Assembly (NCBI GenBank): GCA_040218735.1
Contig: JAVJQW010000070.1
Coordinates: 416,001 to 480,000 of the forward strand
Length of the DNA stretch: 64,000 nt
Direction of reading: 5' to 3'
DNA from: Deltaproteobacteria bacterium
Lineage (GTDB): Bacteria; Myxococcota; Kuafuiibacteriia; Kuafuiibacteriales; Kuafuiibacteriaceae
Part shown: piece after piece, positions 1 to 64,000 of the stretch
Layout of the letters: every line of letters begins with the position of its first letter
Position numbering within the stretch: the first letter of the stretch is position 1
Translations under genes and position numbers: made by a program
The notes under the pieces: model-generated
Told to the model about the DNA's origin: nothing
The model's input: the letters and a program-made list of their open reading frames with translations, nothing else
The model's database searches: none

Positions 1-335
1 TACTGCTTGTCGTCCTTCCAGATGACGTTGAAGCGCGGCTCGTAGCGCCGGATCATCTCGCGCTCGAGGAGCAGCGCCTCCTTCTCGTTGCGCGTGACGA
101 CGGTCTCGACGTCGGCGAGCAACACACCGAGCAGCCCGATGAACGCGCGGTAGTCGCTGGTGCCTTCTTGGAAGTATTGCCGGACGCGGCTGTGGAGGTC
201 CTTCGCCTTGCCGACGTAGATGACGTCGCCGGCGTCGTCCTTCATGAGGTACACGCCCGGCGAGTGCGGGAGCTCCTCGAGGCGTTCGAGCCACGCGGTG
301 CGCGCGGTGCGCGGCTTTCGGGTGCGGCTCGCCAC
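1..335 (-). CDS. uvrC: Excinuclease ABC subunit C, N-terminal GIY-YIG part (runs off the window start)
   Basis: Manual minus-strand translation from GTG at 335: MASRTRK...[34 protein letters not shown]...[28 protein letters not shown], the classic UvrC N-terminus. Not in the ORF track. Confidence 0.93.
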
Positions 336-388
336 GGCGGGCGATCATACCGATCGATCGCCCGCCGTCCCCGATGTTTATGCGGTGC

Positions 389-3343
389 TCACGGCGACCA
401 CTGGGCGGCGTGTTCGAAGCCGTTGGTGTTCGCCTGGGTCAGCGGAAACGGCGTCCCCGGTGCGCCGGTCACGGGATCGAGCGGGAGCAGGTAGAGGTCC
501 CAGCTCCCGAGGCCCCCGGGGCGCGTGCTGGCGAACGACAGGTGGGTCCCGTCCCGCGCCCACGTCGGGTACGAGCTCGCGCCGACGTTGCCGTTCGCCG
601 CGTCGAGGGTGAGGACCTCCCCGCTGTTGTCGGCGCGTACCAGACGAACGCGCGCGTCGGCCGCCGAGAACGAGCTCTCCCCGCTCGCGCTCTGCGTGAA
701 CGCGATCCACTGACCGTTCGGCGAGAACGCCGGATAGTAGTTCGCCTGTCCGTTGCTGCTCGCGCCCGCGAGCGCGGTGACCGCGCCGCCGTCCTCGGGG
801 ACCACGAAGAGGTTCGCCTGTCCGCTCACGACGGGGCCGCTGCCGCCGTCCGCGGAGACAAACGCGATCGTCCCGTCCGGGCCCCACGACGGCATCGTCG
901 CGTAGCCGACGTCGGCGGGCGTGACGGTGCCCAGCTCCCCTGTGAAGAGCGACGCCTTTTCGACGCCGCCACCCGTCGCGTAGACGAACTGGTACGGCGG
1001 GTCGGTCTCGACGTTCGGGTTCCAGGACACGTACTGGCCGTCGGAGAGTGACAGCGGCGCGAGGAACTCGGACTTCGTCTCCGCGTCGTAGAACTTCAGC
1101 ACCCAGCTCTGCGCGGTGATCGCGACGAAGCGCCCGTCGGGCGACACCGCGTGGCAGCCCGCGCAGTCCTCGTTGCCCGCCTCGGGCCCGGCGAACGGCT
1201 CCACCGTCAAGTCACCTTGCAATGGCTGGCGGCGGATGTTGCTCCCGATCCCCGCGGGGTCGATGTGCCAGAAGTACAGGAACCGCCCCGCGCTCGGCGG
1301 GACGATCGACGGGCCGCCCGTGACGCGTACGTCGATCGAGGGACGCACCGGGTCGTCCGACACGACCTCGATGATCGCGGTGTCCCCCGCGTTGTCGAGC
1401 GGCGCGTAGCGGACGTCGATCGTGTGGGTGTCTCCGGCGTCGAGCACGAGGGGCAGCGTCGGCGACGTGACGATCGAGATCTCCGGGTCGGCGCGCGTCC
1501 AGCTCAGCTGCGTGACCGTCACGGGGAACGAGCCACACGCGCGCAGCGTGAACGACTGCGTGGCCTCGGTCTGCACCTCGCCGAAGTCCACGTTCGTCGG
1601 CTCGATGCACAGGCCCGACGCGCCACCGAAGGCCGTCACGGGGACCTCGACCGGGTCCACGTCCTCGTCGGTCGACGTGACCACCACGGTGCCCATCGCG
1701 ATGCCCTCGGCGGTGGGTGAGAACCTCAGGCGGTACGGCGTGCTCCCGGCTTCGACCGTGAAGGCCGGATCGGAGCCTTCCTTCATCGTGATCGTGTCGA
1801 CACAGTCGACCGCTTCGAACCCGACGACGCGGGAGGTGCCCGGCGCGACGGCGCCGAACCGCAGCGACGACGGCTCCACCCTCAGCGTGCTGCACTCGAT
1901 CGGCTCGATCGGGCCGGTCGATCCCGTGATCGGGACGATCTTGTCGGTCAGCGTTGCGGTGGCGTCGTCGGCCGGTCGGTAGCTCAGCTTCAGGTCGGCG
2001 GTGACACCCTCGTCCATCGGAGCCGCGCCGAAGAAGACGTGCGCGAGGAGCGTGTCACCGGAGGCGAGCGTCTCCGGCACCCGATCCTCCTCCAGGAAGA
2101 ACGCGCCGTTCGGATCGTCGAGGGTGAGGGCGTCGATCGCGCAGGCCTCACCGCCGAGGTTGGAGAAGGTGACGGTACCGCGGCCATCGAAGATCGAGAT
2201 CGACAGCTGCGTCGGGAACGCCTCGATCTGGCAGCCCGCCGAAGTGCCGGTGAGGGGCGCGGTCGCGGTGCCCCGGTCGGCGCGGACGCGGAAGCGGCCG
2301 GTGGTCTCGCCCTCGAGCGTCGGTGCGTAGCGGATCTTCGCGGTGTACGCGATGCCTTCGATCGCCGGGAGGTCGACCGGCTCGGACGGCGCGTTGACGA
2401 CGCTGTACGGTCCACCTTCGCCGAGGATCTCCATCGCCTCGATGCGCACCGTCTCGCCGCCGGAGCCGCAGTTGGCGATCTCGATGGTCCCCTCGCGCTC
2501 CTGGCCGACGCCGACGTTGCCGAAGTCGAGGGTCTTCGGATTCAGGCACAGCCAGGCCTCCGCGCCGTTCCCCTCGATGGTGGTGGTCGTGGTGCCCCGG
2601 TCGGGATCGTTCGAGCTCACGACGAGCGCGCCGGTCGCAGCGAGCTGTTGCACGGGTGCGTAGCGCACGGTGACGACGTGCTGCGCGCCGACGGGGAGCG
2701 TGAAGGACGTCGAGGCGGTCTCGATCGTGAACGCACCATCGGTCGCGTCACTCAGCGCGAGCGCGCTGACCTGCACCGGGTCGGTGCCCTCGCTGCGTAG
2801 GACGATCTTCGCGGTCGAGGTCTCCTGAACGTTGACGTCGCCGAAGTCGAGCTCCGCCGGATCCGGGCAGCGGAGCGAAAGCGGGATGTCCTCGCTCTCG
2901 AGGCAGGTCACGAGGACGGGGCCCTGACGACGATCGCCGCGGACCTCGACGGTCACTTCGGGCGTCTCGGGGTCGTCGGAGACGATGCGCAGCGCGGCGG
3001 TGACCACGTCCAGCGACGACGGCGTGAACGCGACGACGAAGCGGGAGGCCTCGCCGGCCTCGATGACGTCCGGCATGGACTCGACGTCGACGAGCGTAAA
3101 GTCGCCGGATGGGTTCGCGGTCCAGTCGATCTGGGAGATGTCGAGGGCGAAGTCCCCCGCGTTGGTGACGGTGAGAATCCGTTCGGCGCGCACGCCGCGC
3201 GGAACGGTGTCGAAGACGACGGGGTTCGGTGTCACCTCGATCTTGGGCCGACGGGACGTGATCCCGGCGGAGTCCTGACAACTCACGAGCGCCAACAAGA
3301 CGAGCGGGGGGAGGAGCAAAGAGAGACGCTTTTGGTACGACAC
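389..3343 (-). CDS. Large lipoprotein with ~6 Ig-like (choice-of-anchor D / ASPM-Hydin-type) repeats and a C-terminal TolB-like (PD40) beta-propeller
   Basis: Lipobox LLALVSC after the likely GTG start at 3343. Repeated 'P..LDFG.V..G......I.N.G' and 'L.V.SDDP..P...V.V.G' motifs. C-terminal PSWGPDG / PAFSPNG / PTWARDG PD40 repeats, plus a CAGCH motif. Confidence 0.8.
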   Translation of the reverse strand: MSYQKRLSLLLPPLVLLALVSCQDSAGITSRRPKIEVTPNPVVFDTVPRGVRAERILTVTNAGDFALDISQIDWTANPSGDFTLVDVESMPDVIEAGEASRFVVAFTPSSLDVVTAALRIVSDDPETPEVTVEVRGDRRQGPVLVTCLESEDIPLSLRCPDPAELDFGDVNVQETSTAKIVLRSEGTDPVQVSALALSDATDGAFTIETASTSFTLPVGAQHVVTVRYAPVQQLAATGALVVSSNDPDRGTTTTTIEGNGAEAWLCLNPKTLDFGNVGVGQEREGTIEIANCGSGGETVRIEAMEILGEGGPYSVVNAPSEPVDLPAIEGIAYTAKIRYAPTLEGETTGRFRVRADRGTATAPLTGTSAGCQIEAFPTQLSISIFDGRGTVTFSNLGGEACAIDALTLDDPNGAFFLEEDRVPETLASGDTLLAHVFFGAAPMDEGVTADLKLSYRPADDATATLTDKIVPITGSTGPIEPIECSTLRVEPSSLRFGAVAPGTSRVVGFEAVDCVDTITMKEGSDPAFTVEAGSTPYRLRFSPTAEGIAMGTVVVTSTDEDVDPVEVPVTAFGGASGLCIEPTNVDFGEVQTEATQSFTLRACGSFPVTVTQLSWTRADPEISIVTSPTLPLVLDAGDTHTIDVRYAPLDNAGDTAIIEVVSDDPVRPSIDVRVTGGPSIVPPSAGRFLYFWHIDPAGIGSNIRRQPLQGDLTVEPFAGPEAGNEDCAGCHAVSPDGRFVAITAQSWVLKFYDAETKSEFLAPLSLSDGQYVSWNPNVETDPPYQFVYATGGGVEKASLFTGELGTVTPADVGYATMPSWGPDGTIAFVSADGGSGPVVSGQANLFVVPEDGGAVTALAGASSNGQANYYPAFSPNGQWIAFTQSASGESSFSAADARVRLVRADNSGEVLTLDAANGNVGASSYPTWARDGTHLSFASTRPGGLGSWDLYLLPLDPVTGAPGTPFPLTQANTNGFEHAAQWSP

Positions 3344-3476
3344 GGTCGAAGTTCCTTTCGAACGCACCCGTGGATTCGGGCGGGGCATCCGAAAGGTCGT
3401 GGCCGCGAATCGAGGCACCCTTCCCGATTTTTCTTCGCGTCGAGTGGGTCAGGCGACTCGTTGTCCAACTCGGCTG

Positions 3477-3959
3477 TCAGAACGGCAGCTGCAGGCCGGC
3501 GTGTCTGGCTTCGTGGTCGAGGAGCCAGCGCTTCACTTTCACGCCGCCGCCGAACCCCGTGAGGCTCCCGTTCGCGCCGAGGACTCGATGACACGGGACG
3601 ATGATGGGGATGGGGTTCTTGCCATTCGCGGCGCCGACGGCGCGCGTCGCGGTGGGTCGGCCGATCGCCCTCGCCTGCTCCGCGTAGCTGCGCGTCGTCG
3701 CGTACGGAATCTCGACGAGCGCGTTCCAAGCGAGGCGCTGAAATTCGGTGCCGTCGAGCTCGAACGGAGTCTCGAATTTTTGAAGGGCGCCTTCGAAATA
3801 AGCTCGCAACTCATGCACCGCTGCGCGCAAGACAGGATGGTCGGTCGGCCCCGTCACGGGTTCCTCGACACGGTTCGGGAGGTCGACGCGGGTGACCGCG
3901 CGTTCGTTCGCTTCGACGCGCAGCGGTCCGATCGGTGATTCGACGACGACGTGGTTCAT
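3477..3959 (-). CDS. ogt: Methylated-DNA--protein-cysteine methyltransferase
   Basis: MNHVVVESPIG start, GTEFQ..AW..L..IPY, RAVGAANGKNPIPIIVPCHRV active-site motif. Confidence 0.93.
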   Translation of the reverse strand: MNHVVVESPIGPLRVEANERAVTRVDLPNRVEEPVTGPTDHPVLRAAVHELRAYFEGALQKFETPFELDGTEFQRLAWNALVEIPYATTRSYAEQARAIGRPTATRAVGAANGKNPIPIIVPCHRVLGANGSLTGFGGGVKVKRWLLDHEARHAGLQLPF

Positions 3960-3961
3960 GG

Positions 3962-5383
3962 TCAGCTCTCTTTCGCGGTGGCCGGTGTCGACCACAGATA
4001 CATCGCGGCGTAGGCGCGCCACGGTCGCCACCCTTCGGCGCGGTCTGTCGATCCGCGCGCCGTCTTCACCGCGAGCGCCTTCATGATCCCCAGGTCGGCG
4101 GCGGGGAACGCGTCGGGGTGGTGAAGGACCCGCATCGCGGCGTAGGACGCGGTCCACGGACCGACGCCGGGGATTACGAGGAGCGCCTCGGTGAAGCGCT
4201 CCGCGTCGGTGGTCGCGAAGACGCCGTCGACCGCGGCGCGCGCCACGGCGCGGAGGGTGTCGGCGCGTTTCTTGGGGAGGCCCACTGCGCGCGCGATACC
4301 GGTGGCGCGCGCGATGCGCTCCGGGCTCGGGAAGCGGTGGGACAGCGGACCGTCGCCAACGCGTTCGCCGTAGCGCTCCACGAACCTGCCGGCGAGCGTG
4401 GTCGCGCCTTTGACGGAGACCTGCTGCCCGAGCACGGTGCGGACGAGCGTCTCGAAGGGATCGAACGCGCCGGGGATGCGCAAGCCGGGTTGCGCGGCGA
4501 CAGCCGCGGCGAGCGTCGTGTCAGCGCCGAGGCGCTCGGCGATCGCGTCGGGTCGTGCGTCGAGGTCGAAGAGCGAGCGGACGCGCGCCACGATCGGCAT
4601 GAGGTGCGGCATCAGCGCGCCGGACACCGCAACCCGCAGCGCGGCGCGTTTCGGATCGAGCGCGACGCGAACCGTCCCGACGTCGTCACCGAAGGCGACA
4701 ACGCGCGCGTAGCCGTCGTCGACCTGCTCCACCCCCGGGATCGCGCGTACGCGGAGGAAGTCGAGGAGCGCTCCCCACGCGAGCGGCGGACGGAAGTCGA
4801 GCCGCAGCGTCTCGTCGGTGCCCCGCGGGGCACGGCGGCGGACCTCGGAGGGCGGCATCGCGAAGCGCTCCGCGAACGACGCGTTGAAGCGACGCACACT
4901 CGAGAACCCGGCGGCGAACGCGACGTCGGCGAGCGACATGGAGGTGTCCTGGAGGAGCTGCTTCGCGAGCGCGAGCCGGCGCGTCTGCGCGAGCTCCACG
5001 GGTGTCACGCCGAGCGCCTCGTTCGTCGCGCGGCGGAGGTGCCGCGCCGTCACGCCGAGCCGGTCCGCCAGGTCATCCACGCCGTGGTCGTTGAGGAACC
5101 CGGCGTCGACGTGGGCGACGGCGTTGCGCACGAGGCGATCGGTGGCGTCGATGGTCGCCGAGCCGGGCGCCAACTCCGGGCGGCAGACAAAACAAGCCCG
5201 AAAGCCGGCTTGCTCGGCGAGGGCGCTGGACCGGTAGAAGGTGCAGCGGTCGCGGCGAGGCGTGCGCGCCGTGCAGACGGGGCGGCAGTAGATCCCGGTG
5301 GTCTCGACGCCGACGAAGAACAGCCCGTCGAACCGCCGGTCCTTGGCGGCGAGCGCGCGGTAACAGACGTCGGCGTCGAACAT
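3962..5383 (-). CDS. alkA: Ada-type Zn domain/AraC regulator fused to AlkA DNA-3-methyladenine glycosylase
   Basis: Likely start MFDADVCY at 5383. FFVGVETTGIYCRPVC and FRACFVCRP (Ada Zn site), AraC HTH, GQQVSV, IPGVGPWTA HhH and FPAADLG. Confidence 0.9.
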   Translation of the reverse strand: MFDADVCYRALAAKDRRFDGLFFVGVETTGIYCRPVCTARTPRRDRCTFYRSSALAEQAGFRACFVCRPELAPGSATIDATDRLVRNAVAHVDAGFLNDHGVDDLADRLGVTARHLRRATNEALGVTPVELAQTRRLALAKQLLQDTSMSLADVAFAAGFSSVRRFNASFAERFAMPPSEVRRRAPRGTDETLRLDFRPPLAWGALLDFLRVRAIPGVEQVDDGYARVVAFGDDVGTVRVALDPKRAALRVAVSGALMPHLMPIVARVRSLFDLDARPDAIAERLGADTTLAAAVAAQPGLRIPGAFDPFETLVRTVLGQQVSVKGATTLAGRFVERYGERVGDGPLSHRFPSPERIARATGIARAVGLPKKRADTLRAVARAAVDGVFATTDAERFTEALLVIPGVGPWTASYAAMRVLHHPDAFPAADLGIMKALAVKTARGSTDRAEGWRPWRAYAAMYLWSTPATAKES

Positions 5384-5480
5384 CGTGGCCGCAGGAGTAC
5401 CGCGACGGGGCCCGGGCGTCTGGCCGTTTTCGGACGTGGGTGCGAAGTTGGTGCGGGGGGCGCGGACCTTCGACTGGGCC

Positions 5481-5517
5481 GGGCCCCGGACCGGTACCAG
5501 GACCCGGACCGGGGCCC
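5481..5517. terminator. GC-rich hairpin just downstream of the SDR gene (possible terminator)
   Basis: GGGCCCCGG (5481-5489) pairs with CCGGGGCCC (5509-5517), with an inner CCGG/CCGG pairing. No clear U-tract. Confidence 0.35.
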
Positions 5518-5534
5518 TGTGCTGGAGCACGGGC

Positions 5535-6296
5535 CTAGACGAACATCCCGCCCGACGCCTCGATGCGCTGCCCGTTCACCCACGCGGTGTCGCCCGCGAA
5601 GAGCGCCGCGACGGCGCCGCCGATGTCGTCCGGCTTGCCGGCGCGGCCGAGCGCGGTCAGCGACGCGACCCAGGCGTTGACCTCCGGGTTGTCGCGGATG
5701 CCGCCGCCGCCGAAGTCGGTCTCGATGGCGCCGGGCGCGAGGGTGTTGACGGTGATCTGACGCTCGCCGAGCTCCTTGGCGAGGTACCGCGTGAACACCT
5801 CGATCCCGCCCTTCATCGACGCGTACGCCGCGTAGCCCGGCAGCGCGAAGCGCGCGAGTCCGCTCGAGATGTTCACGATGCGGCCGCCGTCCGCCATGAG
5901 GCCGAGCAGCTTCTGGGTGAGGAAAAACGGCGCCTTCAGGTGAATCGCCACCAGGCGGTCGAAGTCGGCTTCCTTGATCTCGGTGATCGGCGCGCTGTGC
6001 GCGACACCCGCGTTGTTCATCAGGAAGTCGAACGTGTCTCGCCCGAAGGTCTCCTTCAGGCCCGCGCCGACCGCCCCGGCGAAGTCCGAGAAGGACGCGC
6101 TGTTACTCACGTCGAGCTGCAGGACGAGCGCCTTCGCGCCGGCCGCTTCGACCTCCGCCTTCATCGACTCCGCGGCTTCGCGGTTGGTGTTGTAGGTCCC
6201 GATGATGTTCACACCGCGGCGTGCAAGGTGCAGCGCCGAGCTTCGACCGAGCCCGCGGCTCGCTCCGGTGATGAGTGCGATCTTGTGGTTGGTCAT
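5535..6296 (-). CDS. Short-chain dehydrogenase/reductase (SDR)
   Basis: TGASRGLG, NNAG, YASMK catalytic YxxxK, PGAIETDF. Confidence 0.93.
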   Translation of the reverse strand: MTNHKIALITGASRGLGRSSALHLARRGVNIIGTYNTNREAAESMKAEVEAAGAKALVLQLDVSNSASFSDFAGAVGAGLKETFGRDTFDFLMNNAGVAHSAPITEIKEADFDRLVAIHLKAPFFLTQKLLGLMADGGRIVNISSGLARFALPGYAAYASMKGGIEVFTRYLAKELGERQITVNTLAPGAIETDFGGGGIRDNPEVNAWVASLTALGRAGKPDDIGGAVAALFAGDTAWVNGQRIEASGGMFV

Positions 6297-6381
6297 GGGT
6301 TCTCGTTGCCTCCGGGAGCGAACCTACGCATCGATGCGTTTCGAACAAACCAGCATTCTTGGTAAGAACTGTTAACGAATC

Positions 6382-7275
6382 TTGGACAATCTAGAGACAA
6401 TGCGAATCTACGCCCGCGTGGCGGAGCTCAAGAGTTTCACGCAGGCCGCGGAGAGCCTGGGCCTCCCGAAGGCCACGGTCTCCCACGCGGTGCAGGCCCT
6501 CGAAGCGCGGCTCGGCGTGCAGCTCCTCCACCGAACGACGCGCCGCGTGCGTGTCACGCCGGACGGCGCCGCGTACTACGAGCGTGTGAAGGACCTGCTC
6601 TTCGACTTCGACGAGCTGGAGCAGACCTTCTCCAACCCCGACCAACCGCTGAAGGGGCGCATCCGCGTCGACATGCCCAGCCGCATGGCCCGCCTCACCG
6701 TCATCCCGCGCCTCCCGGAGTTCCTCGCGCTGCACCCCGAGATCACCGTGGAGCTCGGCGCGACCGATCGCATGGTGGACCTCGTCCGCGAGGGCTACGA
6801 CTGCGTCGTCCGCGTCGGTGAGCTTTCGAGCTCAGGGCTCGTCGCGAAGCGCATCGGCGAGATGCCGCTCGTGAACTGCGCGAGCCCCGCCTACCTCGAG
6901 CGCTACGGGCGACCGCGCCGCCTCAAGGATCTCGACAAACACCAGATGGTCCACTTCGTCGGCACGCTCGGCGGCCGGCCGGAGGGGTTCTGGTACGAGA
7001 AGGACGGCGAGTACGTCTCCTACGACGTCCCCGGGCGCGTGCAGGTCAACAACGCCGAAAACTTCGTCGCGGCGTGTGAGGCGGGCCTCGGGATCATCCA
7101 GTCCCCGCTCCTCAGCATCGACCCGCACCTCGAGGACGGTCGCCTCGTCGAGGTCCTCCCCCGCCTGCGCGCGGAGCCGATGCCGATCTCGCTGGTGTTC
7201 CCGCAGCGCCGCAACCTCTCGCGTCGCGTGCGGGCGTTCATGGACTGGGTTACCCCCGTGATTCAGGGGCGCTGA
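6382..7275 (+). CDS. LysR-family transcriptional regulator, divergent from the SDR gene
   Basis: [10 protein letters not shown]...[27 protein letters not shown] and a CrgA-like effector domain. Confidence 0.93.
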
Positions 7276-9338
7276 CCGCTCCGACGTCCACCACCCCGGC
7301 GCGAGCCCTTCTTCTTCTTCGGCGCGATCAGCGTGGGCGCACCGACCCCGAGGTCGGCGCTCTCGATCGCGCGCACCCGATCACGAAGCTCCGCCGCGGT
7401 CTCGAAGTCGAGCTCCTTCGCGGCATTCATCATCTGCTTCTTCAGGTCCTTGATGACCTTGGGCAACTCCGCCTTGTCGTAGACCTTCCCGTCGATCTCG
7501 ATCTCACCGTCGTCGCCGAACACCGTCAGCTCCGTCCTGAAGCCGGCGAGCTGCCGCAGATCGCGGATCTGCTTCTTCACCGTCTGCGGCGTGATGTTGT
7601 GCTCGACGTTGTACGCCTCCTGCTTTTCCCGCCGACGGTTCGTCTCGTCGATCGCCGCGCGCATCGACTCCGTGATCGTGTCCGCGAACATGATCACCTT
7701 GCCGTTCACGTTGCGCGCGGCGCGGCCGATCGTCTGGATGAGCGACTTCTCTGCGCGGAGGAAGCCCTCCTTGTCCGCATCGAGGATCGCGACGAGCGAC
7801 ACCTCCGGGAGGTCGAGCCCCTCACGCAGCAGGTTGATGCCCACGAGGACGTCGAACGTACCGAGCCGCAGGTCACGCAGGATGTCGGCGCGCTCCATCG
7901 TGTCGACGTCGGAGTGGAGGTACTGCACCCGAACGCCGAGGTCCGCGTAGTACTCCGTCAGGTCCTCTGCCATGCGCTTGGTGAGCACCGTGACGAGCAC
8001 GCGCTCGTTCTTCTTCGCGCGGACGCGGATCTCTTCGAGCAGCTCGTCGACCTGGTGCCCCGCGGGGCGCACCTCGATCTCGGGATCGAGCAGCCCCGTC
8101 GGCCGGATGATCTGCTCGACGAACACCCCCTCGGTGCGCTCCAGCTCGTAGTCCGCCGGCGTCGCGGAGACGTAGACGACCTGTTTCAGCCGCTGCTCGA
8201 ACTCCGGGAACTTCAGCGGCCGGTTGTCGCGCGCCGAGGGGAGCCGGAAGCCGAACTCCACGAGGGTGTCCTTGCGCGCGCGGTCGCCGCGGAACATCGC
8301 GCCGACCTGCGGGACCGTCTGGTGGCTCTCGTCGATCACCATCAGGAAGTCCTCGGGGAAGTAGTCGAGGAGCGTCGGCGGCGGCTCGCCCTCTTTGCGG
8401 AGCGACAGGTGCCGCGAGTAGTTCTCGATGCCCTTCACCATCCCGACGGTCTCGAGCATCTCCAGGTCGTAGATCGTGCGTTGCTCGAGCCGCTGCGCTT
8501 CGACGAGCTTCGAGTCCCCCTCGAGCTCCTGCAGGCGGAACCGCAGCTCCTCTTCGATCGACTTCAGCGCGAGCGCGCGCCGCTCCGGCGGCGTGACGTA
8601 GTGGCTCGCGGGGAACATACGGATCTTCTCGAGGTCCCGGATGGCCCGCCCGCGCAGCGGGTCGACCTCGCGGATGGCCTCGAGCTCGTCGCCGAACCAC
8701 TCGAAGCGCAGCGCGTGTTCGTCCTCGTAGACCGGGAACACCTCGACGACGTCGCCGCGCACGCGGAACATGCCGCGGGCGAAGTCCATGTCGTTGCGTT
8801 CGTACTGCAGCTCGACGAGGCGGCGCAGGACGTCGTCGCGTTCGATGGACTGCCCGGGCTCGAGGTCGAGCGTCATGCCCTCGTACACCTCGGACGCGCC
8901 GATGCCGTAGATGCAGCTCACGGACGCGACGACGAGGACATCGTTGCGCTCGAGGAGCGACCGCGTGGCCGAGTGGCGCATGCGATCGATCTCGTCGTTG
9001 ATGAGCGAATCCTTCTCGATGTACGTGTCCGTCGTCGGGACGTACGCCTCGGGCTGGTAGTAGTCGTAGTAGCTGACGAAGTACTCGATGGCGTTGTTCG
9101 GGAAGAGCTCCTTGAACTCCCCGTACAGCTGCGCGGCCAACGTCTTGTTGTGGACGAGCACCAGCGTCGGGCGCTGCACCTGCTCCACGACGTTCGCGAT
9201 CGTGAACGTCTTGCCGGTGCCGGTCGCGCCGAGGAGCAGCTGGTGTTTGTCGCCGTTTTCGAGGCCCGCGACGAGCTGACGGATCGCTTCGGGCTGGTCC
9301 CCCATCGGGGACAGCTCGGTGACGAGCTCGAACTTCAC
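7263..9338 (-). CDS. uvrB: Excinuclease ABC subunit B
   Basis: [59 protein letters not shown]-terminal UVR domain. Start placed at GTG 9338 to avoid overlap with the upstream gene. Confidence 0.97.
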
Positions 9339-9345
9339 CCGGGGA

Positions 9346-10728
9346 TCAATCGCACATGCGGGCGCTGTCGTCGTCGCAATTCGGGTTGCCGTTGCGGACA
9401 CACGTCATGCCCGTGGGGGAGACCGTGACCTGCGTCCACGTGTCGGACGTGAGGTCGAGGATCCACGTGTCGTTGGCGAGGCCGCAGTCGGTGCGCCCGC
9501 CGTAGAGAACCACGCGATCGTCCCCGGCCTTCACGAACAGGTGGGACTCGCGGCGCTCCGGCACGGCCGGGTTCGCCGCGGCGAAGTTGCCGTAGAACTC
9601 GCAGAACGCGACCGAGTTGGTGCGCCCGGGCGCGTCGCCTTCGTCCACGAGGGACCAGGTCTGCGTGTCGAGGTCGAAGGCCCACAGGTCGTTGTTGTTG
9701 CCGAGGCCGAGGTCGTCGTGGCCGCCGAACAGGAGGATGCGATCGCGGACCTGGTCGGTGATCATCTTGCCCTTGATGCGCGGGCGCGGGCGGTTGGCGT
9801 CGTAGCCGTTGCCGAGCGGCCCCTGATCGATCTCCGACCAGGCCAACGTGGTCAGATCGAGGACCCACATGTTGCCGTCGCCGAAGGAGACGAACGCGTC
9901 CTCGCCGGCCCCGGCGAAGACGTAGAGGCGCTGCCGCTCCGCGTCGTACGCGGACGAGTGGAACAGACGCGCCGGCGGCGTCGATGACACGGGTACCATC
10001 GTCCAGTCGTTGGTGCTGACGTTGAAGACCCACGTCTGCGAGTCCGGGTAGAACTGCGAGAACGCCGGGTTCGTCTGGCCGCCGGCGTGGATGAACACCG
10101 CGCTGCTGTTCGGGTCCGCGACCATCGAGAAGTTCATGCGCCCCTTCGGCACGCCGTTCGGCGGCGCGTCGTTGAAGAGCCCGCCGCGCTGTGCCGACAG
10201 CTCCGCCCACGAGCGATCCACCGGGTTGAAGGCCCAGACGTCGTTGAGGAACGTGTACTCGCCGCTGCTGCCGGGGCGCCAGCGTCCGCCGAAGAGGACG
10301 AAGCGATCGTTCTGCGCGTCCCACACCGCCTGGCTGCGCGCACGCTGGCGCGGCGCCTCGGTGCTGACCGTCGAAAGGGTGTGCCAGGTCCCGGCGTCGA
10401 CGTCGAAGGCGTGGAGGTCATCGATGAAGTCGGACCCCGCGAACGAGCACATCTCCGGCTCGGACTTGTCGCCGAAGGCCATGTACACGACGCCGCACTT
10501 GTCGTCGTAGGCGGCCGCCATGTCGCCGCGACGCAGCGGAGCGACCTCGGCGCCGCTCAGCGCCGGACCGAGATCGGGGCAGCCGTCCTCGACGACGCCG
10601 CCGTCGCGGATGCTGCTGGTGGTGCCCCCGTCACGGGGCGGGATGTTCGTGTCGTCGCTGCCGTCGTCGCCGCCGCTGCAGGCGAAGGTGAGCACGGGGA
10701 GCAGGAGGAGTGCGGTGCGTGTGTTCAT
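9346..10728 (-). CDS. Kelch-repeat beta-propeller lipoprotein
   Basis: Lipobox LTFAC, repeated 'LFGG...NDVWAF...W' Kelch units, paired Cys. Confidence 0.8.
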
Positions 10729-10770
10729 GGGTGGCTCCAAGGGGATGGAACGCCTTCGAGGCGTCCGAGA

Positions 10771-11343
10771 TCAATCGCAGAAGTTGTCGTTCCCGGGCTC
10801 GCTCGGTCCCGGACACACGGACACGTCGACGGTGACCGCGTCCTCGTAGGTCAGCCCCGACTTCATCTCCACCACGACGCGCATCGTGGCCTGCTGCTCC
10901 GCGACGAGGCAGCAGTCGTCGATGATGTTCGGGATCGCGATGAGCTGAAGGGCGCCGGTCTCGGTGTCCATCTGGATCGGCGCGGCGCCGGTGCGCTGGA
11001 CCGTCGAGCGCACGCCGCCGTCGGTGGACGTCACGGTGAAGGTGAGGAGCTGGATGTCGGCCTTCGCGATGCCCATCATCCGCGCGCCGGACCACAGGTG
11101 CAGCCCGCCGTCGCGGCCGCCGCCCTGCGGGCCGGCGATCAGCTCGATGTCGTCGCCGTCCATCAGGACTTCGAACCGGTCCTCGCCGGTGCCGATCTGC
11201 ACGCTCGGCATTACGGGGCCCGCGTCGCGGGTGCTGACGGGGCCGCCGTCGCGGTTCACCACGTCGTCGTCGTTCCCGTCGTCGTCTCCGCTCGTGCCGC
11301 ACGCGGCGACGAGGAGGAGCGCGTAGAGCGCACGCCGGACCAT
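10771..11343 (-). CDS. Hypothetical lipoprotein
   Basis: LVAAC lipobox, RDGG/RDAG linker, 'GPQGG..H' motif. Co-oriented with the Kelch gene. Confidence 0.65.
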   Translation of the reverse strand: MVRRALYALLLVAACGTSGDDDGNDDDVVNRDGGPVSTRDAGPVMPSVQIGTGEDRFEVLMDGDDIELIAGPQGGGRDGGLHLWSGARMMGIAKADIQLLTFTVTSTDGGVRSTVQRTGAAPIQMDTETGALQLIAIPNIIDDCCLVAEQQATMRVVVEMKSGLTYEDAVTVDVSVCPGPSEPGNDNFCD

Positions 11344-11478
11344 CGCCCCTTTGCATACCGCGCTGCCGTCGATTCCGGCAATCCGATTTTGCGAACGATT
11401 CTCAATTAGCTGGCTTCGAGCGGAGACCGCGCGGTACGTCCGCGCGCTCGCGATCGCGGCGGTCTACCATCGGCCGCG

Positions 11479-12666
11479 GTGCGTCGCGCGGTTGTGCTCC
11501 TCGCCGTGTGCTCGGGCGGCTGCCTGGGGACGCTCAAACACGGTTTCGTCGACACGATCATGGTCGCCGCGGATCGTCCGCGCCCCGGACGGGTGTTCGT
11601 GCGACGCGGTGACGAGACGTTGCGGCTCCTCGCGGGTGACTTCCACTGCCACGTCACCCCGCCGGACGGTCGGCCGCATGTGGTGCGCGAGCTCGACGCG
11701 ACGGTGGAGCTCGCGCGTCAGGAGGGGCTCGACTTCCTCGTGCTGACGCCGCACGTCCGCGCGCGAACGCTTCACCTCCCGGCGGTGCAACGCCGCTTGC
11801 TCGACGCGATGGCCAACGTGCGCGCGGTGCGCGGCGGTCCGGTGCTCATCTTCGGGTTCGAGTACACCGACTTTTCGTACGGGCACGCGGGGATGGCGTT
11901 CGGCGATCTTCCGCGGGCGCTCGAACGTGCGTCCGACGAAGACCCGGCGGCGTTCGTGCGGACCTACCTGGCGAGCGGCGGCATCGCGACGATCAACCAC
12001 CCGCTCCTGCTCCCGGTCGACACGCCGATCGCGGTGTCGACGTGGGATCTTTCGTGGCTGCCGCTGGTGGAGCCGGCGCGGTACCCGCCGGATCTGGAGC
12101 TGATCGATCGGCGCGCGGCGACGTTCGAAGCGTTCAACCTCGCGATCGCGGATCTGCGCGACCGCTTCCTGTTCTTCGATCCCGAGCGATCGATCCGGCG
12201 CGTGCTCGCGGCGTTCGACGACAAGATCCTCCGCGAGCGACGTCGCCTGACCCCGGTCGGCGGGAGCGACACCCACGGTCACCACCTGCGCGCGACGACG
12301 TTCGTCCTCGCGACCTCGAACACCCGCGCGGCGATCGCCGAGGGCGTGCGTCGCGGCCGGACTTGCGTACGGGCGCCGGAGGCGTGTCGCACGATGATAC
12401 GGGTCGATCGGGGCTCCTGGGCGATCGTCGGCGAAGCGCGGTTCGGTCGTGACGTCGAGGTCCGCGCGCCGCGCGGCGCAGAAGTGCTCGTGAACGGCGA
12501 GATCGTGGGCGCGCGGTTCACGGTCGATCCAAAGATCTGTTCGATCGTTCGGACGCAGATCGGGCGCGGCTTCTCGGCGCCGATCTACGTCAACTGCCCG
12601 TTCGCAGCGCGCCGGCCGCGCGCGGGTCTTTTGCCGACAGCTGTCGTACCATCGCCGACGCCCTGA
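11479..12666 (+). CDS. Exported PHP-domain metallohydrolase (CehA/McbA-like)
   Basis: GDFHCH, DG, LDFLVLTPH, GFEY, INHP, FEAFN and GGSDTH PHP metal motifs, with an N-terminal signal. Confidence 0.7.
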   Translation: MRRAVVLLAVCSGGCLGTLKHGFVDTIMVAADRPRPGRVFVRRGDETLRLLAGDFHCHVTPPDGRPHVVRELDATVELARQEGLDFLVLTPHVRARTLHLPAVQRRLLDAMANVRAVRGGPVLIFGFEYTDFSYGHAGMAFGDLPRALERASDEDPAAFVRTYLASGGIATINHPLLLPVDTPIAVSTWDLSWLPLVEPARYPPDLELIDRRAATFEAFNLAIADLRDRFLFFDPERSIRRVLAAFDDKILRERRRLTPVGGSDTHGHHLRATTFVLATSNTRAAIAEGVRRGRTCVRAPEACRTMIRVDRGSWAIVGEARFGRDVEVRAPRGAEVLVNGEIVGARFTVDPKICSIVRTQIGRGFSAPIYVNCPFAARRPRAGLLPTAVVPSPTP

Positions 12667-15563
12667 CGAACGCCACCGACAAGTACGAGCTCGGGGAGCG
12701 CCTCGGCGGAGGCGGCATGGCGGAGGTGTACCGCGGTACCCAGCGCGGCGCCGAGGGCTTCTCGAAGACGGTCGCGGTGAAGCGCGTGCTCCCGGGGTAC
12801 TCGAACGATCCGCAGTTCGCGGAGATGTTCGTGTCGGAGGCGACGATCGCGTCGCGGCTGATGCATCCAAACGTCGTCGCGGTGACGGACTTCGATCGCG
12901 ACACCGCGGGGCGGCTGTTCCTCGTGATGGAGCTCGTCGAGGGGCGCGACCTACGCGCGCTGATGACGACCGGGCGGCTCCCGCCGACGATCGTCGTGTA
13001 CATCGTGTCGGAGCTGTTGCGCGCGCTGGGGTACGCGCACGCGCTGCACCACGACGGGCGCCCCATGCAGATCGTCCACCGCGACGTGTCTCCGCACAAC
13101 GTGCTCGTGTCGTGGGACGGCGCGGTGAAGCTGTCGGACTTCGGCATCGCGAAGGCCGCGGAGGCGAGCCCGGCCACGCGCACCGGCGTGGTGAAGGGCA
13201 AGGCGGCGTACCTGAGCCCGGAGCAGGCGCGCGCGGAGTCGCTCGATCATCGTTCGGATCTGTTCGCGGCTGGGGTGGTGCTCTACGAGCTGCTGACGGA
13301 CAAACGTTTGTTCGCGGTGTCGGGTGGCGCGCGCGAGGCGGTGATCATTCACCGCGTGCTGAACCTCCAGTACCCGTCGCCAGGTGAGATCCACGAAGAC
13401 ATCAGCGAAGCGCTGGACGGTGTGTGCCGATGGTTGCTCGCGCGCGATCGCGACCAGCGCCCGGCGGACGCATTCGAAGCGCTCGACGCGCTGCTCGCGT
13501 GCCCCGAAGCCTCCGCCCGCGGCGCGCGCGGTCTGGCCGAGGTGATGCGCGAGCGCTTCCCGCGCGAGGCCCCGTCGCTCACGACGCCCGCGCACAGCGG
13601 CCCGGTCTACGAGACCCCGTCGAAGCCCCCCGTGGGTGACTTCACGGACAGCGAGATCGACGCGCGCGAGGCGGCTTACAACCTGCGGAGCATCGCCGTG
13701 GATCCCGTGGCGCGCGTGCCGACGAAGACGGAGCCAACGCCCGGCGCGCCGGCGCGGGATGCAGCCGCGGGGTCGTGGGCGCCCAGCCCCGACGCGGGCG
13801 GAGCGGATTCGGGATCAGCCGGCGACCGCGGAGGCGACGCGGTAGAGGCCGGTCGACGAGGGCCGGCATCGGGCTGGGCCGCCGACCGCGGAGGTGATTC
13901 GGTACAGGCCGGTCGACGAGGGCCGGCATCGGGCTGGGCCGCCGACCATGGAGGTGATCCGGTTCAGGCCGGGCGACGAGGGCCAGCATCGGCATCGGCC
14001 GCCGACCGCGGAGGTGATCCGGTAGAGGCCGGGCGACGCGGGCCGGCGCTCGGCCACGCCCCCGGGGCACCGATCGCTGCGGATCACGCGGGCGCCGCGC
14101 CCGCGGACGGCCGAGCCGCTCCAAGGCCCGGCCGCCGAGGGCCTGCGGGCTCGGCCCCCGACGGAGCACAGCGGGCTTTTGGCGACGCGCGCGGTGCGGT
14201 CGCGGAAGGCCAGGCAGCTCCGAACTCCGGCCGCCGAGCGCCTGCGCCGGGCTCGGCCCCTGCCCCCGGCGACACGCACGGAGCGCCGGTGCTGGGCTCG
14301 TCCGCCGGTGCGTCCGGTGCGCCAGGTTACGGCGTGATCGAGAGCGCTTCCGATCCCGGCCGACGGAGTCCGGGGTCGGGCGCCGCCGCACCCGGTTCTG
14401 GTCATGCGCACGGAGCGATGGGACGAGGCCCCGCGGCTCCGAGTCCGGGCCTACGCGGGCCGAGCTCGCCCGCCGATCACCACGGAGCGCCGCCGGCTTC
14501 CGGCGACGCCCACGGCTCGCCCTCCGACCCGCCGGGTGCACGGGCTCTGGGCCCGTCCGATTACGTCGCAGGCGTTCCGGGTCAACGTGCGCAAGCGCCG
14601 GGATCGGCCGCAGGCCCCAACACGCCGTCGTCCGGCGACGCACGCGAGGCGCGCACGCCGAGCTCACCCGCCGACCACGACGGCGCCTCGCCCCTTGGAC
14701 ACGGCGGAGGGTCGCCCCACGACCAAGCGGCGTGGCCCGATCCCGGGGCGGCCGCGCAGAAGGATCGGCACGCCATCGCGAACCTCGCTCCCCCCGCCGG
14801 CGAGCGCGGCGACTCCACGACCACGCCCGTACCAGGCGCTTCCGCCGCGCCGGAGTCGACGGCGGGCGGGCGTCGGTCGGATCGCATCAGCGGGCCGACG
14901 GTGGTCCGCGACGCGTCGCCCGCTTCGCGTTGGCCCGACTCCGCCACGCGCCCGACGGCGCCCGGCTCACTGGTGCCGGGGACCCTCGTCGACTCCGCGC
15001 CGACCCGGCACACGCCGGCACCGATCTCTTCGCCGCCGCGCCGGGCCTGGTGGGCCGCGTTTGTGTTGCTCGCGACCGCGGCCGTCGGGCTCGGGTACCT
15101 GAACTGGCGCACGAACGCGGACGAGCGCACCGCGCCGCAAGCCGACGAGGCCGCCCTGGAACGTGAGGCGCCGAGCCTCGGCGCTGCGCCCGGCCGACGC
15201 GACACATCCGAGGCGCCGAGCGGCCGGGACGAAGCCTCGCCGCGCCCCGCTGCGATCGAGGAAGCCGCGCGCGACGCAGATCGAGACGTGAGCGACGGAG
15301 CGTCCCGCCAACGCGGCACCGCGTCGGGCGGCCGGGATCAGGACCGCTCAGCGAAGGCCGCCGACGCGGCGCAGGACTCGGACGCGACGAAGCGCCCGTC
15401 CTCGGTCACGACGACGAAGAAGCGACCCCATGATGCCGCCTCGTCCACGCGCACGACGCGTCGACGACGACGGACGGAACCGCCGCCCCCGCCCCCGCCG
15501 GAGCCCGCGCCGCCGACGAAGCCGAAGAAAGTCGGTGACGACCTGCTGTCGCCTGACCTTTGA
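12663..15563 (+). CDS. Hanks-type Ser/Thr protein kinase with a long low-complexity linker and one TM helix
   Basis: YELGERLGGGGMAEVY, VAVK, HRDVSPHN, DFGIAK, YLSPEQ. TM WWAAFVLLATAAVGLGYL. Start extended to CTG 12663 because the Gly loop lies upstream of ATG 12717. Confidence 0.88.
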   Translation: MTNATDKYELGERLGGGGMAEVYRGTQRGAEGFSKTVAVKRVLPGYSNDPQFAEMFVSEATIASRLMHPNVVAVTDFDRDTAGRLFLVMELVEGRDLRALMTTGRLPPTIVVYIVSELLRALGYAHALHHDGRPMQIVHRDVSPHNVLVSWDGAVKLSDFGIAKAAEASPATRTGVVKGKAAYLSPEQARAESLDHRSDLFAAGVVLYELLTDKRLFAVSGGAREAVIIHRVLNLQYPSPGEIHEDISEALDGVCRWLLARDRDQRPADAFEALDALLACPEASARGARGLAEVMRERFPREAPSLTTPAHSGPVYETPSKPPVGDFTDSEIDAREAAYNLRSIAVDPVARVPTKTEPTPGAPARDAAAGSWAPSPDAGGADSGSAGDRGGDAVEAGRRGPASGWAADRGGDSVQAGRRGPASGWAADHGGDPVQAGRRGPASASAADRGGDPVEAGRRGPALGHAPGAPIAADHAGAAPADGRAAPRPGRRGPAGSAPDGAQRAFGDARGAVAEGQAAPNSGRRAPAPGSAPAPGDTHGAPVLGSSAGASGAPGYGVIESASDPGRRSPGSGAAAPGSGHAHGAMGRGPAAPSPGLRGPSSPADHHGAPPASGDAHGSPSDPPGARALGPSDYVAGVPGQRAQAPGSAAGPNTPSSGDAREARTPSSPADHDGASPLGHGGGSPHDQAAWPDPGAAAQKDRHAIANLAPPAGERGDSTTTPVPGASAAPESTAGGRRSDRISGPTVVRDASPASRWPDSATRPTAPGSLVPGTLVDSAPTRHTPAPISSPPRRAWWAAFVLLATAAVGLGYLNWRTNADERTAPQADEAALEREAPSLGAAPGRRDTSEAPSGRDEASPRPAAIEEAARDADRDVSDGASRQRGTASGGRDQDRSAKAADAAQDSDATKRPSSVTTTKKRPHDAASSTRTTRRRRRTEPPPPPPPEPAPPTKPKKVGDDLLSPDL
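13818..14050 (+). repeat. Intragenic tandem repeat, 60-bp period, ~4 imperfect copies
   Basis: Lines 13801/13861/13921/13981 align in register (gccgaccgcggaggtga...ggccgg.cgacgagggcc.gcatcgg). They encode the 20-aa unit ADRGGDxVxAGRRGPASGWA. Confidence 0.9.
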
Positions 15564-16549
15564 TGCCGCGCGCGATGCGCCGCTTGGTCACCATCGTCGC
15601 GTTCGCGCTCGTGTTCACCGCAGGCCCCGCTCACGCCGACAAGAGCGCGGCGAAGGACCACTACGAGCGCGGGACCCGCGCCTACAACCTCGGCCGCTTC
15701 GACCAGGCCATCGACCACTTCGCGCGCGCCTACGAGGCGCACCCCTCGCCCGTGTTCCTCTTCAACATCGCGCAGGCGCACCGGCTCGCCGGGCACTGCG
15801 AAAAGGCCGCGTTCTTCTACCGACGCTACCTCTCGGAGGAGCCGGATTCACCGGCGCGCGCGGAGATCGACGGTCACCTCCGCACCCTCGCCGACTGCGC
15901 CCAGGAGGAACCGAAGGCTCCGCCCCCCGCGCCACCACCGCCTCCGCCCGAGTCCACGTCGCCCAAGGCTGCTTCGCCCGTGTCCACGTCGACGCGCCCT
16001 GCGCCACCGCCCACACCGCCGCCCGCAGCGCCCTGGATCGAGCTGCGGCTCGAGGGCGGCGCGGCGTTCCTCTCGCTCGGCGACGTCGACGTTCCGGTCC
16101 AGGCCGCCGCCGCGGTCGCGGTCGGGCACCCCTTCCGGTTCGACGCGCTCAGCGTCACGCCCGCTGTGTTCGCGCAGTTCACCTCCGTGCCGTACGAAGG
16201 CGGGTCCTCCGGCACCGCGCTGCTCTTCGGGGTGGGGGCCGGCGCTGACGTTCGTTACCACCTCGGCGAGCGTGTCGCGTTACGCGGCGGCGTCGGGCTC
16301 GGCGTGTTGCTGTTGTCCGGCCTCGAAGAAGGCAACCCGATCACGCGCGACGGCAACCCCGCGACCGGCGCGCTGTCCTTGATCACCGCGCGCGGCCAGC
16401 TCGGGCTCGACGTGTTCTTCAACGAGCGCGTCGCGCTCGCGATCACTCCGGTGTCGGTGGGGTTCAGCCCTCGCCGCGAAGACTTCGCCGACGGCGTGAA
16501 GCGCGTCCTCCGCTTCGAGCTGTTGGGCGGCCTCGTCGTGTTCCTGTGA
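15560..16549 (+). CDS. Secreted TPR protein with a C-terminal outer-membrane beta-barrel-like domain
   Basis: Signal peptide (AHA-D), AKDHYERG..AYNLG...FARAYE...LFNIAQAHR TPR, Pro linker, amphipathic strands ending in GLVVFL. Overlaps the kinase stop. Confidence 0.72.
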   Translation: MMPRAMRRLVTIVAFALVFTAGPAHADKSAAKDHYERGTRAYNLGRFDQAIDHFARAYEAHPSPVFLFNIAQAHRLAGHCEKAAFFYRRYLSEEPDSPARAEIDGHLRTLADCAQEEPKAPPPAPPPPPPESTSPKAASPVSTSTRPAPPPTPPPAAPWIELRLEGGAAFLSLGDVDVPVQAAAAVAVGHPFRFDALSVTPAVFAQFTSVPYEGGSSGTALLFGVGAGADVRYHLGERVALRGGVGLGVLLLSGLEEGNPITRDGNPATGALSLITARGQLGLDVFFNERVALAITPVSVGFSPRREDFADGVKRVLRFELLGGLVVFL

Positions 16550-16567
16550 ACCGACGCGAACCGTGGG

Positions 16568-17131
16568 CTACCTCGACGACAGCGGTCCGACCGTCGAAGT
16601 CTGCGTCACGGCGAGTGTGTAGAAACGGACGACGCGCTCGCGCTCCTCGACGCGGCCCGTCGGGAACTGCGCCGCGAACAGCGCGTTCTTGAGGCACTCC
16701 CCAGCGAGCTCGATGGCGCCGTTGGCGCTCGGGTCGATCGGTTCCGGCACCTTCCGCACGACGATCGCGCAGACCAGCCCCGCTGGATCCACGCCGTACC
16801 CGACGCGGTAGCCGAGCGGCTCGAAGGCGACGCCTGCGTCCGCGAGGCTCGAGCGGTAGACCTCACGGCACGTGTTGGCGCCCTTCCCCATCGCGGCCTC
16901 GACCTCGGCGTCCGTGATCCGATCACCGAACGTCTTGCGCTCCGCTTCGTAGGCCGGCTCGGTGAGGCGCGTCGTCACGCCAACGCAGGGGTCGCGCCCC
17001 TTCGGCGGCATGTGCACGGCCTCGGCCCGCATGATGCGCTGCGCTTCGGCGGCGCGTGCGTCGAGGTCGGCCTGGCTCGGGCCAGCGCACGACGCGGCGA
17101 GCAGGCAGAGGATCAGTCCGCGGCGTCCCAT
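16568..17131 (-). CDS. Hypothetical lipoprotein (possible AgmX/PglI- or TonB-C-like fold)
   Basis: MGRRGLILCLLAASC lipobox, 'GVDPAG.V' and 'ECL..AL....FP' motifs. Overlaps the cysS 3' end. Confidence 0.55.
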   Translation of the reverse strand: MGRRGLILCLLAASCAGPSQADLDARAAEAQRIMRAEAVHMPPKGRDPCVGVTTRLTEPAYEAERKTFGDRITDAEVEAAMGKGANTCREVYRSSLADAGVAFEPLGYRVGYGVDPAGLVCAIVVRKVPEPIDPSANGAIELAGECLKNALFAAQFPTGRVEERERVVRFYTLAVTQTSTVGPLSSR

Positions 17132-18678
17132 GTCGTTCCGTCCTTCCCGTCCTTGAGGATGATGCCCTTCGCCTTCAGCTCGTCGCGGATCTCGTCGGCG
17201 CGCTTGAAGTCTTTCTTCGCGCGCGCCTCCTTCCGCTCCTCGATGAACGCCTCGATCTGCGCGGGTGTCAGCTGCAGCGACGACGACCGCGCGAGCTTTC
17301 GGCGCTCGAGGTAGGCCTTCGGTTCGGCCTGCCACAGACCGAGCACGTCCCCCATCTGTCGAAGGATGACGCGCGCCTCCGCGAGGAGCCGGCTGGTGTT
17401 CTCCGGCGACAGCACTTCGCCAATCCGCGCCTTCTCCTGGCCGTGGATGAGCTCGTTCGCGATGTGAAAGACCTCGGCCGCCTCCGCGAGCGCGCGCGGC
17501 GTGTTGAAGTCGTCGTTCATCGCGTCGGTGAAGCGCGCCCACGGGTCCACGTCGAACGTGGCCGCGAGGTTCTTGCCGGGCACGAACGTCTGCTCGTTCG
17601 TGAACGCGTCCATCGCTTCGAGCGTCTCGTAGTTCTTGTCGAGGCGCTTCTCGGCGGCGTCGAGCAGGTCGTGGGAGAACGCGATCGGCGAACGGTACTG
17701 GCTCGTGAGGAAGAGCATCCGCAGCGCTTCGCCCTCGTACTGCGCGAGCATCTCGCGCACGGGGTAGAAGTTGCCGCGGGACTTCGACATCTTGAAGTCC
17801 ATCTCCGTGAACGTGTAGCCGCACGCGCAGTGGTGCCCGGACTCCGGGATCTTCTCGAGCTCCTTGTCGCACCCGGGGCACTTCTCGGGCATCAGGTTCA
17901 CGAAGCCGTTGTGCATCCAGATGTTCGCCATCAGCTCCGTGCCGTTGGCGGCGCAGGACTGGGCGAGCTCGTTTTCGTGGTGCGGGAAGACGAGGTCCTT
18001 GCCGCCCGCGTGGATGTCGAAGACCTCGCCGAGGTACTTGCCGCTCATGGCCGAGCACTCGATGTGCCAGCCGGGACGGCCCTTGCCCCACGGTGAGTCC
18101 CACGACGGCTCGCCCGGCTTGGCCGACTTCCACAGCGCGAAGTCGGCGGCGGCGCGTTTGCGGGTGTCCACCGCGACGCGGGCGCCCTCTTCCTGCTCGT
18201 CGAGCTTGCGCCCGGAGAGCGCGCCGTAGGCTTCGTACTTCGCGACTTCGAAGTAGACGTCGCCGTCGACGTCGTACGCGAAGCCCTTTGCGATCAGCGT
18301 CTCGATCATCGCGACGATCTCGGCGATGTGGGTCGTGACTCGCGGCTCGATGTTGGGCTCGAGGCAGCCGAGCTCCGACATGTCCGAAGAGAACTGCGCG
18401 ATGAAGCGGTTCGTGACCTCGTCGGTCGTCTCGCCGTTGGCGTTCGCGGCCTTGATGATCTTGTCGTCGACGTCCGTGAAGTTGCGGACGTAGGTGACGA
18501 GATACTGGGTCTTGAGCCAGCGATAGACGACGTCGAAGGCGACGTAACAGCGGCCGTGGCCGATGTGCGTCGGGGCGTAGACGGTGACGCCACAGACGTA
18601 CATGCGAACCTTGCCCGGTTCGAGCGGGTTGAAGTCGACTTTCTCCCGAGTGCGGGTATCGAAGACTCTCAGGCCCAT
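17113..18678 (-). CDS. cysS: Cysteine--tRNA ligase
   Basis: MYVCGVTVY, HIGH, DFALWK, PGWHIECSAM, DIHAGGKDLVFPHHENE, KMSKS, DDFNTP. Confidence 0.97.
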   Translation of the reverse strand: MGLRVFDTRTREKVDFNPLEPGKVRMYVCGVTVYAPTHIGHGRCYVAFDVVYRWLKTQYLVTYVRNFTDVDDKIIKAANANGETTDEVTNRFIAQFSSDMSELGCLEPNIEPRVTTHIAEIVAMIETLIAKGFAYDVDGDVYFEVAKYEAYGALSGRKLDEQEEGARVAVDTRKRAAADFALWKSAKPGEPSWDSPWGKGRPGWHIECSAMSGKYLGEVFDIHAGGKDLVFPHHENELAQSCAANGTELMANIWMHNGFVNLMPEKCPGCDKELEKIPESGHHCACGYTFTEMDFKMSKSRGNFYPVREMLAQYEGEALRMLFLTSQYRSPIAFSHDLLDAAEKRLDKNYETLEAMDAFTNEQTFVPGKNLAATFDVDPWARFTDAMNDDFNTPRALAEAAEVFHIANELIHGQEKARIGEVLSPENTSRLLAEARVILRQMGDVLGLWQAEPKAYLERRKLARSSSLQLTPAQIEAFIEERKEARAKKDFKRADEIRDELKAKGIILKDGKDGTTWDAAD

Positions 18679-18821
18679 CGCCGCCCCCGTATGTCACGGG
18701 CGCAGGTGATTGTCCGCAGTGATTTCGCGCGGTGCCGAAGGGCACAAACGCGAAAACGCGGGCGCCCCGTCCGGAGCACCCGCGTCATCGGCGATTCACT
18801 TTCGATCCGTGGCGCAGCGTT

Positions 18822-19307
18822 CTACGCGTGGAAGATCTGTGTGAACTCCGCTTCGACTTCTTCTTCGCCCATGTCGCGCGCGATGGAGAGCTCCTTCACG
18901 AGGAGCGACTTGGCCGTGTCGAGCATCTTGCGCTCGCCGAACGACAGGTCCTTGTCGTTCTTGAGCAGGTACAGGTCACGAAGGACCTCGGCGATCTGCT
19001 TCGGATCTCCGCTGTCGATCTTGTCCTTGTACTCGCGGTAGCGGCGGTTCCACGTGGTCGACTCGACGGAAATCTCCTTCTCTCGAAGGACGTCGAAGAC
19101 CTCGTCGACTTCGCCGGGGCTCATGATCTCTCGGAGCCCATTGGCACCCGTCGGGATCATCACCTTCACGCCGTTGTCGAGGATGCGCAGGATGTAAAAC
19201 GTCTGCTTGTCTCCTCCGACCTCGTGGCTTTCGATCCCCGTGACTTCCGCCACGCCGTGTGCCGGATAAACGGCTTTGTCACCAACCTGGAAAGGCAAAC
19301 TCTGCAT
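18822..19307 (-). CDS. CarD/CdnL-family RNA polymerase-binding regulator
   Basis: FQVGDKAVYPAHGVAEV, TWNRRYRE, LSFGERKMLD. No HMGA tail, so CdnL-like. Confidence 0.92.
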   Translation of the reverse strand: MQSLPFQVGDKAVYPAHGVAEVTGIESHEVGGDKQTFYILRILDNGVKVMIPTGANGLREIMSPGEVDEVFDVLREKEISVESTTWNRRYREYKDKIDSGDPKQIAEVLRDLYLLKNDKDLSFGERKMLDTAKSLLVKELSIARDMGEEEVEAEFTQIFHA

Positions 19308-19542
19308 TCAATGCCTCCGTGAACGCCGAGCCTGTGCAGGATGCATGAAAGCACCCCAAACGTACGGCTGACGTCCGAATCGAGCGGTGGGCCAACGCTC
19401 TGGAACTATTGCGAAAACTACGCTTTTTAGGGCGTCCCTTGCCTCGATAGCGTTCTTGGGATTCCGTGCTCGACATCACCCAAGAAGCGGCGGCACCGTA
19501 ACACGCTGCGTTGGATCTGTAAAGCAAATCGGGGGCAGCGAC

Positions 19543-19571
19543 TTGACACAGGATCGGACATTCGATAGGGT
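19543..19571 (+). promoter_or_regulatory. Putative sigma70 promoter for the TolC-family gene
   Basis: TTGACA (19543-19548), 17-bp spacer, TAGGGT (19566-19571), in an AT-richer intergenic region. Confidence 0.5.
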
Positions 19572-19650
19572 CCGCGACCTTTTGCGATTCACGCTTTAAG
19601 CGTCCGGAAACATTGGTGTTTTCCTGTCACCAGTTTCTTGCGGTTGCGGT

Positions 19651-21186
19651 GTGACATGCCAACATCAGCGGGTGGTGCCCCATCATCCAGCTGACCGACA
19701 GCGGCGCCAAGCGCCGTGTGGGTGGGTGACCGCGCGACATTCTGCCCTCGTCCCCGCCCTCCCCGGCGTGCTCGTCGCCCTGATCGGGATCCTGGACGCT
19801 CCGAGCGCCCTCGCCGATCCCGGCCCGGTGACGATCCGCCTCGAAGAGGCGTACCAGCGCGCCGAAGCCCGATCCCCCGAGGTTCGGATCCTGGCCGTGC
19901 GGGTGGAGGAGGCCGAGGTCCAGGTGAAGAAGGCTTGGGCGATCCTCAAGCCGCAGTGGACCGCGTCCTACACGTTCACGCACCTCGAGCCGGGGCCACC
20001 CGCGATCACGTTCCCCGAGCCGCTGAACTTCAACACACCCGCGATCCGGGACAACTGCGTCCAGGGCGCCAACTCGCAGATGCTGGACGGCTGCCTCGCG
20101 GGGCTCGTCGACGAGCTCAACCGTGTCGCCAACGCCCCGCCGCGACAGCTCGACTTCGCGCGACAGAACACCCACCAGTTCAGCACCCGCGTCGTCTGGA
20201 ATCCACTGAATGGAAGCGCGATTCCGATCCTGAAGAACGCCAACGCCAACGTGGAGCGCGAAGCGCAGCAGCGCTCGGCGCGGATCGCCGAGCTCCGGCT
20301 CGTCGTCGCCCGTACCTACTACGCGGCGCTCGCCACGCAGGAGGCGCTGCACGCCGCCGAGCGTGCGGAGGCCCGCGCGGCGGAGGAGCTCGCTCTGACA
20401 CAGGCGCGCGAGGAGCTCGGTGACCGTCCGCCGCTGCTCGCCGAGGGCATTCGCATCGCGGCGACGCAGGCGAGGATCGACACCCGCCGTGCGAAGAACG
20501 CCCACGCGCAGGCGCTGCTCGCGCTCGCGCTCGTGACCTTCTCCGACGACCGCCCCGACGTCGTGTGGCCCGACGCCCTCCCCGAGCGACCGCCCGGATC
20601 GGGCGAGGCGCTCCTCACGCGCGCGCGCCGTCGCCCCGACGTCGCGGCGGCGCTGACGACCGTGCAGATCGCGGAGCGCGCCGAGTCGGAGGTGTGGTGG
20701 CGGTTCGTCCCGACGGTCGGCGTGTTCGGGGGCTATCGACTGTCGAACGTCCCCGGGATCACGGGCCAGCGGGATCAGTGGTCGGTCGGTCTCGCGGCGA
20801 CGGTGACGCTCTACGACGGTGGGCTTCGCTACGCGGACCTCGACCTCGCGCGGAAGCGCCGCGAGAGCGCGCAGCTCGCGCTGGAGGCCATTCGGCTGCG
20901 CGCGGCCGCCGACGTCGAGCGGGCCGAGCTCGATCTGGAAGCCGCCGACCTCGCCTTCGATCGCGCCGAGCAGGCGGTCCGACTCGCACGCCAGAACCTG
21001 GAGCTGTCGCGAGCGCGCTTCGAAGTGGGCGCCCTACGCCCAGCGGAGCTGCAAGCCGCGAACGACGGCGTGCTCGACGCGGAGATCGCCGTCGCCCGGG
21101 CCCGCGCGGAACGCGCCCTCGCGATCCTCGGCATGCGGCACGCGGTGGGCCTCGACGCCTCAGGTGTCGGCGAAGACGTCGAGTGA
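19651..21186 (+). CDS. TolC-family outer membrane efflux protein
   Basis: Two OEP-like repeats (LEEAYQRAEARSP; RRPDV; TLYDGG; ARFEVG). The true start may be GTG 19726. Confidence 0.85.
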   Translation: MTCQHQRVVPHHPADRQRRQAPCGWVTARHSALVPALPGVLVALIGILDAPSALADPGPVTIRLEEAYQRAEARSPEVRILAVRVEEAEVQVKKAWAILKPQWTASYTFTHLEPGPPAITFPEPLNFNTPAIRDNCVQGANSQMLDGCLAGLVDELNRVANAPPRQLDFARQNTHQFSTRVVWNPLNGSAIPILKNANANVEREAQQRSARIAELRLVVARTYYAALATQEALHAAERAEARAAEELALTQAREELGDRPPLLAEGIRIAATQARIDTRRAKNAHAQALLALALVTFSDDRPDVVWPDALPERPPGSGEALLTRARRRPDVAAALTTVQIAERAESEVWWRFVPTVGVFGGYRLSNVPGITGQRDQWSVGLAATVTLYDGGLRYADLDLARKRRESAQLALEAIRLRAAADVERAELDLEAADLAFDRAEQAVRLARQNLELSRARFEVGALRPAELQAANDGVLDAEIAVARARAERALAILGMRHAVGLDASGVGEDVE

Positions 21187-21196
21187 CGAACCCGCG

Positions 21197-23539
21197 TCAG
21201 TAGAAGAACCAGCGCAGCCCGCCCACGAAGGTCAGGTCGCCGATCGTCTCGCGGAACGCGAGCTCCTTCAGCGCGAGCTTGCCGTAGTTGCCTTCCGCGA
21301 ACGCCTCGAAGTTCCCCGCGCCGAAGCCGATGCCGAGGATGCCGTTCACGCCGAACTGCACCTGGTCGAGGCCGAGGGACTCCGCGGTCACGCCCGAGAC
21401 GCTCACGAGCCGCGCGCCCACCGCGATGCCGCCGTAGGGCCGCACCGGCCCCAGCACGAACGCCACCGTCACGCGCCCGTAGAGCGGGATGACCGTCAGG
21501 TCCGCGACCTCGGCGTCGCCGTTGAAGAGCTGCGTCGGCATGAACGCCGCCTGGGCGCCCATCGTCACGCGCAGCCGATCCATCGAGAGCGCCGCGAAGC
21601 CCGCCTCGAGCGAGAACCACGGCGACACCGACGGGTTCTTGCGCAGCTGCACACCGCCCATCGCGCCGACGTACGGCCCGAAGCGAAGCGTCGGGACCTC
21701 GTCGGCCGGGCGCGTCCACACTGGCAACTTCACGATCGCGGAAGCCCGCGCCGTCGGGAAGACAAACGCCAGCGACTCGTCCACCACGTTGGCGTCCACG
21801 GGGTGCACGCGCGTGATGCGGTAACGGCCGACCCCGACGAGTGACATCGGCAGCTCGTCCGCGAACGGCGGGTCCGTGTACGTCGCGACCTTCACCTTGT
21901 CGCCTTCGTTCGAGATCTCGGGCGCCCCCTCGAGCATTCCCTCGCCGCGCACGAACACCACCGGGCGCGGCTCCTCGAGCGGCGTCCCGTCCAGCGTCGT
22001 CACGGTCACCTCGACCGAGGTCTCCACGAAGTCCTCGCGTTTCGTCGGCCCGTCGATGCGATCGATCTGAATCGCGACCGCCGACAGCCGGAACTTCCAG
22101 GACCGCGTCAGGACCCGCTTGCCGTCCGCCCCCACGATCTCCAGGCCGAGCACATCACCACCGGACACGGGCACCGAGCTGCCCTCGACGCGCTCACCGT
22201 TCTTCGTCCAGCGCACGTCCACGCCGCCGACCAACGGCAGCGACACCGACGTCGGCCGCGACATCGGCAACGACGCGCCGTCCACGGGCAGCGCCGCGCC
22301 GCTCGCGTCGGTCGGCGCCTTCATCACGATCACGTGCTGCTGCCCGCTCGGCTGACCGAGGATCTCGCGCTCGTCGAACGTGCTCACGCGCGCGCGGTAG
22401 GCCCCCTCGCCGATGCCCTCCAGCGTCAGCGCGTTCGCCTCGGTGTACTCCATACGCGAAGGCCGCTCGAACTCCGCGTCGGCGTGTTTCGTCACGTCGA
22501 CCATCGCGCCGTTCGCGCCCGTCGCCGGCTTCCACGCCAGCTTCACGGGCTCGCCGCGCCACACCAGCACCGGCGCGTCGGGATCCCAGGTCGGCCCCGG
22601 CATCAGCGGCGTCGGCTCCTCGGGTGCCTCGCCGTTCTTCACGCGCGTGCCGTAACCCCGGTCCACCTCGACCGTCTGGCCCTGCGCCGCGATCTCCGCC
22701 TTGCCGTCGTACACCGAGTACGTCGAGCGCTTCTTCTCTTCGTTGTGCTCGACGCGCACGCCGCCCTTCGTCTCGACCCACGCGTTCGCCGCCGGCGTCT
22801 CGACGAGCACCGGCGTGCCCTCCTTCTTCTTGAGCCGCGCGAAGATCGCGCCCTCCTCGAGCGTCACGTCCCGCGTCCGCGGCCGCTGGTTCACCTGCGA
22901 CTGCGTCCGCCCGTAGATCACCACGAGCGCCTCCGGCCCGAGGTAGATGCGGTGCCCGGAGGTGAAGGTGACCTCACCCGCCGACTGGCCGACCGTGCGC
23001 ACGCGGAACAGGCGATCGAGCGCCTGCCGCAGCTCCGCCGCGTCCCACTCCGTCTTCGGCTTCTTCGATTCGACCGTCTGGAAGATCCAGCTCACCCACG
23101 CCAGCGGGTTCCGCACGCCGACCCACAGCTCGACGCGCCGGTTCATCTGATCGGCCTGGTCCGTCTTGTCGAGCGAGAGCGGCTCCGCAAAGCCGGCGCC
23201 GATCGTCGTCATGCGCGCCGCCGGGACGCCGCGCTTCACGAGCGCGCCCTTCACGACCTCCGCACGTTTGCGCGACAGCTTCCGATTCAACGCCGCGCTG
23301 CCGTGCCGGTCCGTGTGACCGACGATCAACAAACGCTCCGTCCCCCGACGCTCGAGCGTCTTCACGACGCGGTCCATGATGCGCTCGGACTCGGGCGTCA
23401 TCGCGCTGCTCCCGGACACAAATCGGACGACGCCGTCCGCGAGGCGCGATAGGTCCTCGTCGTCCTGGGCGAAAGCCGGTGAACTCCACGCCAGCGCGAG
23501 TGCCGTCACCCACGCCGCTCGTCGACTGTAGCTACCCAT
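21197..23539 (-). CDS. OmpA-like peptidoglycan-binding + FecR-like + C-terminal beta-barrel protein
   Basis: Signal peptide MGSYSRRAAW...AFAQ, IVGHTD..G....N..LS.KRA and NRRVE (OmpA-C), VRT...SAGEVTF...LEEG...VETPAA...SVYDG (FecR), amphipathic strands ending in GLRWFFY. Confidence 0.78.
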   Translation of the reverse strand: MGSYSRRAAWVTALALAWSSPAFAQDDEDLSRLADGVVRFVSGSSAMTPESERIMDRVVKTLERRGTERLLIVGHTDRHGSAALNRKLSRKRAEVVKGALVKRGVPAARMTTIGAGFAEPLSLDKTDQADQMNRRVELWVGVRNPLAWVSWIFQTVESKKPKTEWDAAELRQALDRLFRVRTVGQSAGEVTFTSGHRIYLGPEALVVIYGRTQSQVNQRPRTRDVTLEEGAIFARLKKKEGTPVLVETPAANAWVETKGGVRVEHNEEKKRSTYSVYDGKAEIAAQGQTVEVDRGYGTRVKNGEAPEEPTPLMPGPTWDPDAPVLVWRGEPVKLAWKPATGANGAMVDVTKHADAEFERPSRMEYTEANALTLEGIGEGAYRARVSTFDEREILGQPSGQQHVIVMKAPTDASGAALPVDGASLPMSRPTSVSLPLVGGVDVRWTKNGERVEGSSVPVSGGDVLGLEIVGADGKRVLTRSWKFRLSAVAIQIDRIDGPTKREDFVETSVEVTVTTLDGTPLEEPRPVVFVRGEGMLEGAPEISNEGDKVKVATYTDPPFADELPMSLVGVGRYRITRVHPVDANVVDESLAFVFPTARASAIVKLPVWTRPADEVPTLRFGPYVGAMGGVQLRKNPSVSPWFSLEAGFAALSMDRLRVTMGAQAAFMPTQLFNGDAEVADLTVIPLYGRVTVAFVLGPVRPYGGIAVGARLVSVSGVTAESLGLDQVQFGVNGILGIGFGAGNFEAFAEGNYGKLALKELAFRETIGDLTFVGGLRWFFY

Positions 23540-25257
23540 CAGCTCGCCCCCTCCATCCCACTGACGTCGCGTGCATTCAACACAAAGACTCGCTGGGCCG
23601 CCGTCGTCTGGCTCGCCCGCTCCGAAATCGGGACATCCGCCGCCAGCAGCCCGCGCGTCGCCGGGTCCATGACCACCGTCCCGGGCGCCGCCTCGCGCTC
23701 CAGCGCAGCCGCCCGCTCGACCAGGTCGCCCGCGACCGAAATCTCCTGCTGAGACTCCGGCGCCGCCGACAGGATGCCCTCCCCCGAGACCAACCCCACT
23801 GACGCCGCCAGGACCGCTTGGTACCGCGCGGCGATGGCCTCGGCGTCGCGCGCGACGGCCAGCGCGGCGTCCAGCGCCGCCCGCGCCCGCCCCGGCTCGT
23901 CCGGGCCGAGGAACACGCCGATCACCGCGTCGCCCGAGTACCGGTCGATCCGCCCGCCGTACCGTTCGATCGAGGCGCACGCGGCCGCGAAGAAGTCCGA
24001 CAGCATCGTCAGCAAGTGCGCCTGCGCGACGAGGTCGACGAGCGGTTCAGCCCCCTTCAGGTCCGCATACACGACGCTCACCACGGCGCGCTCGCCCCGC
24101 TCGGAGGTCAGCTCCGCCGCGAACACCTCGTGCAGCGCGCTCGGCGGCAGGTAGCGGCTCAGGCGGAGCCGCAGGTTCGTCGTCGCCCGCTCCTCGTCCC
24201 GGTGACGCGCGAGCTCGCCGAGCACCTCGTTGAAGGCGTCCGCGAGCTGACCGACCTCTCGGTATCCCGTCGCTCGGATCGGATCGAAGAACCCGCGCTG
24301 CGCCGACGCCCGCACCGCGAGCGCGAGCCGGCGGACGGGCTCGCTGAGGAACCGCGCCAACAACAGCCCGACCAACCCCGCCGCGAGCGCCGCGACGATC
24401 GCGAGCGCGAGGACCCGTTTCTTCACCGCGCCGATCGACGCCAACGCGATCGCCTCCGGACGCGACGTCCCCACGACCCACCCGACCGTCGGCGCCGACA
24501 GCACCGTCCCGAGCCGGACCGCCCCGTCGGCGTCGGCGTACCGCATGGACCGCCCCAGCTCGACGGTCGTCAGCCCGTCCGGCGCCCCGAACCCTTCGAT
24601 GCGCGCGAACGGCGAGTGCGCGTCGAGGATCCGGTGGACCCGCTCCGCGTTCGACGCCGCGAGGCACCGACGCTCGCCGTCGACGAGCACGACTTCACCC
24701 TCCTCGAGGTGACGCGCGACGAGCGCCTCCGCGATGGCGTCGAGCGTCGTCAGATCGAACTGGGTCACGAGGTACCCCATCGTGTCGCCGTCGCGTGCCC
24801 AACGCACCGCGAGGCGCACCGTGCGGCCCTCCTGGATGGGCCCCACCGCGAGCCCCTTCGCCGCGCGCTGCCGGGTCGCGAGCGCAAGATCGCTCCGGTC
24901 GACCTCCGCCGCGTCCGTCGACAGCACGGTGTCCACCTTGCCCTCCGGCCCGTGCACGGCGAGGTACGGGAGCTTCCGGCTCGCGACGAGCGCGCGCAGC
25001 ATCGTGGTGCGCGCCGCGAACGGGACCTCGTCGCTGTCGAGGATGCGCTCGGCCTGGTCGAGCACGAACTGCCGTTCGTCGAACGCTCGCACCAGCTCGG
25101 TGCGCATCTGCTCCGCGACGGCGAGGTGAAGCTGCTCGGCGTCCAGCGTGAGCGCCTCGCGGTTCACCGCCATGACGACGAACCCCAGGACCAGCGCGGG
25201 CAGCACAGCGACCACGAGGTGCGATCCGATCGTGCGGTACAGGAGCCTCGTCTTCAT
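23539..25257 (-). CDS. Membrane class III nucleotidyl cyclase-like protein (2TM, Cache-like sensor, HAMP)
   Basis: Start MKTRLLY at 25257, two TM helices, HAMP (PVRRL...EVGQLADAFN), cyclase motifs VYADLKG, IDRYSGDAV, VGLVSG, AGDLV. Confidence 0.8.
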   Translation of the reverse strand: MKTRLLYRTIGSHLVVAVLPALVLGFVVMAVNREALTLDAEQLHLAVAEQMRTELVRAFDERQFVLDQAERILDSDEVPFAARTTMLRALVASRKLPYLAVHGPEGKVDTVLSTDAAEVDRSDLALATRQRAAKGLAVGPIQEGRTVRLAVRWARDGDTMGYLVTQFDLTTLDAIAEALVARHLEEGEVVLVDGERRCLAASNAERVHRILDAHSPFARIEGFGAPDGLTTVELGRSMRYADADGAVRLGTVLSAPTVGWVVGTSRPEAIALASIGAVKKRVLALAIVAALAAGLVGLLLARFLSEPVRRLALAVRASAQRGFFDPIRATGYREVGQLADAFNEVLGELARHRDEERATTNLRLRLSRYLPPSALHEVFAAELTSERGERAVVSVVYADLKGAEPLVDLVAQAHLLTMLSDFFAAACASIERYGGRIDRYSGDAVIGVFLGPDEPGRARAALDAALAVARDAEAIAARYQAVLAASVGLVSGEGILSAAPESQQEISVAGDLVERAAALEREAAPGTVVMDPATRGLLAADVPISERASQTTAAQRVFVLNARDVSGMEGAS

Positions 25258-26336
25258 GTGGCGCTGAAGGCGTACCAGGCGGCGAGCCCGAGCCCCGCGG
25301 CGAACGCTACCACGAGCGCGAGCCACACGACGGGACCCAGGTCGCGGTCCGTACGTGTGCTGCCGAGGTCCGTCGAACGTCCGACGTCGTCCGTCAGACC
25401 CGCCGCCTTGTCGAGCGCGAGGCGGGCGGCGCGCGCGCGCGCCCAGTCGATCCGCCGGGCGGCGATCTGCGCGGTGTCGACGACCTGCTCGCCCCCGGTG
25501 GGCGCGTCGGCAAAGCGGCCGAGGAGGAACGCCTCCACCGCCGCTCCGAGCTCCAACGCCGACTGGAACCGGTGCGACGGCTCCGACGCGAGCGCCTTGT
25601 CGACGATCTGCCTGAGCGCCTTCTCTCGGCGCTCGTCGAGCCCGAAGTCCCAGTGGTCGAACGTCAACGGCTCGTGTGGGCGCGTCGCGATCGAGAACAT
25701 CACGTGCGCCGCGGTGTCGCCGCTCCACGGGAAGCGGTTCGACAGCATCCGGTACAACACGACGCCCAACGCAAACACGTCGGAGCGCGCGTCGACGGTG
25801 CCGGAGGAGAGCTGCTCGGGTGACATGTAGTGCGGCGTCCCCATCAACATGCCGGTCTGCGTGAGGCGGTGGTCGCGCAACAGCGCGATGCCGAAGTCGA
25901 GGAGCCGTACGCCACCGTCCTTCGTGATGAAGACGTTCGACGGCTTCACGTCGCGGTGCACGAGGTTGTGCCCGTGGACGTGGTGCAGCGCCGCCGCGAC
26001 GCGCACGACGACCGAGAGCCGCGCCTCGAGATCGAACGACGCGTCGTGCATGACCTGCTCGAGCTCGAAGCCCCGCAGCAGGTCCATCGTCATCCACGCG
26101 CGCCCGGCTTCGACGCCGTGGTCGCGGACGTGGACGATGTCGGGGTGGTCGAGCTTCTCGCCGACGTCGGCCTCGCGCAGGAACCGTTCGAACAGAGAGG
26201 GGTCGGCGGTGCGTTCCAGCACCTTCAGCGCGAAGCGTTCGCCGTTGTCGTCCTCGGCGAGGTACACGACGCCCATGCCGCCGCGGCCGAGCTCCGAGAG
26301 GACGCGGTAGCGCCCGTATCGCGCGCCCTCGCTCAA
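25254..26336 (-). CDS. Hanks-type Ser/Thr protein kinase with C-terminal TM
   Basis: LGRGGMGVVY, ALK, HRDVKPSN, DFGIA, GTPHYMSPEQ. Confidence 0.9.
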   Translation of the reverse strand: MSEGARYGRYRVLSELGRGGMGVVYLAEDDNGERFALKVLERTADPSLFERFLREADVGEKLDHPDIVHVRDHGVEAGRAWMTMDLLRGFELEQVMHDASFDLEARLSVVVRVAAALHHVHGHNLVHRDVKPSNVFITKDGGVRLLDFGIALLRDHRLTQTGMLMGTPHYMSPEQLSSGTVDARSDVFALGVVLYRMLSNRFPWSGDTAAHVMFSIATRPHEPLTFDHWDFGLDERREKALRQIVDKALASEPSHRFQSALELGAAVEAFLLGRFADAPTGGEQVVDTAQIAARRIDWARARAARLALDKAAGLTDDVGRSTDLGSTRTDRDLGPVVWLALVVAFAAGLGLAAWYAFSAT

Positions 26337-26340
26337 CGCG

Positions 26341-27714
26341 CTACTCGAGCGTGGCGCGCACCTTCGCGAGCTCACCTTCGACGTAGCCGCGAATCTCGGC
26401 GAGGCGCGCCTCGGTGTCGGCCTCGAAGCGCAGCACGAGGATCGGCTGCGTGTTCGAGGAGCGGATGAGCCCCCAGCCGTCGTCGAACAGGACCCGCACG
26501 CCGTCGATGTCGATCACGTCGTGCGACTTCTTGAAGTGCTCCGTCACCGCGGACACCAGCCGGAACTTCAGCGACTCCGGGCAGTCCACGCGCAGCTCGG
26601 GCGTGGTGTACGTCTTCGGGACGTCCGCCAACAGCTCGCTCAGCGGCGCCGTGGTGCGCGAGAGGATCTCGAGCAGACGCAGCCCCGAGTAGATGCCGTC
26701 GTCGAACCCGAAGAAGCGGTGCTTGAAGAAGATGTGCCCGCTCATCTCGCCCGCGAGCTCGGCGCCGGTCTCCTTCATCTTGTCCTTGATGAGGCTGTGC
26801 CCGGTTCGCCACATGATCCCGTTGCCGCCGTGTTTTTCGATGTCGTCGTACAGCGTCTTGCTGCACTTGACCTCGCCGACGATCGTCGCGCCCGGCACCT
26901 CCGCGAGCACCGCGCGCGAGAACAGGATCATCATCTGGTCGCCCCACAGGACGGTGCCCTGCTCGTCGACCGCTCCCAGGCGATCGGCGTCGCCGTCGAA
27001 CGCGATGCCGACGTCCGCCTTCCCGTCGAGCACGGCCTTCTTGAGGTCTTCGAGGTTCTTCTCGACGGTCGGATCCGGGTGGTGGTTCGGGAACGTCGAG
27101 TCCATGTCGCAGTACAGCGGCACGACCTCGACCCCGAGCTTCTCGAGGATCGGCACCACGAACGGCCCCGCCGTCCCGTTGCCCGCGTCCGCGACGACCT
27201 TCAGCTTCCGGTCACCGAGCTGAATGTTGTTCACGCACCAGTCGATGTAGTCCGGCGCGACGTCCTGCTCGCTCGACGTCCCGGTGCGCCCGGCGTCGCC
27301 GTAGTCGTTCGACTCGATGATCTTCCGGAACGCCTGCACGTCCGGGCCGTGCACGCTGCGCGTCCCGATCGAGATCTTCAGCCCGTTGTACTCGGGCGGG
27401 TTGTGCGAGCCGGTGATCATGATCCCGCCGTCCGCCTTCAGGTGGAACAGCGAGAAATAGAGGATCGGCGATGTGCACGTCCCGATGTCGACGACGTCCA
27501 CGCCGCCGGCGTTCAGCCCCGCGATCAGCCGCTTCGCGAGGCGCGGCGAGTGCTCGCGGCAGTCGCGCCCGACGGTGATCTTGCGAACGCCTTGCTCGCG
27601 CGTGAACGCGGCGTAGGCGCGGCCGATCTTCTCGACGGCGTCCTCGGTGAGCTGCTCGTCGACGAGCCCGCGAATGTCGTACTCGCGAAAGATGGTCGGA
27701 TCGACTCCGGTCAT
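26341..27714 (-). CDS. Phosphomannomutase/phosphoglucomutase (AlgC-like)
   Basis: IFREYDIRG, ITGSHNP, FDGDADR, GEMSGH, RSSNTQP. Confidence 0.93.
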   Translation of the reverse strand: MTGVDPTIFREYDIRGLVDEQLTEDAVEKIGRAYAAFTREQGVRKITVGRDCREHSPRLAKRLIAGLNAGGVDVVDIGTCTSPILYFSLFHLKADGGIMITGSHNPPEYNGLKISIGTRSVHGPDVQAFRKIIESNDYGDAGRTGTSSEQDVAPDYIDWCVNNIQLGDRKLKVVADAGNGTAGPFVVPILEKLGVEVVPLYCDMDSTFPNHHPDPTVEKNLEDLKKAVLDGKADVGIAFDGDADRLGAVDEQGTVLWGDQMMILFSRAVLAEVPGATIVGEVKCSKTLYDDIEKHGGNGIMWRTGHSLIKDKMKETGAELAGEMSGHIFFKHRFFGFDDGIYSGLRLLEILSRTTAPLSELLADVPKTYTTPELRVDCPESLKFRLVSAVTEHFKKSHDVIDIDGVRVLFDDGWGLIRSSNTQPILVLRFEADTEARLAEIRGYVEGELAKVRATLE

Positions 27715-28763
27715 AGCAGGTCCTTCTCCTCGTTCTTCTCGAGCCGCGCGACGACGGTCTTCACGTCCTGCGACTGTCCACGCTTCATCACCAGGATCGC
27801 GTCGGGGGTGTCGACCACGACGACGTCCTCGAGCCCCACCACCGCGACCTTCCGTCCGGCGCGGGCATCGACGTAGCTGTTCTTCGCGCCCTCGAGCAGC
27901 GTGTCGCCGAGCGCGACGTTGCCGTCCGCGTCCGCCTCGTACACGTCCATCGCGGCGTCCCAGGAGCCGACGTCCGACCACCCGAACTCCGCCGGCATCA
28001 CCGACGTGCGCGACGACGGCTCCATCACCGCGGTGTCGATCGGCGCCTTGGGGAGCGTCGGGTAGATCGTGTCGATCGCACCCGGGTCGGCGTCGAGGGC
28101 GTCGAGCCCCTTCGCGAGCTCGGGCACGTGCGCCGAGATCTCCTCGTTCATCACGCGCGCCGGGAACACGAACATGCCGGCGTTCCACAGGAAGTCGCCG
28201 GACGCGAGGTACTGCTCGGCCGTCGCGGCGTCGGGCTTTTCGACGAACCGTTGGACCGCGTGCACCGGCTCGCCCCGCACCTCGCCGGTCTTCGCGCCCC
28301 GCTGGATGTAGCCGTAGCCGGTCTCGGGGCGGTCCGGGATGATGCCGAAGAGGACGATGCGCTCCTCGGCGGCTTCAAACGCCGCGTTCAGGTACGCGGC
28401 GAAGCGCGCCGTCTTCCGAATGTAGTGATCCGCGGGCAGGACCGCGATGCGAGCGTCCGGATCCTTCGCGAGGATGTGGCGTGTCGCCCAACCGATGCAC
28501 GGCGCGGTGTTCCGGCCCGTCGGCTCCACGAGCACGTTGGCCTTGGGCACGCCGGCGAGATCGTCGAGCGCGTGCTCCGCGTGCGCCGCGCCCGTCACCA
28601 CGTACAGGTTCTCGAGCGGCACGACGCCTTCGAGACGCGCCGCCGTCTCCGCGAGCAGCGACTTGTCGGAGCCGATCGAGAGGAACTGCTTCGGCCGCGC
28701 CCTCCGGCTCGCCGGCCAGAACCGGGTCCCCGACCCGCCCGCCATGATCACGACGTACCGCAC
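27711..28763 (-). CDS. manC: Mannose-1-phosphate guanylyltransferase
   Basis: IMAGGSGTRFWPASR..RPKQF, EPTGRNTAP, PADH, FVEKP, WSDVGSW. Confidence 0.92.
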   Translation of the reverse strand: MRYVVIMAGGSGTRFWPASRRARPKQFLSIGSDKSLLAETAARLEGVVPLENLYVVTGAAHAEHALDDLAGVPKANVLVEPTGRNTAPCIGWATRHILAKDPDARIAVLPADHYIRKTARFAAYLNAAFEAAEERIVLFGIIPDRPETGYGYIQRGAKTGEVRGEPVHAVQRFVEKPDAATAEQYLASGDFLWNAGMFVFPARVMNEEISAHVPELAKGLDALDADPGAIDTIYPTLPKAPIDTAVMEPSSRTSVMPAEFGWSDVGSWDAAMDVYEADADGNVALGDTLLEGAKNSYVDARAGRKVAVVGLEDVVVVDTPDAILVMKRGQSQDVKTVVARLEKNEEKDLL

Positions 28764-28871
28764 GCGGGAGCCGTTAACACGCGGCGCTCCCATTTGCACA
28801 CGATGTGCAACCGCGTTGCGCGACTCGGGAAACCCACTGCGCAACGCGCCGGGCGCGCCCAAGGTGCGACG

Positions 28872-28888
28872 TTGGCACGACGAGTGCG
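28872..28888 (+). promoter_or_regulatory. Sigma54 (-24/-12) promoter
   Basis: TTGGCACGACGAGTGCG, with GG at 28874-5 and GC at 28886-7 (N10 spacing), 35 bp upstream of ATG 28923. Confidence 0.7.
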
Positions 28889-28922
28889 AAGGCGACGGAG
28901 CATGGGAGGGACTTCAATACTC

Positions 28923-30515
28923 ATGAACTTCGACTCGAAAACCACCATCCTCGCCTGCCTCGCCCTCACCGCCTGTCAGGTCGCTTCCGAACCGTCCGCG
29001 ACGACCGCGGACGAGCTGTCCAACGTCGTGGCCCAGTGCCGCACACCCCCGCCGGTCGACGCGCGTCGATCGCTGTACGTCACCGATCAGTTCATCCTCG
29101 ACGGCTCCGCCGGGAGGAACTTCACGCTGCGCAAGACACTCGCGCAGCTCGCCAAACAGAGCGGCGACGACAGCCTCAACGCAAACATCCTCTTCCGGCA
29201 GTGGTGGGACACCCAGAACCTCGCGCCGGGCTTCGGCGACGGTCCCCACTGCGAGAGTCCATTCAATGGATACGACCACCAGTGCCCGCGCTCCGAGGGC
29301 AGCCAGGCCGACCCCGCGAATTCGGCGGCGCAGATGGACAGCTACGAGCCCATCGCGCTGGTGAACCGGTTCGACCTCGCGCCGCCCGACGGCAGCAACT
29401 GCGGCGAGTACCGGATCGTCTACGGCAAGACGAGCCTCGGCACGCGCAACCTCCTCATCTTCGAGGCCAAGCTCCCCAACCCGAACCCCGGCTGCGGTCT
29501 GCAAGCCTGCTTGCCAGTGCAGCAGTGGTGGGAGCGCCTGTCGCGCATCGACGACCCGACGGTCCGCGCGCGGCGCCTGCACCGCTTCTTCTACGCCGGC
29601 CTGAAGGGCTTCGCGCCGGTCGTTCACATCGACCACTACGCGGGTGAGAGCGGCGGCGTGTACGGCGGCGGCGCGAGCGGGCAGATCCGCAGCAACCAGT
29701 TCATGCAGGGCCCGTGGAACCTCCGCGAGTTCCGCCTCGAGCGCGGCGGCGTCCCGGGCAACGGCATGGTGGATCCCAACGACCCGACCGGCGCCGCGCC
29801 GATCGCGACCGTCGGCGTGCGCTTCGTGCCCGAGACGGTGAAGGCCAACCCGTTCGGCCGCCTCTTCGACGGCTCGCTCCCGCGGAGCAACGACCCGCTC
29901 GCCGAGCGCGCCGCCGAGTTCCAGGCGCACTTCCTCACGCAAGTCGAGTCGCTCGCCATCAACGACCTCAACCGCTTCACGTACGCGGTGCCGGATCAGT
30001 TCAACCCCGGCGAGAGCCAGATGTTCGGCTCGGGCCCGACCGACTACCTCGCGCAGTTCAACGGCGACGGCGGGAACTCCCCGTTCCGTTCGCGCCTCGA
30101 CGCGGCCGCGGCCGAGCACGGTCTGACGTCCGACGACATCGTGAACCGCGCGATGGCGCTGTCCTGCGGCGGCTGTCACCAGGAGTCGGTCGGCCGCAAC
30201 CTCGGCGGCGGCCTCAACTGGCCCGGCACGCTCGGGTTCGTGCACGGCAGTGAGTTCTCGACCGAGGCGGGCCCCGACGGCCCGCGCTTCGTCATCTCGC
30301 AGGCGCTCACCGACGTCTTCCTGCCGCACCGCCAGACCGTGATGGAGGCGTTCCTCAATCGCGCGTCGTGCGCGACCTGCGCGCAGCCGATCGACGTCGA
30401 CGGCGTCGTCGCCCGGCCCGCCGGCGACGCGAACGGCGCAGACGGTACGGACGGCGCGAACGCCCCCGCGGAGCGCGACGCGAACCTGACGATCGGCGGC
30501 CGCACGGTCCACTGA
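28923..30515 (+). CDS. Hypothetical lipoprotein with a single CxxCH motif (possible c-type heme protein)
   Basis: MNFDSK...LALTAC lipobox, several Cys pairs, SCGGCHQ near the C-terminus. Confidence 0.7.
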   Translation: MNFDSKTTILACLALTACQVASEPSATTADELSNVVAQCRTPPPVDARRSLYVTDQFILDGSAGRNFTLRKTLAQLAKQSGDDSLNANILFRQWWDTQNLAPGFGDGPHCESPFNGYDHQCPRSEGSQADPANSAAQMDSYEPIALVNRFDLAPPDGSNCGEYRIVYGKTSLGTRNLLIFEAKLPNPNPGCGLQACLPVQQWWERLSRIDDPTVRARRLHRFFYAGLKGFAPVVHIDHYAGESGGVYGGGASGQIRSNQFMQGPWNLREFRLERGGVPGNGMVDPNDPTGAAPIATVGVRFVPETVKANPFGRLFDGSLPRSNDPLAERAAEFQAHFLTQVESLAINDLNRFTYAVPDQFNPGESQMFGSGPTDYLAQFNGDGGNSPFRSRLDAAAAEHGLTSDDIVNRAMALSCGGCHQESVGRNLGGGLNWPGTLGFVHGSEFSTEAGPDGPRFVISQALTDVFLPHRQTVMEAFLNRASCATCAQPIDVDGVVARPAGDANGADGTDGANAPAERDANLTIGGRTVH

Positions 30516-30539
30516 GCGACCGAAGCGCGGGGAGGAGCC

Positions 30540-32315
30540 GTGGTAGTCTCCCCGCGCTTGGCTTCCGACTTTCAGGACGCGCCGACGATCACCCGTCACC
30601 AGCAGACGCAGGCGCCGGTGCGCCTCTGTCTGGTCGTCGTCGGGGAGAGCACGTTCTGCACCCAGCCGCTGCCCGAGTCCGGCCACGTGACCATCGGGCG
30701 CGCGGAGACCAACGACGTCCGCATCGATGACCCGTCGGTCTCCCGCGAGCATGCGATCCTCCACGTCGAAGACGGCCTGTGGATCGAAGACCTCGGCAGC
30801 GCCAACGGCACGCACGTCGACAAGGCGCGCATCGGATCCAAGCGCCGCATCGAGGTCCAAGCCGACCACGTGATCGAGATCGGTTCGTCGATGGTGATCG
30901 TGCAGCGCACGTCGTCCGTGCGACCGCGCCGCCTCTGGACCCACGACTACTTCGAGGCCCGCATCGAGGACGAGTGCGAGCGGGCCCGTCGCTCGCGCGC
31001 GCACTTCTCGGTGTTACGCCTGCACGTCGACGGCGCGAAGCCACGGCGCGTCCAGAGCACCCTCGCCGCGGAGCTCTCCTCGGCGGACGTCATCGCCGCC
31101 TACGGCCCGGACGAATACGAGGCGCTCCTCGTCGACGCGAACCACGAACGCGCGACGGAGGCGGCCCAACGCATCGTGATGGCGCTCGACGAAGTCGACG
31201 CCCGCTTCGGCCTCGCGACCTACCCCCTCGACGGCTCTACGCCCGAAGCGCTGATCGCCCACGCGTGTGAGGCCGTACGCGCCCCGTCGTCGCCCGCGCC
31301 GAGCTCGGGCCCGCCGCTGGTGATGAAAGACGACGCGATGTGCGAGCTGTACCGCGTCGTCGATCGCGTCGCGGCCGGCACGATCAGCGTGATGCTCCTC
31401 GGCGAGACCGGCGTCGGCAAAGAGGTCGTCGCGGAGGCGGTCCACCGCCGCTCCCCCCGGCGCAACGCTCCGTTCGTCCGCCTCAACTGCGCCGCGCTCT
31501 CGGAGTCGCTCCTGGAAAGCGAGCTGTTCGGCCACGAGAAGGGCGCGTTCACCGGCGCCGACGCAACGAAACCCGGGCTCCTCGAGACCGCGTCCGGAGG
31601 CACGGTGTTCCTCGACGAGGTCGGCGAGCTCCCCGTGGCGTTGCAAGCCAAGTTGCTCCGGGTGATCGACGAGAGGAAGGTGCTGCGGGTCGGCGGGCTA
31701 CAGCCCCGCCCGATCGACGTTCGCATCCTCTCCGCCACGAACCGCGACCTCGAGCAGGAGGTGCTCCGACGCGCCTTCCGCGCGGATCTATTCTTTCGCT
31801 TGAATGGAATCTCCCTAATCATCCCGCCGTTGAGGCAGCGCCCGGCGGAGATCGTGCCGTTGGTCGAGGCCTACGTCGCGCACCTGTCCTCGGCGATCGG
31901 CGTCGCCGCGCCCGAGGTGAGCGACGACGCGATCGCGATGTTGGAGCGGTACAGCTGGCCCGGGAACATCCGCGAGCTGAAGAACTTCATCGAGCGCGCG
32001 ATCCTGTTGTGCACGGACGGCACGATCCGCCCCGAACACCTCCCCGTGGAGAAGATGCGCGCGACGCTCCTCGCCACGGCGCCCGAGGACCTCCCGCGCC
32101 CGCCTGCCCCGGACGCCGACCTCTTCCTCGCCGACGGACCGGAGGCGGACCTCACCGACGCCGAACGCCGAGAGCGCCGCGCGATCGTCGAAGCCCTCGA
32201 AGCGTGCGGCGGCAATCAGACCGCCGCCGCGAAGAAGATCGGCGTCTCCCGGCGCACGCTGGTGTCGCGCCTCGACAAGTACGCCATCCCCCGCCCGCGC
32301 AAGTCCGTGAGCTGA
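30540..32315 (+). CDS. Sigma54-dependent enhancer-binding protein (FHA + degenerate GGDEF-like + AAA+ + HTH)
   Basis: IGRA..ND...VSREHA...DLGSANGT (FHA), [49 protein letters not shown]. Confidence 0.93.
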
Positions 32316-32422
32316 AGCCGTCCGGGCTGAGGCCGTCCGGAGGCGCCGAGGCATTTCTCCACACTCCGCGCACGGTTCCTCACCCGCGCCCCGCTGGCGC
32401 GGAGTCTGCACATGTCGCACGT

Positions 32423-35400
32423 GTGTCCGCCGGGACTCGCGCACGCCGTCTCCTCATCGCCCTCGCCGCCGCGCTCGCGGCCCTGGTCGTCTGCGCGATC
32501 GGCGTGGTCGGCGCGCTGCACGTGCCGTCGGTGCAGCGCCGCGTGCTCGACGAGATCGAAGCCGCCGTCACCGCTTCGATCCACGGGCGGCTGGAGCTCG
32601 GGGACCTGTCCGGCGCGCTGCTCTTCGGACACGTCGAGGTCGGACCGTCGCGGCTCGAAGACGAGCGAGGGCGCGCGCTCGTCTCGGTGGAGCGGGCGTC
32701 GGTGAACGTCGAGTGGCTGGACTCCCTGCTCGCGGGCGGGCTCGTCGCCGAGGCGATCGTAGTCGCGTCTCCGCGTGTCTGGATGGAGGTCGACGCCCAC
32801 GGCAACAGCTTCTCGCGCCTCCCCAAGAACACCGCCACCGACACCAGCACGAGCCCCACGTTCTCACCGGTCGACATCGTCGTCCGCGACGCGACGCTGC
32901 AGGACGGTTCGTTCGAGCTCGTCGCTCCGGATCGGCGTCTGTACTTCGCGGACGTCGAGGCGACGCTCTCGGGCGCCGTCGGCGCCGAGCGCATCGACGC
33001 GACCGTCGCGCACCTCGGCGCGTCGTCCGCGCTCCTCCCCGAAGGCGCACATGTCCGCGGCGCGGTCGCGCTGCACCCGGACCACCTCACCGGTCACGCC
33101 ACGGTCGAAGACGCCGCGGGAAGCGTGGTCACGCTCGCCGACGCACGCCTCGACTACACCGGCGTTCGGATCCGCACCGACTTCGACGCCCGCATCGAAC
33201 CCCCCACCGTCGCGCGCTACGCACCCGGGCCGACGATCCAGGGGGCGCTCGCCGGGACGTTCGAGCACGAAGCGGACGGTGCCTGGAAGCTCGCCGCCGA
33301 AGGACACACGCTCGGCGCCGACGTCGACATCGACGCCACCGCGGACGACGCGTTCGACGCCATCACCGCGAAGCTCGACACCGAGCCCGGCGTCGACCTG
33401 TCTCGGCTTCATGCCGCCCTCCCCGCCTCCGCGCTCGCCGTGCACGCAATCGTCGCGCTGACCGATCTCCCCGCGCTCACAGGGACCGCGAAGGCCTCGA
33501 TCGAGGGACGCGTCAACGCGGTCGACATGCACCCGCTCCTGATTCGTAGCCTCGAAGCCAACGCCCGCGTCGACGACGGTGCGTTCGTCGCCTCCGCGCA
33601 CCTCGACGCCGACGGCGCCGAGCTCGACGCCGACGCCGAGGGCCGCCTCGATCGCTTCGAGCTCGACCGGGCGGACCTGAGCTTCACCGTCCCCCGCCTC
33701 GCGCGGCTACTCGGACGACCCCGGATCGACGGGCACGTCCGCGGACACGCGACCCTCCGCGATGCGAAGGTCGCGGCTCGGCTCCGCGGGCGACACGTCC
33801 TCTTCGACGGTGTGAAGGCCGGGCGCGTCGACGTCCGCGCCGACCTCGAAGCCCCCTTCGAAGCGCCCCGCGGGACGGCGAAGGTCGACGTCGAAGGCCT
33901 CGCCGTCGAGGCGCAGCACCTCGGCGACGTCCGTCTGCGTGTGAAGCGCGAGGGCACCGGCCCATACGACGTGACCGTGCGTTCCCGCGGCGGCGCGCCC
34001 GCGCTCGAACGTGTCGACGCCGCGCTCGCGGTCGACCTCACCGAGGACCGAGTCGTCGCCGAGATCCGACGGCTCCGCGCCCGGGCGATCGGTTCACGGT
34101 GGCGCGTCGGTCGCGGCGCCCGCGTCGCGCTCGCGGACGACTTTCGCGTCCTCACCGTCGACGCGCTGAGCGTCTCCACGGAGGACACCCGCGTCTCCGC
34201 GAAGGCCACGATCGACCTCGGCGCGCAACGAATCGAAGCGCTCCGCGTCGACGTCCCCGAGCTCCACGTGAACACGTTGCGCCGCGCCGGGTGGCTGCCG
34301 CGCGGTGAGGTGGACGGCGCATGGTCCGCGAAGGTGCGAACGCGGGACGGCATCCTCCACGCGGACGTCGCCGTGTTCGGCGACGACGTCGGCCGCGGGC
34401 GCGCCGCCGCGCGCGTCACGCTCCCGAGGCGCCCGTTCGACGTCGGAGCTTGGCGTCGCCTCACGGCGGACGACGTCCGACGCCTGAAGCTCGACCTCGC
34501 GCGGCTCGACGTCGGCGCGGTGCAGCGCATGTTCGGCGTGCGGCCCGTCGTGACCGGCGCTGCGTCCGGCGGCATCACGTTTGCGCGCGGCCAGCTCCGT
34601 CGGGGCGCCATCGATCTCGACGACGGCCGCATCGAGGGCCTCTCCCGAGATGTCGCCGTCTACGTGAGCGTCGAAGCCCCCGAGCGCCCGTGGGTGCGCG
34701 TCCGCGTCACCGGCGTGCTCGACGGCACCCCCGTGCTCGCGAGCCGGATCGAGGTGAACGCGGATCCGATCCGGCTCCGTCGTGACGGTCTCGAAGCGCT
34801 GCGCGCGGCAAACTTCACCGCGAACACGCACCTCACCGACTTCCCGCTGTCGGCGATCGAAGGGCCCCGTCGAATGGCCGGCGTCGTGACCGGCACCGTC
34901 GCCGTCGCACGTCGCCATGAGGCGCTGGATCTCGTGGTCGACGCCGAAGCGACACGAGTACGACTCGGCGAGCGCTGGCCGCTCTTCGACCTCACCGTCG
35001 ACGGCCGCTCGGAGCGCGGACGCGTCGAGGTCGACGCTCGACTTCGAACCAACGACGCGGGCCACCTCACCCTGGCGGCGCGCGGACGTGCCCCCGCCGA
35101 CGCCACGAACGTCACCGCGTGGACGCAGATGCGCCTCGACGACCTCGAGACCATCGAGGTCCACGCCGACGGCGCGCGCCTCGAAGCCTGGGGACGTGCG
35201 TTCGACCTCGACGGACTGCGCGGCGTGCTCGGCCTCGACGCCCTCGTCCGAGCCCGCGGCCGCACCGGTGAAGCCTCGGTGCGCCTCGACGGGTTCTCGA
35301 TGGGCGACCGCGCCGCGATCGACGCACAGGTCTACGTCGACGGGCGCCCCGACCGCACCACGCTGGAGGCCACGGCGTTTGCGAACGAACGCCCCATCCT

Positions 35401-37084
35401 CGAAGCCCACGCCACCTCCCCGCTCAGCCTCGGGCGCCTCACTTCGACTTCCACGCGGGCCGTACCGGACCTCCCGGTCGACGCGACGATCGCGGCGGAG
35501 CAGATCCCCCTCGCCCTCGTCGCGGCGCTGCTCGATCTCGACGACCCGCTCGCGGGCCACGTCGCGATCGACGGGGAGCTCTCGGGTCGGCTCGGCGACC
35601 CCCAGCTCGCCGTGCACGTGGTCTCCGAAGACCTCGGCGTCGGCGACACGCGGTTCGAGACGTTCGACGTCGACGTGAACCTCGACGCGCAACGGTTCGC
35701 CGCGGACGTCAGCGTGCGCCAGGTCGGCGGCGGGCGCCTCGAGCTCGACGGGACGCTCGGGCTCGGCGGCGACGACACCCTCGACCTCGACCTCGACGCC
35801 AGCGAGCTACAGCTCGACTTCCTCTCCCCGCTCATCGGAGCAAACGGCGCCTTCGGCGGGGTGGCGGGACGTATCGACGGCAACGTCTCGATGGACGGCA
35901 CCCGGCGCCGCCCCCTCGTCGCCGGCGCGCTCCGGCTCGAAGACGTGCGCGCCGTCCTCGTTCACCCGGTTCCGCCGATGGAGCACGTCGACGGCGAGCT
36001 CTTGTTCGAAGACGACCGCTTGCGGTTCGCCCTCCGCGGCGCCTCCGGCGACGGGCGGTTCACGTACGAAGGCGAAGCCCACGCAGACCGAGCCGGGCGC
36101 CTCGAGATGAGCTCCGAGCTCGAGGTCGCCGACGTCGCCGTCGCGGCCGGCCCCAAGATCCTCGAGACGGATCTGTCCGCGAAGATCGAGCTGCTGTTCG
36201 CCGAACAGCTCGACGTCGACGTGCTCGTCACGGACGGCAACGTGAAGCTCCCGTCCCGCGGAGCCTCCGAGCGGCTCCCCGTCGAACGGCTCGAACACGT
36301 CGTCGTCGTCGACGAGCTCGGCGCCGCCCCCCCCGCGATCGAGAGTGCCAACGCCGACGACGGCTCGGCCCTGGCCTACCGCGTCCAGGTCCGCACCGCC
36401 GGACAGGTGCCGATCCGCAGCGCCGACCTCAACGCCAACCTCGTCGCCGACCTCACCGTCGCCCAGGCCGACGGGCCCCCGACGACGAGCGGGTTCGTCG
36501 AGGTCACCTCCGGCACGGTGAACCTGTTCGGGCGCCAGTGGACGATCGACAACGCCGACGTCCGCTTCGCGGCGGGCCGCGACCGGCGCCCGCGGCTCGA
36601 CGTACGCGTCCGCCACGACTTCCCGAACGTCACCGTCTACGTCGCGGTCTCCGGCTCACCCGAGGATCCGCGCGTCCGCTTCAGCTCGGACCCCGCGATC
36701 TTTTCCCAGGACCAGCTGATCGGCTTCGTCCTGGGCGGCACACCGAGCTCCTCAGAAGAGGACGCCCCCCTCGCGGACCAGGCCGTCGGCGCCGCGACCG
36801 GATTCCTGCTCGGCGAGGTACAGTCGCGCCTGCAAGACAAGTTGCCGATCGACACCATCTCGGTCGACCTCGACGACACCGCGTCCGCGGAGGCGGTCAG
36901 CGTCGGCAAGTGGATCAGCAGCCGCATTTTCGTCGCGTACAACCTGAGGCTCGCGCCCGAATCCGACGAGAACGCCAACGCGGGCCTCGTGCAGTTCCGC
37001 CTCGGGCGCGGCTGGATGCTCGAGACGACCTACGGCGACCGCGGCAACGGCAGCGCCGACATCCTCTACCGGAAGAGGTTCTAG
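32423..37084 (+). CDS. tamB: Translocation and assembly module TamB (AsmA-like)
   Basis: N-terminal TM anchor, long beta-rich body, C-terminal DUF490-like end (VSG..EDP.V.FSSDP, VGKWIS, DILYRKRF). Lies directly upstream of the Omp85 gene. Start estimated at GTG 32423. Confidence 0.82.
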   Translation: MSAGTRARRLLIALAAALAALVVCAIGVVGALHVPSVQRRVLDEIEAAVTASIHGRLELGDLSGALLFGHVEVGPSRLEDERGRALVSVERASVNVEWLDSLLAGGLVAEAIVVASPRVWMEVDAHGNSFSRLPKNTATDTSTSPTFSPVDIVVRDATLQDGSFELVAPDRRLYFADVEATLSGAVGAERIDATVAHLGASSALLPEGAHVRGAVALHPDHLTGHATVEDAAGSVVTLADARLDYTGVRIRTDFDARIEPPTVARYAPGPTIQGALAGTFEHEADGAWKLAAEGHTLGADVDIDATADDAFDAITAKLDTEPGVDLSRLHAALPASALAVHAIVALTDLPALTGTAKASIEGRVNAVDMHPLLIRSLEANARVDDGAFVASAHLDADGAELDADAEGRLDRFELDRADLSFTVPRLARLLGRPRIDGHVRGHATLRDAKVAARLRGRHVLFDGVKAGRVDVRADLEAPFEAPRGTAKVDVEGLAVEAQHLGDVRLRVKREGTGPYDVTVRSRGGAPALERVDAALAVDLTEDRVVAEIRRLRARAIGSRWRVGRGARVALADDFRVLTVDALSVSTEDTRVSAKATIDLGAQRIEALRVDVPELHVNTLRRAGWLPRGEVDGAWSAKVRTRDGILHADVAVFGDDVGRGRAAARVTLPRRPFDVGAWRRLTADDVRRLKLDLARLDVGAVQRMFGVRPVVTGAASGGITFARGQLRRGAIDLDDGRIEGLSRDVAVYVSVEAPERPWVRVRVTGVLDGTPVLASRIEVNADPIRLRRDGLEALRAANFTANTHLTDFPLSAIEGPRRMAGVVTGTVAVARRHEALDLVVDAEATRVRLGERWPLFDLTVDGRSERGRVEVDARLRTNDAGHLTLAARGRAPADATNVTAWTQMRLDDLETIEVHADGARLEAWGRAFDLDGLRGVLGLDALVRARGRTGEASVRLDGFSMGDRAAIDAQVYVDGRPDRTTLEATAFANERPILEAHATSPLSLGRLTSTSTRAVPDLPVDATIAAEQIPLALVAALLDLDDPLAGHVAIDGELSGRLGDPQLAVHVVSEDLGVGDTRFETFDVDVNLDAQRFAADVSVRQVGGGRLELDGTLGLGGDDTLDLDLDASELQLDFLSPLIGANGAFGGVAGRIDGNVSMDGTRRRPLVAGALRLEDVRAVLVHPVPPMEHVDGELLFEDDRLRFALRGASGDGRFTYEGEAHADRAGRLEMSSELEVADVAVAAGPKILETDLSAKIELLFAEQLDVDVLVTDGNVKLPSRGASERLPVERLEHVVVVDELGAAPPAIESANADDGSALAYRVQVRTAGQVPIRSADLNANLVADLTVAQADGPPTTSGFVEVTSGTVNLFGRQWTIDNADVRFAAGRDRRPRLDVRVRHDFPNVTVYVAVSGSPEDPRVRFSSDPAIFSQDQLIGFVLGGTPSSSEEDAPLADQAVGAATGFLLGEVQSRLQDKLPIDTISVDLDDTASAEAVSVGKWISSRIFVAYNLRLAPESDENANAGLVQFRLGRGWMLETTYGDRGNGSADILYRKRF

Positions 37085-38980
37085 GTGCGCCGCCTTGGCC
37101 TTGCTCCGCTCCTCTTCGCGGCCGCGTGTGCCTCCGGACCGCAGAGCCCACCCGGCGTCGGCGCGGTCGAGATCCACACGGCCGCGCCGACCGACGTCGA
37201 CGTCGACGCCCTGAAGGACGGCCTGGAGAACCACCCGCCGCGCGGCGTCGTGTTCCGCGAAGTCGCCGACTACGAGCCGCTCGCCCTCGAGTTCGACAAG
37301 ACCCGCATCGAGACCTTCTTCGCGCGCCGCGGCTACTACACGGCGAAGGTCACGGACATCACGGTGAAGGAGCGCGGGGAGGAAGCGCTGATTCACTTCG
37401 AGGTCGAGCCGGGCCCACGCTCGGCGTTGAAGTCGATCGACATCGACGGCGCCCCGGACGCCGCGCTCATGAACGCCGAGGCGCTCCGTTTGTGCTCGCT
37501 GTTGGAGGTCGGCGAGCGCGTCGACTACGACCGCATCGTCGAAGCCGAACAACGCATGACCGCGCGCCTCAACCACCAGGGCTACGCATCCGCGAAGGTC
37601 GTGCCCCGGCTCCAGGTCGAGCGCGGCACCGGCGATGCGATCGCGCACTTCCTGGTCGACACGGGCCCCCTCACCTACTTCGGCGACGCGCTCACGAGCA
37701 CGGCGTCCGAGCTCCCGGACACGTTCGTCTACAACCGCGTCGCGTGGCGCAGCGGCGACGTCTTCAACCCGCCGGACCTCGAACAGACCCGCGCGCGCCT
37801 CCTGAAGACGGGACTGGTCGACGACGTGCGCTTCGTCGAGCGCGAAGGTCAGCGCGACGACATCCTCGACGTGAAGATCGAGGTCGCGCGCGGTGAGCCC
37901 CGTGAGTTCACGGTGGGCGCCGGCGTCGGTCTGCAGCAGTCCTTCTACGAGCTACGCGGGCGCATCGGGTACCGGCACAAGAGCTTCCTCGACCCGCTGA
38001 CCACGGTGCGCCTCGAGGCCCGCCCCGCCTACGCGATCTTCAACAACGTCTCCACGGGCTCCGGCGCGGGCGGCAAGTTCAACTGGGAAGCCCGCGCGGC
38101 GCTCGACCGCGAGGACTTCGTGTTCCCGCGGCTCCGCGGCACCGTCGGCGCCGACTTCGAGCGCATCCAGCTCGACGGGTACACGGCGACCGGACCCGGC
38201 GCGAAGGTCGCGCTCGGCCGTGAGTTCCTCGACGACCGCCTGCAGATCGCGTTGGGCCTCCACGTCGACCAGCGCAACTTCTCCAACGTGACGTACCAGC
38301 TCGACGACGCGGAGCGCGGGGACGTCGGGCTGATCGATCCGCTCCTCGTCGGCTACGCGGCGCCGTCCATCACCTACGACGGACGCGACAACCCCCTCGC
38401 GCCGCGCGCCGGCTTCTACGCCTCCGTGCGTACCGAGGTCGGCTACGTGTTCTCGGCGGACACTTCGACGTTCCTCATCGTCACACCCGAGCTGCGCGGC
38501 TACCTGCCCCTCGGGGACCGCGTCGTGCTCGCGGGGCGCTCACGCTTCGGGGTCGCGGCGCTCGGACTCCGCCCGCTCCCGATCACCCACCGCTTCTTCG
38601 GCGGCGGCGCCGACGGCCACCGCGGGTTCGGCCGACGACGCCTCGCTCCGCACGTCCCCTCCACCGACGACGACGCCGGGTTGCCGGTCGGTGGAGAGGC
38701 GATGCTGCTCACCAGCGCGGAGGTGCGCGTCGATCTGTTCGAGGTGCTCGAGCAGATGTTCGGGCTCGTCGCGTTCGTCGACGTCGGTGACGTGGTGCTC
38801 GACCTGTCCGAGCTGGACCCGAAGCGCCTGCACGTCGCCGTCGGTCCGGGCGCCCGGCTCGACACGCCGGTCGGTGCGGTGCGGTTGGACGTGGGCTTTC
38901 GCGTGAACCGCAACACCGCCGGCAACCCGGATCCGGGAGCGCCGTTTGCGTTCCACCTCAGCCTCGGGGAGGCCTTCTGA
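37085..38980 (+). CDS. tamA: Omp85/TamA-family outer membrane protein
   Basis: POTRA-like domains, RFFGGG...RGF, GGE, TPVGAVRLDVG, C-terminal HLSLGEAF. Confidence 0.85.
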   Translation: MRRLGLAPLLFAAACASGPQSPPGVGAVEIHTAAPTDVDVDALKDGLENHPPRGVVFREVADYEPLALEFDKTRIETFFARRGYYTAKVTDITVKERGEEALIHFEVEPGPRSALKSIDIDGAPDAALMNAEALRLCSLLEVGERVDYDRIVEAEQRMTARLNHQGYASAKVVPRLQVERGTGDAIAHFLVDTGPLTYFGDALTSTASELPDTFVYNRVAWRSGDVFNPPDLEQTRARLLKTGLVDDVRFVEREGQRDDILDVKIEVARGEPREFTVGAGVGLQQSFYELRGRIGYRHKSFLDPLTTVRLEARPAYAIFNNVSTGSGAGGKFNWEARAALDREDFVFPRLRGTVGADFERIQLDGYTATGPGAKVALGREFLDDRLQIALGLHVDQRNFSNVTYQLDDAERGDVGLIDPLLVGYAAPSITYDGRDNPLAPRAGFYASVRTEVGYVFSADTSTFLIVTPELRGYLPLGDRVVLAGRSRFGVAALGLRPLPITHRFFGGGADGHRGFGRRRLAPHVPSTDDDAGLPVGGEAMLLTSAEVRVDLFEVLEQMFGLVAFVDVGDVVLDLSELDPKRLHVAVGPGARLDTPVGAVRLDVGFRVNRNTAGNPDPGAPFAFHLSLGEAF

Positions 38981-39045
38981 ACCCCGGACCCAAGACCGAC
39001 GGTCGCTGCCTTTCGCGCCGTCGGTTCTTGCCCTATAGAAGCGGC

Positions 39046-39681
39046 ATGAAAGTGGAAGATCTGCAGGCTGCCCTCGTTGGACGAGGTTGGACTGTCGAAG
39101 TGAAGAAACCCAAAGACCTGGACCCACCGCACAAGCTGGTGAAGGTCCTGAAGGGGGGCCTCTTCAAGTGCGTCGATGGTCGCTTCTCCGACCAGGCCGC
39201 CATGCGAGGTCCGAAAGCCCTGGGTGGCGTGTACGCCATCGCGTCCATGCGAGGCGCACGCACGGTGGCTGAGCTCCAGAAGATCGTCCAGGACATGAAC
39301 AAGGCCGGCAAGTACACGCCGTGCGTGCACGGGGACACCCACGGGGGCCCGCTCGGCTGCGGTTACTTCAAGCTCTGGAAGACGGGGCAGCTGCCTGGCC
39401 TGACTCCGCCGAAGTACGACGGCGACTTCGGACGCGCGGCCGTGCTCGCGGCGGGCGGGGTCTACGAGGGCCTCGTCGGTTCGCACGAGGAGTCGTTCAC
39501 GGTGATCAACCTGAAGCCGAACACGACGCTCGAGCCGAACTACGAGAACCAGCGCTTCGTCCTCGACGCATGGGTCGCCAAGGAGTTCCGCATCGATCTC
39601 GCCAAGTACGCAGTGACGGCGGCGGAGACGGTCGAGCGGCTACGCCCCGCGGCGATGCACGCGGTCATCGTCGTGCCCTGA
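39046..39681 (+). CDS. Zeta-class (cadmium, CDCA1-like) carbonic anhydrase, single repeat
   Basis: GRGW, KCVDGR, GPK..GG.YAIA, VHGD, LGCG.FKLW.TG, GSH.E, INL..N.TLEP, QRF.(L/V)D.W and terminal IVVP match the diatom CDCA1 repeat as I recall it. Confidence 0.88.
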   Translation: MKVEDLQAALVGRGWTVEVKKPKDLDPPHKLVKVLKGGLFKCVDGRFSDQAAMRGPKALGGVYAIASMRGARTVAELQKIVQDMNKAGKYTPCVHGDTHGGPLGCGYFKLWKTGQLPGLTPPKYDGDFGRAAVLAAGGVYEGLVGSHEESFTVINLKPNTTLEPNYENQRFVLDAWVAKEFRIDLAKYAVTAAETVERLRPAAMHAVIVVP

Positions 39682-39715
39682 ACCGAGCCTGTACGGATCG
39701 CTCGCGCACGTTCGA

Positions 39716-40666
39716 TCAAAGATCGTTCGTGCGCTCGAGCTCGTCGTCTTCTTCTTCGTCACCGCCGACAACCTGATTTCGGCCGCCGTCCTTCGCGGCG
39801 TACAGGCGCTCGTCCGCAGCTTTGATGAACGAGTTCGGGTCGCGGTGCGGCCCCATCTCGGCGATGCCGATCGACACGGTCACGTCGATGTCCCGGTCCT
39901 CGTAGACGAAGGGCGACGACTCGACCATGCGCCGGATCTTCTCCGCGAAGATACGCGCGCGCGCTCCGTTGGTCTCGGGCATGAGGATGGCGAACTCCTC
40001 GCCACCGTAACGTGCAAACGCCTCCTCCTTGCGGATGTGTTTGCTGACCATCTCGGCGAGCCGACGAAGGACGAAGTCACCCGCGAGGTGCCCGTGCACG
40101 TCGTTCACCTGCTTGAAGTGGTCGATGTCGAACAACAGCAACGACAGCGGGCGATCGTAACGTGCACAACGCGCCATCTCGCGGTCGATGAACTCCATGA
40201 AGTAGCGCTTGTTGTTCACCTGCGTCAGACCATCGACGATGGTCATCCGGTAGATCTCTTCGTGGAACAGCGCCTCGATGTTCCCGCCCTGGAGGAACTT
40301 CAGGATCGCGCCGCCGATCTTGATCAGGTCGCCGTTGCGGAGCCGATCGAACTTCACCTCGATGTCGTTGACGTACGAGCCGTTCGTCGACTTGAGGTCC
40401 TCGATGTAGAAGCCGTCCTTCTTCGAGAGCACGCGCGCATGGCGGCGCGACACGTTGTCCATGTCGAGGACGATGTGGCTCTCGGCGCCGCGGCCGATCA
40501 CGATCTCCTCCTGGTCCAGCGTGTACTGCTTCCCGAGGTCGCGACCGTAGATGGTCACGAGGCACGACTCCGTGGAGATGGCCTTGTCGATGATCCGCGA
40601 GACGGAAGAGACGCGAGTCTCCTCGTCCTGTCCGGCCATCTCGGCAAATTCCATCACGCCGTTCAT
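39716..40666 (-). CDS. FHA-domain diguanylate cyclase
   Basis: IGRG...VSRRHA...DLKSTNGS (FHA), DGLT, DIDHFKQVND.HGH.AGD, RYGGEEF. Confidence 0.92.
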   Translation of the reverse strand: MNGVMEFAEMAGQDEETRVSSVSRIIDKAISTESCLVTIYGRDLGKQYTLDQEEIVIGRGAESHIVLDMDNVSRRHARVLSKKDGFYIEDLKSTNGSYVNDIEVKFDRLRNGDLIKIGGAILKFLQGGNIEALFHEEIYRMTIVDGLTQVNNKRYFMEFIDREMARCARYDRPLSLLLFDIDHFKQVNDVHGHLAGDFVLRRLAEMVSKHIRKEEAFARYGGEEFAILMPETNGARARIFAEKIRRMVESSPFVYEDRDIDVTVSIGIAEMGPHRDPNSFIKAADERLYAAKDGGRNQVVGGDEEEDDELERTNDL

Positions 40667-40741
40667 ACTACGACCTCCCGTGGCCTCGAAGGTATCGGGG
40701 TCGATGTAGCGCGTGCGGCGCCCGAGTACGCGCGAGTGGGA

Positions 40742-42172
40742 TCACTGCGGTGCAGGGTCGCTCGTCTCGTCCGTCGGCACGTCGCCGATGGCACCGGGCG
40801 CGCTCGCCGAAGACTTCGGCGGCGACGAAGGCGGCGTGGACTGGGATGATTCGGGCGGCGCATCGGCGTTTTCGACCTCGGAGGTCCCCAGTCGACTCAC
40901 CTCGCGCCGGATGTTGTCCAGCTCCGCGAAGGGCGGCATCGCCGCGGCTTCGCTTCGGGCGTCGGAGAGGGCCTCGTTCGTCGCACGCAACCGGTGAGAC
41001 AAGACCTGCACGAAGCTCCACAGGAGCTTCGAAGACAGGACCGGCTCCGTGCGCACCAGCCCGTAGAACGCTTTTCGAGAAAGCGACATCAGTCGAGTGT
41101 CGTTCCGCGCTCGGACGGTGGCCGATCGCGGCGAACGGTCCACCAGCGCCATCTCTCCGAAGTGCACCCCGGGTCCCAACACGGTGAGCGGACGCCCACC
41201 CTTGGTCACCTCCACCTCCCCGGAAAGGATGATGTAGAACTCGTCGCCGTCCGACTGCTCCTCGATGACGATCTGTCCGTCCTCGTAGGCGCGCTGCTGG
41301 GTCTGGTTCAGGACCTTCACCAGCTCCTTGTAGTTGAGGTGCCGAAACAGCGGGATGCGGCGGAGGATGTCGAGCTTCTCGATGACATCGACCGCCGACG
41401 GGTCGCCCGCGTCCCCCGGGACGCGCAGCACCACGACCGTGATGTTGTCCTTACCGCCGCGCGCGTTCGCCAGGCCGACGAGCCGCCGCGGGATCTCTTC
41501 GCCGTCCTCCTGGAAGAGGATCTGGGCGAGCTCGGCCTCGCTCTCGACGTAGCCGTGCATCCCGTCCGAGCACGCGAGGTACGTGTCGCCGGGGAGGATG
41601 TCGAAGACGAGGGTGTCGACCTGCACCGTCTCGGTGATGCCGACGGCGCGGGTGATGACGTTCGAAAACGGCGACCGCTTCGCCTCCTCGACGGTGATCG
41701 CGCCCTTCTTGATCTGCTCCCACAGGTACGAGTGGTCCTCGGAGAGCTGGTGAATCTGGTTCGCCCGCGCCAGGTACACACGCGAGTCGCCGACGTGCGC
41801 CATGAAGGCCTTGTTCCCCACGAGGAGGATCATGGAGAGCGTCGTCCCCATGCCGTGGCGCTTCTTGTCGCGCTGGGCCATGTGGTAGATGGCGCTCGAC
41901 GCGACGTTGATCGCGAGCTCCACCTCCCGAAGGATCTTGGCGCGTTTCTCCGGCGTCGGGTTCTGCGCGAAGTCGTCGAGCAGGGCCTTCTTCTTGACCA
42001 GCTGCTCCTGGACGCACCGCAGCCCGTAGGCCGAAGCGACCTCACCGGCCGCGTGACCGCCCATGCCGTCCGCGACGGCGTACAGCCCCAGCTGGTCGTC
42101 GATCAGCCAGCCGTCTTCGTTGTGTTTTCGGGCTCGGCCGACATCGGTGAGGGCCCAGGAATCAACACGCAT
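40742..42172 (-). CDS. PP2C-family Ser/Thr phosphatase with a C-terminal cyclic-nucleotide-binding domain
   Basis: TDVGR.R.HNED, VADGMGGH, GMGTT, HVGDSR, CSDG, GGKDNIT, then FGEMAL...PRSATV. Confidence 0.92.
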   Translation of the reverse strand: MRVDSWALTDVGRARKHNEDGWLIDDQLGLYAVADGMGGHAAGEVASAYGLRCVQEQLVKKKALLDDFAQNPTPEKRAKILREVELAINVASSAIYHMAQRDKKRHGMGTTLSMILLVGNKAFMAHVGDSRVYLARANQIHQLSEDHSYLWEQIKKGAITVEEAKRSPFSNVITRAVGITETVQVDTLVFDILPGDTYLACSDGMHGYVESEAELAQILFQEDGEEIPRRLVGLANARGGKDNITVVVLRVPGDAGDPSAVDVIEKLDILRRIPLFRHLNYKELVKVLNQTQQRAYEDGQIVIEEQSDGDEFYIILSGEVEVTKGGRPLTVLGPGVHFGEMALVDRSPRSATVRARNDTRLMSLSRKAFYGLVRTEPVLSSKLLWSFVQVLSHRLRATNEALSDARSEAAAMPPFAELDNIRREVSRLGTSEVENADAPPESSQSTPPSSPPKSSASAPGAIGDVPTDETSDPAPQ

Positions 42173-42226
42173 CGGTTAGGGACGGCCTTTCAGTCCCCGG
42201 CACGCTAGCAACACCCGATCATGGGG

Positions 42227-43198
42227 TCAAATTAGCGAGGCGAGCGCCGTCTCGGGCCGCGCACCGTAGTGCTGGATGACCTCGGCGGCCGCGATCGAGG
42301 CGATGCGACCGGCCTCCGCGAGCCCCTTGCCGTGTGTGTAGCCGTACAAAAAGCCCGCCGCGTACAGGTCCCCCGCGCCGGTGGTGTCGATCAGCTGGTC
42401 GATCGGCGCCGCCGGCACCTCGACGATCTCGCTGCCGGACACGATGACGCTGCCCTTCTCGCTGCGCGTCAGCGCGGCGATCTCGCAGTGACCCTTCACG
42501 TGTTTCACGGCCTCGTCGAACGACTCGACCTCGTACAGCGACGTGATCTCCGACTCGTTCGCGAAGAGCAGATCGATGTGCCCCTCGACCAGATCGAGGA
42601 ACGCCGCACGGTGGCGCCCCACGCAGAAGCCGTCCGACAGCGTGAGCGCGACCTTCTGCCCTGCCTCGTGCGCGACCTTCGCGGCCTTGTAGAACGCCTC
42701 CTTCGCCTGCGGCGGGTCGAAGAGGTACCCCTCGAGGTACGTCACCTTGCTCGCCGCGACGAGCGCCTCGTCGATGTCGTCCGGCCCCAGCTCCACACAC
42801 GCCCCGAGGAACGTGTTCATCGTGCGCTGCGCGTCGGGCGTCACGAGGATCAGGCAGCGCGCGGTGGGCGCCCCGCCGTCGAGCGGCTTCGTCGTGAACG
42901 CGAGCCCGCCCGCGCGGATGTCGTGGGAGAACACGGCGCCGAGCTGGTCGTTCGCGACCTTCCCGATGTACGCGCCCGTCCCGCCCAGCGAGGCGACGCC
43001 GGCCATCGTGTTCGCCGCCGACCCGCCCGAGACCTCGACCCCCGCCGCCATCTTCGCGTACAGCGCGTCGGCTTGGGCGGCGTCGATGAGCGTCATCGCG
43101 CCCTTCTCGATGCTGTTCGTGGTGAGGAAGTCGTCGTCCGCCTTGGCGAGGACGTCGACGATGGCGTTTCCGATTCCGAGTACGTCGTATTGGGTCAT
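42227..43198 (-). CDS. Adenosine kinase (PfkB family)
   Basis: GIGNAIVD, SGGSAANT, RTMNTFLG, FANESE, DTTGAGDLYAAGF. Confidence 0.88.
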   Translation of the reverse strand: MTQYDVLGIGNAIVDVLAKADDDFLTTNSIEKGAMTLIDAAQADALYAKMAAGVEVSGGSAANTMAGVASLGGTGAYIGKVANDQLGAVFSHDIRAGGLAFTTKPLDGGAPTARCLILVTPDAQRTMNTFLGACVELGPDDIDEALVAASKVTYLEGYLFDPPQAKEAFYKAAKVAHEAGQKVALTLSDGFCVGRHRAAFLDLVEGHIDLLFANESEITSLYEVESFDEAVKHVKGHCEIAALTRSEKGSVIVSGSEIVEVPAAPIDQLIDTTGAGDLYAAGFLYGYTHGKGLAEAGRIASIAAAEVIQHYGARPETALASLI

Positions 43199-44085
43199 GC
43201 GTTGGGCTTTCCGTCGAAGTGACGAAGGATGGGTTCGAGGTCTGCCTTGCGCGACGCCGAGATGGCGTCGAGGGGCGTCATGATGCTGGTCCGTGCGGCG
43301 GTGCCGCACAGCGCGCAGGTGGAGCGCTCCGCCGCGTCCGCGACGGTGGCGCGGATGAGCGTCTTTGCGTTGTTCACGTTCTTGCGGAGCGTCTCGAGGA
43401 CCGCCTCCACGGTGACCGACTCCTCCTCCTCGTGCCAGCAGTCGTAGTCGGTCGCGAGCGCGATCGTCGCGTAACAAATCTCCGCCTCGCGGGCGAGCTT
43501 GGCCTCCGGCATGTTGGTCATGCCGATGACGCTCACCCCCCACGAGCGGTAGAGGAACGACTCCGCACGCGTGGAGAACTGCGGGCCCTCCATGCAGATG
43601 TACGTGCCGCGGTGGTGCACGTCGACCGGCACGGCGCTCGCGTGGTCGTTCAGCGACTCGCGCAGCGCCGGACAGATCGGATCCGCGAGCGGCACGTGCG
43701 CGACGACGCCGTCCCCGTAGAACGTGGCGGCGCGCTGACGGGTGCGGTCGATGAACTGGTCGACGAGGACCAGGTGCCCCGGGACGATCGCCTCCTTCAT
43801 CGACCCCACCGCGGACACGGAGAGGAGCCGGTCGACGCCGAGCTTCTTCATGCCCCAGATGTTCGCGCGGAAGTTGATCTCGTGCGGGAGGACCGAGTGG
43901 CTCGCCCCGTGGCGCGGGAGGAACACCATCCGGTGCCCGTCGAGCATGCCCGTGATGTAGGCGTCGGAGGGCGCGCCGTAGGGGGTCTCGAGGGCGACGC
44001 GCTCGATGTTCTCGAGCCCGTCCATCTCGTAGAGGCCACTGCCGCCGATCACCCCGATCGCGCCGGGCTCATGGACGTCGTTCAC
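43195..44085 (-). CDS. mtnP: S-methyl-5'-thioadenosine phosphorylase
   Basis: IGVIGGSGLY, LPRHG, EGPQFSTRAES, GMTNMPEAKLAREAE, TDYDCW. Confidence 0.92.
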   Translation of the reverse strand: MNDVHEPGAIGVIGGSGLYEMDGLENIERVALETPYGAPSDAYITGMLDGHRMVFLPRHGASHSVLPHEINFRANIWGMKKLGVDRLLSVSAVGSMKEAIVPGHLVLVDQFIDRTRQRAATFYGDGVVAHVPLADPICPALRESLNDHASAVPVDVHHRGTYICMEGPQFSTRAESFLYRSWGVSVIGMTNMPEAKLAREAEICYATIALATDYDCWHEEEESVTVEAVLETLRKNVNNAKTLIRATVADAAERSTCALCGTAARTSIMTPLDAISASRKADLEPILRHFDGKPNA

Positions 44086-44153
44086 GGCGGCGCGAGTAGC
44101 ATCCCCCCTTCGGCAGGGTCAACCGAGCCGGCGCGTTGGTGTATGTTGGCGAG

Positions 44154-44504
44154 GTGCGACGAGCGTTGTGGTTCCTCGTTCTTCTGGGCGCGTCCTGCGC
44201 GGGCGACGACGTCGACCCGTGCCTGGACACGCCGACCTACGAACGCGGGGTTCGGGACGTCCTCGACGAAAAGTGCACGGACTGCCACCACACCTCGAAG
44301 ATGGGGCTGGACCGAAACGGCGCGCCCGACGCGCTGAACTTCGACGACTACGCCACGCTCGCGAACGACGTGCAGGCGATCGCCGAGGCGATCACCTCGG
44401 GGCGCATGCCCCCGCGCGGGGATCCCGAGGCCCCGCCCGGCACCTCCGACGTCGAGCGCGACCTCGTGCAGGACTGGCGACGCTGCGGTTTCCCAGAAGA
44501 CTGA
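44154..44504 (+). CDS. Small lipoprotein with CxxCH (putative cytochrome c-like)
   Basis: LGASC lipobox, KCTDCH, RNGAP, distal MPP, W..CG.P. Confidence 0.65.
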   Translation: MRRALWFLVLLGASCAGDDVDPCLDTPTYERGVRDVLDEKCTDCHHTSKMGLDRNGAPDALNFDDYATLANDVQAIAEAITSGRMPPRGDPEAPPGTSDVERDLVQDWRRCGFPED

Positions 44505-44584
44505 GCCGCGCGTCCCACCTCGAACGCACACGAACCATCGTTACGTTCGTCACATCCGCTTACTGTAGGGCACCAGGAGTCTAG

Positions 44585-47500
44585 GTGCGCGTCGGATCCA
44601 GACCACTCGAGACGCTCCGTACGGGCGACGACGATCCCGCGACACCGCGCGCCGCGGAACCGCTGCGTCTCCCCGACGCGCCCCGCACGACCGGCGCGGC
44701 GAAGTCGAACACGAAGCCGCGCTCCACGAGCGGGGTCGCCGCGTTCATGACGAATGCGCTGCGGCGCTTCGACAAGGCGGCCGCCGCGGTGATGATCGGC
44801 GCCCTGCCGCTCCCCGCGCTCGCGGGCGGACCGCTCCTCGCGGAGGACCACGCCCGGTTCGATCCCGAGGTCCGCATCGAGGCCCACGTCCTGCCGTGGC
44901 GCGCCGCGGGGGGCCTTGCCGGATCGGTCGACGCGCGCGACGTGTTCCAGGCGCACCTCACGGATCGCCTGCGCGACATCGAGGCCCAGCGCGCGCAGTT
45001 CCTCGCGACCGCGCCGCCCGACCCGGTGGTGCGGACGGATCTGCTGCGCCTGTCGGAGGTCGTGCGGCGCTTCGATCGAATGGTCGACGGCGCCCGGCTC
45101 CCCCCGAACCTCCTCGCCGACATGGACCGTGTCCTCGACGCGATCGAGGCGGCCCGGCCGGGGGTCTACACGCCGGCGATCGATCTCGCGTTGCTCGACC
45201 TTCCCTCGGTGTCGCGCGTCGAGGTCGGTGCACCGACGATCCCCGCGGCCGACCTGACCGCGATCCTCGACGCCTCGCCGACCGACCTCCCCGACCAGAT
45301 GGCGGCGGTCCTCGCCAGTTACTCGGCGATCATGTCGAACGCCGACGCTGCGCTGAACGTGCTGCCGGGCTTCACGTACGTCAGCCCCGTCCCGCTGTTC
45401 TACGACTCGGGCGATGGTGTGCTGCTCGTCCCGCCCGGCGCGACGGTCGAGAGCCAAAACGGTCAGTTCTCGATCCACGCGCCGCAGATGTTCTGGCGGC
45501 AGGACGGTCTGCTCGTCGCCGCCGAAGAAGGCACCGTCCACCTCGGTTCCGAGCTCGACGGCCTCACCGCGAGCACCGCCTCCGCGCAGGGGGACGACTG
45601 GTCCGCGGTCACCGAGGACTTCGTCGCCGGCGTGCGACGCGACGACGGCTACGGCGTGATCGCCGCGCGGCGCATGGACCTCGATTTAGCGTCCGGCTCG
45701 GCGCACCTCGAAGACGCCGAGCTCGTCGTGGCCGACACCGGCGACGCGGAGCTGTTCGCCGGGGCGCTCGACTTCTCGGCCGGCAACCGAACGCTCTCGG
45801 CCGACACCCTCACCGCGACGCAGACCCGCGACGGGACGACGGCGTCCGCGGCGCACATCGCGTTCGGCGACGGCGTCACTTCGATCTCGGGTTCCGCGGT
45901 CGACCTCCACTTCGGACCGAACGGCGCGACGCTGAGCGGCGAACGGCTCGACATCACGAACGGCACGACCCGCGGCACGCTCGAAGGCGCTCGGGCGTCG
46001 CTCCGTCCGACCGACGACGGGCACGACCTCGCGTTCGTCGCGGACCGCGCCCACTTCGAGGACGGCGTTCAGACGATCGATCTGTCGGGCGCCGACGCAA
46101 ACGCGAGCTTCGACGCCGACGGCCACCTCACCGCGCTCGATGGTCGGGCGAGCAGCACGAACGTCACCACGGGCGCCGGCGCGTTCATCGGCACCAACGG
46201 CGCGATCGCGGCGCGCTTCGACCGGGGCACCCTCACCGCGATCGACGCGAGCACCGCGACCGGTCAGTGGACCGGGACGGACGGGACCGTCGTCGCCGCG
46301 AGCGACGCGGGCCTCGCCCTCGCCTTCGATGACGGTCGCCTCCGCCAGGCGACGCTCGCGTCCGGTGCGCTCCACGTCGTGCAGGGCGACCACGACGCCG
46401 CCCTCCAGGGCCTCGACCTGAACGTCGCGTTCGACGAAGCGGGTCACCTCGACGAGGCCACCGGCCGCGCCGCGCGCCTCGACTACCGAAACACCGACGG
46501 CACCCTCGTCGGCGCGGGCGACGTTCGGTTGAACGTCGACGCGACCGGCGGCGTGCTGGATCGTGTGCAGCTCGCGGCCGGGCAGCTCGACTACCAACGC
46601 GGAGCGGAGTCCCTCGCGGTCACGAACGGCACCCTGGTCCTCGACGCGGAGGGCGGTCGTGTGACCCACGCCGTCGCGACGTTCGACGCCGCGACCTACG
46701 AGGCCGGCTTCGGGCGCCTCGCACTCGCGGGGACGTCGCTGTCGATCGACTACACCGACGACGGCACGACCTTCCACGGCTTCGCCGAGCACCTCGACCT
46801 CGCGAACGACGGCGGGCGCCTCCTCGTCGACGGCGGCGCGGTGAACGGCTCGCTCCGCCCGGACGGTACGCTGGAGGCGTTGGGTCTGTCCGGCGACCAC
46901 CTCGCGTACACGGGCACGACCGAGGGCGACCACCCGCTCGTCGTCGACCTCGCGAGCCCGTCCGCCGTGCTCACCGCGCTCGACGGCGGCGGGCAGCGGC
47001 TCGACTTCACGACCGGCGCCGGTCACTTCGAGGTCGACGGTCACCGGGTCGCGCTCGAAGGCCTCGAACTGCTCACGCTCACCACCACCCCCGACGGCGA
47101 GGTCGACACCTTCGCGGCGGACTTCGACGGGCAGCTCGACTTCGTCCAGCGCGGCGGCGACCTCACCGTCCTCACACGTGACGTCGAGACGACCTACGAC
47201 CGTGCGACCTCCACGCTCACGCTGGACTTCGCGGAGGCCGACGTCGCCCTCCGCAGCGCGGGGCTGCAGGCCCGCATCGAGGGGGCGCACGGCGAGCTCG
47301 ACGATTCGCGCGTCTTCATCTCCGTCGACCGCGCCGAGGTGCTCCGCGATCTCGGCGAGCAGCTGAACGTCGAGGTCGAGTCCCTCACCGTCGAAGCCAC
47401 GCGCACCGCGACGGGCGCGCTGCAGACGCTCGACCTGTCGCTCGCGAGCCTCGACGCCGACATCGCCGGCATCCACGCGATCGTCCGGACGCCGGACGGG

Positions 47501-48775
47501 GAGCGCCTGCGGCTGCACATCGGCACCGACGAGAGCGGCCAGACGGTGCAGCACGCCTACCTCCTCATCCCGGAGGGCGGCGAGGTGCGGCTCACGCAGG
47601 ACGACGACAGCGTTCGGCTCGGCGGCCAGCTCATCAGCTACACCCTCGGCGACGATGGCATCTACCGCCTCCGCGGCGAGAGCCTCGACCTCGAAGCGAG
47701 GACGAAGGACTTCGGCGTGCGGGTCGAGGGCGGCGACGCGCAGGTCTCGCTCGACCCCGCGACGGGGCGGCTCACGATCGACGAGATCACCGGCACCCGC
47801 ATCGACGTGAATCACGACGATCTCGCGTTCACGATCGACGTCGAAGCGATGAACGACTTCATGGTCCGCGCGACGCGCCTGAGCGGCGGCGCCACGGGCC
47901 TCGCCTTCCACCTCGAGCCCACCCGCGACGGCTCGAGCCTGACCGCGTTCACCACGGGCGAGGTCGGCGGGCTCCCGTTCACGCTGGGCTTCTCGAACGT
48001 GCACGAGCTGGAGGGGCTCGGCGCCATCTCCGAGAACCAAGTGCATGCCTACTTGCGCGACCCGAGCGGGCGCGGCCACATCGAGCTCGGCTTCGGGCCG
48101 CTCGAGATGTCGGGGTCCGCGCTGGAGTTCGTGGGGCGTTACCACCCCTACGACGCCGGGCGAATGCTCGAGACGGTGCAGCGCTACACGACGCTCGCCG
48201 GCACCGAGGTGTTCAGCGGCCTCTCCTTCGACCACGACGGCGTGGTCCGCCTCGGCACCGACCGCGAGGGCCTCAACGCCGAGCTCGCCGTGGTCCTCCC
48301 GCGCCAGTACGCCCTCCCCGGCTACCGCTTCGCGGTCACGGACCAACCGGCCGCGGCGCCGGGCGTGATCGGCAGCGTCGGCTGGCGCCACGAGGACTTC
48401 ACGTTCAGCGTCTTCGGCGGCCTCGTCCCCGGCGCACACGCGACCGGCTACGTGAAGGAAGGCGACGCGTCGTTGTTCGGCGTCGGCGTCCCGGACCGCT
48501 TCGACCTCCCCGCCACCGTCATCGGCGGCGGCCGCGTCGACCTGGGCAACTTCGCGAACGGCGACCTGTCCGTCGTCGCCGGCGGCTACTACAACCCTGC
48601 GAGCGCCGTCGACAGCCCGTTCCTCAACGAGCCCACGGCCTTCGGCGCCTTCGGCGGCCTCGAGTACCGCGACGACGACGGCTGGTTCGTCAACGGCAGC
48701 GCCGTCGCGGACTTCGACCGAGGCGGCACGGTCCAGGGCGGCGCCGTGATGCTGATGCTCGGCGCGAAGTTCTGA
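44585..48775 (+). CDS. Large hypothetical beta-strand-repeat protein (1396 aa)
   Basis: Open frame with host-like codon usage, quasi-repeats 'FD..G.L......G.L.Y', C-terminal aromatic ending LGAKF. Start uncertain. Confidence 0.72.
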   Translation: MRVGSRPLETLRTGDDDPATPRAAEPLRLPDAPRTTGAAKSNTKPRSTSGVAAFMTNALRRFDKAAAAVMIGALPLPALAGGPLLAEDHARFDPEVRIEAHVLPWRAAGGLAGSVDARDVFQAHLTDRLRDIEAQRAQFLATAPPDPVVRTDLLRLSEVVRRFDRMVDGARLPPNLLADMDRVLDAIEAARPGVYTPAIDLALLDLPSVSRVEVGAPTIPAADLTAILDASPTDLPDQMAAVLASYSAIMSNADAALNVLPGFTYVSPVPLFYDSGDGVLLVPPGATVESQNGQFSIHAPQMFWRQDGLLVAAEEGTVHLGSELDGLTASTASAQGDDWSAVTEDFVAGVRRDDGYGVIAARRMDLDLASGSAHLEDAELVVADTGDAELFAGALDFSAGNRTLSADTLTATQTRDGTTASAAHIAFGDGVTSISGSAVDLHFGPNGATLSGERLDITNGTTRGTLEGARASLRPTDDGHDLAFVADRAHFEDGVQTIDLSGADANASFDADGHLTALDGRASSTNVTTGAGAFIGTNGAIAARFDRGTLTAIDASTATGQWTGTDGTVVAASDAGLALAFDDGRLRQATLASGALHVVQGDHDAALQGLDLNVAFDEAGHLDEATGRAARLDYRNTDGTLVGAGDVRLNVDATGGVLDRVQLAAGQLDYQRGAESLAVTNGTLVLDAEGGRVTHAVATFDAATYEAGFGRLALAGTSLSIDYTDDGTTFHGFAEHLDLANDGGRLLVDGGAVNGSLRPDGTLEALGLSGDHLAYTGTTEGDHPLVVDLASPSAVLTALDGGGQRLDFTTGAGHFEVDGHRVALEGLELLTLTTTPDGEVDTFAADFDGQLDFVQRGGDLTVLTRDVETTYDRATSTLTLDFAEADVALRSAGLQARIEGAHGELDDSRVFISVDRAEVLRDLGEQLNVEVESLTVEATRTATGALQTLDLSLASLDADIAGIHAIVRTPDGERLRLHIGTDESGQTVQHAYLLIPEGGEVRLTQDDDSVRLGGQLISYTLGDDGIYRLRGESLDLEARTKDFGVRVEGGDAQVSLDPATGRLTIDEITGTRIDVNHDDLAFTIDVEAMNDFMVRATRLSGGATGLAFHLEPTRDGSSLTAFTTGEVGGLPFTLGFSNVHELEGLGAISENQVHAYLRDPSGRGHIELGFGPLEMSGSALEFVGRYHPYDAGRMLETVQRYTTLAGTEVFSGLSFDHDGVVRLGTDREGLNAELAVVLPRQYALPGYRFAVTDQPAAAPGVIGSVGWRHEDFTFSVFGGLVPGAHATGYVKEGDASLFGVGVPDRFDLPATVIGGGRVDLGNFANGDLSVVAGGYYNPASAVDSPFLNEPTAFGAFGGLEYRDDDGWFVNGSAVADFDRGGTVQGGAVMLMLGAKF

Positions 48776-48799
48776 ACGGCTCGGGACGCCGCGTGAGGT

Positions 48800-50113
48800 C
48801 TACGCCGCTCCCTCCAACGCGCTGATGATCTCGGCGGTCCACGAAATTGCTTCGCCCCGACTGCGACGGGACTCCTCGAGCAGTTCGAGGTTTCGCGCGG
48901 TCGACTCTGGCTCCCACGGTTCACGCACGAGGCTCAAGGCTCGCTTTAGAGCCTCGCGCGCCCCCGCCTCATCCCCGCCGATAATGGCCAGCTCGAGCAT
49001 CGTCGCAAAGTCCCAGTAGTCCTCGCGCCCCGACGCAATTCTGCGTGCTGCGGCATATCGAACGACTGGCAGGAGTCGTCCTCGGTCGGGAACCCCTGCG
49101 ATCTCCATGAGCGTGAGCGCGTTGATCCCCGGGTAGGCATCACGCCAGTCAGACTCGAATCCGAGCGTGTACGCCTCGATGGCCCGATGCAGATAAGCCG
49201 ACGACGACGGTGTCCCGCGTGCGTCGGCCCATCGGTCCTTGAGCACGCGCCCGAGCAGTCCACACGATTCGCTACTCGGACCTCGCTCCGCGATGATTGC
49301 CCGGAGGATCCTCTCGGCGTCCTCGCCGTGCCCCATTCGGTTGAGGGCAAGCGCCCGCTGCTCGCGCACTAGAGTCGTTGCTTCGAGGTGAGTGGGCATC
49401 TCATCGCAGAGCGCGACCATCTCTGACCAGCCGCGGACAGCACGAAACGACAGCAGAAGGTCCACAAGCACTGCGGTCGACACCGCAGCTACGGAGCCGT
49501 GCGTCGTGATCAGACCTGCCCGAACTGCTGCGACCGACTCGAGCTTCATCGTACGGCGCGCGTCGGCCAACTGCTCCTTGACCTCGACCGCGTACACGAC
49601 GAGATCGCGAAACGCGTCAGTCTTGAGGCGCTCGATCGGAGCAGGCGGCGGGGCGTCCAACAAGTCTACGAGGGCACGGTCTGAAGCGCCTCCGTCAGAA
49701 CGCGTCATCGCCTTGGCCAAGCTCCCCACAAGAGAGCCGTCGGACGCCGGAACACCCGATGCTCCGAGCTCATATCGAAGGACTGGCCATCCAAATCCAT
49801 CGCCTTCGACACGTGTGCCTTCCGCGGCGATGACCGTCGTTTCTCTCCAGCGGAGGGCGTGTCGGACTCCAAGCGCGTAGTACGCATCCGGCGCAGCCAA
49901 GGAGAGATCCACGATTAGGTGCCCGGCCAAGAGGACCGCCTCGAGGTCGGACCCGTGAATCGAAGTCAGGCGGTAGAGCTCGAAGCCGCCCTGCGTCGCG
50001 GCGGGTCTCAGCAGGTTCTCGTATACGCCATCCATGTCAATGTGGCGGCCTACTGCGTCTTGTCGAATCCCGGTGGGAACGAGCGCACAGCACAGACGAC
50101 GAACGTCAGTCAT
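48800..50113 (-). CDS. DUF4071 / MAP3K TRAFs-binding-domain TPR protein with an N-terminal deoxyribosyltransferase-like domain
   Basis: ID.D.VY..L.RPA, IVDLS, YYALGVRHA, then LLSFRAV..W.EMV.L, EQRALALNR, SSE.CGLLGRV.KD.W, AIEAY..GF, YPGINA.TL, DYWD.AT.LE, WE.ESTARNL. Confidence 0.85.
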   Translation of the reverse strand: MTDVRRLCCALVPTGIRQDAVGRHIDMDGVYENLLRPAATQGGFELYRLTSIHGSDLEAVLLAGHLIVDLSLAAPDAYYALGVRHALRWRETTVIAAEGTRVEGDGFGWPVLRYELGASGVPASDGSLVGSLAKAMTRSDGGASDRALVDLLDAPPPAPIERLKTDAFRDLVVYAVEVKEQLADARRTMKLESVAAVRAGLITTHGSVAAVSTAVLVDLLLSFRAVRGWSEMVALCDEMPTHLEATTLVREQRALALNRMGHGEDAERILRAIIAERGPSSESCGLLGRVLKDRWADARGTPSSSAYLHRAIEAYTLGFESDWRDAYPGINALTLMEIAGVPDRGRLLPVVRYAAARRIASGREDYWDFATMLELAIIGGDEAGAREALKRALSLVREPWEPESTARNLELLEESRRSRGEAISWTAEIISALEGAA

Positions 50114-52886
50114 GGAACGGGACGTCCACCGACGAAAAGAGTCGTTCGCGAGTCGGGTACTGGCCAATCAACAACGGCGTTGCCCATCCGGGGCTGTCCA
50201 AAGACTGACTGCGGCGGGCAACCATCAGCGCCCGCCCCGCATCGAAGTCTGTCTTGACGAGCTCCTCGTAGAAATCCGAAGCAAGTCGCGGTGCGACGTC
50301 ATCCGCGATCGGCCATACGTGCGCGACGACCTCCGTGACACCTCCCTCAACCAGATCAGAGGCAAGCGTTTGAACGCCCACGCGTTCGTCTGTAGAGATA
50401 TCAGGAAGCGCACTCGTGCATACATTCAGGAAAACGAACCTCACATCGTGACCGCTGACCCACCGGCGTAGGTCGGCTCCGTAAACTCGTCCCTTCGGAT
50501 CGTCGGTAGGATTCAGCTGAAGGTAGGGGACCCCACTCTCGAACCCAGCGTGACCAGCGAAATGAACCATCTGGAACTGGTTTTCTCGAAGCTGATTCTC
50601 TAGCTCATCTGGCGTCGCCGTCATGGCCGATAGGACCCGCACATTGGATACCGGCCATCCGAGGACCTCGAATCGAGCCGCTAGAATGTCTCGGACTTCC
50701 GCCAGCTCGTCATCGACATTCGGAAGCCCAGGCGCCCGCGAGCCCACAACGAGAACACGCGGAGGCGGCATCTCGCCTCTGGCGAGCGCTTCGTCTATCG
50801 GGAGTGGAAAGGAATCGATGCTCAGGTCGGTGAGGTAGCGTCGGACCGGACGCCGACGTCCGAGCGGGTCACCTGCACCACTCATATGCATCCATTCCCA
50901 CGGCATCGATAGGCTCTTTCGATCCCCGCGAATGCAGAGCCTTGCGTTCGACTCGATGAGCGGAGTGCAGCCGTCCTCGTCCGTCCTCTGTTCGCTCGCG
51001 AGCAGAGCGCCTGTCTTCCACGTCACATCGCGCCACTTCGCGCTGTCACCCGCGAGCGGTACGACCATCTCGAACACCTTCTGAACGGGACCCGTGGCGG
51101 GTTCCCATTGGCTCTCACTCGTTGAAGCAAACCTCGCCCATCGTACAAAGCTCTGAAGATTCGGATAGAGGCGCTCTCGCGTGAGAATCTTACGTAACCA
51201 TTGTCGGTCCTTGTCATGACTCACATATCGTAGCGCCGCCGAAAGCAGAGCCGCGAGTGCCGCATTACCCGCCGCATCGACCTCGGCCAGCGAAATCAGG
51301 GTGGGGAGCAAGTTCTTCGCGTCGACATCCTCGACTTCCTTGAGCAGCCGATCGACCTCATCCGGCGCCAAGCGGGCGTCGCCCTCCACAATTCGTCTCA
51401 GATCGTTCGTGTCGCTCAGTTGCGGCTCGACGAGCTCACGTATCCGCGTCGCGCTCGCCTCGTCGATCGGTCGCGGAGCGTCCTTTCCAAGGATCGATGT
51501 CACGTGCTCCACAACCGCGGGGGACTTGGCTTTCTCGAGCTCGAAATAGCGGTCGACGGTCAAGAAGTCCGGCAGTCGCCTCCGATCGCTCCCATTGAAG
51601 ATGAGAAATCGTAACTCGCGACGGGTCCACTTCTCGACGGCGAGCTCGAGCTCCAATCGGCAGAACTCGCTCTCCCAATAGTCGTCATCGATGATTGCGA
51701 GAAACAAACTCGCAGCGCCGACCTCCTTCTTGAGGTTCTCGATGAGCTCCCCCGTCTTCTGATTGCTCTCCTCCATGTACTGGAAGCAGGGGAAGCCAGC
51801 GGCCTTCAATCCCGTTGCGATCGCCACGGCGCGATCGTTCTGGCTATTGGCATTGCTCACGAAGACGCGTCTGCCGCCAATGCTGAGCAGGTACTCGATA
51901 ACGTCCTTGACGTAATGGAGGTCGCGCCCCCGATCTTGGTGTTCTTTGAGCTTGTCTACAATGTAGTCAGCGACGCTGCCTTGGTCAGCGTCACTCCAGA
52001 AGTGCACCGGCTCCATTCTTTCATCGAGTTGGTATCCCGCCAGGAGAGGAGGCGCACTTCGCGCCGCGGCGGCCTCGCTCAACAGGAGCCCAAGTCGCTG
52101 TCGCGCCTGATTTTCATCTTCGTCCGGACTCAGCCGGCAAATGCGAAGGCACGCAACGGATGAAGCATGAATGAGCGCAAGGATGTGTTCCGGAGTGGAA
52201 TCGGACCCGAAGTCAGCGACAACGACATCGATGGACTCCATACGTCCCAGGACCTCGATATCGAGATTCGAGCTTTGGCCACTGAGCTCGAATCGATCGA
52301 CTTTGAAGAAGTCGCCGTTCTTCTTCTTTCCGCGTAGCTCCACTTCCCGGCGAACCGCCTCGAGAGGGCTGCTCGTGTCTGTCAGAAGGAAGGCCGGAGC
52401 GGACTCGTGCTGGGCCGGACGAACGTGCTCCCGAGCTCGACTGACGAAGCTGGAGATCTGACGATCGATGGTGGAGGGGTCGCCGTGGTCGGCGAAGTCA
52501 TTCGATTCTCGATCGAAGTACAACATGCGCGTTCGATCGGAGCCGACAAGCGGCCCCGCTGGAATGCGGTTCTCCGCTATAATCAGTCGGGGCTTGCGAG
52601 ACCGAATCGCGAGGCCGTACTCGAAGGCTTGGTACGGCGACCAAGCCGGCGTGTCTACAGTTGACCGGTCGGGAACAATCGCGACGAAACCACCAGTACG
52701 TCGCATCATGTGTTCGAGGAAGGTCACGTCCATGGGAGCTTCATTGCCGTTCCACTTGCCGCCATCGACGGTGAAGTGAATTCCGTGGTCAGCGAGCCGG
52801 CGAAGCAGCGCCATCTGGATGCGCCTGTCTCCCGGACGATAGCTATGGCTTAGGTAGACAAGGACCTTACTGGTATCCGCTGTCAT
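50106..52886 (-). CDS. Multi-TIR-like domain + helical domain + CHAT (caspase-like) protease fusion
   Basis: VYLSHS...SPYQAFEYGLA (TIR-like), VFVSNA...YWESEFCRLELELA (TIR), MPWE, LPNVDDEL, VHFAGH, FVFLNVC.S, WPIAD..A...A..FY, W (CHAT). Confidence 0.85.
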   Translation of the reverse strand: MTADTSKVLVYLSHSYRPGDRRIQMALLRRLADHGIHFTVDGGKWNGNEAPMDVTFLEHMMRRTGGFVAIVPDRSTVDTPAWSPYQAFEYGLAIRSRKPRLIIAENRIPAGPLVGSDRTRMLYFDRESNDFADHGDPSTIDRQISSFVSRAREHVRPAQHESAPAFLLTDTSSPLEAVRREVELRGKKKNGDFFKVDRFELSGQSSNLDIEVLGRMESIDVVVADFGSDSTPEHILALIHASSVACLRICRLSPDEDENQARQRLGLLLSEAAAARSAPPLLAGYQLDERMEPVHFWSDADQGSVADYIVDKLKEHQDRGRDLHYVKDVIEYLLSIGGRRVFVSNANSQNDRAVAIATGLKAAGFPCFQYMEESNQKTGELIENLKKEVGAASLFLAIIDDDYWESEFCRLELELAVEKWTRRELRFLIFNGSDRRRLPDFLTVDRYFELEKAKSPAVVEHVTSILGKDAPRPIDEASATRIRELVEPQLSDTNDLRRIVEGDARLAPDEVDRLLKEVEDVDAKNLLPTLISLAEVDAAGNAALAALLSAALRYVSHDKDRQWLRKILTRERLYPNLQSFVRWARFASTSESQWEPATGPVQKVFEMVVPLAGDSAKWRDVTWKTGALLASEQRTDEDGCTPLIESNARLCIRGDRKSLSMPWEWMHMSGAGDPLGRRRPVRRYLTDLSIDSFPLPIDEALARGEMPPPRVLVVGSRAPGLPNVDDELAEVRDILAARFEVLGWPVSNVRVLSAMTATPDELENQLRENQFQMVHFAGHAGFESGVPYLQLNPTDDPKGRVYGADLRRWVSGHDVRFVFLNVCTSALPDISTDERVGVQTLASDLVEGGVTEVVAHVWPIADDVAPRLASDFYEELVKTDFDAGRALMVARRSQSLDSPGWATPLLIGQYPTRERLFSSVDVPFHD

Positions 52887-52899
52887 CGAGCACCAGAGG

Positions 52900-53457
52900 T
52901 CAGACGTTCCCGATACGCCAGCGGCCGTTTTCACTCTGTTCCAGCAGCGTCACTTCAGAGGGCGCCGCCCGGCTCTTTCGAAGAAGGCCTTCCAGGATGT
53001 TCCGGACCTCGTCCTGCGTGAGCTCGCGCTGCCCCGAGATCGCCGCAGCAAGCTCCACCACGGTCTGGCCCGGTTTGCCGAGCGTCTTGGCGCGCTTGAG
53101 AGCCCGCAAGACCAATACCTCGTCACCGTTCACTTCGACCTTCAACTGCTGGTAGCGAAGGAACAGCGTGACCAATCCCGGCAGTGCGGCAGCAGGGCTG
53201 GTGATGAAGAAACTTAGTGATGAAGCGACGATGGACTCGACCAGCTTCAACGACGCATCGGGCACTGCGAAGTGCCTGTCCTTCGAGAAAAGGTCTGCAT
53301 CGAGCCGCCGTTGCTCGGCCTGCGGATGGTGATGAATGATGACGTCAATGGCCGCTTCTTGGATGACGGCGGCGCGTCGTTCACCCTTCAATGACTCATC
53401 GAGTCGGCGGTCCAGCTCGAGACGAACCTCATCGAGCGTGTATTCCTTGACTGTCAT
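52900..53457 (-). CDS. Hypothetical protein (central hydrophobic segment, possible C-terminal winged helix)
   Basis: Strong SD AGGAGGAGG before ATG 53457. First gene of the island operon. Confidence 0.7.
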   Translation of the reverse strand: MTVKEYTLDEVRLELDRRLDESLKGERRAAVIQEAAIDVIIHHHPQAEQRRLDADLFSKDRHFAVPDASLKLVESIVASSLSFFITSPAAALPGLVTLFLRYQQLKVEVNGDEVLVLRALKRAKTLGKPGQTVVELAAAISGQRELTQDEVRNILEGLLRKSRAAPSEVTLLEQSENGRWRIGNV

Positions 53458-53545
53458 TGGCCCTCCTCCTGCTTGCGACTGCACCGTAGGTCTCCCCAGA
53501 GAAACGGTCAACGTGGCGGAAGGACTCCAAGTCAGCGTTTGGGGG

Positions 53546-54724
53546 TCACGGCGACGGGACGTCGTCCATGCGCTCCGACGCGAGCTGTGCGGCGTGTTTC
53601 ATGAGCGCCGGGAAGTCGCGCGCCACCGTCTGGAACTCGTCGGCCGCGAGCGTGAGGAGCAGGCACTTCTTCGAGGCCACGACCGACGCCGTCGCCGGGA
53701 GGCCGGTCATCACGGAGATCTCGCCGAAGAGCGAGCCCGAGCCGAGCTCGGCGACGATCTCTTCGTTGCGGCGGATCTCGACCTCGCCGTGGATCAGGAT
53801 GAACAGCCCCGCCGCGGTGGTGCCCTGCGAGATCAGGCTCGCGCCCTTCTTTACGTTGGTCGGGTGGAAGCGTTTGCCGAGCGCCGCGCGCTCCTCCTCC
53901 GAGAGCGCGTCGAACGGCTTCGCCTTGCGCAGCACGTTTGCGATCAGGCGCTCGCCGAACACCCGCAGGACCTCCGACAGGATCGACGGGTCCTCCTGGA
54001 TGAGGCGCGTGAGCACCTCCAGCCTCAGCTCCAACAGCTGCGACGGCATCGTGGTCCGCACCGTCGCGCCGCGCTTCGCGCCGTCCTTGCCGCGCGCGAA
54101 GAGCGACATCTCGCCGAAGAACTCACCCGAGCCGAGCTTCGCCACCGGCGGCGCGTCGACCTCCAGCAGCACCTCGACCTCACCTTCGGCCACCACGTAC
54201 ATCGAGGACGCGGCGTCCCCCTTCTCGAACACGACCTCGCCCGCCGGGAGCTCGTGCAGCGTCGAGCTCTCCAGCAGCTCCTCGAACGCGGCCGGGCCGA
54301 GGCTCGAGAACAGCGCGATCGGCGGGAGGATGCTCACGCTGATCTGCAGGTCCTCCGACTCCGGCTCGGACGGGGGCGGCGCGTCCGTCACCGGCACCGC
54401 GGGCGCCGGCAGCTCACCGCTGTTGAGCGCTTCGATGACCGCCTTGGTGTGCGGGTTGTTCTTGTCGAGCGCGAGGGCGAGCTTCGCCATCGCGATCCCC
54501 TTCATCGGCACACCGGACTGCGCAAACGCGAGCGCCGCGCGGCAGAGGCCCTGGATGCGCCCGGGGCGATCCTTCTTCGCGCGACAGACCTCCGCGATCC
54601 GGCTCGGCCAGGTGGGGTCCGTCGGCTCGCGGCGTTCGAGATCCTCGTAGCGTCGGATCGCTTCGTCGTGATCACCCCGGTCGAAGGCCGCCTCGGCCAC
54701 CGCGATCATCTCGGCGCGCGTCAT
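53546..54724 (-). CDS. TPR + tandem cyclic-nucleotide-binding domain protein
   Basis: Two cNMP domains (FFGEMSL...RGATV; LFGEIS...PATASV) after a helical N-terminus. Confidence 0.85.
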   Translation of the reverse strand: MTRAEMIAVAEAAFDRGDHDEAIRRYEDLERREPTDPTWPSRIAEVCRAKKDRPGRIQGLCRAALAFAQSGVPMKGIAMAKLALALDKNNPHTKAVIEALNSGELPAPAVPVTDAPPPSEPESEDLQISVSILPPIALFSSLGPAAFEELLESSTLHELPAGEVVFEKGDAASSMYVVAEGEVEVLLEVDAPPVAKLGSGEFFGEMSLFARGKDGAKRGATVRTTMPSQLLELRLEVLTRLIQEDPSILSEVLRVFGERLIANVLRKAKPFDALSEEERAALGKRFHPTNVKKGASLISQGTTAAGLFILIHGEVEIRRNEEIVAELGSGSLFGEISVMTGLPATASVVASKKCLLLTLAADEFQTVARDFPALMKHAAQLASERMDDVPSP

Positions 54725-55818
54725 CAATCGACGATCTTCAACATCTTGCGCGGCGCGTCCACCTCCGCGCCGAGCTGACCGCACGCCGCGCTGATATCGT
54801 CACCGCGCGGGGTCCGCACGAACACCGGGACGCCCGAGTCCGACACGATCCGCTGGAACGCGTCGATGCGCTCCTGAGGCGGCCGCTTGAACGGACTGTA
54901 GGGGTGCTCGTTGAAAGGGATCACGTTCACTTTGGCCGGTATCCCGCGGAGCAGCTTCACCAATCGGCGCGCGTCGTCATCCGAGTCGTTCTCGTCCGCG
55001 AGCAGCACGTACTCGAACGTGATCCGCTGCCGGTGTTTCATCGGGAACTTCCGACACGCGTCGAGCACCGCCTCGATGTTGTACTTCTTGTTGATCGGCA
55101 TGATCCGATCGCGCACCGCGTCGGTCGTCGCGTTCAGCGACACCGCGAGGTTCACGGCCACGTCGTTCCCCAGCCGCGGGATCCGAGGCGCCAGCCCCGA
55201 GGTGCTCACCGTGATCCGCCGCGCCGAGATGTTGTGGCACTCCTCGGAGGAGATCATCTGCAGCGCCGACACGACGTTCGCGTAGTTCTGCAGCGGCTCG
55301 CCCATCCCCATCATCACGATGTTCTGGATCGGCGGCCCCGCTTCGGGATCCACGAGCGTCCCGAGGTCCTCTTTGACCCGGGTGATCTGCTCCGCGATCT
55401 CGTGCGCCTCGAGGTTCCGCAGCAACCCGAGCGACGCCGTCAGACAGAACTTGCAGTCGATCGCACACCCCACCTGCGAGGAGATGCACAGGGTGTTGCG
55501 CCCCTCCGCCGAGGCGTCCGGGATGAACACCGCCTCCACGACGTCGCCCTTCTTCGTCTTCAGGGCGTACTTCCGCGTCCCGTCCGCGGCCTTTTCGACG
55601 CGGGCGATCGACATCGCGCCCACGAACGCACGGTCCGTGAGCTTCTCGCGGAGCTTCTTGGAGAGGTCGGTCATCTGCGCAACGTCGGTGACGCCGCGCC
55701 GGTGGATCCACCGGTAGATCTGCCCCGCCCGATACTTGGGCTCACCGAGCTCCGCGAGGAGCGCCTCGAGCCCGGCGCGATCGAGCGCGGCCAGATCGGT
55801 TTTGGTGGAGTCGCTCAA
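54724..55818 (-). CDS. rlmN: Dual-specificity RNA methyltransferase RlmN
   Basis: CISSQVGCAIDCKFC radical-SAM motif, MGMGEP, SLNA, AACGQL. Confidence 0.95.
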   Translation of the reverse strand: MSDSTKTDLAALDRAGLEALLAELGEPKYRAGQIYRWIHRRGVTDVAQMTDLSKKLREKLTDRAFVGAMSIARVEKAADGTRKYALKTKKGDVVEAVFIPDASAEGRNTLCISSQVGCAIDCKFCLTASLGLLRNLEAHEIAEQITRVKEDLGTLVDPEAGPPIQNIVMMGMGEPLQNYANVVSALQMISSEECHNISARRITVSTSGLAPRIPRLGNDVAVNLAVSLNATTDAVRDRIMPINKKYNIEAVLDACRKFPMKHRQRITFEYVLLADENDSDDDARRLVKLLRGIPAKVNVIPFNEHPYSPFKRPPQERIDAFQRIVSDSGVPVFVRTPRGDDISAACGQLGAEVDAPRKMLKIVD

Positions 55819-55831
55819 CTAGGCGAAGAGC

Positions 55832-56254
<423 letters not shown>

Positions 56255-56320
56255 TCGTTCGTACTTCCTGATTTTCGTGAAAAGGGGGTTGAGAGTTGAG
56301 GCGAGTGAAGCGACGTCCGC

Positions 56321-56866
56321 TCAGGAGGCGGAAGACTTCGCCAGCTCGTAGCCGACTTCCAGGGCCTTGAGGTGCCCCTCTTCGCCGCCGCGCGGGACGT
56401 GGTCCTTCACGGCCGCTTCGATCGCGGGCTTGCTGACGACGCCGGACAGCTCCACCACCACCCCGAGCGCGACGATGTGCACGAGGTTCGGGCGCTGCAG
56501 CGTCTTCTCCGCGGTCGCGAGGAGCGGGACGCGGTGCACCGTGTAGTCCGACACCGCCGTCGCATCGACGTCCTCGTCGACCACGAGGATCGCGGTCTTC
56601 TTGAGGTCCCGGCCGTACCGCTCGAGCGCTTCCTGCGTCGTCACGAGCAGGACGTCGAGCTGCGTCGCCTTCGGGTAGTCGATGTCCCCGTCCGAGATGA
56701 TCACCTCGGAGCGCGCCGCGTTGCTGCGCGCCTCGGGACCGTAGCTCTGAACGTGGTGTGCGTTCAGATCGTCGTAGATCGCCGCGGCCTCCTGGAGGAT
56801 CAAGCCGGCCTCGATCATCCCGTGGTTCCCGGCGCCAGCGAGTCGCACTTCTTTCCGATCCGCCAC
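56321..56866 (-). CDS. 2-oxoacid:acceptor oxidoreductase gamma-subunit-like protein
   Basis: EVRLAGAGNHG, QSYGPEAR, SEVIIS..I.YP, N.VALG. Confidence 0.8.
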   Translation of the reverse strand: MADRKEVRLAGAGNHGMIEAGLILQEAAAIYDDLNAHHVQSYGPEARSNAARSEVIISDGDIDYPKATQLDVLLVTTQEALERYGRDLKKTAILVVDEDVDATAVSDYTVHRVPLLATAEKTLQRPNLVHIVALGVVVELSGVVSKPAIEAAVKDHVPRGGEEGHLKALEVGYELAKSSAS

Positions 56867-56926
56867 TTCGGACGCAGCTATGGATTCAGTCGAGGGTCAG
56901 AGTCAACCAAATGTCGCGACCTTCGA

Positions 56927-58060
56927 TCACGGGAGCGCCCTTAGGACCGTCGCCGACACCGCGTCCGGGTCCGACCGGATCGACAGCGGCAGCTCCAGAT
57001 GCAGGAACCGGTCGCGCGCAGACGCGGCCTCGACCGTGCACGCCATCGGCGAGCCGTTGGCGTGCCGCCCCTGAACGTTCGTCGTCCCGCAGAGCTGGCC
57101 GGCGACCTGCCCCCCGGGGAAGCGGTTACACGTGAGCACCGCGTCCGCCGGGCGCTCGGCCTGGAGGGCCTGCACGGCGCGGGCGACCAGCGCGTCCTCC
57201 GTCGTGACGTCCATCGTGCCGTTCGAGAGCACCGCCCCGTTGCCCCCCTTGCCGTGGAGGCTGATCGCCGTCGAAGTCGCGACGCCGTCCAGCAGCGCCT
57301 CGTGCGCCAGGTGGAACGCGGAGACGACGTTGTGGGCCGTGTCGGACTCGACGTACGGCATCGACTGCGCAGAACACGCCGTCGTCTCCCCGGAGCACCC
57401 CGAGGCCCGCTGGTTCGCGCACCGGTGCGCGGCGCTCACCACCAAAGCGAGGGCGTCGACCTCGTCGTAGACCGCGCGCGCGACCGTCGCCGTGTCGATC
57501 TCGTACATCGCGTGCGGCGCGCCGACGATCACCGCCCGGGTCGCCCGGGGGCGGATCACGATCAGCGCCCGCCCCGTCCCGGGCGCGGGATCGAGCTGGA
57601 CGGCGTCCGTGCCCCGTCGGCAGGCGCCGTACTCGGCGTCGGGCAAGACGGCGAGGAGCGCCGCCTCGTCCTCGGCGAGCACCTCGGCGATCGCCGTCCG
57701 CAGGGGTGTCCGCGCCGCAGCGGGCAGCGGGACGTACCCCTCGGAGTCCCGCCCCGGGGCTTCGTCGAGGAGGTCCTGGATGCGCTGACCGAGCGAGGTC
57801 GGGCAGGCCTGGAGCGTCGTCGGGGTGCCGCCGTCGCGCCGCGGCTGGGGGCCGCCGTCACGGTGCCCACCGTCCCGCGTCCCGCCGTCGATCACGCCCC
57901 CGTCGCGGTGCCCGGCGTCCGCGGGCGTCCCGCCGTCGCGGGCGCCGCCGTCCGGGTCCTCGACGCCGGCGTCGGAGACGACGCGGATCGGGACGATCGG
58001 ATCGATCGTCCCCTCACAGGCGGCGGCCACGACGACCAGAGCGATCGCGAGCTGGCGCAC
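56927..58060 (-). CDS. Lipoprotein, putative Zn-dependent amidohydrolase-like
   Basis: AAAC lipobox, RDGG linker repeats, APH...E, SD.AH, FH..H, SLHG and FLHLE motifs. Confidence 0.6.
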   Translation of the reverse strand: MRQLAIALVVVAAACEGTIDPIVPIRVVSDAGVEDPDGGARDGGTPADAGHRDGGVIDGGTRDGGHRDGGPQPRRDGGTPTTLQACPTSLGQRIQDLLDEAPGRDSEGYVPLPAAARTPLRTAIAEVLAEDEAALLAVLPDAEYGACRRGTDAVQLDPAPGTGRALIVIRPRATRAVIVGAPHAMYEIDTATVARAVYDEVDALALVVSAAHRCANQRASGCSGETTACSAQSMPYVESDTAHNVVSAFHLAHEALLDGVATSTAISLHGKGGNGAVLSNGTMDVTTEDALVARAVQALQAERPADAVLTCNRFPGGQVAGQLCGTTNVQGRHANGSPMACTVEAASARDRFLHLELPLSIRSDPDAVSATVLRALP

Positions 58061-58064
58061 GGCT

Positions 58065-59123
58065 TCAGTGGACGACGTGTCCGAAGCGATCCCACCGCAC
58101 CCCGCTGCGGGGGCCGTGGGAGAACCACACGAACATCGCCTTACCCTTCACGTAGTTGGTGGGCACGCCGCCCCACTCCCGGCCGTCCGCGGAGTTGTCG
58201 CGGTTGTCACCCATGGCGAACAAGTAGCCCTCCTCGACGATGCACTCCCCGACGCGGGTGGGGGTGTCACGGGTGCAGGTCAGGCCGTCGAGGACGTTCT
58301 TCCCGACGGTCGATCCGCTGCGGTAGCCGTGCCGGTTGTAGATGACGTCGTAGCTGACCTCGCCGCCGAAGCTCGACTCCTCGTACAGCGTGGTGTCCTG
58401 GGTCAGGTCCTCGTCGGTCGCGGTGGGGAAGTCGCGGCCCTCGCCCTCTTCGACGTAGCTGAAGGACTGGGCCGCGCCGCGCTCGAGCTTCTTGCCGTTC
58501 ACGAACACGTCGCGGTCGGCCCAGCGCACCCGATCCCCCGCCACCGCGATGACCCGCTTGATGTAGTCCTTCGAGGTGTCGCGCGGGAACCGGAACACGA
58601 TGACGTCGCCGCGGCTCGGGGTGCCCCACTCCACGAACCACTTGTTCGTGAAGGGCACGCGCAGCCCGTAGATGAACTTGTTGACGAAGATGTGGTCGCC
58701 GACCGCGAGGGTCGGGATCATCGAGCCCGTGGGGATCTTGAAGGCCTCCACCACGAACGCCCGCAGGACCACCGCGATGAGGATCGCGATGATGATCGAC
58801 TCGGCGTACTCGCGGGTGGTGCTCTTCTTCGCGAAGCCGAGGGTCTGCTCGGTGCGGCTGTCGAGCTCCTTGAGGGCCGTCGAGAGGCGCTTGGCGTCCG
58901 GGCTCCCGTCGAGGGCCGAGCGCACGCCGTCCATCGCCTGGCGCAGCTTCTCCTGATCCTTTTCGCCGACCTTCGCGCTGTGTTTCTTCAGCATGCGCTC
59001 GACGTCCTTGAGGAATCGCTGCGCCTTCTTCTTGGTCGCGCGGCTCGGCGGCCCGCTCGATTCGCTCGGGCTCCGCTCGGCGGAGCGCTGGCCGGACTTG
59101 GCCTTGGCGCGGGTCTTACTCAC
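58065..59123 (-). CDS. lepB: Signal peptidase I
   Basis: [40 protein letters not shown]. Follows lepA. Confidence 0.95.
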
Positions 59124-60940
59124 TCGTCCACCTTGAGGATCGAAAGGAAGGCCTCCTGGGGGACCTCCACGGCGCCGACCTGCTTCATCCGGCGCTTTCC
59201 TTCCTTCTGCCGCTCGATCAGCTTGCGCTTACGGGAGATGTCCCCGCCGTAGCACTTCGCCGTCACGTCCTTACGGTACGCCTTCACGGTCTCCCGCGAA
59301 ATCACCTTGTTGCCGATCGCCGCCTGGATGGCCACATCGAACTGCTGACGCGGGATGATCTCCTTGAGCTTCGTCACGAGCAACTTCCCACGCTCGTACG
59401 CCCGCTCGCGGTGGACGATGATCGACAGGGCGTCGACGCGCTCCCCGTTGAGCAGCACGTCGAGCCGCACGAGCGGCGCGGCGCGATACCCCGACAGCTC
59501 GTAATCGAGCGATGCGTAGCCACGGCTGACCGACTTCATCTTGTCGAAGAAGTCATAGACGACCTCCGCGAAAGGCAGCGCGTACGTGAGCATCACGCGC
59601 GACTTCGTCACGTACTCCATCCCGAGCTGCGTGCCGCGGCGATCCTCGCAGAGCTTCATCAGGCTCCCGACGTAGTCCGACGGGGTGTGGATCTTCACCT
59701 TCACCACCGGCTCCTCGAGCAGCTCGACCTCGTCGGACGGCGGGAGGAGGGACGGGTTGTCGATGGACACGACCTCCCCACCCTTGCGGGTCACGCGGTA
59801 CACGGTCGTCGGCGAGGTGGTGATCAGCTCCGCGCCGAACTCCCGCTCGAGCCGCTCCTGCACGATGTTCATGTGGAGCAACCCGAGGAACCCGCAGCGG
59901 AACCCGAACCCGAGCGCCTGCGAGGACTCCGGCTCGAACGAAAACGCCGCGTCGTTGAGGCGGAGCTTGTCGAGCGCGTCGCGGAGCGCCTCGTACCCGG
60001 AGTTGAGGATCGGGAAGAAGCCGGCGAACACCATCGGCTTCACGTCGCGGAAGCCCGGCAGGCGCGAGGTCTTCGGCGCGTCGGCGGCGATGACGGTGTC
60101 ACCGACCTTCGCGTTGCGGACCTCCTTGATGCTCGCGGAGAAGAAGCCGACCTCCCCCGCGACGAGCTGGTCGAGCTTCGCGGGGTGCGGCGCGAAGCAG
60201 CCGATCTCCATGACCTCGAAGGATCGCGAGGGGTTCTGCCCGAAAGCGATCCTCTCCCTCAGCTTCAACCGCCCCTGCTTCACCCGCACCAGGCAGATGA
60301 CGCCGCGGTAGGGATCGAACCACGAGTCGACGAGGAGCGCCTGCAGCGGCGCTTCGCGATCACCGTCCGGCGGGAGCATCCCCTCCACGACGGCCTCGAG
60401 GATGTCGTCGATCCCCACGCCGGTCTTGGCGCTGGCGAGGATCGCGTTCGAGGCGTCGAGGCCGACGACGTCCTCGATCTCCTCCTTCACCTCGTCGGGG
60501 CGCGCCGCGGGGAGGTCGATCTTGTTGATGACCGGGATGATCTCCAGGTCCTGGTCGAGCGCCAGGTAGACGTTCGCGAGGGTCTGCGCCTCGACGCCCT
60601 GCGCCGCGTCGACGACGAGCAGGGCCCCCTCACACGCCGCGAGCGACCGCGAGACCTCATAGGTGAAGTCGACGTGGCCGGGGGTGTCGATCAGGTTCAG
60701 CTGGTAGAGGTGCCCGTCCTTGGCGCGGTACGGCAGCCGTACCGCCTGGGCCTTGATGGTGATGCCCCGCTCCCGCTCCAGGTCCATCTTGTCGAGCCAC
60801 TGGTCGGACTTTTCGCGGTCCGACAGGGCGCCCGTCCGCTCGAGGATCCGGTCGGCGAGCGTCGACTTGCCGTGATCGATGTGGGCGATGATCGAGAAGT
60901 TGCGGATTCGATCGATCGGGAAGTCGGATTCGCTGGCCAT
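59120..60940 (-). CDS. lepA: Elongation factor 4
   Basis: [58 protein letters not shown]. Confidence 0.97.
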
Positions 60941-60957
60941 GCAGGCTGCGCGGGAGG

Positions 60958-61887
60958 TTAGGGAGCCCTCGGCGCGAAAGACAAGCCAAAGATACGACGG
61001 GCGGCCTCGGCCACCGACGGGTCCGCGGTGTCGGTCTCGGCGAGGTGTTTCAGCGTGCGGCCCGTCGCCGCGGGGAGGAGCGGGAGGACGATCGACGGGG
61101 GCGTGAAGGGGTTCGTCAGCACGGCGTGCTGCACACGGTCGGAGACGATCCAGCGATCCGCTTCGAGGATCGCGTGCACCACGGGCGGGCGGATCGGACG
61201 GCGCGTCGCGATCCTCAGGACGTCCTCCTCGTTCACCCAGTCCAGCGCGAGCAGCGCGCGGACCCGCGCCGGGTCCGTGAGGAGGACGTACGCGTCGAGG
61301 CGTCGGCCGTTGAGGAAGCGACGCTGCGCCGGGGTCCAGCGCTCGAGCTCCCGCCGCGGAGGCGGCACGGCCCACCGCTCGAGCTCCTCGGCGTCCATCG
61401 CGGCGATCGCGTCGGCGTCGTAGTGAGCGCACCACGGCACCGGGCCCTCGTGCGGCACACGATCCGCGTCGCGCCAGACCACGGCGCGCGACGCGAAGCG
61501 CCGGGTCGACCGACCGAAGTCCGCCGGGCGCGCGTGCCGCGACACCAAGCGATGCGCCGCGGGCCGCGCGAGGAGCATCGCGGCGAGCGCGAGCTGCTCG
61601 GCCTGCGCGAATGCCAACGCGGCGTCGACCGCGTCTTCGCCCGCTTCGGCGCGGCGCTCTGCGATCGCGAGCCCCAACGCAAACGACGTCTGCTGCGCGC
61701 GCCCGTCGCGACGCGCGGCGAGGCGCGCGATCCGCTCGACGACGATCGCCAGCTCGGCGGGCGACCACGTCCGCAGGTGCCGCCGCATCACACCCCGCCG
61801 CAGGCCGAGCCCGCGGAGGCTGGGGATGGATTGGAGCAACGCGCGGACCCGCGAAGGCTCTTGCACCGTTGCGGCCAACATCGTCAT
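60958..61887 (-). CDS. Hypothetical helical-repeat protein
   Basis: Fills the gap upstream of lepA. 'VLRIATRRP' and 'VLTNPFTP' are LRV/HEAT-like motifs. Confidence 0.55.
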
Positions 61888-61988
61888 TTCAGCCTACGCG
61901 AAGACGGCGGGAGGGGTCACCTACGGACTCATGACGCACCGCAGAAACAGGTGACGAATCCGGGCGCCGCCGCTACGGTCCGCGTCCC

Positions 61989-63590
61989 ATGAGTGACGCA
62001 CCGTTTCGAGTACTCGTCAGCGACAAACTCGCGCCCGAAGGCATCCAGATCTTCGAGGGCGCCGAGGGGGTGGAGGTCGACAACCGCCCTGGCCTCTCCG
62101 CGGAGGACCTGTTGGGGGTCATCCACCAGTACGACGGCCTCGCGATCCGCAGCGCCACCAAGGTGACGCGCGAGGTGCTCGACAAGGCCACGAAGCTCAA
62201 GGTCGTGGGCCGCGCCGGGATCGGGACGGACAACGTCGACAAACCCGCCGCCTCCGAAAAGGGCGTGCTGGTGATGAACACGCCCGACGGCAACGTGGTG
62301 ACCACCGCCGAGCACGCGATCTCGCTGATGTGCTCGCTCATGCGGAACATCCCCCAGGCGACGGCGTCGATGAAGGCCGGCAAGTGGGAGAAGTCGAAGT
62401 TCGGCGGCAAGGAGCTGTACGACAAGACGCTGGGCGTCGTCGGGCTCGGCAACATCGGCACGATCGTGGCAAACCGGGCGCGGGGGCTGTCGATGAAGGT
62501 GGTCGCCTACGATCCCTTCGTCACGAAGGAGCGGGCCGCGAACCTCGGCGTGGAGCTCGCGGACCTCGACACCCTCCTCGCGCGCGCCGACATCGTCACG
62601 CTGCACGTCCCGCTCGTGGACGGGACGAAGAACATCATCTCGAAGGACGCCATCGCGAAGATGAAGAAGGGTGCGTTCCTGGTGAACGCGGCGCGTGGGG
62701 GGCTCGTCGATGAAGCCGCGGTGGTCGCAGCGCTGGAGTCCGGGCACCTCGCGGGGGCAGCGTTCGACGTCTTCGAGAAGGAGCCGCCGCCCGCCGATCA
62801 CCCCCTCCTGCACCGCGACGACGTCATCCTCACGCCCCACCTCGGCGCGTCGACGACGGAAGCGCAGGTCAACGTCGCGGTCGCGGTCGCGCAGCAGATC
62901 GTCGCGTACCTGACCGAGGGCGTGATTCAGAATGCGGTGAACGCGCCGGCGGTGTCGCCGGAGCTGATGAAGGTCGTCGGCCCGTACCTCGACCTGTCGC
63001 GAAAGATGGGCCGCATGGCGGGGCAGCTGCACGCCGGGGGCGTCGAGAAGGTGCGCGCGGTGTTCGCCGGGAAGAGCACCGAGCTCCCCGAGGCGCCCGT
63101 GACGGCGGCGCTGCTGACGGGGCTCCTCGAGTCCGCGTTCGGCCGCGACGTGAACCCGGTGAGCGCGCCGTACCTCGCGAAGGAGCGCGGCATCGAGGTC
63201 GTGGTCGAGCGCACCACGAAGGCGAAGGCGTTCTCGAACGGGATCTCGCTGGAGGTGTCGGGCGCGAAGACGACGAAGATCGTCGGCGCGATGTTCGGCG
63301 ACGAGACGCCGCGCATCGTCTCGGTGAACGGCTTTTCGGTGGAGGTCGTGCCGGAGGGGCGGCTGCTCCTCACGCACCACCACGACCGGCCGGGCATGCT
63401 CGGGCGCATCGGGACGATCCTCGGAGACAACGACGTCAACATCTCGCGCCTCGCGCTCGCGCGCTCCTCGGCGGACTCGGACGTCGCGGAGGCGGTGTTC
63501 TCGATCGACGGCGCGGTGCCGGAGGCGGTGCTGAAGACGATCACCGAGATCGACGGGATCGATTGGGCCAAACCGATCGACCTCGGCTGA
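61989..63590 (+). CDS. serA: D-3-phosphoglycerate dehydrogenase
   Basis: IRSATKVT, GRAGIG.DNVD, GLGNIG, N.ARGG, TPHLGAST.EAQ, C-terminal ACT (DRPGMLG). Confidence 0.95.
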   Translation: MSDAPFRVLVSDKLAPEGIQIFEGAEGVEVDNRPGLSAEDLLGVIHQYDGLAIRSATKVTREVLDKATKLKVVGRAGIGTDNVDKPAASEKGVLVMNTPDGNVVTTAEHAISLMCSLMRNIPQATASMKAGKWEKSKFGGKELYDKTLGVVGLGNIGTIVANRARGLSMKVVAYDPFVTKERAANLGVELADLDTLLARADIVTLHVPLVDGTKNIISKDAIAKMKKGAFLVNAARGGLVDEAAVVAALESGHLAGAAFDVFEKEPPPADHPLLHRDDVILTPHLGASTTEAQVNVAVAVAQQIVAYLTEGVIQNAVNAPAVSPELMKVVGPYLDLSRKMGRMAGQLHAGGVEKVRAVFAGKSTELPEAPVTAALLTGLLESAFGRDVNPVSAPYLAKERGIEVVVERTTKAKAFSNGISLEVSGAKTTKIVGAMFGDETPRIVSVNGFSVEVVPEGRLLLTHHHDRPGMLGRIGTILGDNDVNISRLALARSSADSDVAEAVFSIDGAVPEAVLKTITEIDGIDWAKPIDLG

Positions 63591-63609
63591 TCGAGTCGAG
63601 AGACAAGCC

Positions 63610-63652
63610 AAAAAGTCTGTTTGACTCTTTTAGCATTGGTGCTCAGGTTGAG
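63610..63652 (+). promoter_or_regulatory. Putative NrtR-type operators upstream of the NADAR gene
   Basis: AAAAAGTCTGTTTGACTCTTT (GT-N7-AC palindrome) and CTCAGGTTGAG (CT-N7-AG). Confidence 0.5.
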
Positions 63653-63656
63653 GGGT

Positions 63657-64000
63657 ATGTTGCCGCTCGATCTGGACACCCTCCGCTCGGCCGTCGCGGC
63701 CGGCGCGAAGTTCGACTACCTCCCCTTCTACGGCCACCGCCCCTCCGAGGACGGCACGGTCACGCGCGCCTGCTTGTCGCAGTGGTACGTGTTCCCGTTC
63801 GACGTCGACGGGGTCACCTACGTGACCGCCGAGCACTGGATGATGGCGGGCAAGGCGCGCCTGTTCGGTGACGAAGCGATGCTCGCCGCGATCCTCGCGG
63901 CCCCCTCCCCGGCCGACGCCAAGAAGCTCGGCCGTCGGGTACGCGGCTTCGACGACGCCGCCTGGAAGGCGGCGCGCTTCGACCTCGTGACCGAGGGCAA
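63657..64000 (+). CDS. NADAR/YbiA-family protein (runs off the window end)
   Basis: Manual translation from ATG 63657: ...FYGH...CLSQWY...YVTAEHWMMAGKARLFGD...P..AKKLGRRVRGFD...W. Not in the ORF track. Confidence 0.88.
   Translation, partial: MLPLDLDTLRSAVAAGAKFDYLPFYGHRPSEDGTVTRACLSQWYVFPFDVDGVTYVTAEHWMMAGKARLFGDEAMLAAILAAPSPADAKKLGRRVRGFDDAAWKAARFDLVTEG

Follow-up and report, generated by a model that had tools for sequence, protein, structure and literature searches.

A myxococcotal genome encodes a predicted single-repeat carbonic anhydrase (CA) of the zeta class, the class of the diatom enzyme CDCA1, and the protein keeps the predicted metal ligands, the Asp-Arg dyad and the modelled fold of a CDCA1 repeat. 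The gene occupies positions 39046..39681 (+) of the window, by which we mean the whole stretch of 64,000 nucleotides analysed here; it runs from an ATG start to a TGA stop (included) and encodes 211 residues. Its identity as a bacterial CDCA/zeta-CA family member with a single repeat, which a first-pass annotation had proposed from the letters of the DNA, is supported by sequence, ligands and fold, the evidence being drawn from the translated reading frame, the Pfam profile PF18484, the solved CDCA1 repeats and an AlphaFold2 model. We consider it probable that the product is a cytoplasmic, single-domain zeta-CA, accessory to a beta-CA, which was acquired laterally within Bacteria long ago and has been kept in near-identical strains. 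Bacterial zeta-CAs are not new as a kind, because databases already name bacterial members and Pfam covers them, and the window's gene is one of more than 100; its value lies more in the family-wide picture, which is bacterial, patchy and deep, than in the single gene.

Active site, fold and start codon

CDCA (PF18484, 'Cadmium carbonic anhydrase repeat') is the sole Pfam family matched by the protein (E 2e-57, 194.2 bits, cut-off 29.2), the match spanning positions 1-179 of the 184 in the profile, and a scan of the whole genome with the same model returned this gene, at 194.3 bits, as the single copy of the family. No NCBIfam model matches the protein, and the Pro_CA profile of the beta-CAs (PF00484) found nothing in its 211 residues at E<=0.01. 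When all PDB chains were searched with phmmer, CDCA1 repeats came first (3bob_A at E 1e-48, with query 7-211 on chain 8-210; 3uk8_A at 1.2e-48; 3boh_A at 2.4e-46) and the one further match was noise at E 0.45. These alignments run from residue 5-7 to residue 210-211, at 43-44% identity to the solved repeats, and set the three active-site motifs column for column against those of CDCA1. The end-to-end resemblance to one CDCA1 repeat described at first reading therefore stands, both by profile (E 2e-57) and against the repeats themselves (E 1e-48 to 2.4e-46), and the low similarity that an actual alignment might have revealed did not materialise. With the motifs in place and a full-length match at such values (E 2e-57; 1e-48), the resemblance cannot be due to chance. 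One domain fills the 211-residue reading frame, and the tandem architecture of 2-3 repeats is absent.

The reading frame and its motifs lie where the first-pass annotation had placed them. The codons for Cys42-Val-Asp44-Gly-Arg46 (CVDGR, residues 42-46; 39169..39183, +) would supply the first metal ligand together with the Asp-Arg dyad, D44 and R46 standing at +2 and +4 from the first Cys, whilst His95 in VHGD (39328..39330, +) and Cys105 in LGCG (39358..39360, +) are the predicted second and third ligands; each of these assignments draws on the alignment with CDCA1 and on invariance within the family. In the protein, the motifs extend to KCVDGR, CVHGD and LGCGY. The columns of C42, H95 and C105 are those which we take to hold the metal ligands in the CDCA1 crystal structures.

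Seven residues, namely C42, D44, R46, G60, H95, C105 and H147, are invariant in an alignment of 100 sequences that reaches down to 23% identity (A1), and the identical seven columns are invariant amongst the 46 most distant members (A3). H147 lies in the motif GSHEE (codon 39484..39486, +), in which E149 is nearly invariant in the family. From 291 family proteins collected, 255 domains covering at least 165 of 207 profile positions were retained and shorter fragments excluded; the full set of Cys-Asp-Arg-His-Cys is kept in 247 of these 255 domains, with the window's protein amongst them. Nothing in the sequence or the model suggests a decayed or non-catalytic copy.

The AlphaFold2 model, computed with 100 homologues, has a mean pLDDT of 97.0 and a pTM of 0.92. 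Compared with the PDB by Foldseek at E<=0.001, it gave six matches, all of them CDCA1 repeats in Cd-bound, Zn-bound or metal-free form (TM 0.93-0.96, rmsd 1.3-1.7 Å), the best being 3bob (TM 0.95/0.96, rmsd 1.3 Å, E 4.6e-28); no beta-CA structure was found at this threshold, and the next match outside CDCA came at E 0.11 with a TM of 0.16. The ESM Atlas offered no usable feature match: its model of an N-terminally short form of the protein is poor (pTM 0.23), so that the structure rows derived from it (TM <= 0.33) are meaningless.

This short form starts from residue 19, as does the public gene call of the same protein (P0002; 193 residues, 99% identical, 91% query coverage), which begins at 39100 instead of 39046, apparently 18 codons late. 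The ATG at 39046, chosen at first reading, looks the better start on sequence and model alike, because L10 and W15, both upstream of the public start, are invariant across the 37 closest homologues, and because AlphaFold2 confidently models a helix (3-12) and a strand (16-20) ahead of it. With the in-frame TTG at 39028 as its start, the protein would be six residues longer, but to these the homologues have no counterpart.

Genomic setting and distribution

The CA gene stands alone between tamA and a diguanylate cyclase (DGC) gene, an arrangement claimed for it at the outset and confirmed by Pfam matches in the flanking reading frames. Upstream lie a long reading frame with a C-terminal TamB domain (31340-37084, +; Pfam) and one for a TamA-like Omp85/POTRA outer-membrane protein (37085-38980, +; PF01103 E 6.4e-34, PF07244 E 9.8e-14), which by their sequences appear to be a TamB/TamA pair. 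The former, at 1914 residues, looks over-extended at its 5' end, where the first few hundred residues are Arg/Pro-rich and are followed by a membrane-anchor-like stretch; its true start probably lies well downstream of 31340. On the other side, a convergent FHA-GGDEF DGC gene begins 34 nt away (39716-40666, -; PF00990 E 8.6e-45, PF00498 E 7e-18), beyond which Pfam identifies a PP2C phosphatase with a cyclic-nucleotide-binding domain (40742-42172) and then a PfkB kinase. Second-messenger proteins cluster near the CA gene, the FHA-GGDEF and the PP2C/cNMP-binding proteins (39716-42172) being joined further off by a protein with two cNMP-binding domains (53546-54784); such neighbours are not conserved beside CDCA genes elsewhere. 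The wider window contains chromosomal housekeeping genes (CysS, CarD, LepA, NDK, RlmN, signal peptidase, SerA), and none of the reading frames scanned in it matched a mobile-element family. Two large reading frames, at 28128-30515 (795 aa) and 44585-48775 (1396 aa), have host-like GC3 and no Pfam match at E<=1e-5.

Between the stop of tamA and the start of the CA gene lie 65 nt, in which RNA folding gives a stable hairpin (38993..39027, +) with a 12-bp stem, a folding energy of -26.5 kcal/mol and a z of -2.83; none of 200 shuffles folded as well. No T-run follows it, and it may act as a terminator or an insulator, or be a palindrome to which a protein binds. Scans for consensus sigma-70 promoters and intrinsic terminators between 38700 and 39900 found none, the hairpin itself going unreported, and the 3' gap (39676-39722) has no notable RNA structure (z -0.34).

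The first-pass annotation had also described the 5' part of the gene as less GC-rich than its neighbours. The raw dip is real, GC falling from 0.70-0.77 at the end of tamA to 0.60-0.625 over 39000-39299, but as a signal it is weak, because the DGC gene next to it is lower still (0.565-0.64). Taken whole, the CA gene has a GC of 0.652 and a GC3 of 0.853, compared with 0.689 +/- 0.033 and 0.899 +/- 0.046 across 35 reading frames of the window, and its first 100 codons alone stand out (GC3 0.78). At the level of the gene it is no compositional outlier, its GC3 lying within 1 sd of its neighbours; such a composition fits an old and largely ameliorated acquisition, or none at all, and does not fit a recent one.

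When the PF18484 model was run over whole genomes, which are samples and several of them incomplete, the family was found in one of the 41 nearest relatives (the window's own genome, with none in the 19 others of its taxonomic family), in 1/20 genomes of its class, in 1/401 of an even sample of the phylum, in 2/73 of the order of Plesiocystis pacifica and in none of 14 control genomes. A wide vertical distribution in Myxococcota, named beforehand as something that would take away from the novelty of the gene, was thus looked for and not seen (1/401 in the phylum sample).

Synteny with relatives, when checked, proved to be lost downstream of tamA. Four other members of the taxonomic family have the tamA orthologue and, within the stretches compared, lack the CA, FHA-GGDEF and PP2C genes. 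In the single genome from the same genus, which is 75% complete, the orthologous contig breaks off within tamA and leaves the gene content downstream out of view; two contigs of this genome, of which the tamA contig ends early, carry no FHA-GGDEF, PP2C or CDCA gene within the stretches compared. Since neither the CA gene nor the FHA-GGDEF and PP2C genes follow tamA in the four relatives, the CA gene sits at a synteny break and is not a clean insertion between conserved flanks.

Near-identical strains that retain the gene occur in several samples, aquatic or host-associated. The stretch 36500-42500 is covered without a gap, at 52 differences, by a sponge-metagenome contig of 24,395 nt, and the tamA-CA and CA-DGC borders are bridged by contigs of aquaculture and biofloc runs. 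Apart from the possible source, three studies contributed sequencing runs in which at least half of the sampled words are present. An RNA run (X20) covered 20 of 30 bins and had no depth over 38912-39313; the only trace in an RNA library, a 229-nt contig that falls within the gene at 92.6% identity, could come from carried-over DNA or from a relative.

At large, CDCA is a small family, mostly bacterial and very patchy. Amongst 1.84 billion representative proteins, only 155 reach E<=0.001, and tightening the threshold to E<=1e-10 and then E<=1e-30 leaves 73 and 13; a collection of 5.8 billion clusters holds at least 129 homologues of similar length, of which the 120 listed all carry PF18484. 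The same collection has 23 longer homologues, almost all with two repeats and some from MMETSP/EukProt diatom transcriptomes. Of the 291 family proteins, 29 are multi-repeat forms, and those with two full repeats group with MMETSP/EukProt rows; tandem repeats mark the diatom form only and are not a defining trait of PF18484. Bacterial members are named 'cadmium-containing carbonic anhydrase' at source in Myxococcales, Myxococcota, Planctomycetota MAGs, Ca. Amarolinea aalborgensis (presumably Chloroflexota) and Ca. Beckwithbacteria (CPR), while the homologues of Plesiocystis pacifica SIR-1 and Pseudenhygromyxa are named 'hypothetical protein'. The novelty that the first-pass annotation implied was therefore overstated, as bacterial homologues, several of them under this very name, were already public. 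The Ca. Amarolinea aalborgensis protein (P0310) is 381 residues long, with its CDCA domain limited to residues 170-381.

A scan of genome contigs with the single protein as query found 2 loci, a query that reaches close relatives only and is no measure of rarity, and a metagenome scan with a 37-sequence alignment (A2) found 57. Eleven of these 57 loci have ordinary bacterial genes as neighbours, on contigs of 5-1288 kb whose GC ranges from 0.415 to 0.708, from which it follows that several phyla are involved; two-repeat loci, of 1.4-1.7 kb and a GC of 0.43-0.48, are as expected for diatom transcripts. No gene order is shared in the locus of a Myxococcota MAG (L002) or among the 11 bacterial loci, nor is there a consistent functional link. 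On one bacterial contig of 1.29 Mb, two CDCA genes (L017 and L051) lie about 810 kb apart.

Proposed activity and role

How would this protein work? A divalent metal would be coordinated by Cys42, His95, Cys105 and, in fourth place, a water molecule; Zn(II) is the default candidate, and under Zn scarcity Cd(II) or some other ion could possibly take its place. Oriented and activated by the Asp44-Arg46 dyad, this water would become a metal-bound hydroxide and attack CO2, yielding bicarbonate by the route used in CDCA1 and in beta-CAs. For CDCA1 itself, the Zn and Cd forms are both described as fast CAs in a passage of PMC7215798, which quotes kcat/Km figures. The protein is likely to be cytoplasmic, because its N-terminus, which the model shows as a structured helix, does not look like a signal sequence.

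The genome encodes one beta-CA (PF00484), on another contig, and no alpha-CA, which is why we regard the zeta-class protein as a putative accessory enzyme that would act beside this beta-CA. The same beta-CA is also a counterpoint to an accessory CA, as the genome is already provided with one. The most economical reading is perhaps that of a second, possibly Zn-sparing source of bicarbonate, which could feed carboxylations, or else of a part in pH balance. Two loci elsewhere in the family are of interest here: at L017 (8001-9648), a Bestrophin_2 anion-channel gene lies 34 nt downstream of the CDCA gene on the same strand, plausibly making a pair of CA and bicarbonate channel, and at L043 (442-5065, on the bacterial contig of GC 0.415), two Na+/H+ exchanger genes adjoin the CDCA gene, a neighbourhood that hints at a role in pH homeostasis.

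Must CO2 hydration be the activity under selection? It need not, since CDCA1 also hydrolyses CS2 (in the relevant passage of PMC8217695), and perhaps selection acts instead on an activity that hydrolyses COS or CS2, with H2S and CO2 as products, for which fold and active site would be unchanged. We regard this as a real alternative, if an improbable one, because repeat R3 of CDCA1 does hydrolyse CS2, though slowly. A passage of PMC8217695 likens the hydrophobic substrate tunnel of R3 to that of the Acidianus CS2 hydrolase, and the beta-CA already in the genome could see to ordinary CO2 hydration; yet the assay described there used 10 uM enzyme over tens of minutes, whereas the hydration of CO2 by CDCA1 is, in the part of PMC7215798 that deals with it, near diffusion-limited. 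Nor does any sulfur-metabolism gene adjoin the CA gene, be it here or in the 11 bacterial loci.

Less probable still is a non-enzymatic protein that binds or senses metal, whether it buffers Cd and Zn or signals to the cyclic-nucleotide genes next door. Cys2His sites do bind Cd and Zn well, and FHA-GGDEF and PP2C/cNMP-binding genes do adjoin the CA gene, but these signalling neighbours are conserved neither at other loci nor in relatives, and pure metal binding would have no need of the Asp-Arg dyad or of the non-ligand residues G60, H147 and the nearly invariant E149, all of which are kept.

Phylogeny, origin and known systems

Three trees were built: a FastTree of all 255 domains, a quick IQ-TREE of 106 rows picked by hand to cover the clades, and a careful IQ-TREE of 77 rows, for which 38 long or redundant rows were dropped and 9 added, five of them bacteria-named. 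In all three trees, P0003 (79% identity) is the partner of the window's protein, and the two are joined next by L002, the protein of a Myxococcota MAG, and by three rows without a label, at a support of 100/98 in the careful tree. All eukaryote-named rows and all two-repeat rows fall into one separate clade in all three trees, supported at 100/98 (15 rows) and at 100/99 (23 rows, including unlabelled single-domain proteins). Closest to the diatom clade amongst the unlabelled single-domain rows are P0055, P0061, P0040, P0088, P0144, P0147, P0149 and P0114. With bacterial and diatom homologues in the same phylogeny, then, the window's protein belongs to a bacterial clade, apart from that of the diatoms. 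Its closest homologues are 60-79% identical and bacterial where labelled, and its identity to diatom repeats is about 48-55%. Two proteins, P0144 (467 aa) and P0068 (325 aa), combine PF18484 with PF18599 (LCIB/theta-CA) and so appear to be natural fusions of zeta- and theta-CA; they branch inside or next to the eukaryote-containing clade.

A recent transfer from a diatom to a bacterium, for instance via algal prey or a host-associated habitat, could draw on the 48-55% identity to diatom repeats, on the lowered GC3 (0.78) of the first 100 codons and on the presence of the strains in aquatic samples, but it is disfavoured to the point of being very improbable, given that the clade around the window's protein is made up of single-domain proteins from bacterial contigs (100/98), that the eukaryote-named and two-repeat rows form a clade of their own (100/98), that the nearest relatives, at 60-79%, are bacterial where labelled, and that the GC3 of the whole gene is 0.853 where the overall GC of diatom-type two-repeat contigs is 0.43-0.50. 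To judge from these comparisons, the window's gene does not appear to be a recent import from diatoms. A lateral acquisition within Bacteria, long ago, is what we prefer, because the family is patchy (1/41, 1/401, 1/20, 2/73), no gene order is shared and downstream synteny is lost; the codon composition would by now be nearly adjusted to the host.

And in which direction did the family travel? The first-pass annotation had thought the gene relevant to the origin or transfer of zeta-CAs, and this holds in so far as the family is mostly bacterial and patchy and the protein lies in a bacterial clade; the compositional hint is weak, and approximately unbiased (AU) tests are compatible with more than one polarity. 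A bacterial origin of the diatom enzyme is favoured by the sequences, because the family spans several bacterial phyla and has one shallow eukaryotic clade. The distant part of the family, with proteins of Beckwithbacteria, Amarolinea and organisms labelled 'bacterium', is bacterial where labelled, and when the tree is rooted on it, successive bacterial groups precede the diatom lineage (support 95/85, 85/56, 96/92, 91/87, 75/85, 94/90). On this rooting the diatom clade nests amongst bacteria, but a sister position likewise passes the AU test, so that a bacterial origin counts as favoured and not as shown. The separation of the core bacteria-labelled rows from the eukaryotic and distant rows, groups that were named after the trees had been seen, was not rejected either in the careful tree (p 0.39) or in the quick one (p 0.846, where the free search was 41.6 lnL units worse than the constrained one).

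We posit, as a tentative idea against which the balance still leans, that zeta-CAs arose and diversified in Bacteria as single-domain enzymes, that diatoms took one copy from a marine bacterium and duplicated it in tandem, and that the bacterial enzymes, the window's among them, are cambialistic in vivo, each a Zn-sparing second CA. If so, cadmium or another substitute metal would be useful to heterotrophic marine bacteria, beyond diatoms. The protein described here, a close-to-diatom bacterial homologue with an intact predicted site, found in strains from sponge, aquaculture and biofloc, should be easy to express, and with it one could ask directly whether Cd/Zn cambialism is older than the diatoms, and whether bacteria have a part in the biological use of cadmium at sea.

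The literature has placed the class elsewhere. A statement in PMC4413181 has the zeta class 'identified only in diatom species', table 1 of PMC7215798 gives its distribution as 'Diatoms', and a 2026 survey of microbial CAs (PMC13098186) describes it, in the passage concerned, as mainly restricted to diatoms and protozoa; CDCA1 is presented in passages of PMC4413181 and PMC8217695 as the first evidence of natural cadmium use by an enzyme. Our search of open-access full text, outside which lie subscription papers and the supplements of PMC13098186 and PMC8119650, found no paper on a bacterial zeta-CA, and no study of the named bacterial homologues.

With these named homologues the window's protein has much in common: they are single-domain proteins of about 205-225 residues with PF18484 and the same catalytic set, and are 47-60% identical in the core group. 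Those of Plesiocystis/Pseudenhygromyxa and those of Planctomycetota fall outside its own subclade, and gene order is not shared with them. The beta-CAs (Pro_CA, PF00484) resemble it in their Cys-His-Cys site and in an Asp-Arg dyad next to the first Cys, and the chemistry is presumably the same; unlike them, it has no Pro_CA match, and no beta-CA appears amongst its Foldseek matches at E<=0.001. The nearest known system is CDCA1 of Thalassiosira weissflogii (PDB 3BOB, 3BOH, 3BOJ, 3UK8, 7BEZ), which we take to have three repeats, as the PDB titles name domains 1-3. Diatom-type proteins have at least two repeats per chain, whereas the window's protein has one, in 211 residues; it also differs in its bacterial host and high-GC codon usage, and in being known here from sequence and model. 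Both carry PF18484, with 43-44% identity over the repeat, the Cys-His-Cys ligands and the Asp-Arg dyad occupy the same columns, and the predicted model matches the fold of CDCA1 with a TM of 0.95.

Follow-up and report, generated by a model that had tools for sequence, protein, structure and literature searches.

A tri-TIR/CHAT protein of an undescribed family in an acquired three-gene cassette: a candidate bacterial conflict protein

Type IV Thoeris consists of the TIR protein ThsB and the caspase-like protease ThsE (Rousset et al., bioRxiv 10.1101/2024.10.24.620036 / Science 2025, from the available part of the account). These are two separate small proteins, and a diffusible signal, N7-cADPR, is sensed by the C-terminal domain of the protease. 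In type VIII Thoeris and in the BcTir-BcTpr pair a TIR gene adjoins a DUF4071 gene, which encodes a MilB/NDT-like N-terminal domain together with TPR-S. The available part of one preprint (bioRxiv 10.1101/2023.05.26.542521) establishes a catalytic role for N82 and E86 of BcTpr and reports that BcTir and BcTpr bind each other. The part available of a second (bioRxiv 10.64898/2025.12.03.692087) describes TIR and 'CMP hydrolase-TPR' pairs that defend through canonical cADPR, and proposes TPR-S as the domain that perceives cADPR in type VIII Thoeris. The EAD-coupled conflict effectors (Kaur, Burroughs, Iyer, Aravind, eLife 2020, 2021, as far as those accounts were available) belong to NTP-dependent conflict systems and include TIR, PNPase, trypsin, caspase/CHAT and EAD8; their scaffold stays constant while the effectors are exchanged, a logic that resembles CARD-caspase; in the portion of eLife 2020;9:e52696 at hand, EADs are proposed to be homotypic adaptors comparable to CARD-caspase.

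The locus described here lies in a window of 64,000 nucleotides, i.e. the whole stretch of DNA that was analyzed, and is composed of the following features.

48774..53566, no strand: three-gene cassette of ~4.8 kb, an insertion between conserved flanks
52900..53457, minus strand: upstream partner gene, 185 aa, ATG at 53457 with a strong AGGAGG just upstream
50106..52886, minus strand: main gene, 926 aa, ATG at 52886, with the order D1 - D2 - TIR - EAD8-like linker - CHAT
52428..52877, minus strand: D1, residues 20-169, predicted divergent TIR/nucleoside-deoxyribosyltransferase (NDT)-like domain
51927..52406, minus strand: D2, residues 177-336, five-stranded Rossmannoid domain modeled as packed on D1, no catalytic Glu
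51597..51866, minus strand: D3, residues 357-446, canonical TIR_2, Glu428 (GAG, 51651-51653)
51180..51455, minus strand: helical linker, residues 494-585, putative divergent EAD8 (effector-associated adaptor) domain
50208..50945, minus strand: CHAT caspase-fold protease, residues 664-909, His795 (CAC, 50550-50552) and Cys839 (TGC, 50418-50420)
48800..50113, minus strand: downstream gene, 437 aa, ATG at 50113, DUF4071/ThsI/BcTpr-like
49583-50113, minus strand: N-terminal MilB/NDT-like glycosidase domain of the downstream gene, catalytic residues lost
48839-49579, minus strand: TPR-S domain of the downstream gene, conserved putative sensor, Pfam TPR-S 85.5 bits

The three genes were acquired horizontally as one cassette. 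Its GC content is 0.60-0.64 and its GC3 is 0.68-0.73 (0.68 in the main gene), against a GC3 of 0.92-0.97 in the flanks. The cassette is absent from the same-genus genome G001, where the flanks align at 84% and 77% identity and 1.4 kb with an unrelated 460 aa open reading frame stands in its place. The genes are tightly coupled; the stop codon of the upstream partner is 13 nt before the main-gene ATG, and the start of the downstream gene overlaps the main-gene end by 8 nt. The flanking genes are housekeeping genes (rlmN, ndk and a cNMP-binding protein) and the region is not a defense island. PADLOC detects no system at the locus; it gives three weak domain-level matches (E 6e-5 to 2e-3), none of them to a Thoeris model, which sets the locus apart from type IV Thoeris.

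The main protein belongs to an undescribed family. We put at about even the chance that it is a multi-domain conflict protein of that family, probably with an anti-phage or abortive-infection role. The housekeeping flanks and the lack of a PADLOC system speak against this reading. The longest form of the open reading frame is 50106..52934 on the minus strand (first GTG at 52934, 942 aa), however ATG 52886 is the better start: in a full-database search, relatives whose alignments begin within their residues 2-20 are matched to the query from residue 2-10 onwards. A sequence-only reading of this DNA, which had already chosen that ATG, had proposed a single polypeptide with up to three TIR/Rossmannoid domains and an intact CHAT dyad, and this is borne out by Pfam for D3 and CHAT and by AlphaFold2 for D1 and D2. 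The ten motifs it quoted are all in frame and the codons it named for Glu428, His795 and Cys839 are right. Its spans for D2 (~52400-52000) and D3 (~51875-51480) place the motifs correctly but misjudge the extents; the modeled D2 fold covers 52406-51927 and the Pfam match of D3 covers 51866-51597.

D3 matches Pfam TIR_2 (PF13676) at 42.3 bits, where the cut-off is 28, and retains the catalytic-position Glu428 in helix alpha-C (Glu in 94/96 relatives), so that its designation as a canonical TIR with Glu stands. The CHAT region scores 81.7 bits with Pfam CHAT (PF12770, clan CD; cut-off 24). The dyad is intact as proposed, and His791, His795 and Cys839 are invariant in 20/20 CHAT-type relatives. 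We take His795 and Cys839 to be the catalytic pair, following the clan CD pattern of H-x-G and a hydrophobic-strand-Cys.

Both the main protein and type IV Thoeris combine a TIR that bears a catalytic Glu with a clan-CD protease that has a catalytic Cys, and abortive infection is the expected outcome of both, here a prediction. Unlike type IV Thoeris, the main protein is one chain with three TIR-type domains and an EAD8-like adaptor, it has no recognizable sensor domain, and its protease is a CHAT rather than a Peptidase_C14. The SAVED-CHAT and TPR-CHAT (Csx29) proteins of type III CRISPR also display a CHAT fused to a regulatory module, and the PADLOC SAVED_CHAT model matches the main-protein CHAT weakly (E 6.9e-5), however the main protein has no SAVED, fused TPR or CRISPR context, and TPR is here on a separate neighboring protein, which differs from Csx29. 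It also lacks the cyclic-nucleotide sensor domain of the oligomerization-activated TIR effectors TIR-STING and TIR-SAVED.

D1 displays the signature Y27-x-S-H30-S-Y-R, D57, E74, R90, S99-P-Y and E105 (codon 52620-52622). The sequence-only reading held that D1 keeps its Glu, and Glu105 is found in 143/143 relatives, with His30 in 141/141 and Ser99 in 142/143. D1, and not D3, is the most conserved domain in these alignments and is probably an enzyme. Neither D1 nor D2 of the query has a Pfam match even at E 10; for D1 this includes the curated models TIR_2, TIR, ThsB_TIR, DUF4062 and Nuc_deoxyrib_tr, and the D1 profile has no match among PDB sequences. D1 therefore differs from the DUF4062/NIR TIR-like NADases, as far as the 2026 preprints on them were available, in being unmatched by DUF4062 or TIR Pfam models. 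A sub-threshold TIR_2 match is found in 3/27 D1-only relatives (best E 0.0021). By hhalign, D1 and D3 are similar with a probability of 74-81% (E 1-3e-5; control pairs 5% or less) and Glu105 aligns on Glu428.

The suggested AlphaFold check was made with an alignment-based AlphaFold2 model of residues 17-350 (pLDDT 89.4, pTM 0.90), in which D1 and D2 each form a beta-alpha-beta domain with five strands. They are modeled as one rigid unit with D2 packed on D1. The D1 model has a flavodoxin-like five-stranded fold that matches solved TIR/NDT structures. D1 thus appears to be a divergent TIR/NDT-like N-glycosidase domain, and the Glu at its putative catalytic position is invariant. D1-D2-TIR is a constant N-terminal head of three tandem TIR-superfamily/flavodoxin-like domains, with D2 a tentative member of the superfamily.

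D2 carries the family motifs P261 (Ala in the query) and W313, with Pro261 in 112/114 relatives and Trp313 in 103/109, but no conserved Glu (Glu249 in 12/111 relatives), and it appears to be a non-catalytic domain. Its model is a generic Rossmannoid fold. TIR structures are tied with others among the best structural matches, and on the model D2 cannot be distinguished from other Rossmannoid folds. The D2 profile reaches an hhalign probability of 3.7% or less with TIR. Of the earlier description of D2 as a likely degenerate TIR/deoxyribosyltransferase-type fold with no Glu, the Rossmannoid fold and the absence of Glu hold. D2 resembles no ligand-binding family in particular, and nothing marks it as a ligand sensor.

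Among 149 relatives scanned, 95 have TIR_2 after the head. All 95 are over 360 aa in length, and just 2 of the 97 relatives above that length lack the domain. The C-terminal enzymes are CHAT in 20, PNP_UDP_1 in 25, Trypsin_2 in 2 and Peptidase_C14 in 1; a second TIR is found in 5 and a STAND NTPase in 2, and in P0065 and P0107 the head is fused directly to nSTAND1-type NTPases. D1-D2-TIR is thus a conserved head that carries swappable C-terminal effectors, which is newly noted here. Such constancy at the N-terminus, with different enzymes behind it, is the pattern expected of a regulatory or signaling head that drives any output. The modules and logic are those of the EAD-coupled conflict effectors, however the scaffold is the D1-D2-TIR head and not an NTPase or vWA core, and the available parts of the EAD accounts (eLife 2020, 2021) contain no mention that we found of this head or of the partner gene.

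The constancy of the head, with its exchangeable outputs, also speaks for the cis wiring proposed in the sequence-only reading, a fused type IV Thoeris. In it a cADPR-type signal made by one TIR-type domain would be bound by the inactive D2 (or by D1), and binding would allosterically open the CHAT on the same chain. A D2 that is non-catalytic but conserved and rigidly packed on D1 is consistent with this, and there is precedent for a TIR product activating a caspase-like protease in the type IV Thoeris preprint cited above, in its available part. We consider this circuit unlikely. SLOG, Macro, SAVED, STING and the ThsE C-terminal domain are all undetected by Pfam and PADLOC, D2 lacks any marks of a binding family, and a purely cis circuit has no obvious infection-sensing step. 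Sensing in trans is suggested by the neighbor genes, since relatives recruit separate SLOG/NrtR genes and the query locus a TPR-S gene. NrtR-like NUDIX-wHTH genes are divergently upstream of three related loci (L016 and L021, which are PNP-type, and L017, the main open reading frame of which is outside the domain scan), and a SLOG gene is upstream of one EAD8-CHAT locus; this NAD/ADPR context also speaks for the main protein as a conflict protein.

The query linker is below threshold for Pfam EAD8 (PF19961), at 13.5-16.5 bits with a cut-off of 27. The query-clade and sister-clade linkers are similar by hhalign at a probability of 96.5% (E 7e-10), in a sister-clade alignment of five rows of which only P0017 is over the EAD8 cut-off. 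The cut-off is passed at 30-38 bits by P0017, P0018, P0020 and the L012 and L013 open reading frames. The linker is read as EAD8-like because it is homologous to the sister-clade linkers, one of which exceeds the cut-off, and it is a putative divergent EAD8 adaptor.

An EAD8-like linker would also suit a stand-alone dual effector, in which the head is a composite NADase warhead recruited via EAD8 by a remote sensor, a STAND NTPase or MoxR-vWA-type protein encoded elsewhere. EAD8 is counted among the adaptors that recruit effectors, and the P0065 and P0107 fusions to NTPases point the same way. However, the cassette looks self-contained and mobile, and no second EAD8 (PF19961) or linker paralogue is found in the 96%-complete genome by a search that misses the query's own linker. 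This arrangement seems very unlikely.

For the main protein as a conflict protein in its own right we infer enzymatic activities, a trigger, an order of events and a defense role. A trigger would cause the head to self-associate, as TIR domains do, and the self-associated head would cleave or rearrange NAD+. The same assembly, together with homotypic EAD8 contacts, would bring CHAT domains together and turn on proteolysis, so that the cell would undergo NAD+ loss and protein cleavage at once. The main protein does not act alone in this picture; the upstream partner, the EAD8-type linker and the overlapping ThsI-like TPR-S gene are part of it.

The downstream protein has 3027 relatives and scores 126.7 bits with Pfam MAP3K_TRAF_bd. 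Like type VIII Thoeris and BcTir-BcTpr, the locus displays a TIR gene next to a DUF4071 gene, however the TIR partner is here the 926 aa tri-TIR-CHAT protein, and the N...N-x-x-x-E glycosidase motif has no match in the ThsI-like protein. Ala92, Asp94 and Ala98 (49874-49876) are at the positions of BcTpr N80, N82 and E86. Glu is at the Ala98 position in 116/119 relatives, and the two closest relatives are likewise without it. The downstream protein is most likely a non-enzymatic binder or sensor of a TIR-derived ADP-ribose signal, a predicted role.

In a rewired type VIII Thoeris the main protein would make the signal, as ThsB does, and the ThsI-like gene that overlaps it would encode its dedicated receptor, a glycosidase-dead protein that passes the signal to CHAT or buffers it. 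The 8-nt overlap and common atypical GC3 agree with such a pairing, as do the cADPR-based defense of TIR and 'CMP hydrolase-TPR' pairs, the BcTir-BcTpr binding, a TPR-S that is well conserved where the catalytic N/N/E is lost, and the missing Glu of the two closest relatives. Yet no other examined member of either family has this pairing. No TPR-S gene is present in 23 related loci (0 tblastn matches; 0/87 open reading frames), thus the role of the ThsI-like neighbor is specific to the query locus, and no D1-type head is found at 8 other ThsI-like loci (from 7 of 400 other same-phylum genomes), thus the pairing is seen once. A dead enzyme could equally be a decaying gene, and the rewired system is judged quite unlikely.

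No full-length relative is present in 60 related genomes or in the scan of GTDB representatives; the family is therefore rare, and nearly all of its known members come from metagenomes. The query copy may be drifting, since it departs from near-invariant family residues. Asn40 is replaced by Gln (the sole case among 141 relatives), Trp44 by Leu, and Pro261 by Ala (a state found in 2/114). The changes at Asn40 and Pro261, and a downstream neighbor without catalytic residues, would fit an acquired gene set that is decaying or not functional and plays no role at present. This is highly improbable, as all three open reading frames remain intact across 4.7 kb, their starts overlap or are closely coupled, there is a strong RBS, and D1, D3 and CHAT all retain their putative catalytic residues.

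The upstream partner gene has no match in Pfam, NCBIfam or PADLOC. In the family alignment the C-terminal half is wHTH-like and the C-terminus, ...W-x-IGNV, is invariant. The partner is conserved with the main gene, and in 7/20 testable metagenome loci a homologue directly precedes the main-gene homologue on its upstream side. The predicted function of the 185 aa protein is most likely that of an operon regulator or antitoxin-like brake. The L010 member of the family matches HTH_32/HTH_33, and an Atlas search from the family leads to wHTH regulators.

The open reading frame of the main gene extends from 50106 to 52934 on the minus strand and encodes 942 aa when counted from the first GTG. The ATG at 52886, chosen in the earlier sequence-only reading, is the better start (926 aa), since relatives in the full-database search that begin at their own residue 2–20 align from query residue 2–10. 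All ten motifs quoted in that reading are found in this frame, and its codon positions are exact: Glu428 is GAG at 51651–51653, His795 is CAC at 50550–50552 and Cys839 is TGC at 50418–50420. The single chain displays three domains of the TIR-superfamily type (one only generically so), an EAD8-like adaptor and an intact CHAT domain. The Pfam matches are:

residues 357–446, minus strand: TIR_2 (domain D3), 42.3 bits, cut-off 28
residues 664–909, minus strand: CHAT, 81.7 bits, cut-off 24

Both matches bear out what had been proposed for these regions, i.e. a canonical TIR with its Glu as the third domain and a CHAT protease with an intact His/Cys dyad. The D3 Glu is present in 94 of the 96 relatives that reach its column, and all 20 aligned CHAT-type relatives carry His791, His795 and Cys839.

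The two domains ahead of the TIR, D1 and D2, show no Pfam match, even at E 10. A HMMER full-database search with residues 17–350 gives 170 cluster representatives at E 0.001 or better. An alignment of 142 of these yields an AlphaFold2 model of the same residues with pLDDT 89.4 and pTM 0.90; single-sequence AlphaFold2 on the whole protein gives pLDDT 42, and the confident model covers D1 and D2 only, without TIR, linker and CHAT. D1 (residues 20–169) and D2 (residues 177–336) are each modeled as a beta-alpha-beta fold with five strands.

Conservation within the family is highest in D1. Glu105 is found in 143/143 relatives, as expected from the proposal that D1 keeps its Glu; His30 (141/141) is equally constant, and Ser99 (142/143), Glu74 (141/143) and Asp57 (140/143) nearly so. 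Profile-profile comparison of D1 with the bona fide TIR of the same family gives a probability of 74%–81% (E 1–3e-5); the alignment spans strand 1 to strand 4 and places Glu105 on Glu428. Control pairs of D1 or D3 with linker or CHAT stay at or below 5%. The D1 profile shows no match to PDB sequences. D1 is a strongly conserved TIR/NDT-like domain, yet none of the curated models compared covers it. Should it be an enzyme, the NAD-processing repertoire would gain a branch.

D2 has no conserved Glu (Glu249 is present in 12/111 relatives), in agreement with the earlier description, and has conserved residues of its own, Pro261 in 112/114 and Trp313 in 103/109. Its profile matches those of D1 or D3 at 3.7% or less. 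Foldseek against PDB with the two-domain model returns generic two-domain Rossmann proteins only, at TM 0.2–0.3, and was replaced by a per-domain VIA search. D2 has near-equal matches to the EngA G-domain (10.3), LacI-type domains (10.2) and the RPS4/RRS1 TIR (10.0). D2 is modeled as a Rossmannoid three-layer sandwich with no one specific kinship favored. The claim of three TIR/Rossmannoid domains on one chain therefore stands for D1 and D3 as TIR-type; for D2 the Rossmannoid fold is upheld in the model and the TIR kinship is only generic. The copy described here has outlier residues, namely Gln at Asn40 (the sole Gln of 141), Leu at Trp44 and Ala at Pro261.

Two domains with Glu, one without it and a protease on one chain form the arrangement from which signal synthesis, sensing and cleavage strictly in cis had been suggested, with the inactive domain as sensor. 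D2 itself displays no specific kinship, and the cassette carries two further genes; we consider a strictly in cis circuit improbable.

The family is modular. A Pfam scan of 149 relatives (thresholds 1e-3 and 1e-5) shows TIR_2 behind the head in 95, typically starting at residue 300–370; only 2 of the 97 relatives above 360 aa lack it. Another 54 have no Pfam match at all; all but two of these are 355 aa or shorter, and many are likely to be fragments. The tails that follow the TIR are CHAT (20), PNP_UDP_1 (25), a second TIR (5), Trypsin_2 (2), Peptidase_C14 (1) and an nSTAND1-type NTPase (2), and the remaining relatives, proteins of ~450 aa, end after the TIR without a tail domain. Since the chains differ behind the TIR, D1-D2-TIR is a constant head and the enzymatic tails are exchangeable. 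Literature searches brought up neither the D1-D2-TIR head nor the D1 signature domain; within that scope both look new, although supplementary tables of the eLife papers on EADs and of the Thoeris preprint may contain such architectures.

The linker of the main protein (residues 494–585) is below the Pfam EAD8 cut-off. A sister clade has a homologous linker (hhalign probability 96.5%); of the five rows aligned from that clade, P0017 alone passes the cut-off. Other family members above it are P0018, P0020 and the open reading frames of loci L012 and L013. EADs have been proposed to be homotypic adaptors that connect effectors with core components, in analogy to CARD and caspases (eLife 2020;9:e52696).

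In this family a single chain carries three TIR-type domains together with a protease or another effector. TIR domains and caspase-fold proteases are two enzyme types common to bacterial, plant and animal immunity, and both TIR-plus-caspase defence and EAD-coupled effectors are already known. To our knowledge, type IV Thoeris is the sole bacterial system in which TIR chemistry is known to be coupled to protease activation. There is in our estimate an even chance that Glu105 and/or Glu428 of the head serve to cleave or rearrange NAD+, that assembly of head and EAD8 would turn on the CHAT protease, and that the whole system would act as an abortive-infection device. The family offers a compact, genetically tractable test of the coupling, i.e. 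whether it is by small molecule, by assembly or by both.

Close copies of the main protein are rare. Apart from the protein itself, a word-indexed homologue search finds a single, unrelated TIR-CHAT-NB-ARC protein. An alignment-based GTDB genome scan matched 27 stretches, none of which was confirmed, and 60 related genomes contain no full-length relative. A scan of metagenome contigs gives 23 related loci, 20 of them testable for an upstream gene (at least 860 nt upstream of the main gene). In locus L022 (4729–5538, plus strand; 64–2904, plus; 7829–9238, minus), PLD-like, helicase-C and PRiA4_ORF3-like genes surround a distant relative, with D1 only and by similarity, in a defence-island-like setting.

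The gene upstream of the main gene is a conserved partner:

52900–53457, minus strand: partner gene, 185 aa, strong AGGAGG ahead of its ATG, stop codon 13 nt before the main ATG

A homologue is found directly before the main-gene homologue in 7 of the 20 testable loci (L005, L006, L007, L009, L014 and L026 by tblastn, L010 by profile at E 3e-17). The protein has no family match in Pfam, NCBIfam or PADLOC, a word-indexed search returns itself only, and the family profile has no match to PDB sequences below E 0.38. The C-terminus of the family is an invariant W-x-I-G-N-V. The C-terminal half resembles a winged helix; the L010 member matches HTH_32/HTH_33 at E 4–7e-6, and weak structural leads from the Atlas point to wHTH regulators. 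A shared adaptor was sought by hhalign of the partner protein with the linker, CHAT and head of the main protein, with no significant match, and the predicted complex with main-protein residues 335–926 (a pair that leaves D1-D2 outside) scores 0.00, which speaks neither for nor against binding.

In other clades the upstream gene differs from the partner gene:

L016:547–1272, L017:5038–5862 and L021:3949–4671, minus strand: NrtR-like NUDIX-wHTH genes, divergent upstream
L012:1264–2250, plus strand: SLOG (LSDAT_prok) gene, directly before an EAD8-CHAT gene

NrtR-like NUDIX-wHTH and SLOG families are associated with ADP-ribose or nucleotide sensing. The main open reading frames of L016 and L021 are of the PNP type, that of L017 having no assigned type. 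These sequence affiliations hint at ADP-ribose-responsive transcriptional control of the NrtR-linked branch and make the L012 SLOG gene a candidate nucleotide-signal sensor for its clade. In L010 (845–1183, plus strand), a RyR-domain gene and an ECF-type sigma factor gene are located ahead of the partner homologue; phage RyR-domain proteins are reportedly linked to ADPR-signal degradation, going by the title of a 2026 preprint.

The third gene of the cassette follows the main gene:

48800–50113, minus strand: DUF4071 gene, MAP3K_TRAF_bd 126.7 bits, TPR-S 85.5 bits, overlapping the end of the main gene by 8 nt

TPR-S domains have a relative in the N-terminal region of ASK1. The protein, which has 3027 relatives, displays the same architecture as ThsI of type VIII Thoeris (‘CMP hydrolase’ and TPR) and as BcTpr (MilB-like domain and TPR). 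The TPR of ThsI is presumed to perceive canonical cADPR (bioRxiv 10.64898/2025.12.03.692087). N82 and E86 in the MilB-like domain of BcTpr are required for NAD+ depletion and defence, and BcTpr is bound by BcTir (bioRxiv 10.1101/2023.05.26.542521).

The glycosidase motif in 119 relatives is A-N-x-N-V-F-Y-E-L-G, with the Glu in 116. The downstream protein reads A-A-P-D-A-Y-Y-A-L-G (Ala92, Asp94, Ala98), thus both Asn and Glu are lost, as are further marks of the N-terminal domain, and the TPR-S half is well conserved. The two nearest relatives, P0157 and P0158, likewise have another residue in place of the Glu (His and Ala, respectively), and enzyme-dead TPR-S proteins may form a small subfamily. 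This dead-glycosidase neighbour is a natural separation-of-function variant for the question of TPR-S ligands.

Another reading is that the type VIII Thoeris scheme has been rewired and the TPR-S protein acts as the receptor that serves the protease. No TPR-S gene is found in the 23 related loci by tblastn, nor among 87 open reading frames scanned there, and eight other ThsI-like loci, from 7 of 400 other same-phylum genomes, are without a D1-type head or a small-partner homologue; we regard this reading as quite unlikely, more so than the strictly in cis circuit. Just as long a shot is an undescribed rewired Thoeris-type circuit. In it the tri-TIR head, with Glu sites in D1 and D3, would make, or make and then modify, an ADP-ribose-derived signal; the glycosidase-less ThsI-like protein would be a pure TPR-S receptor, and the receptor-signal complex, or EAD8-mediated head assembly, would license CHAT. 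D1-D2-TIR would then be a new universal signaling head that drives proteases, phosphorylases or further TIRs, and D1 a new catalytic branch of the TIR/NDT superfamily. Literature searches brought up neither the small partner family nor a ThsI-like protein of this inactivated kind as a paired gene, and within that scope both look new. Further TPR-S matches in this genome are on contigs C20 and C23, the latter an ordinary TPR lipoprotein-like open reading frame.

The cassette was acquired horizontally. GC3 of its three genes is 0.68–0.73, versus 0.92–0.97 in the adjoining cNMP-binding, rlmN and ndk genes. Both flanks align with a same-genus genome (identity 84% and 77%), which has 1.4 kb with an unrelated 460-aa open reading frame in place of the 4.8-kb cassette. 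The low GC3, the aligned flanks without the cassette and the lack of a full-length relative in the 60 related genomes together indicate that the cassette is an acquired unit and its site variable. Between 40 and 60 kb there is no tRNA as a mark of a mobile element, and promoter and terminator scans are at chance level. The only sequencing runs containing the cassette are from the probable source sample, with no RNA run among those listed. The variable site is between the cNMP-binding gene and the gene of a 1396-aa protein:

53546–54784, minus strand: TPR N-terminus and two cyclic-nucleotide-binding domains, host-type gene, GC3 0.92, adjoining the cassette
44585–48775, plus strand: 1396-aa open reading frame with an N-terminal signal-like segment and long Gly/Asp/Thr-rich repeats, ending 25 nt from the cassette
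L033:6453–7835, minus strand: 460-aa open reading frame with a lipoprotein-like signal peptide, at the cassette site of the same-genus genome

The cyclic-nucleotide-binding gene is outside of the insertion, as the same-genus genome shares it at 86% identity.
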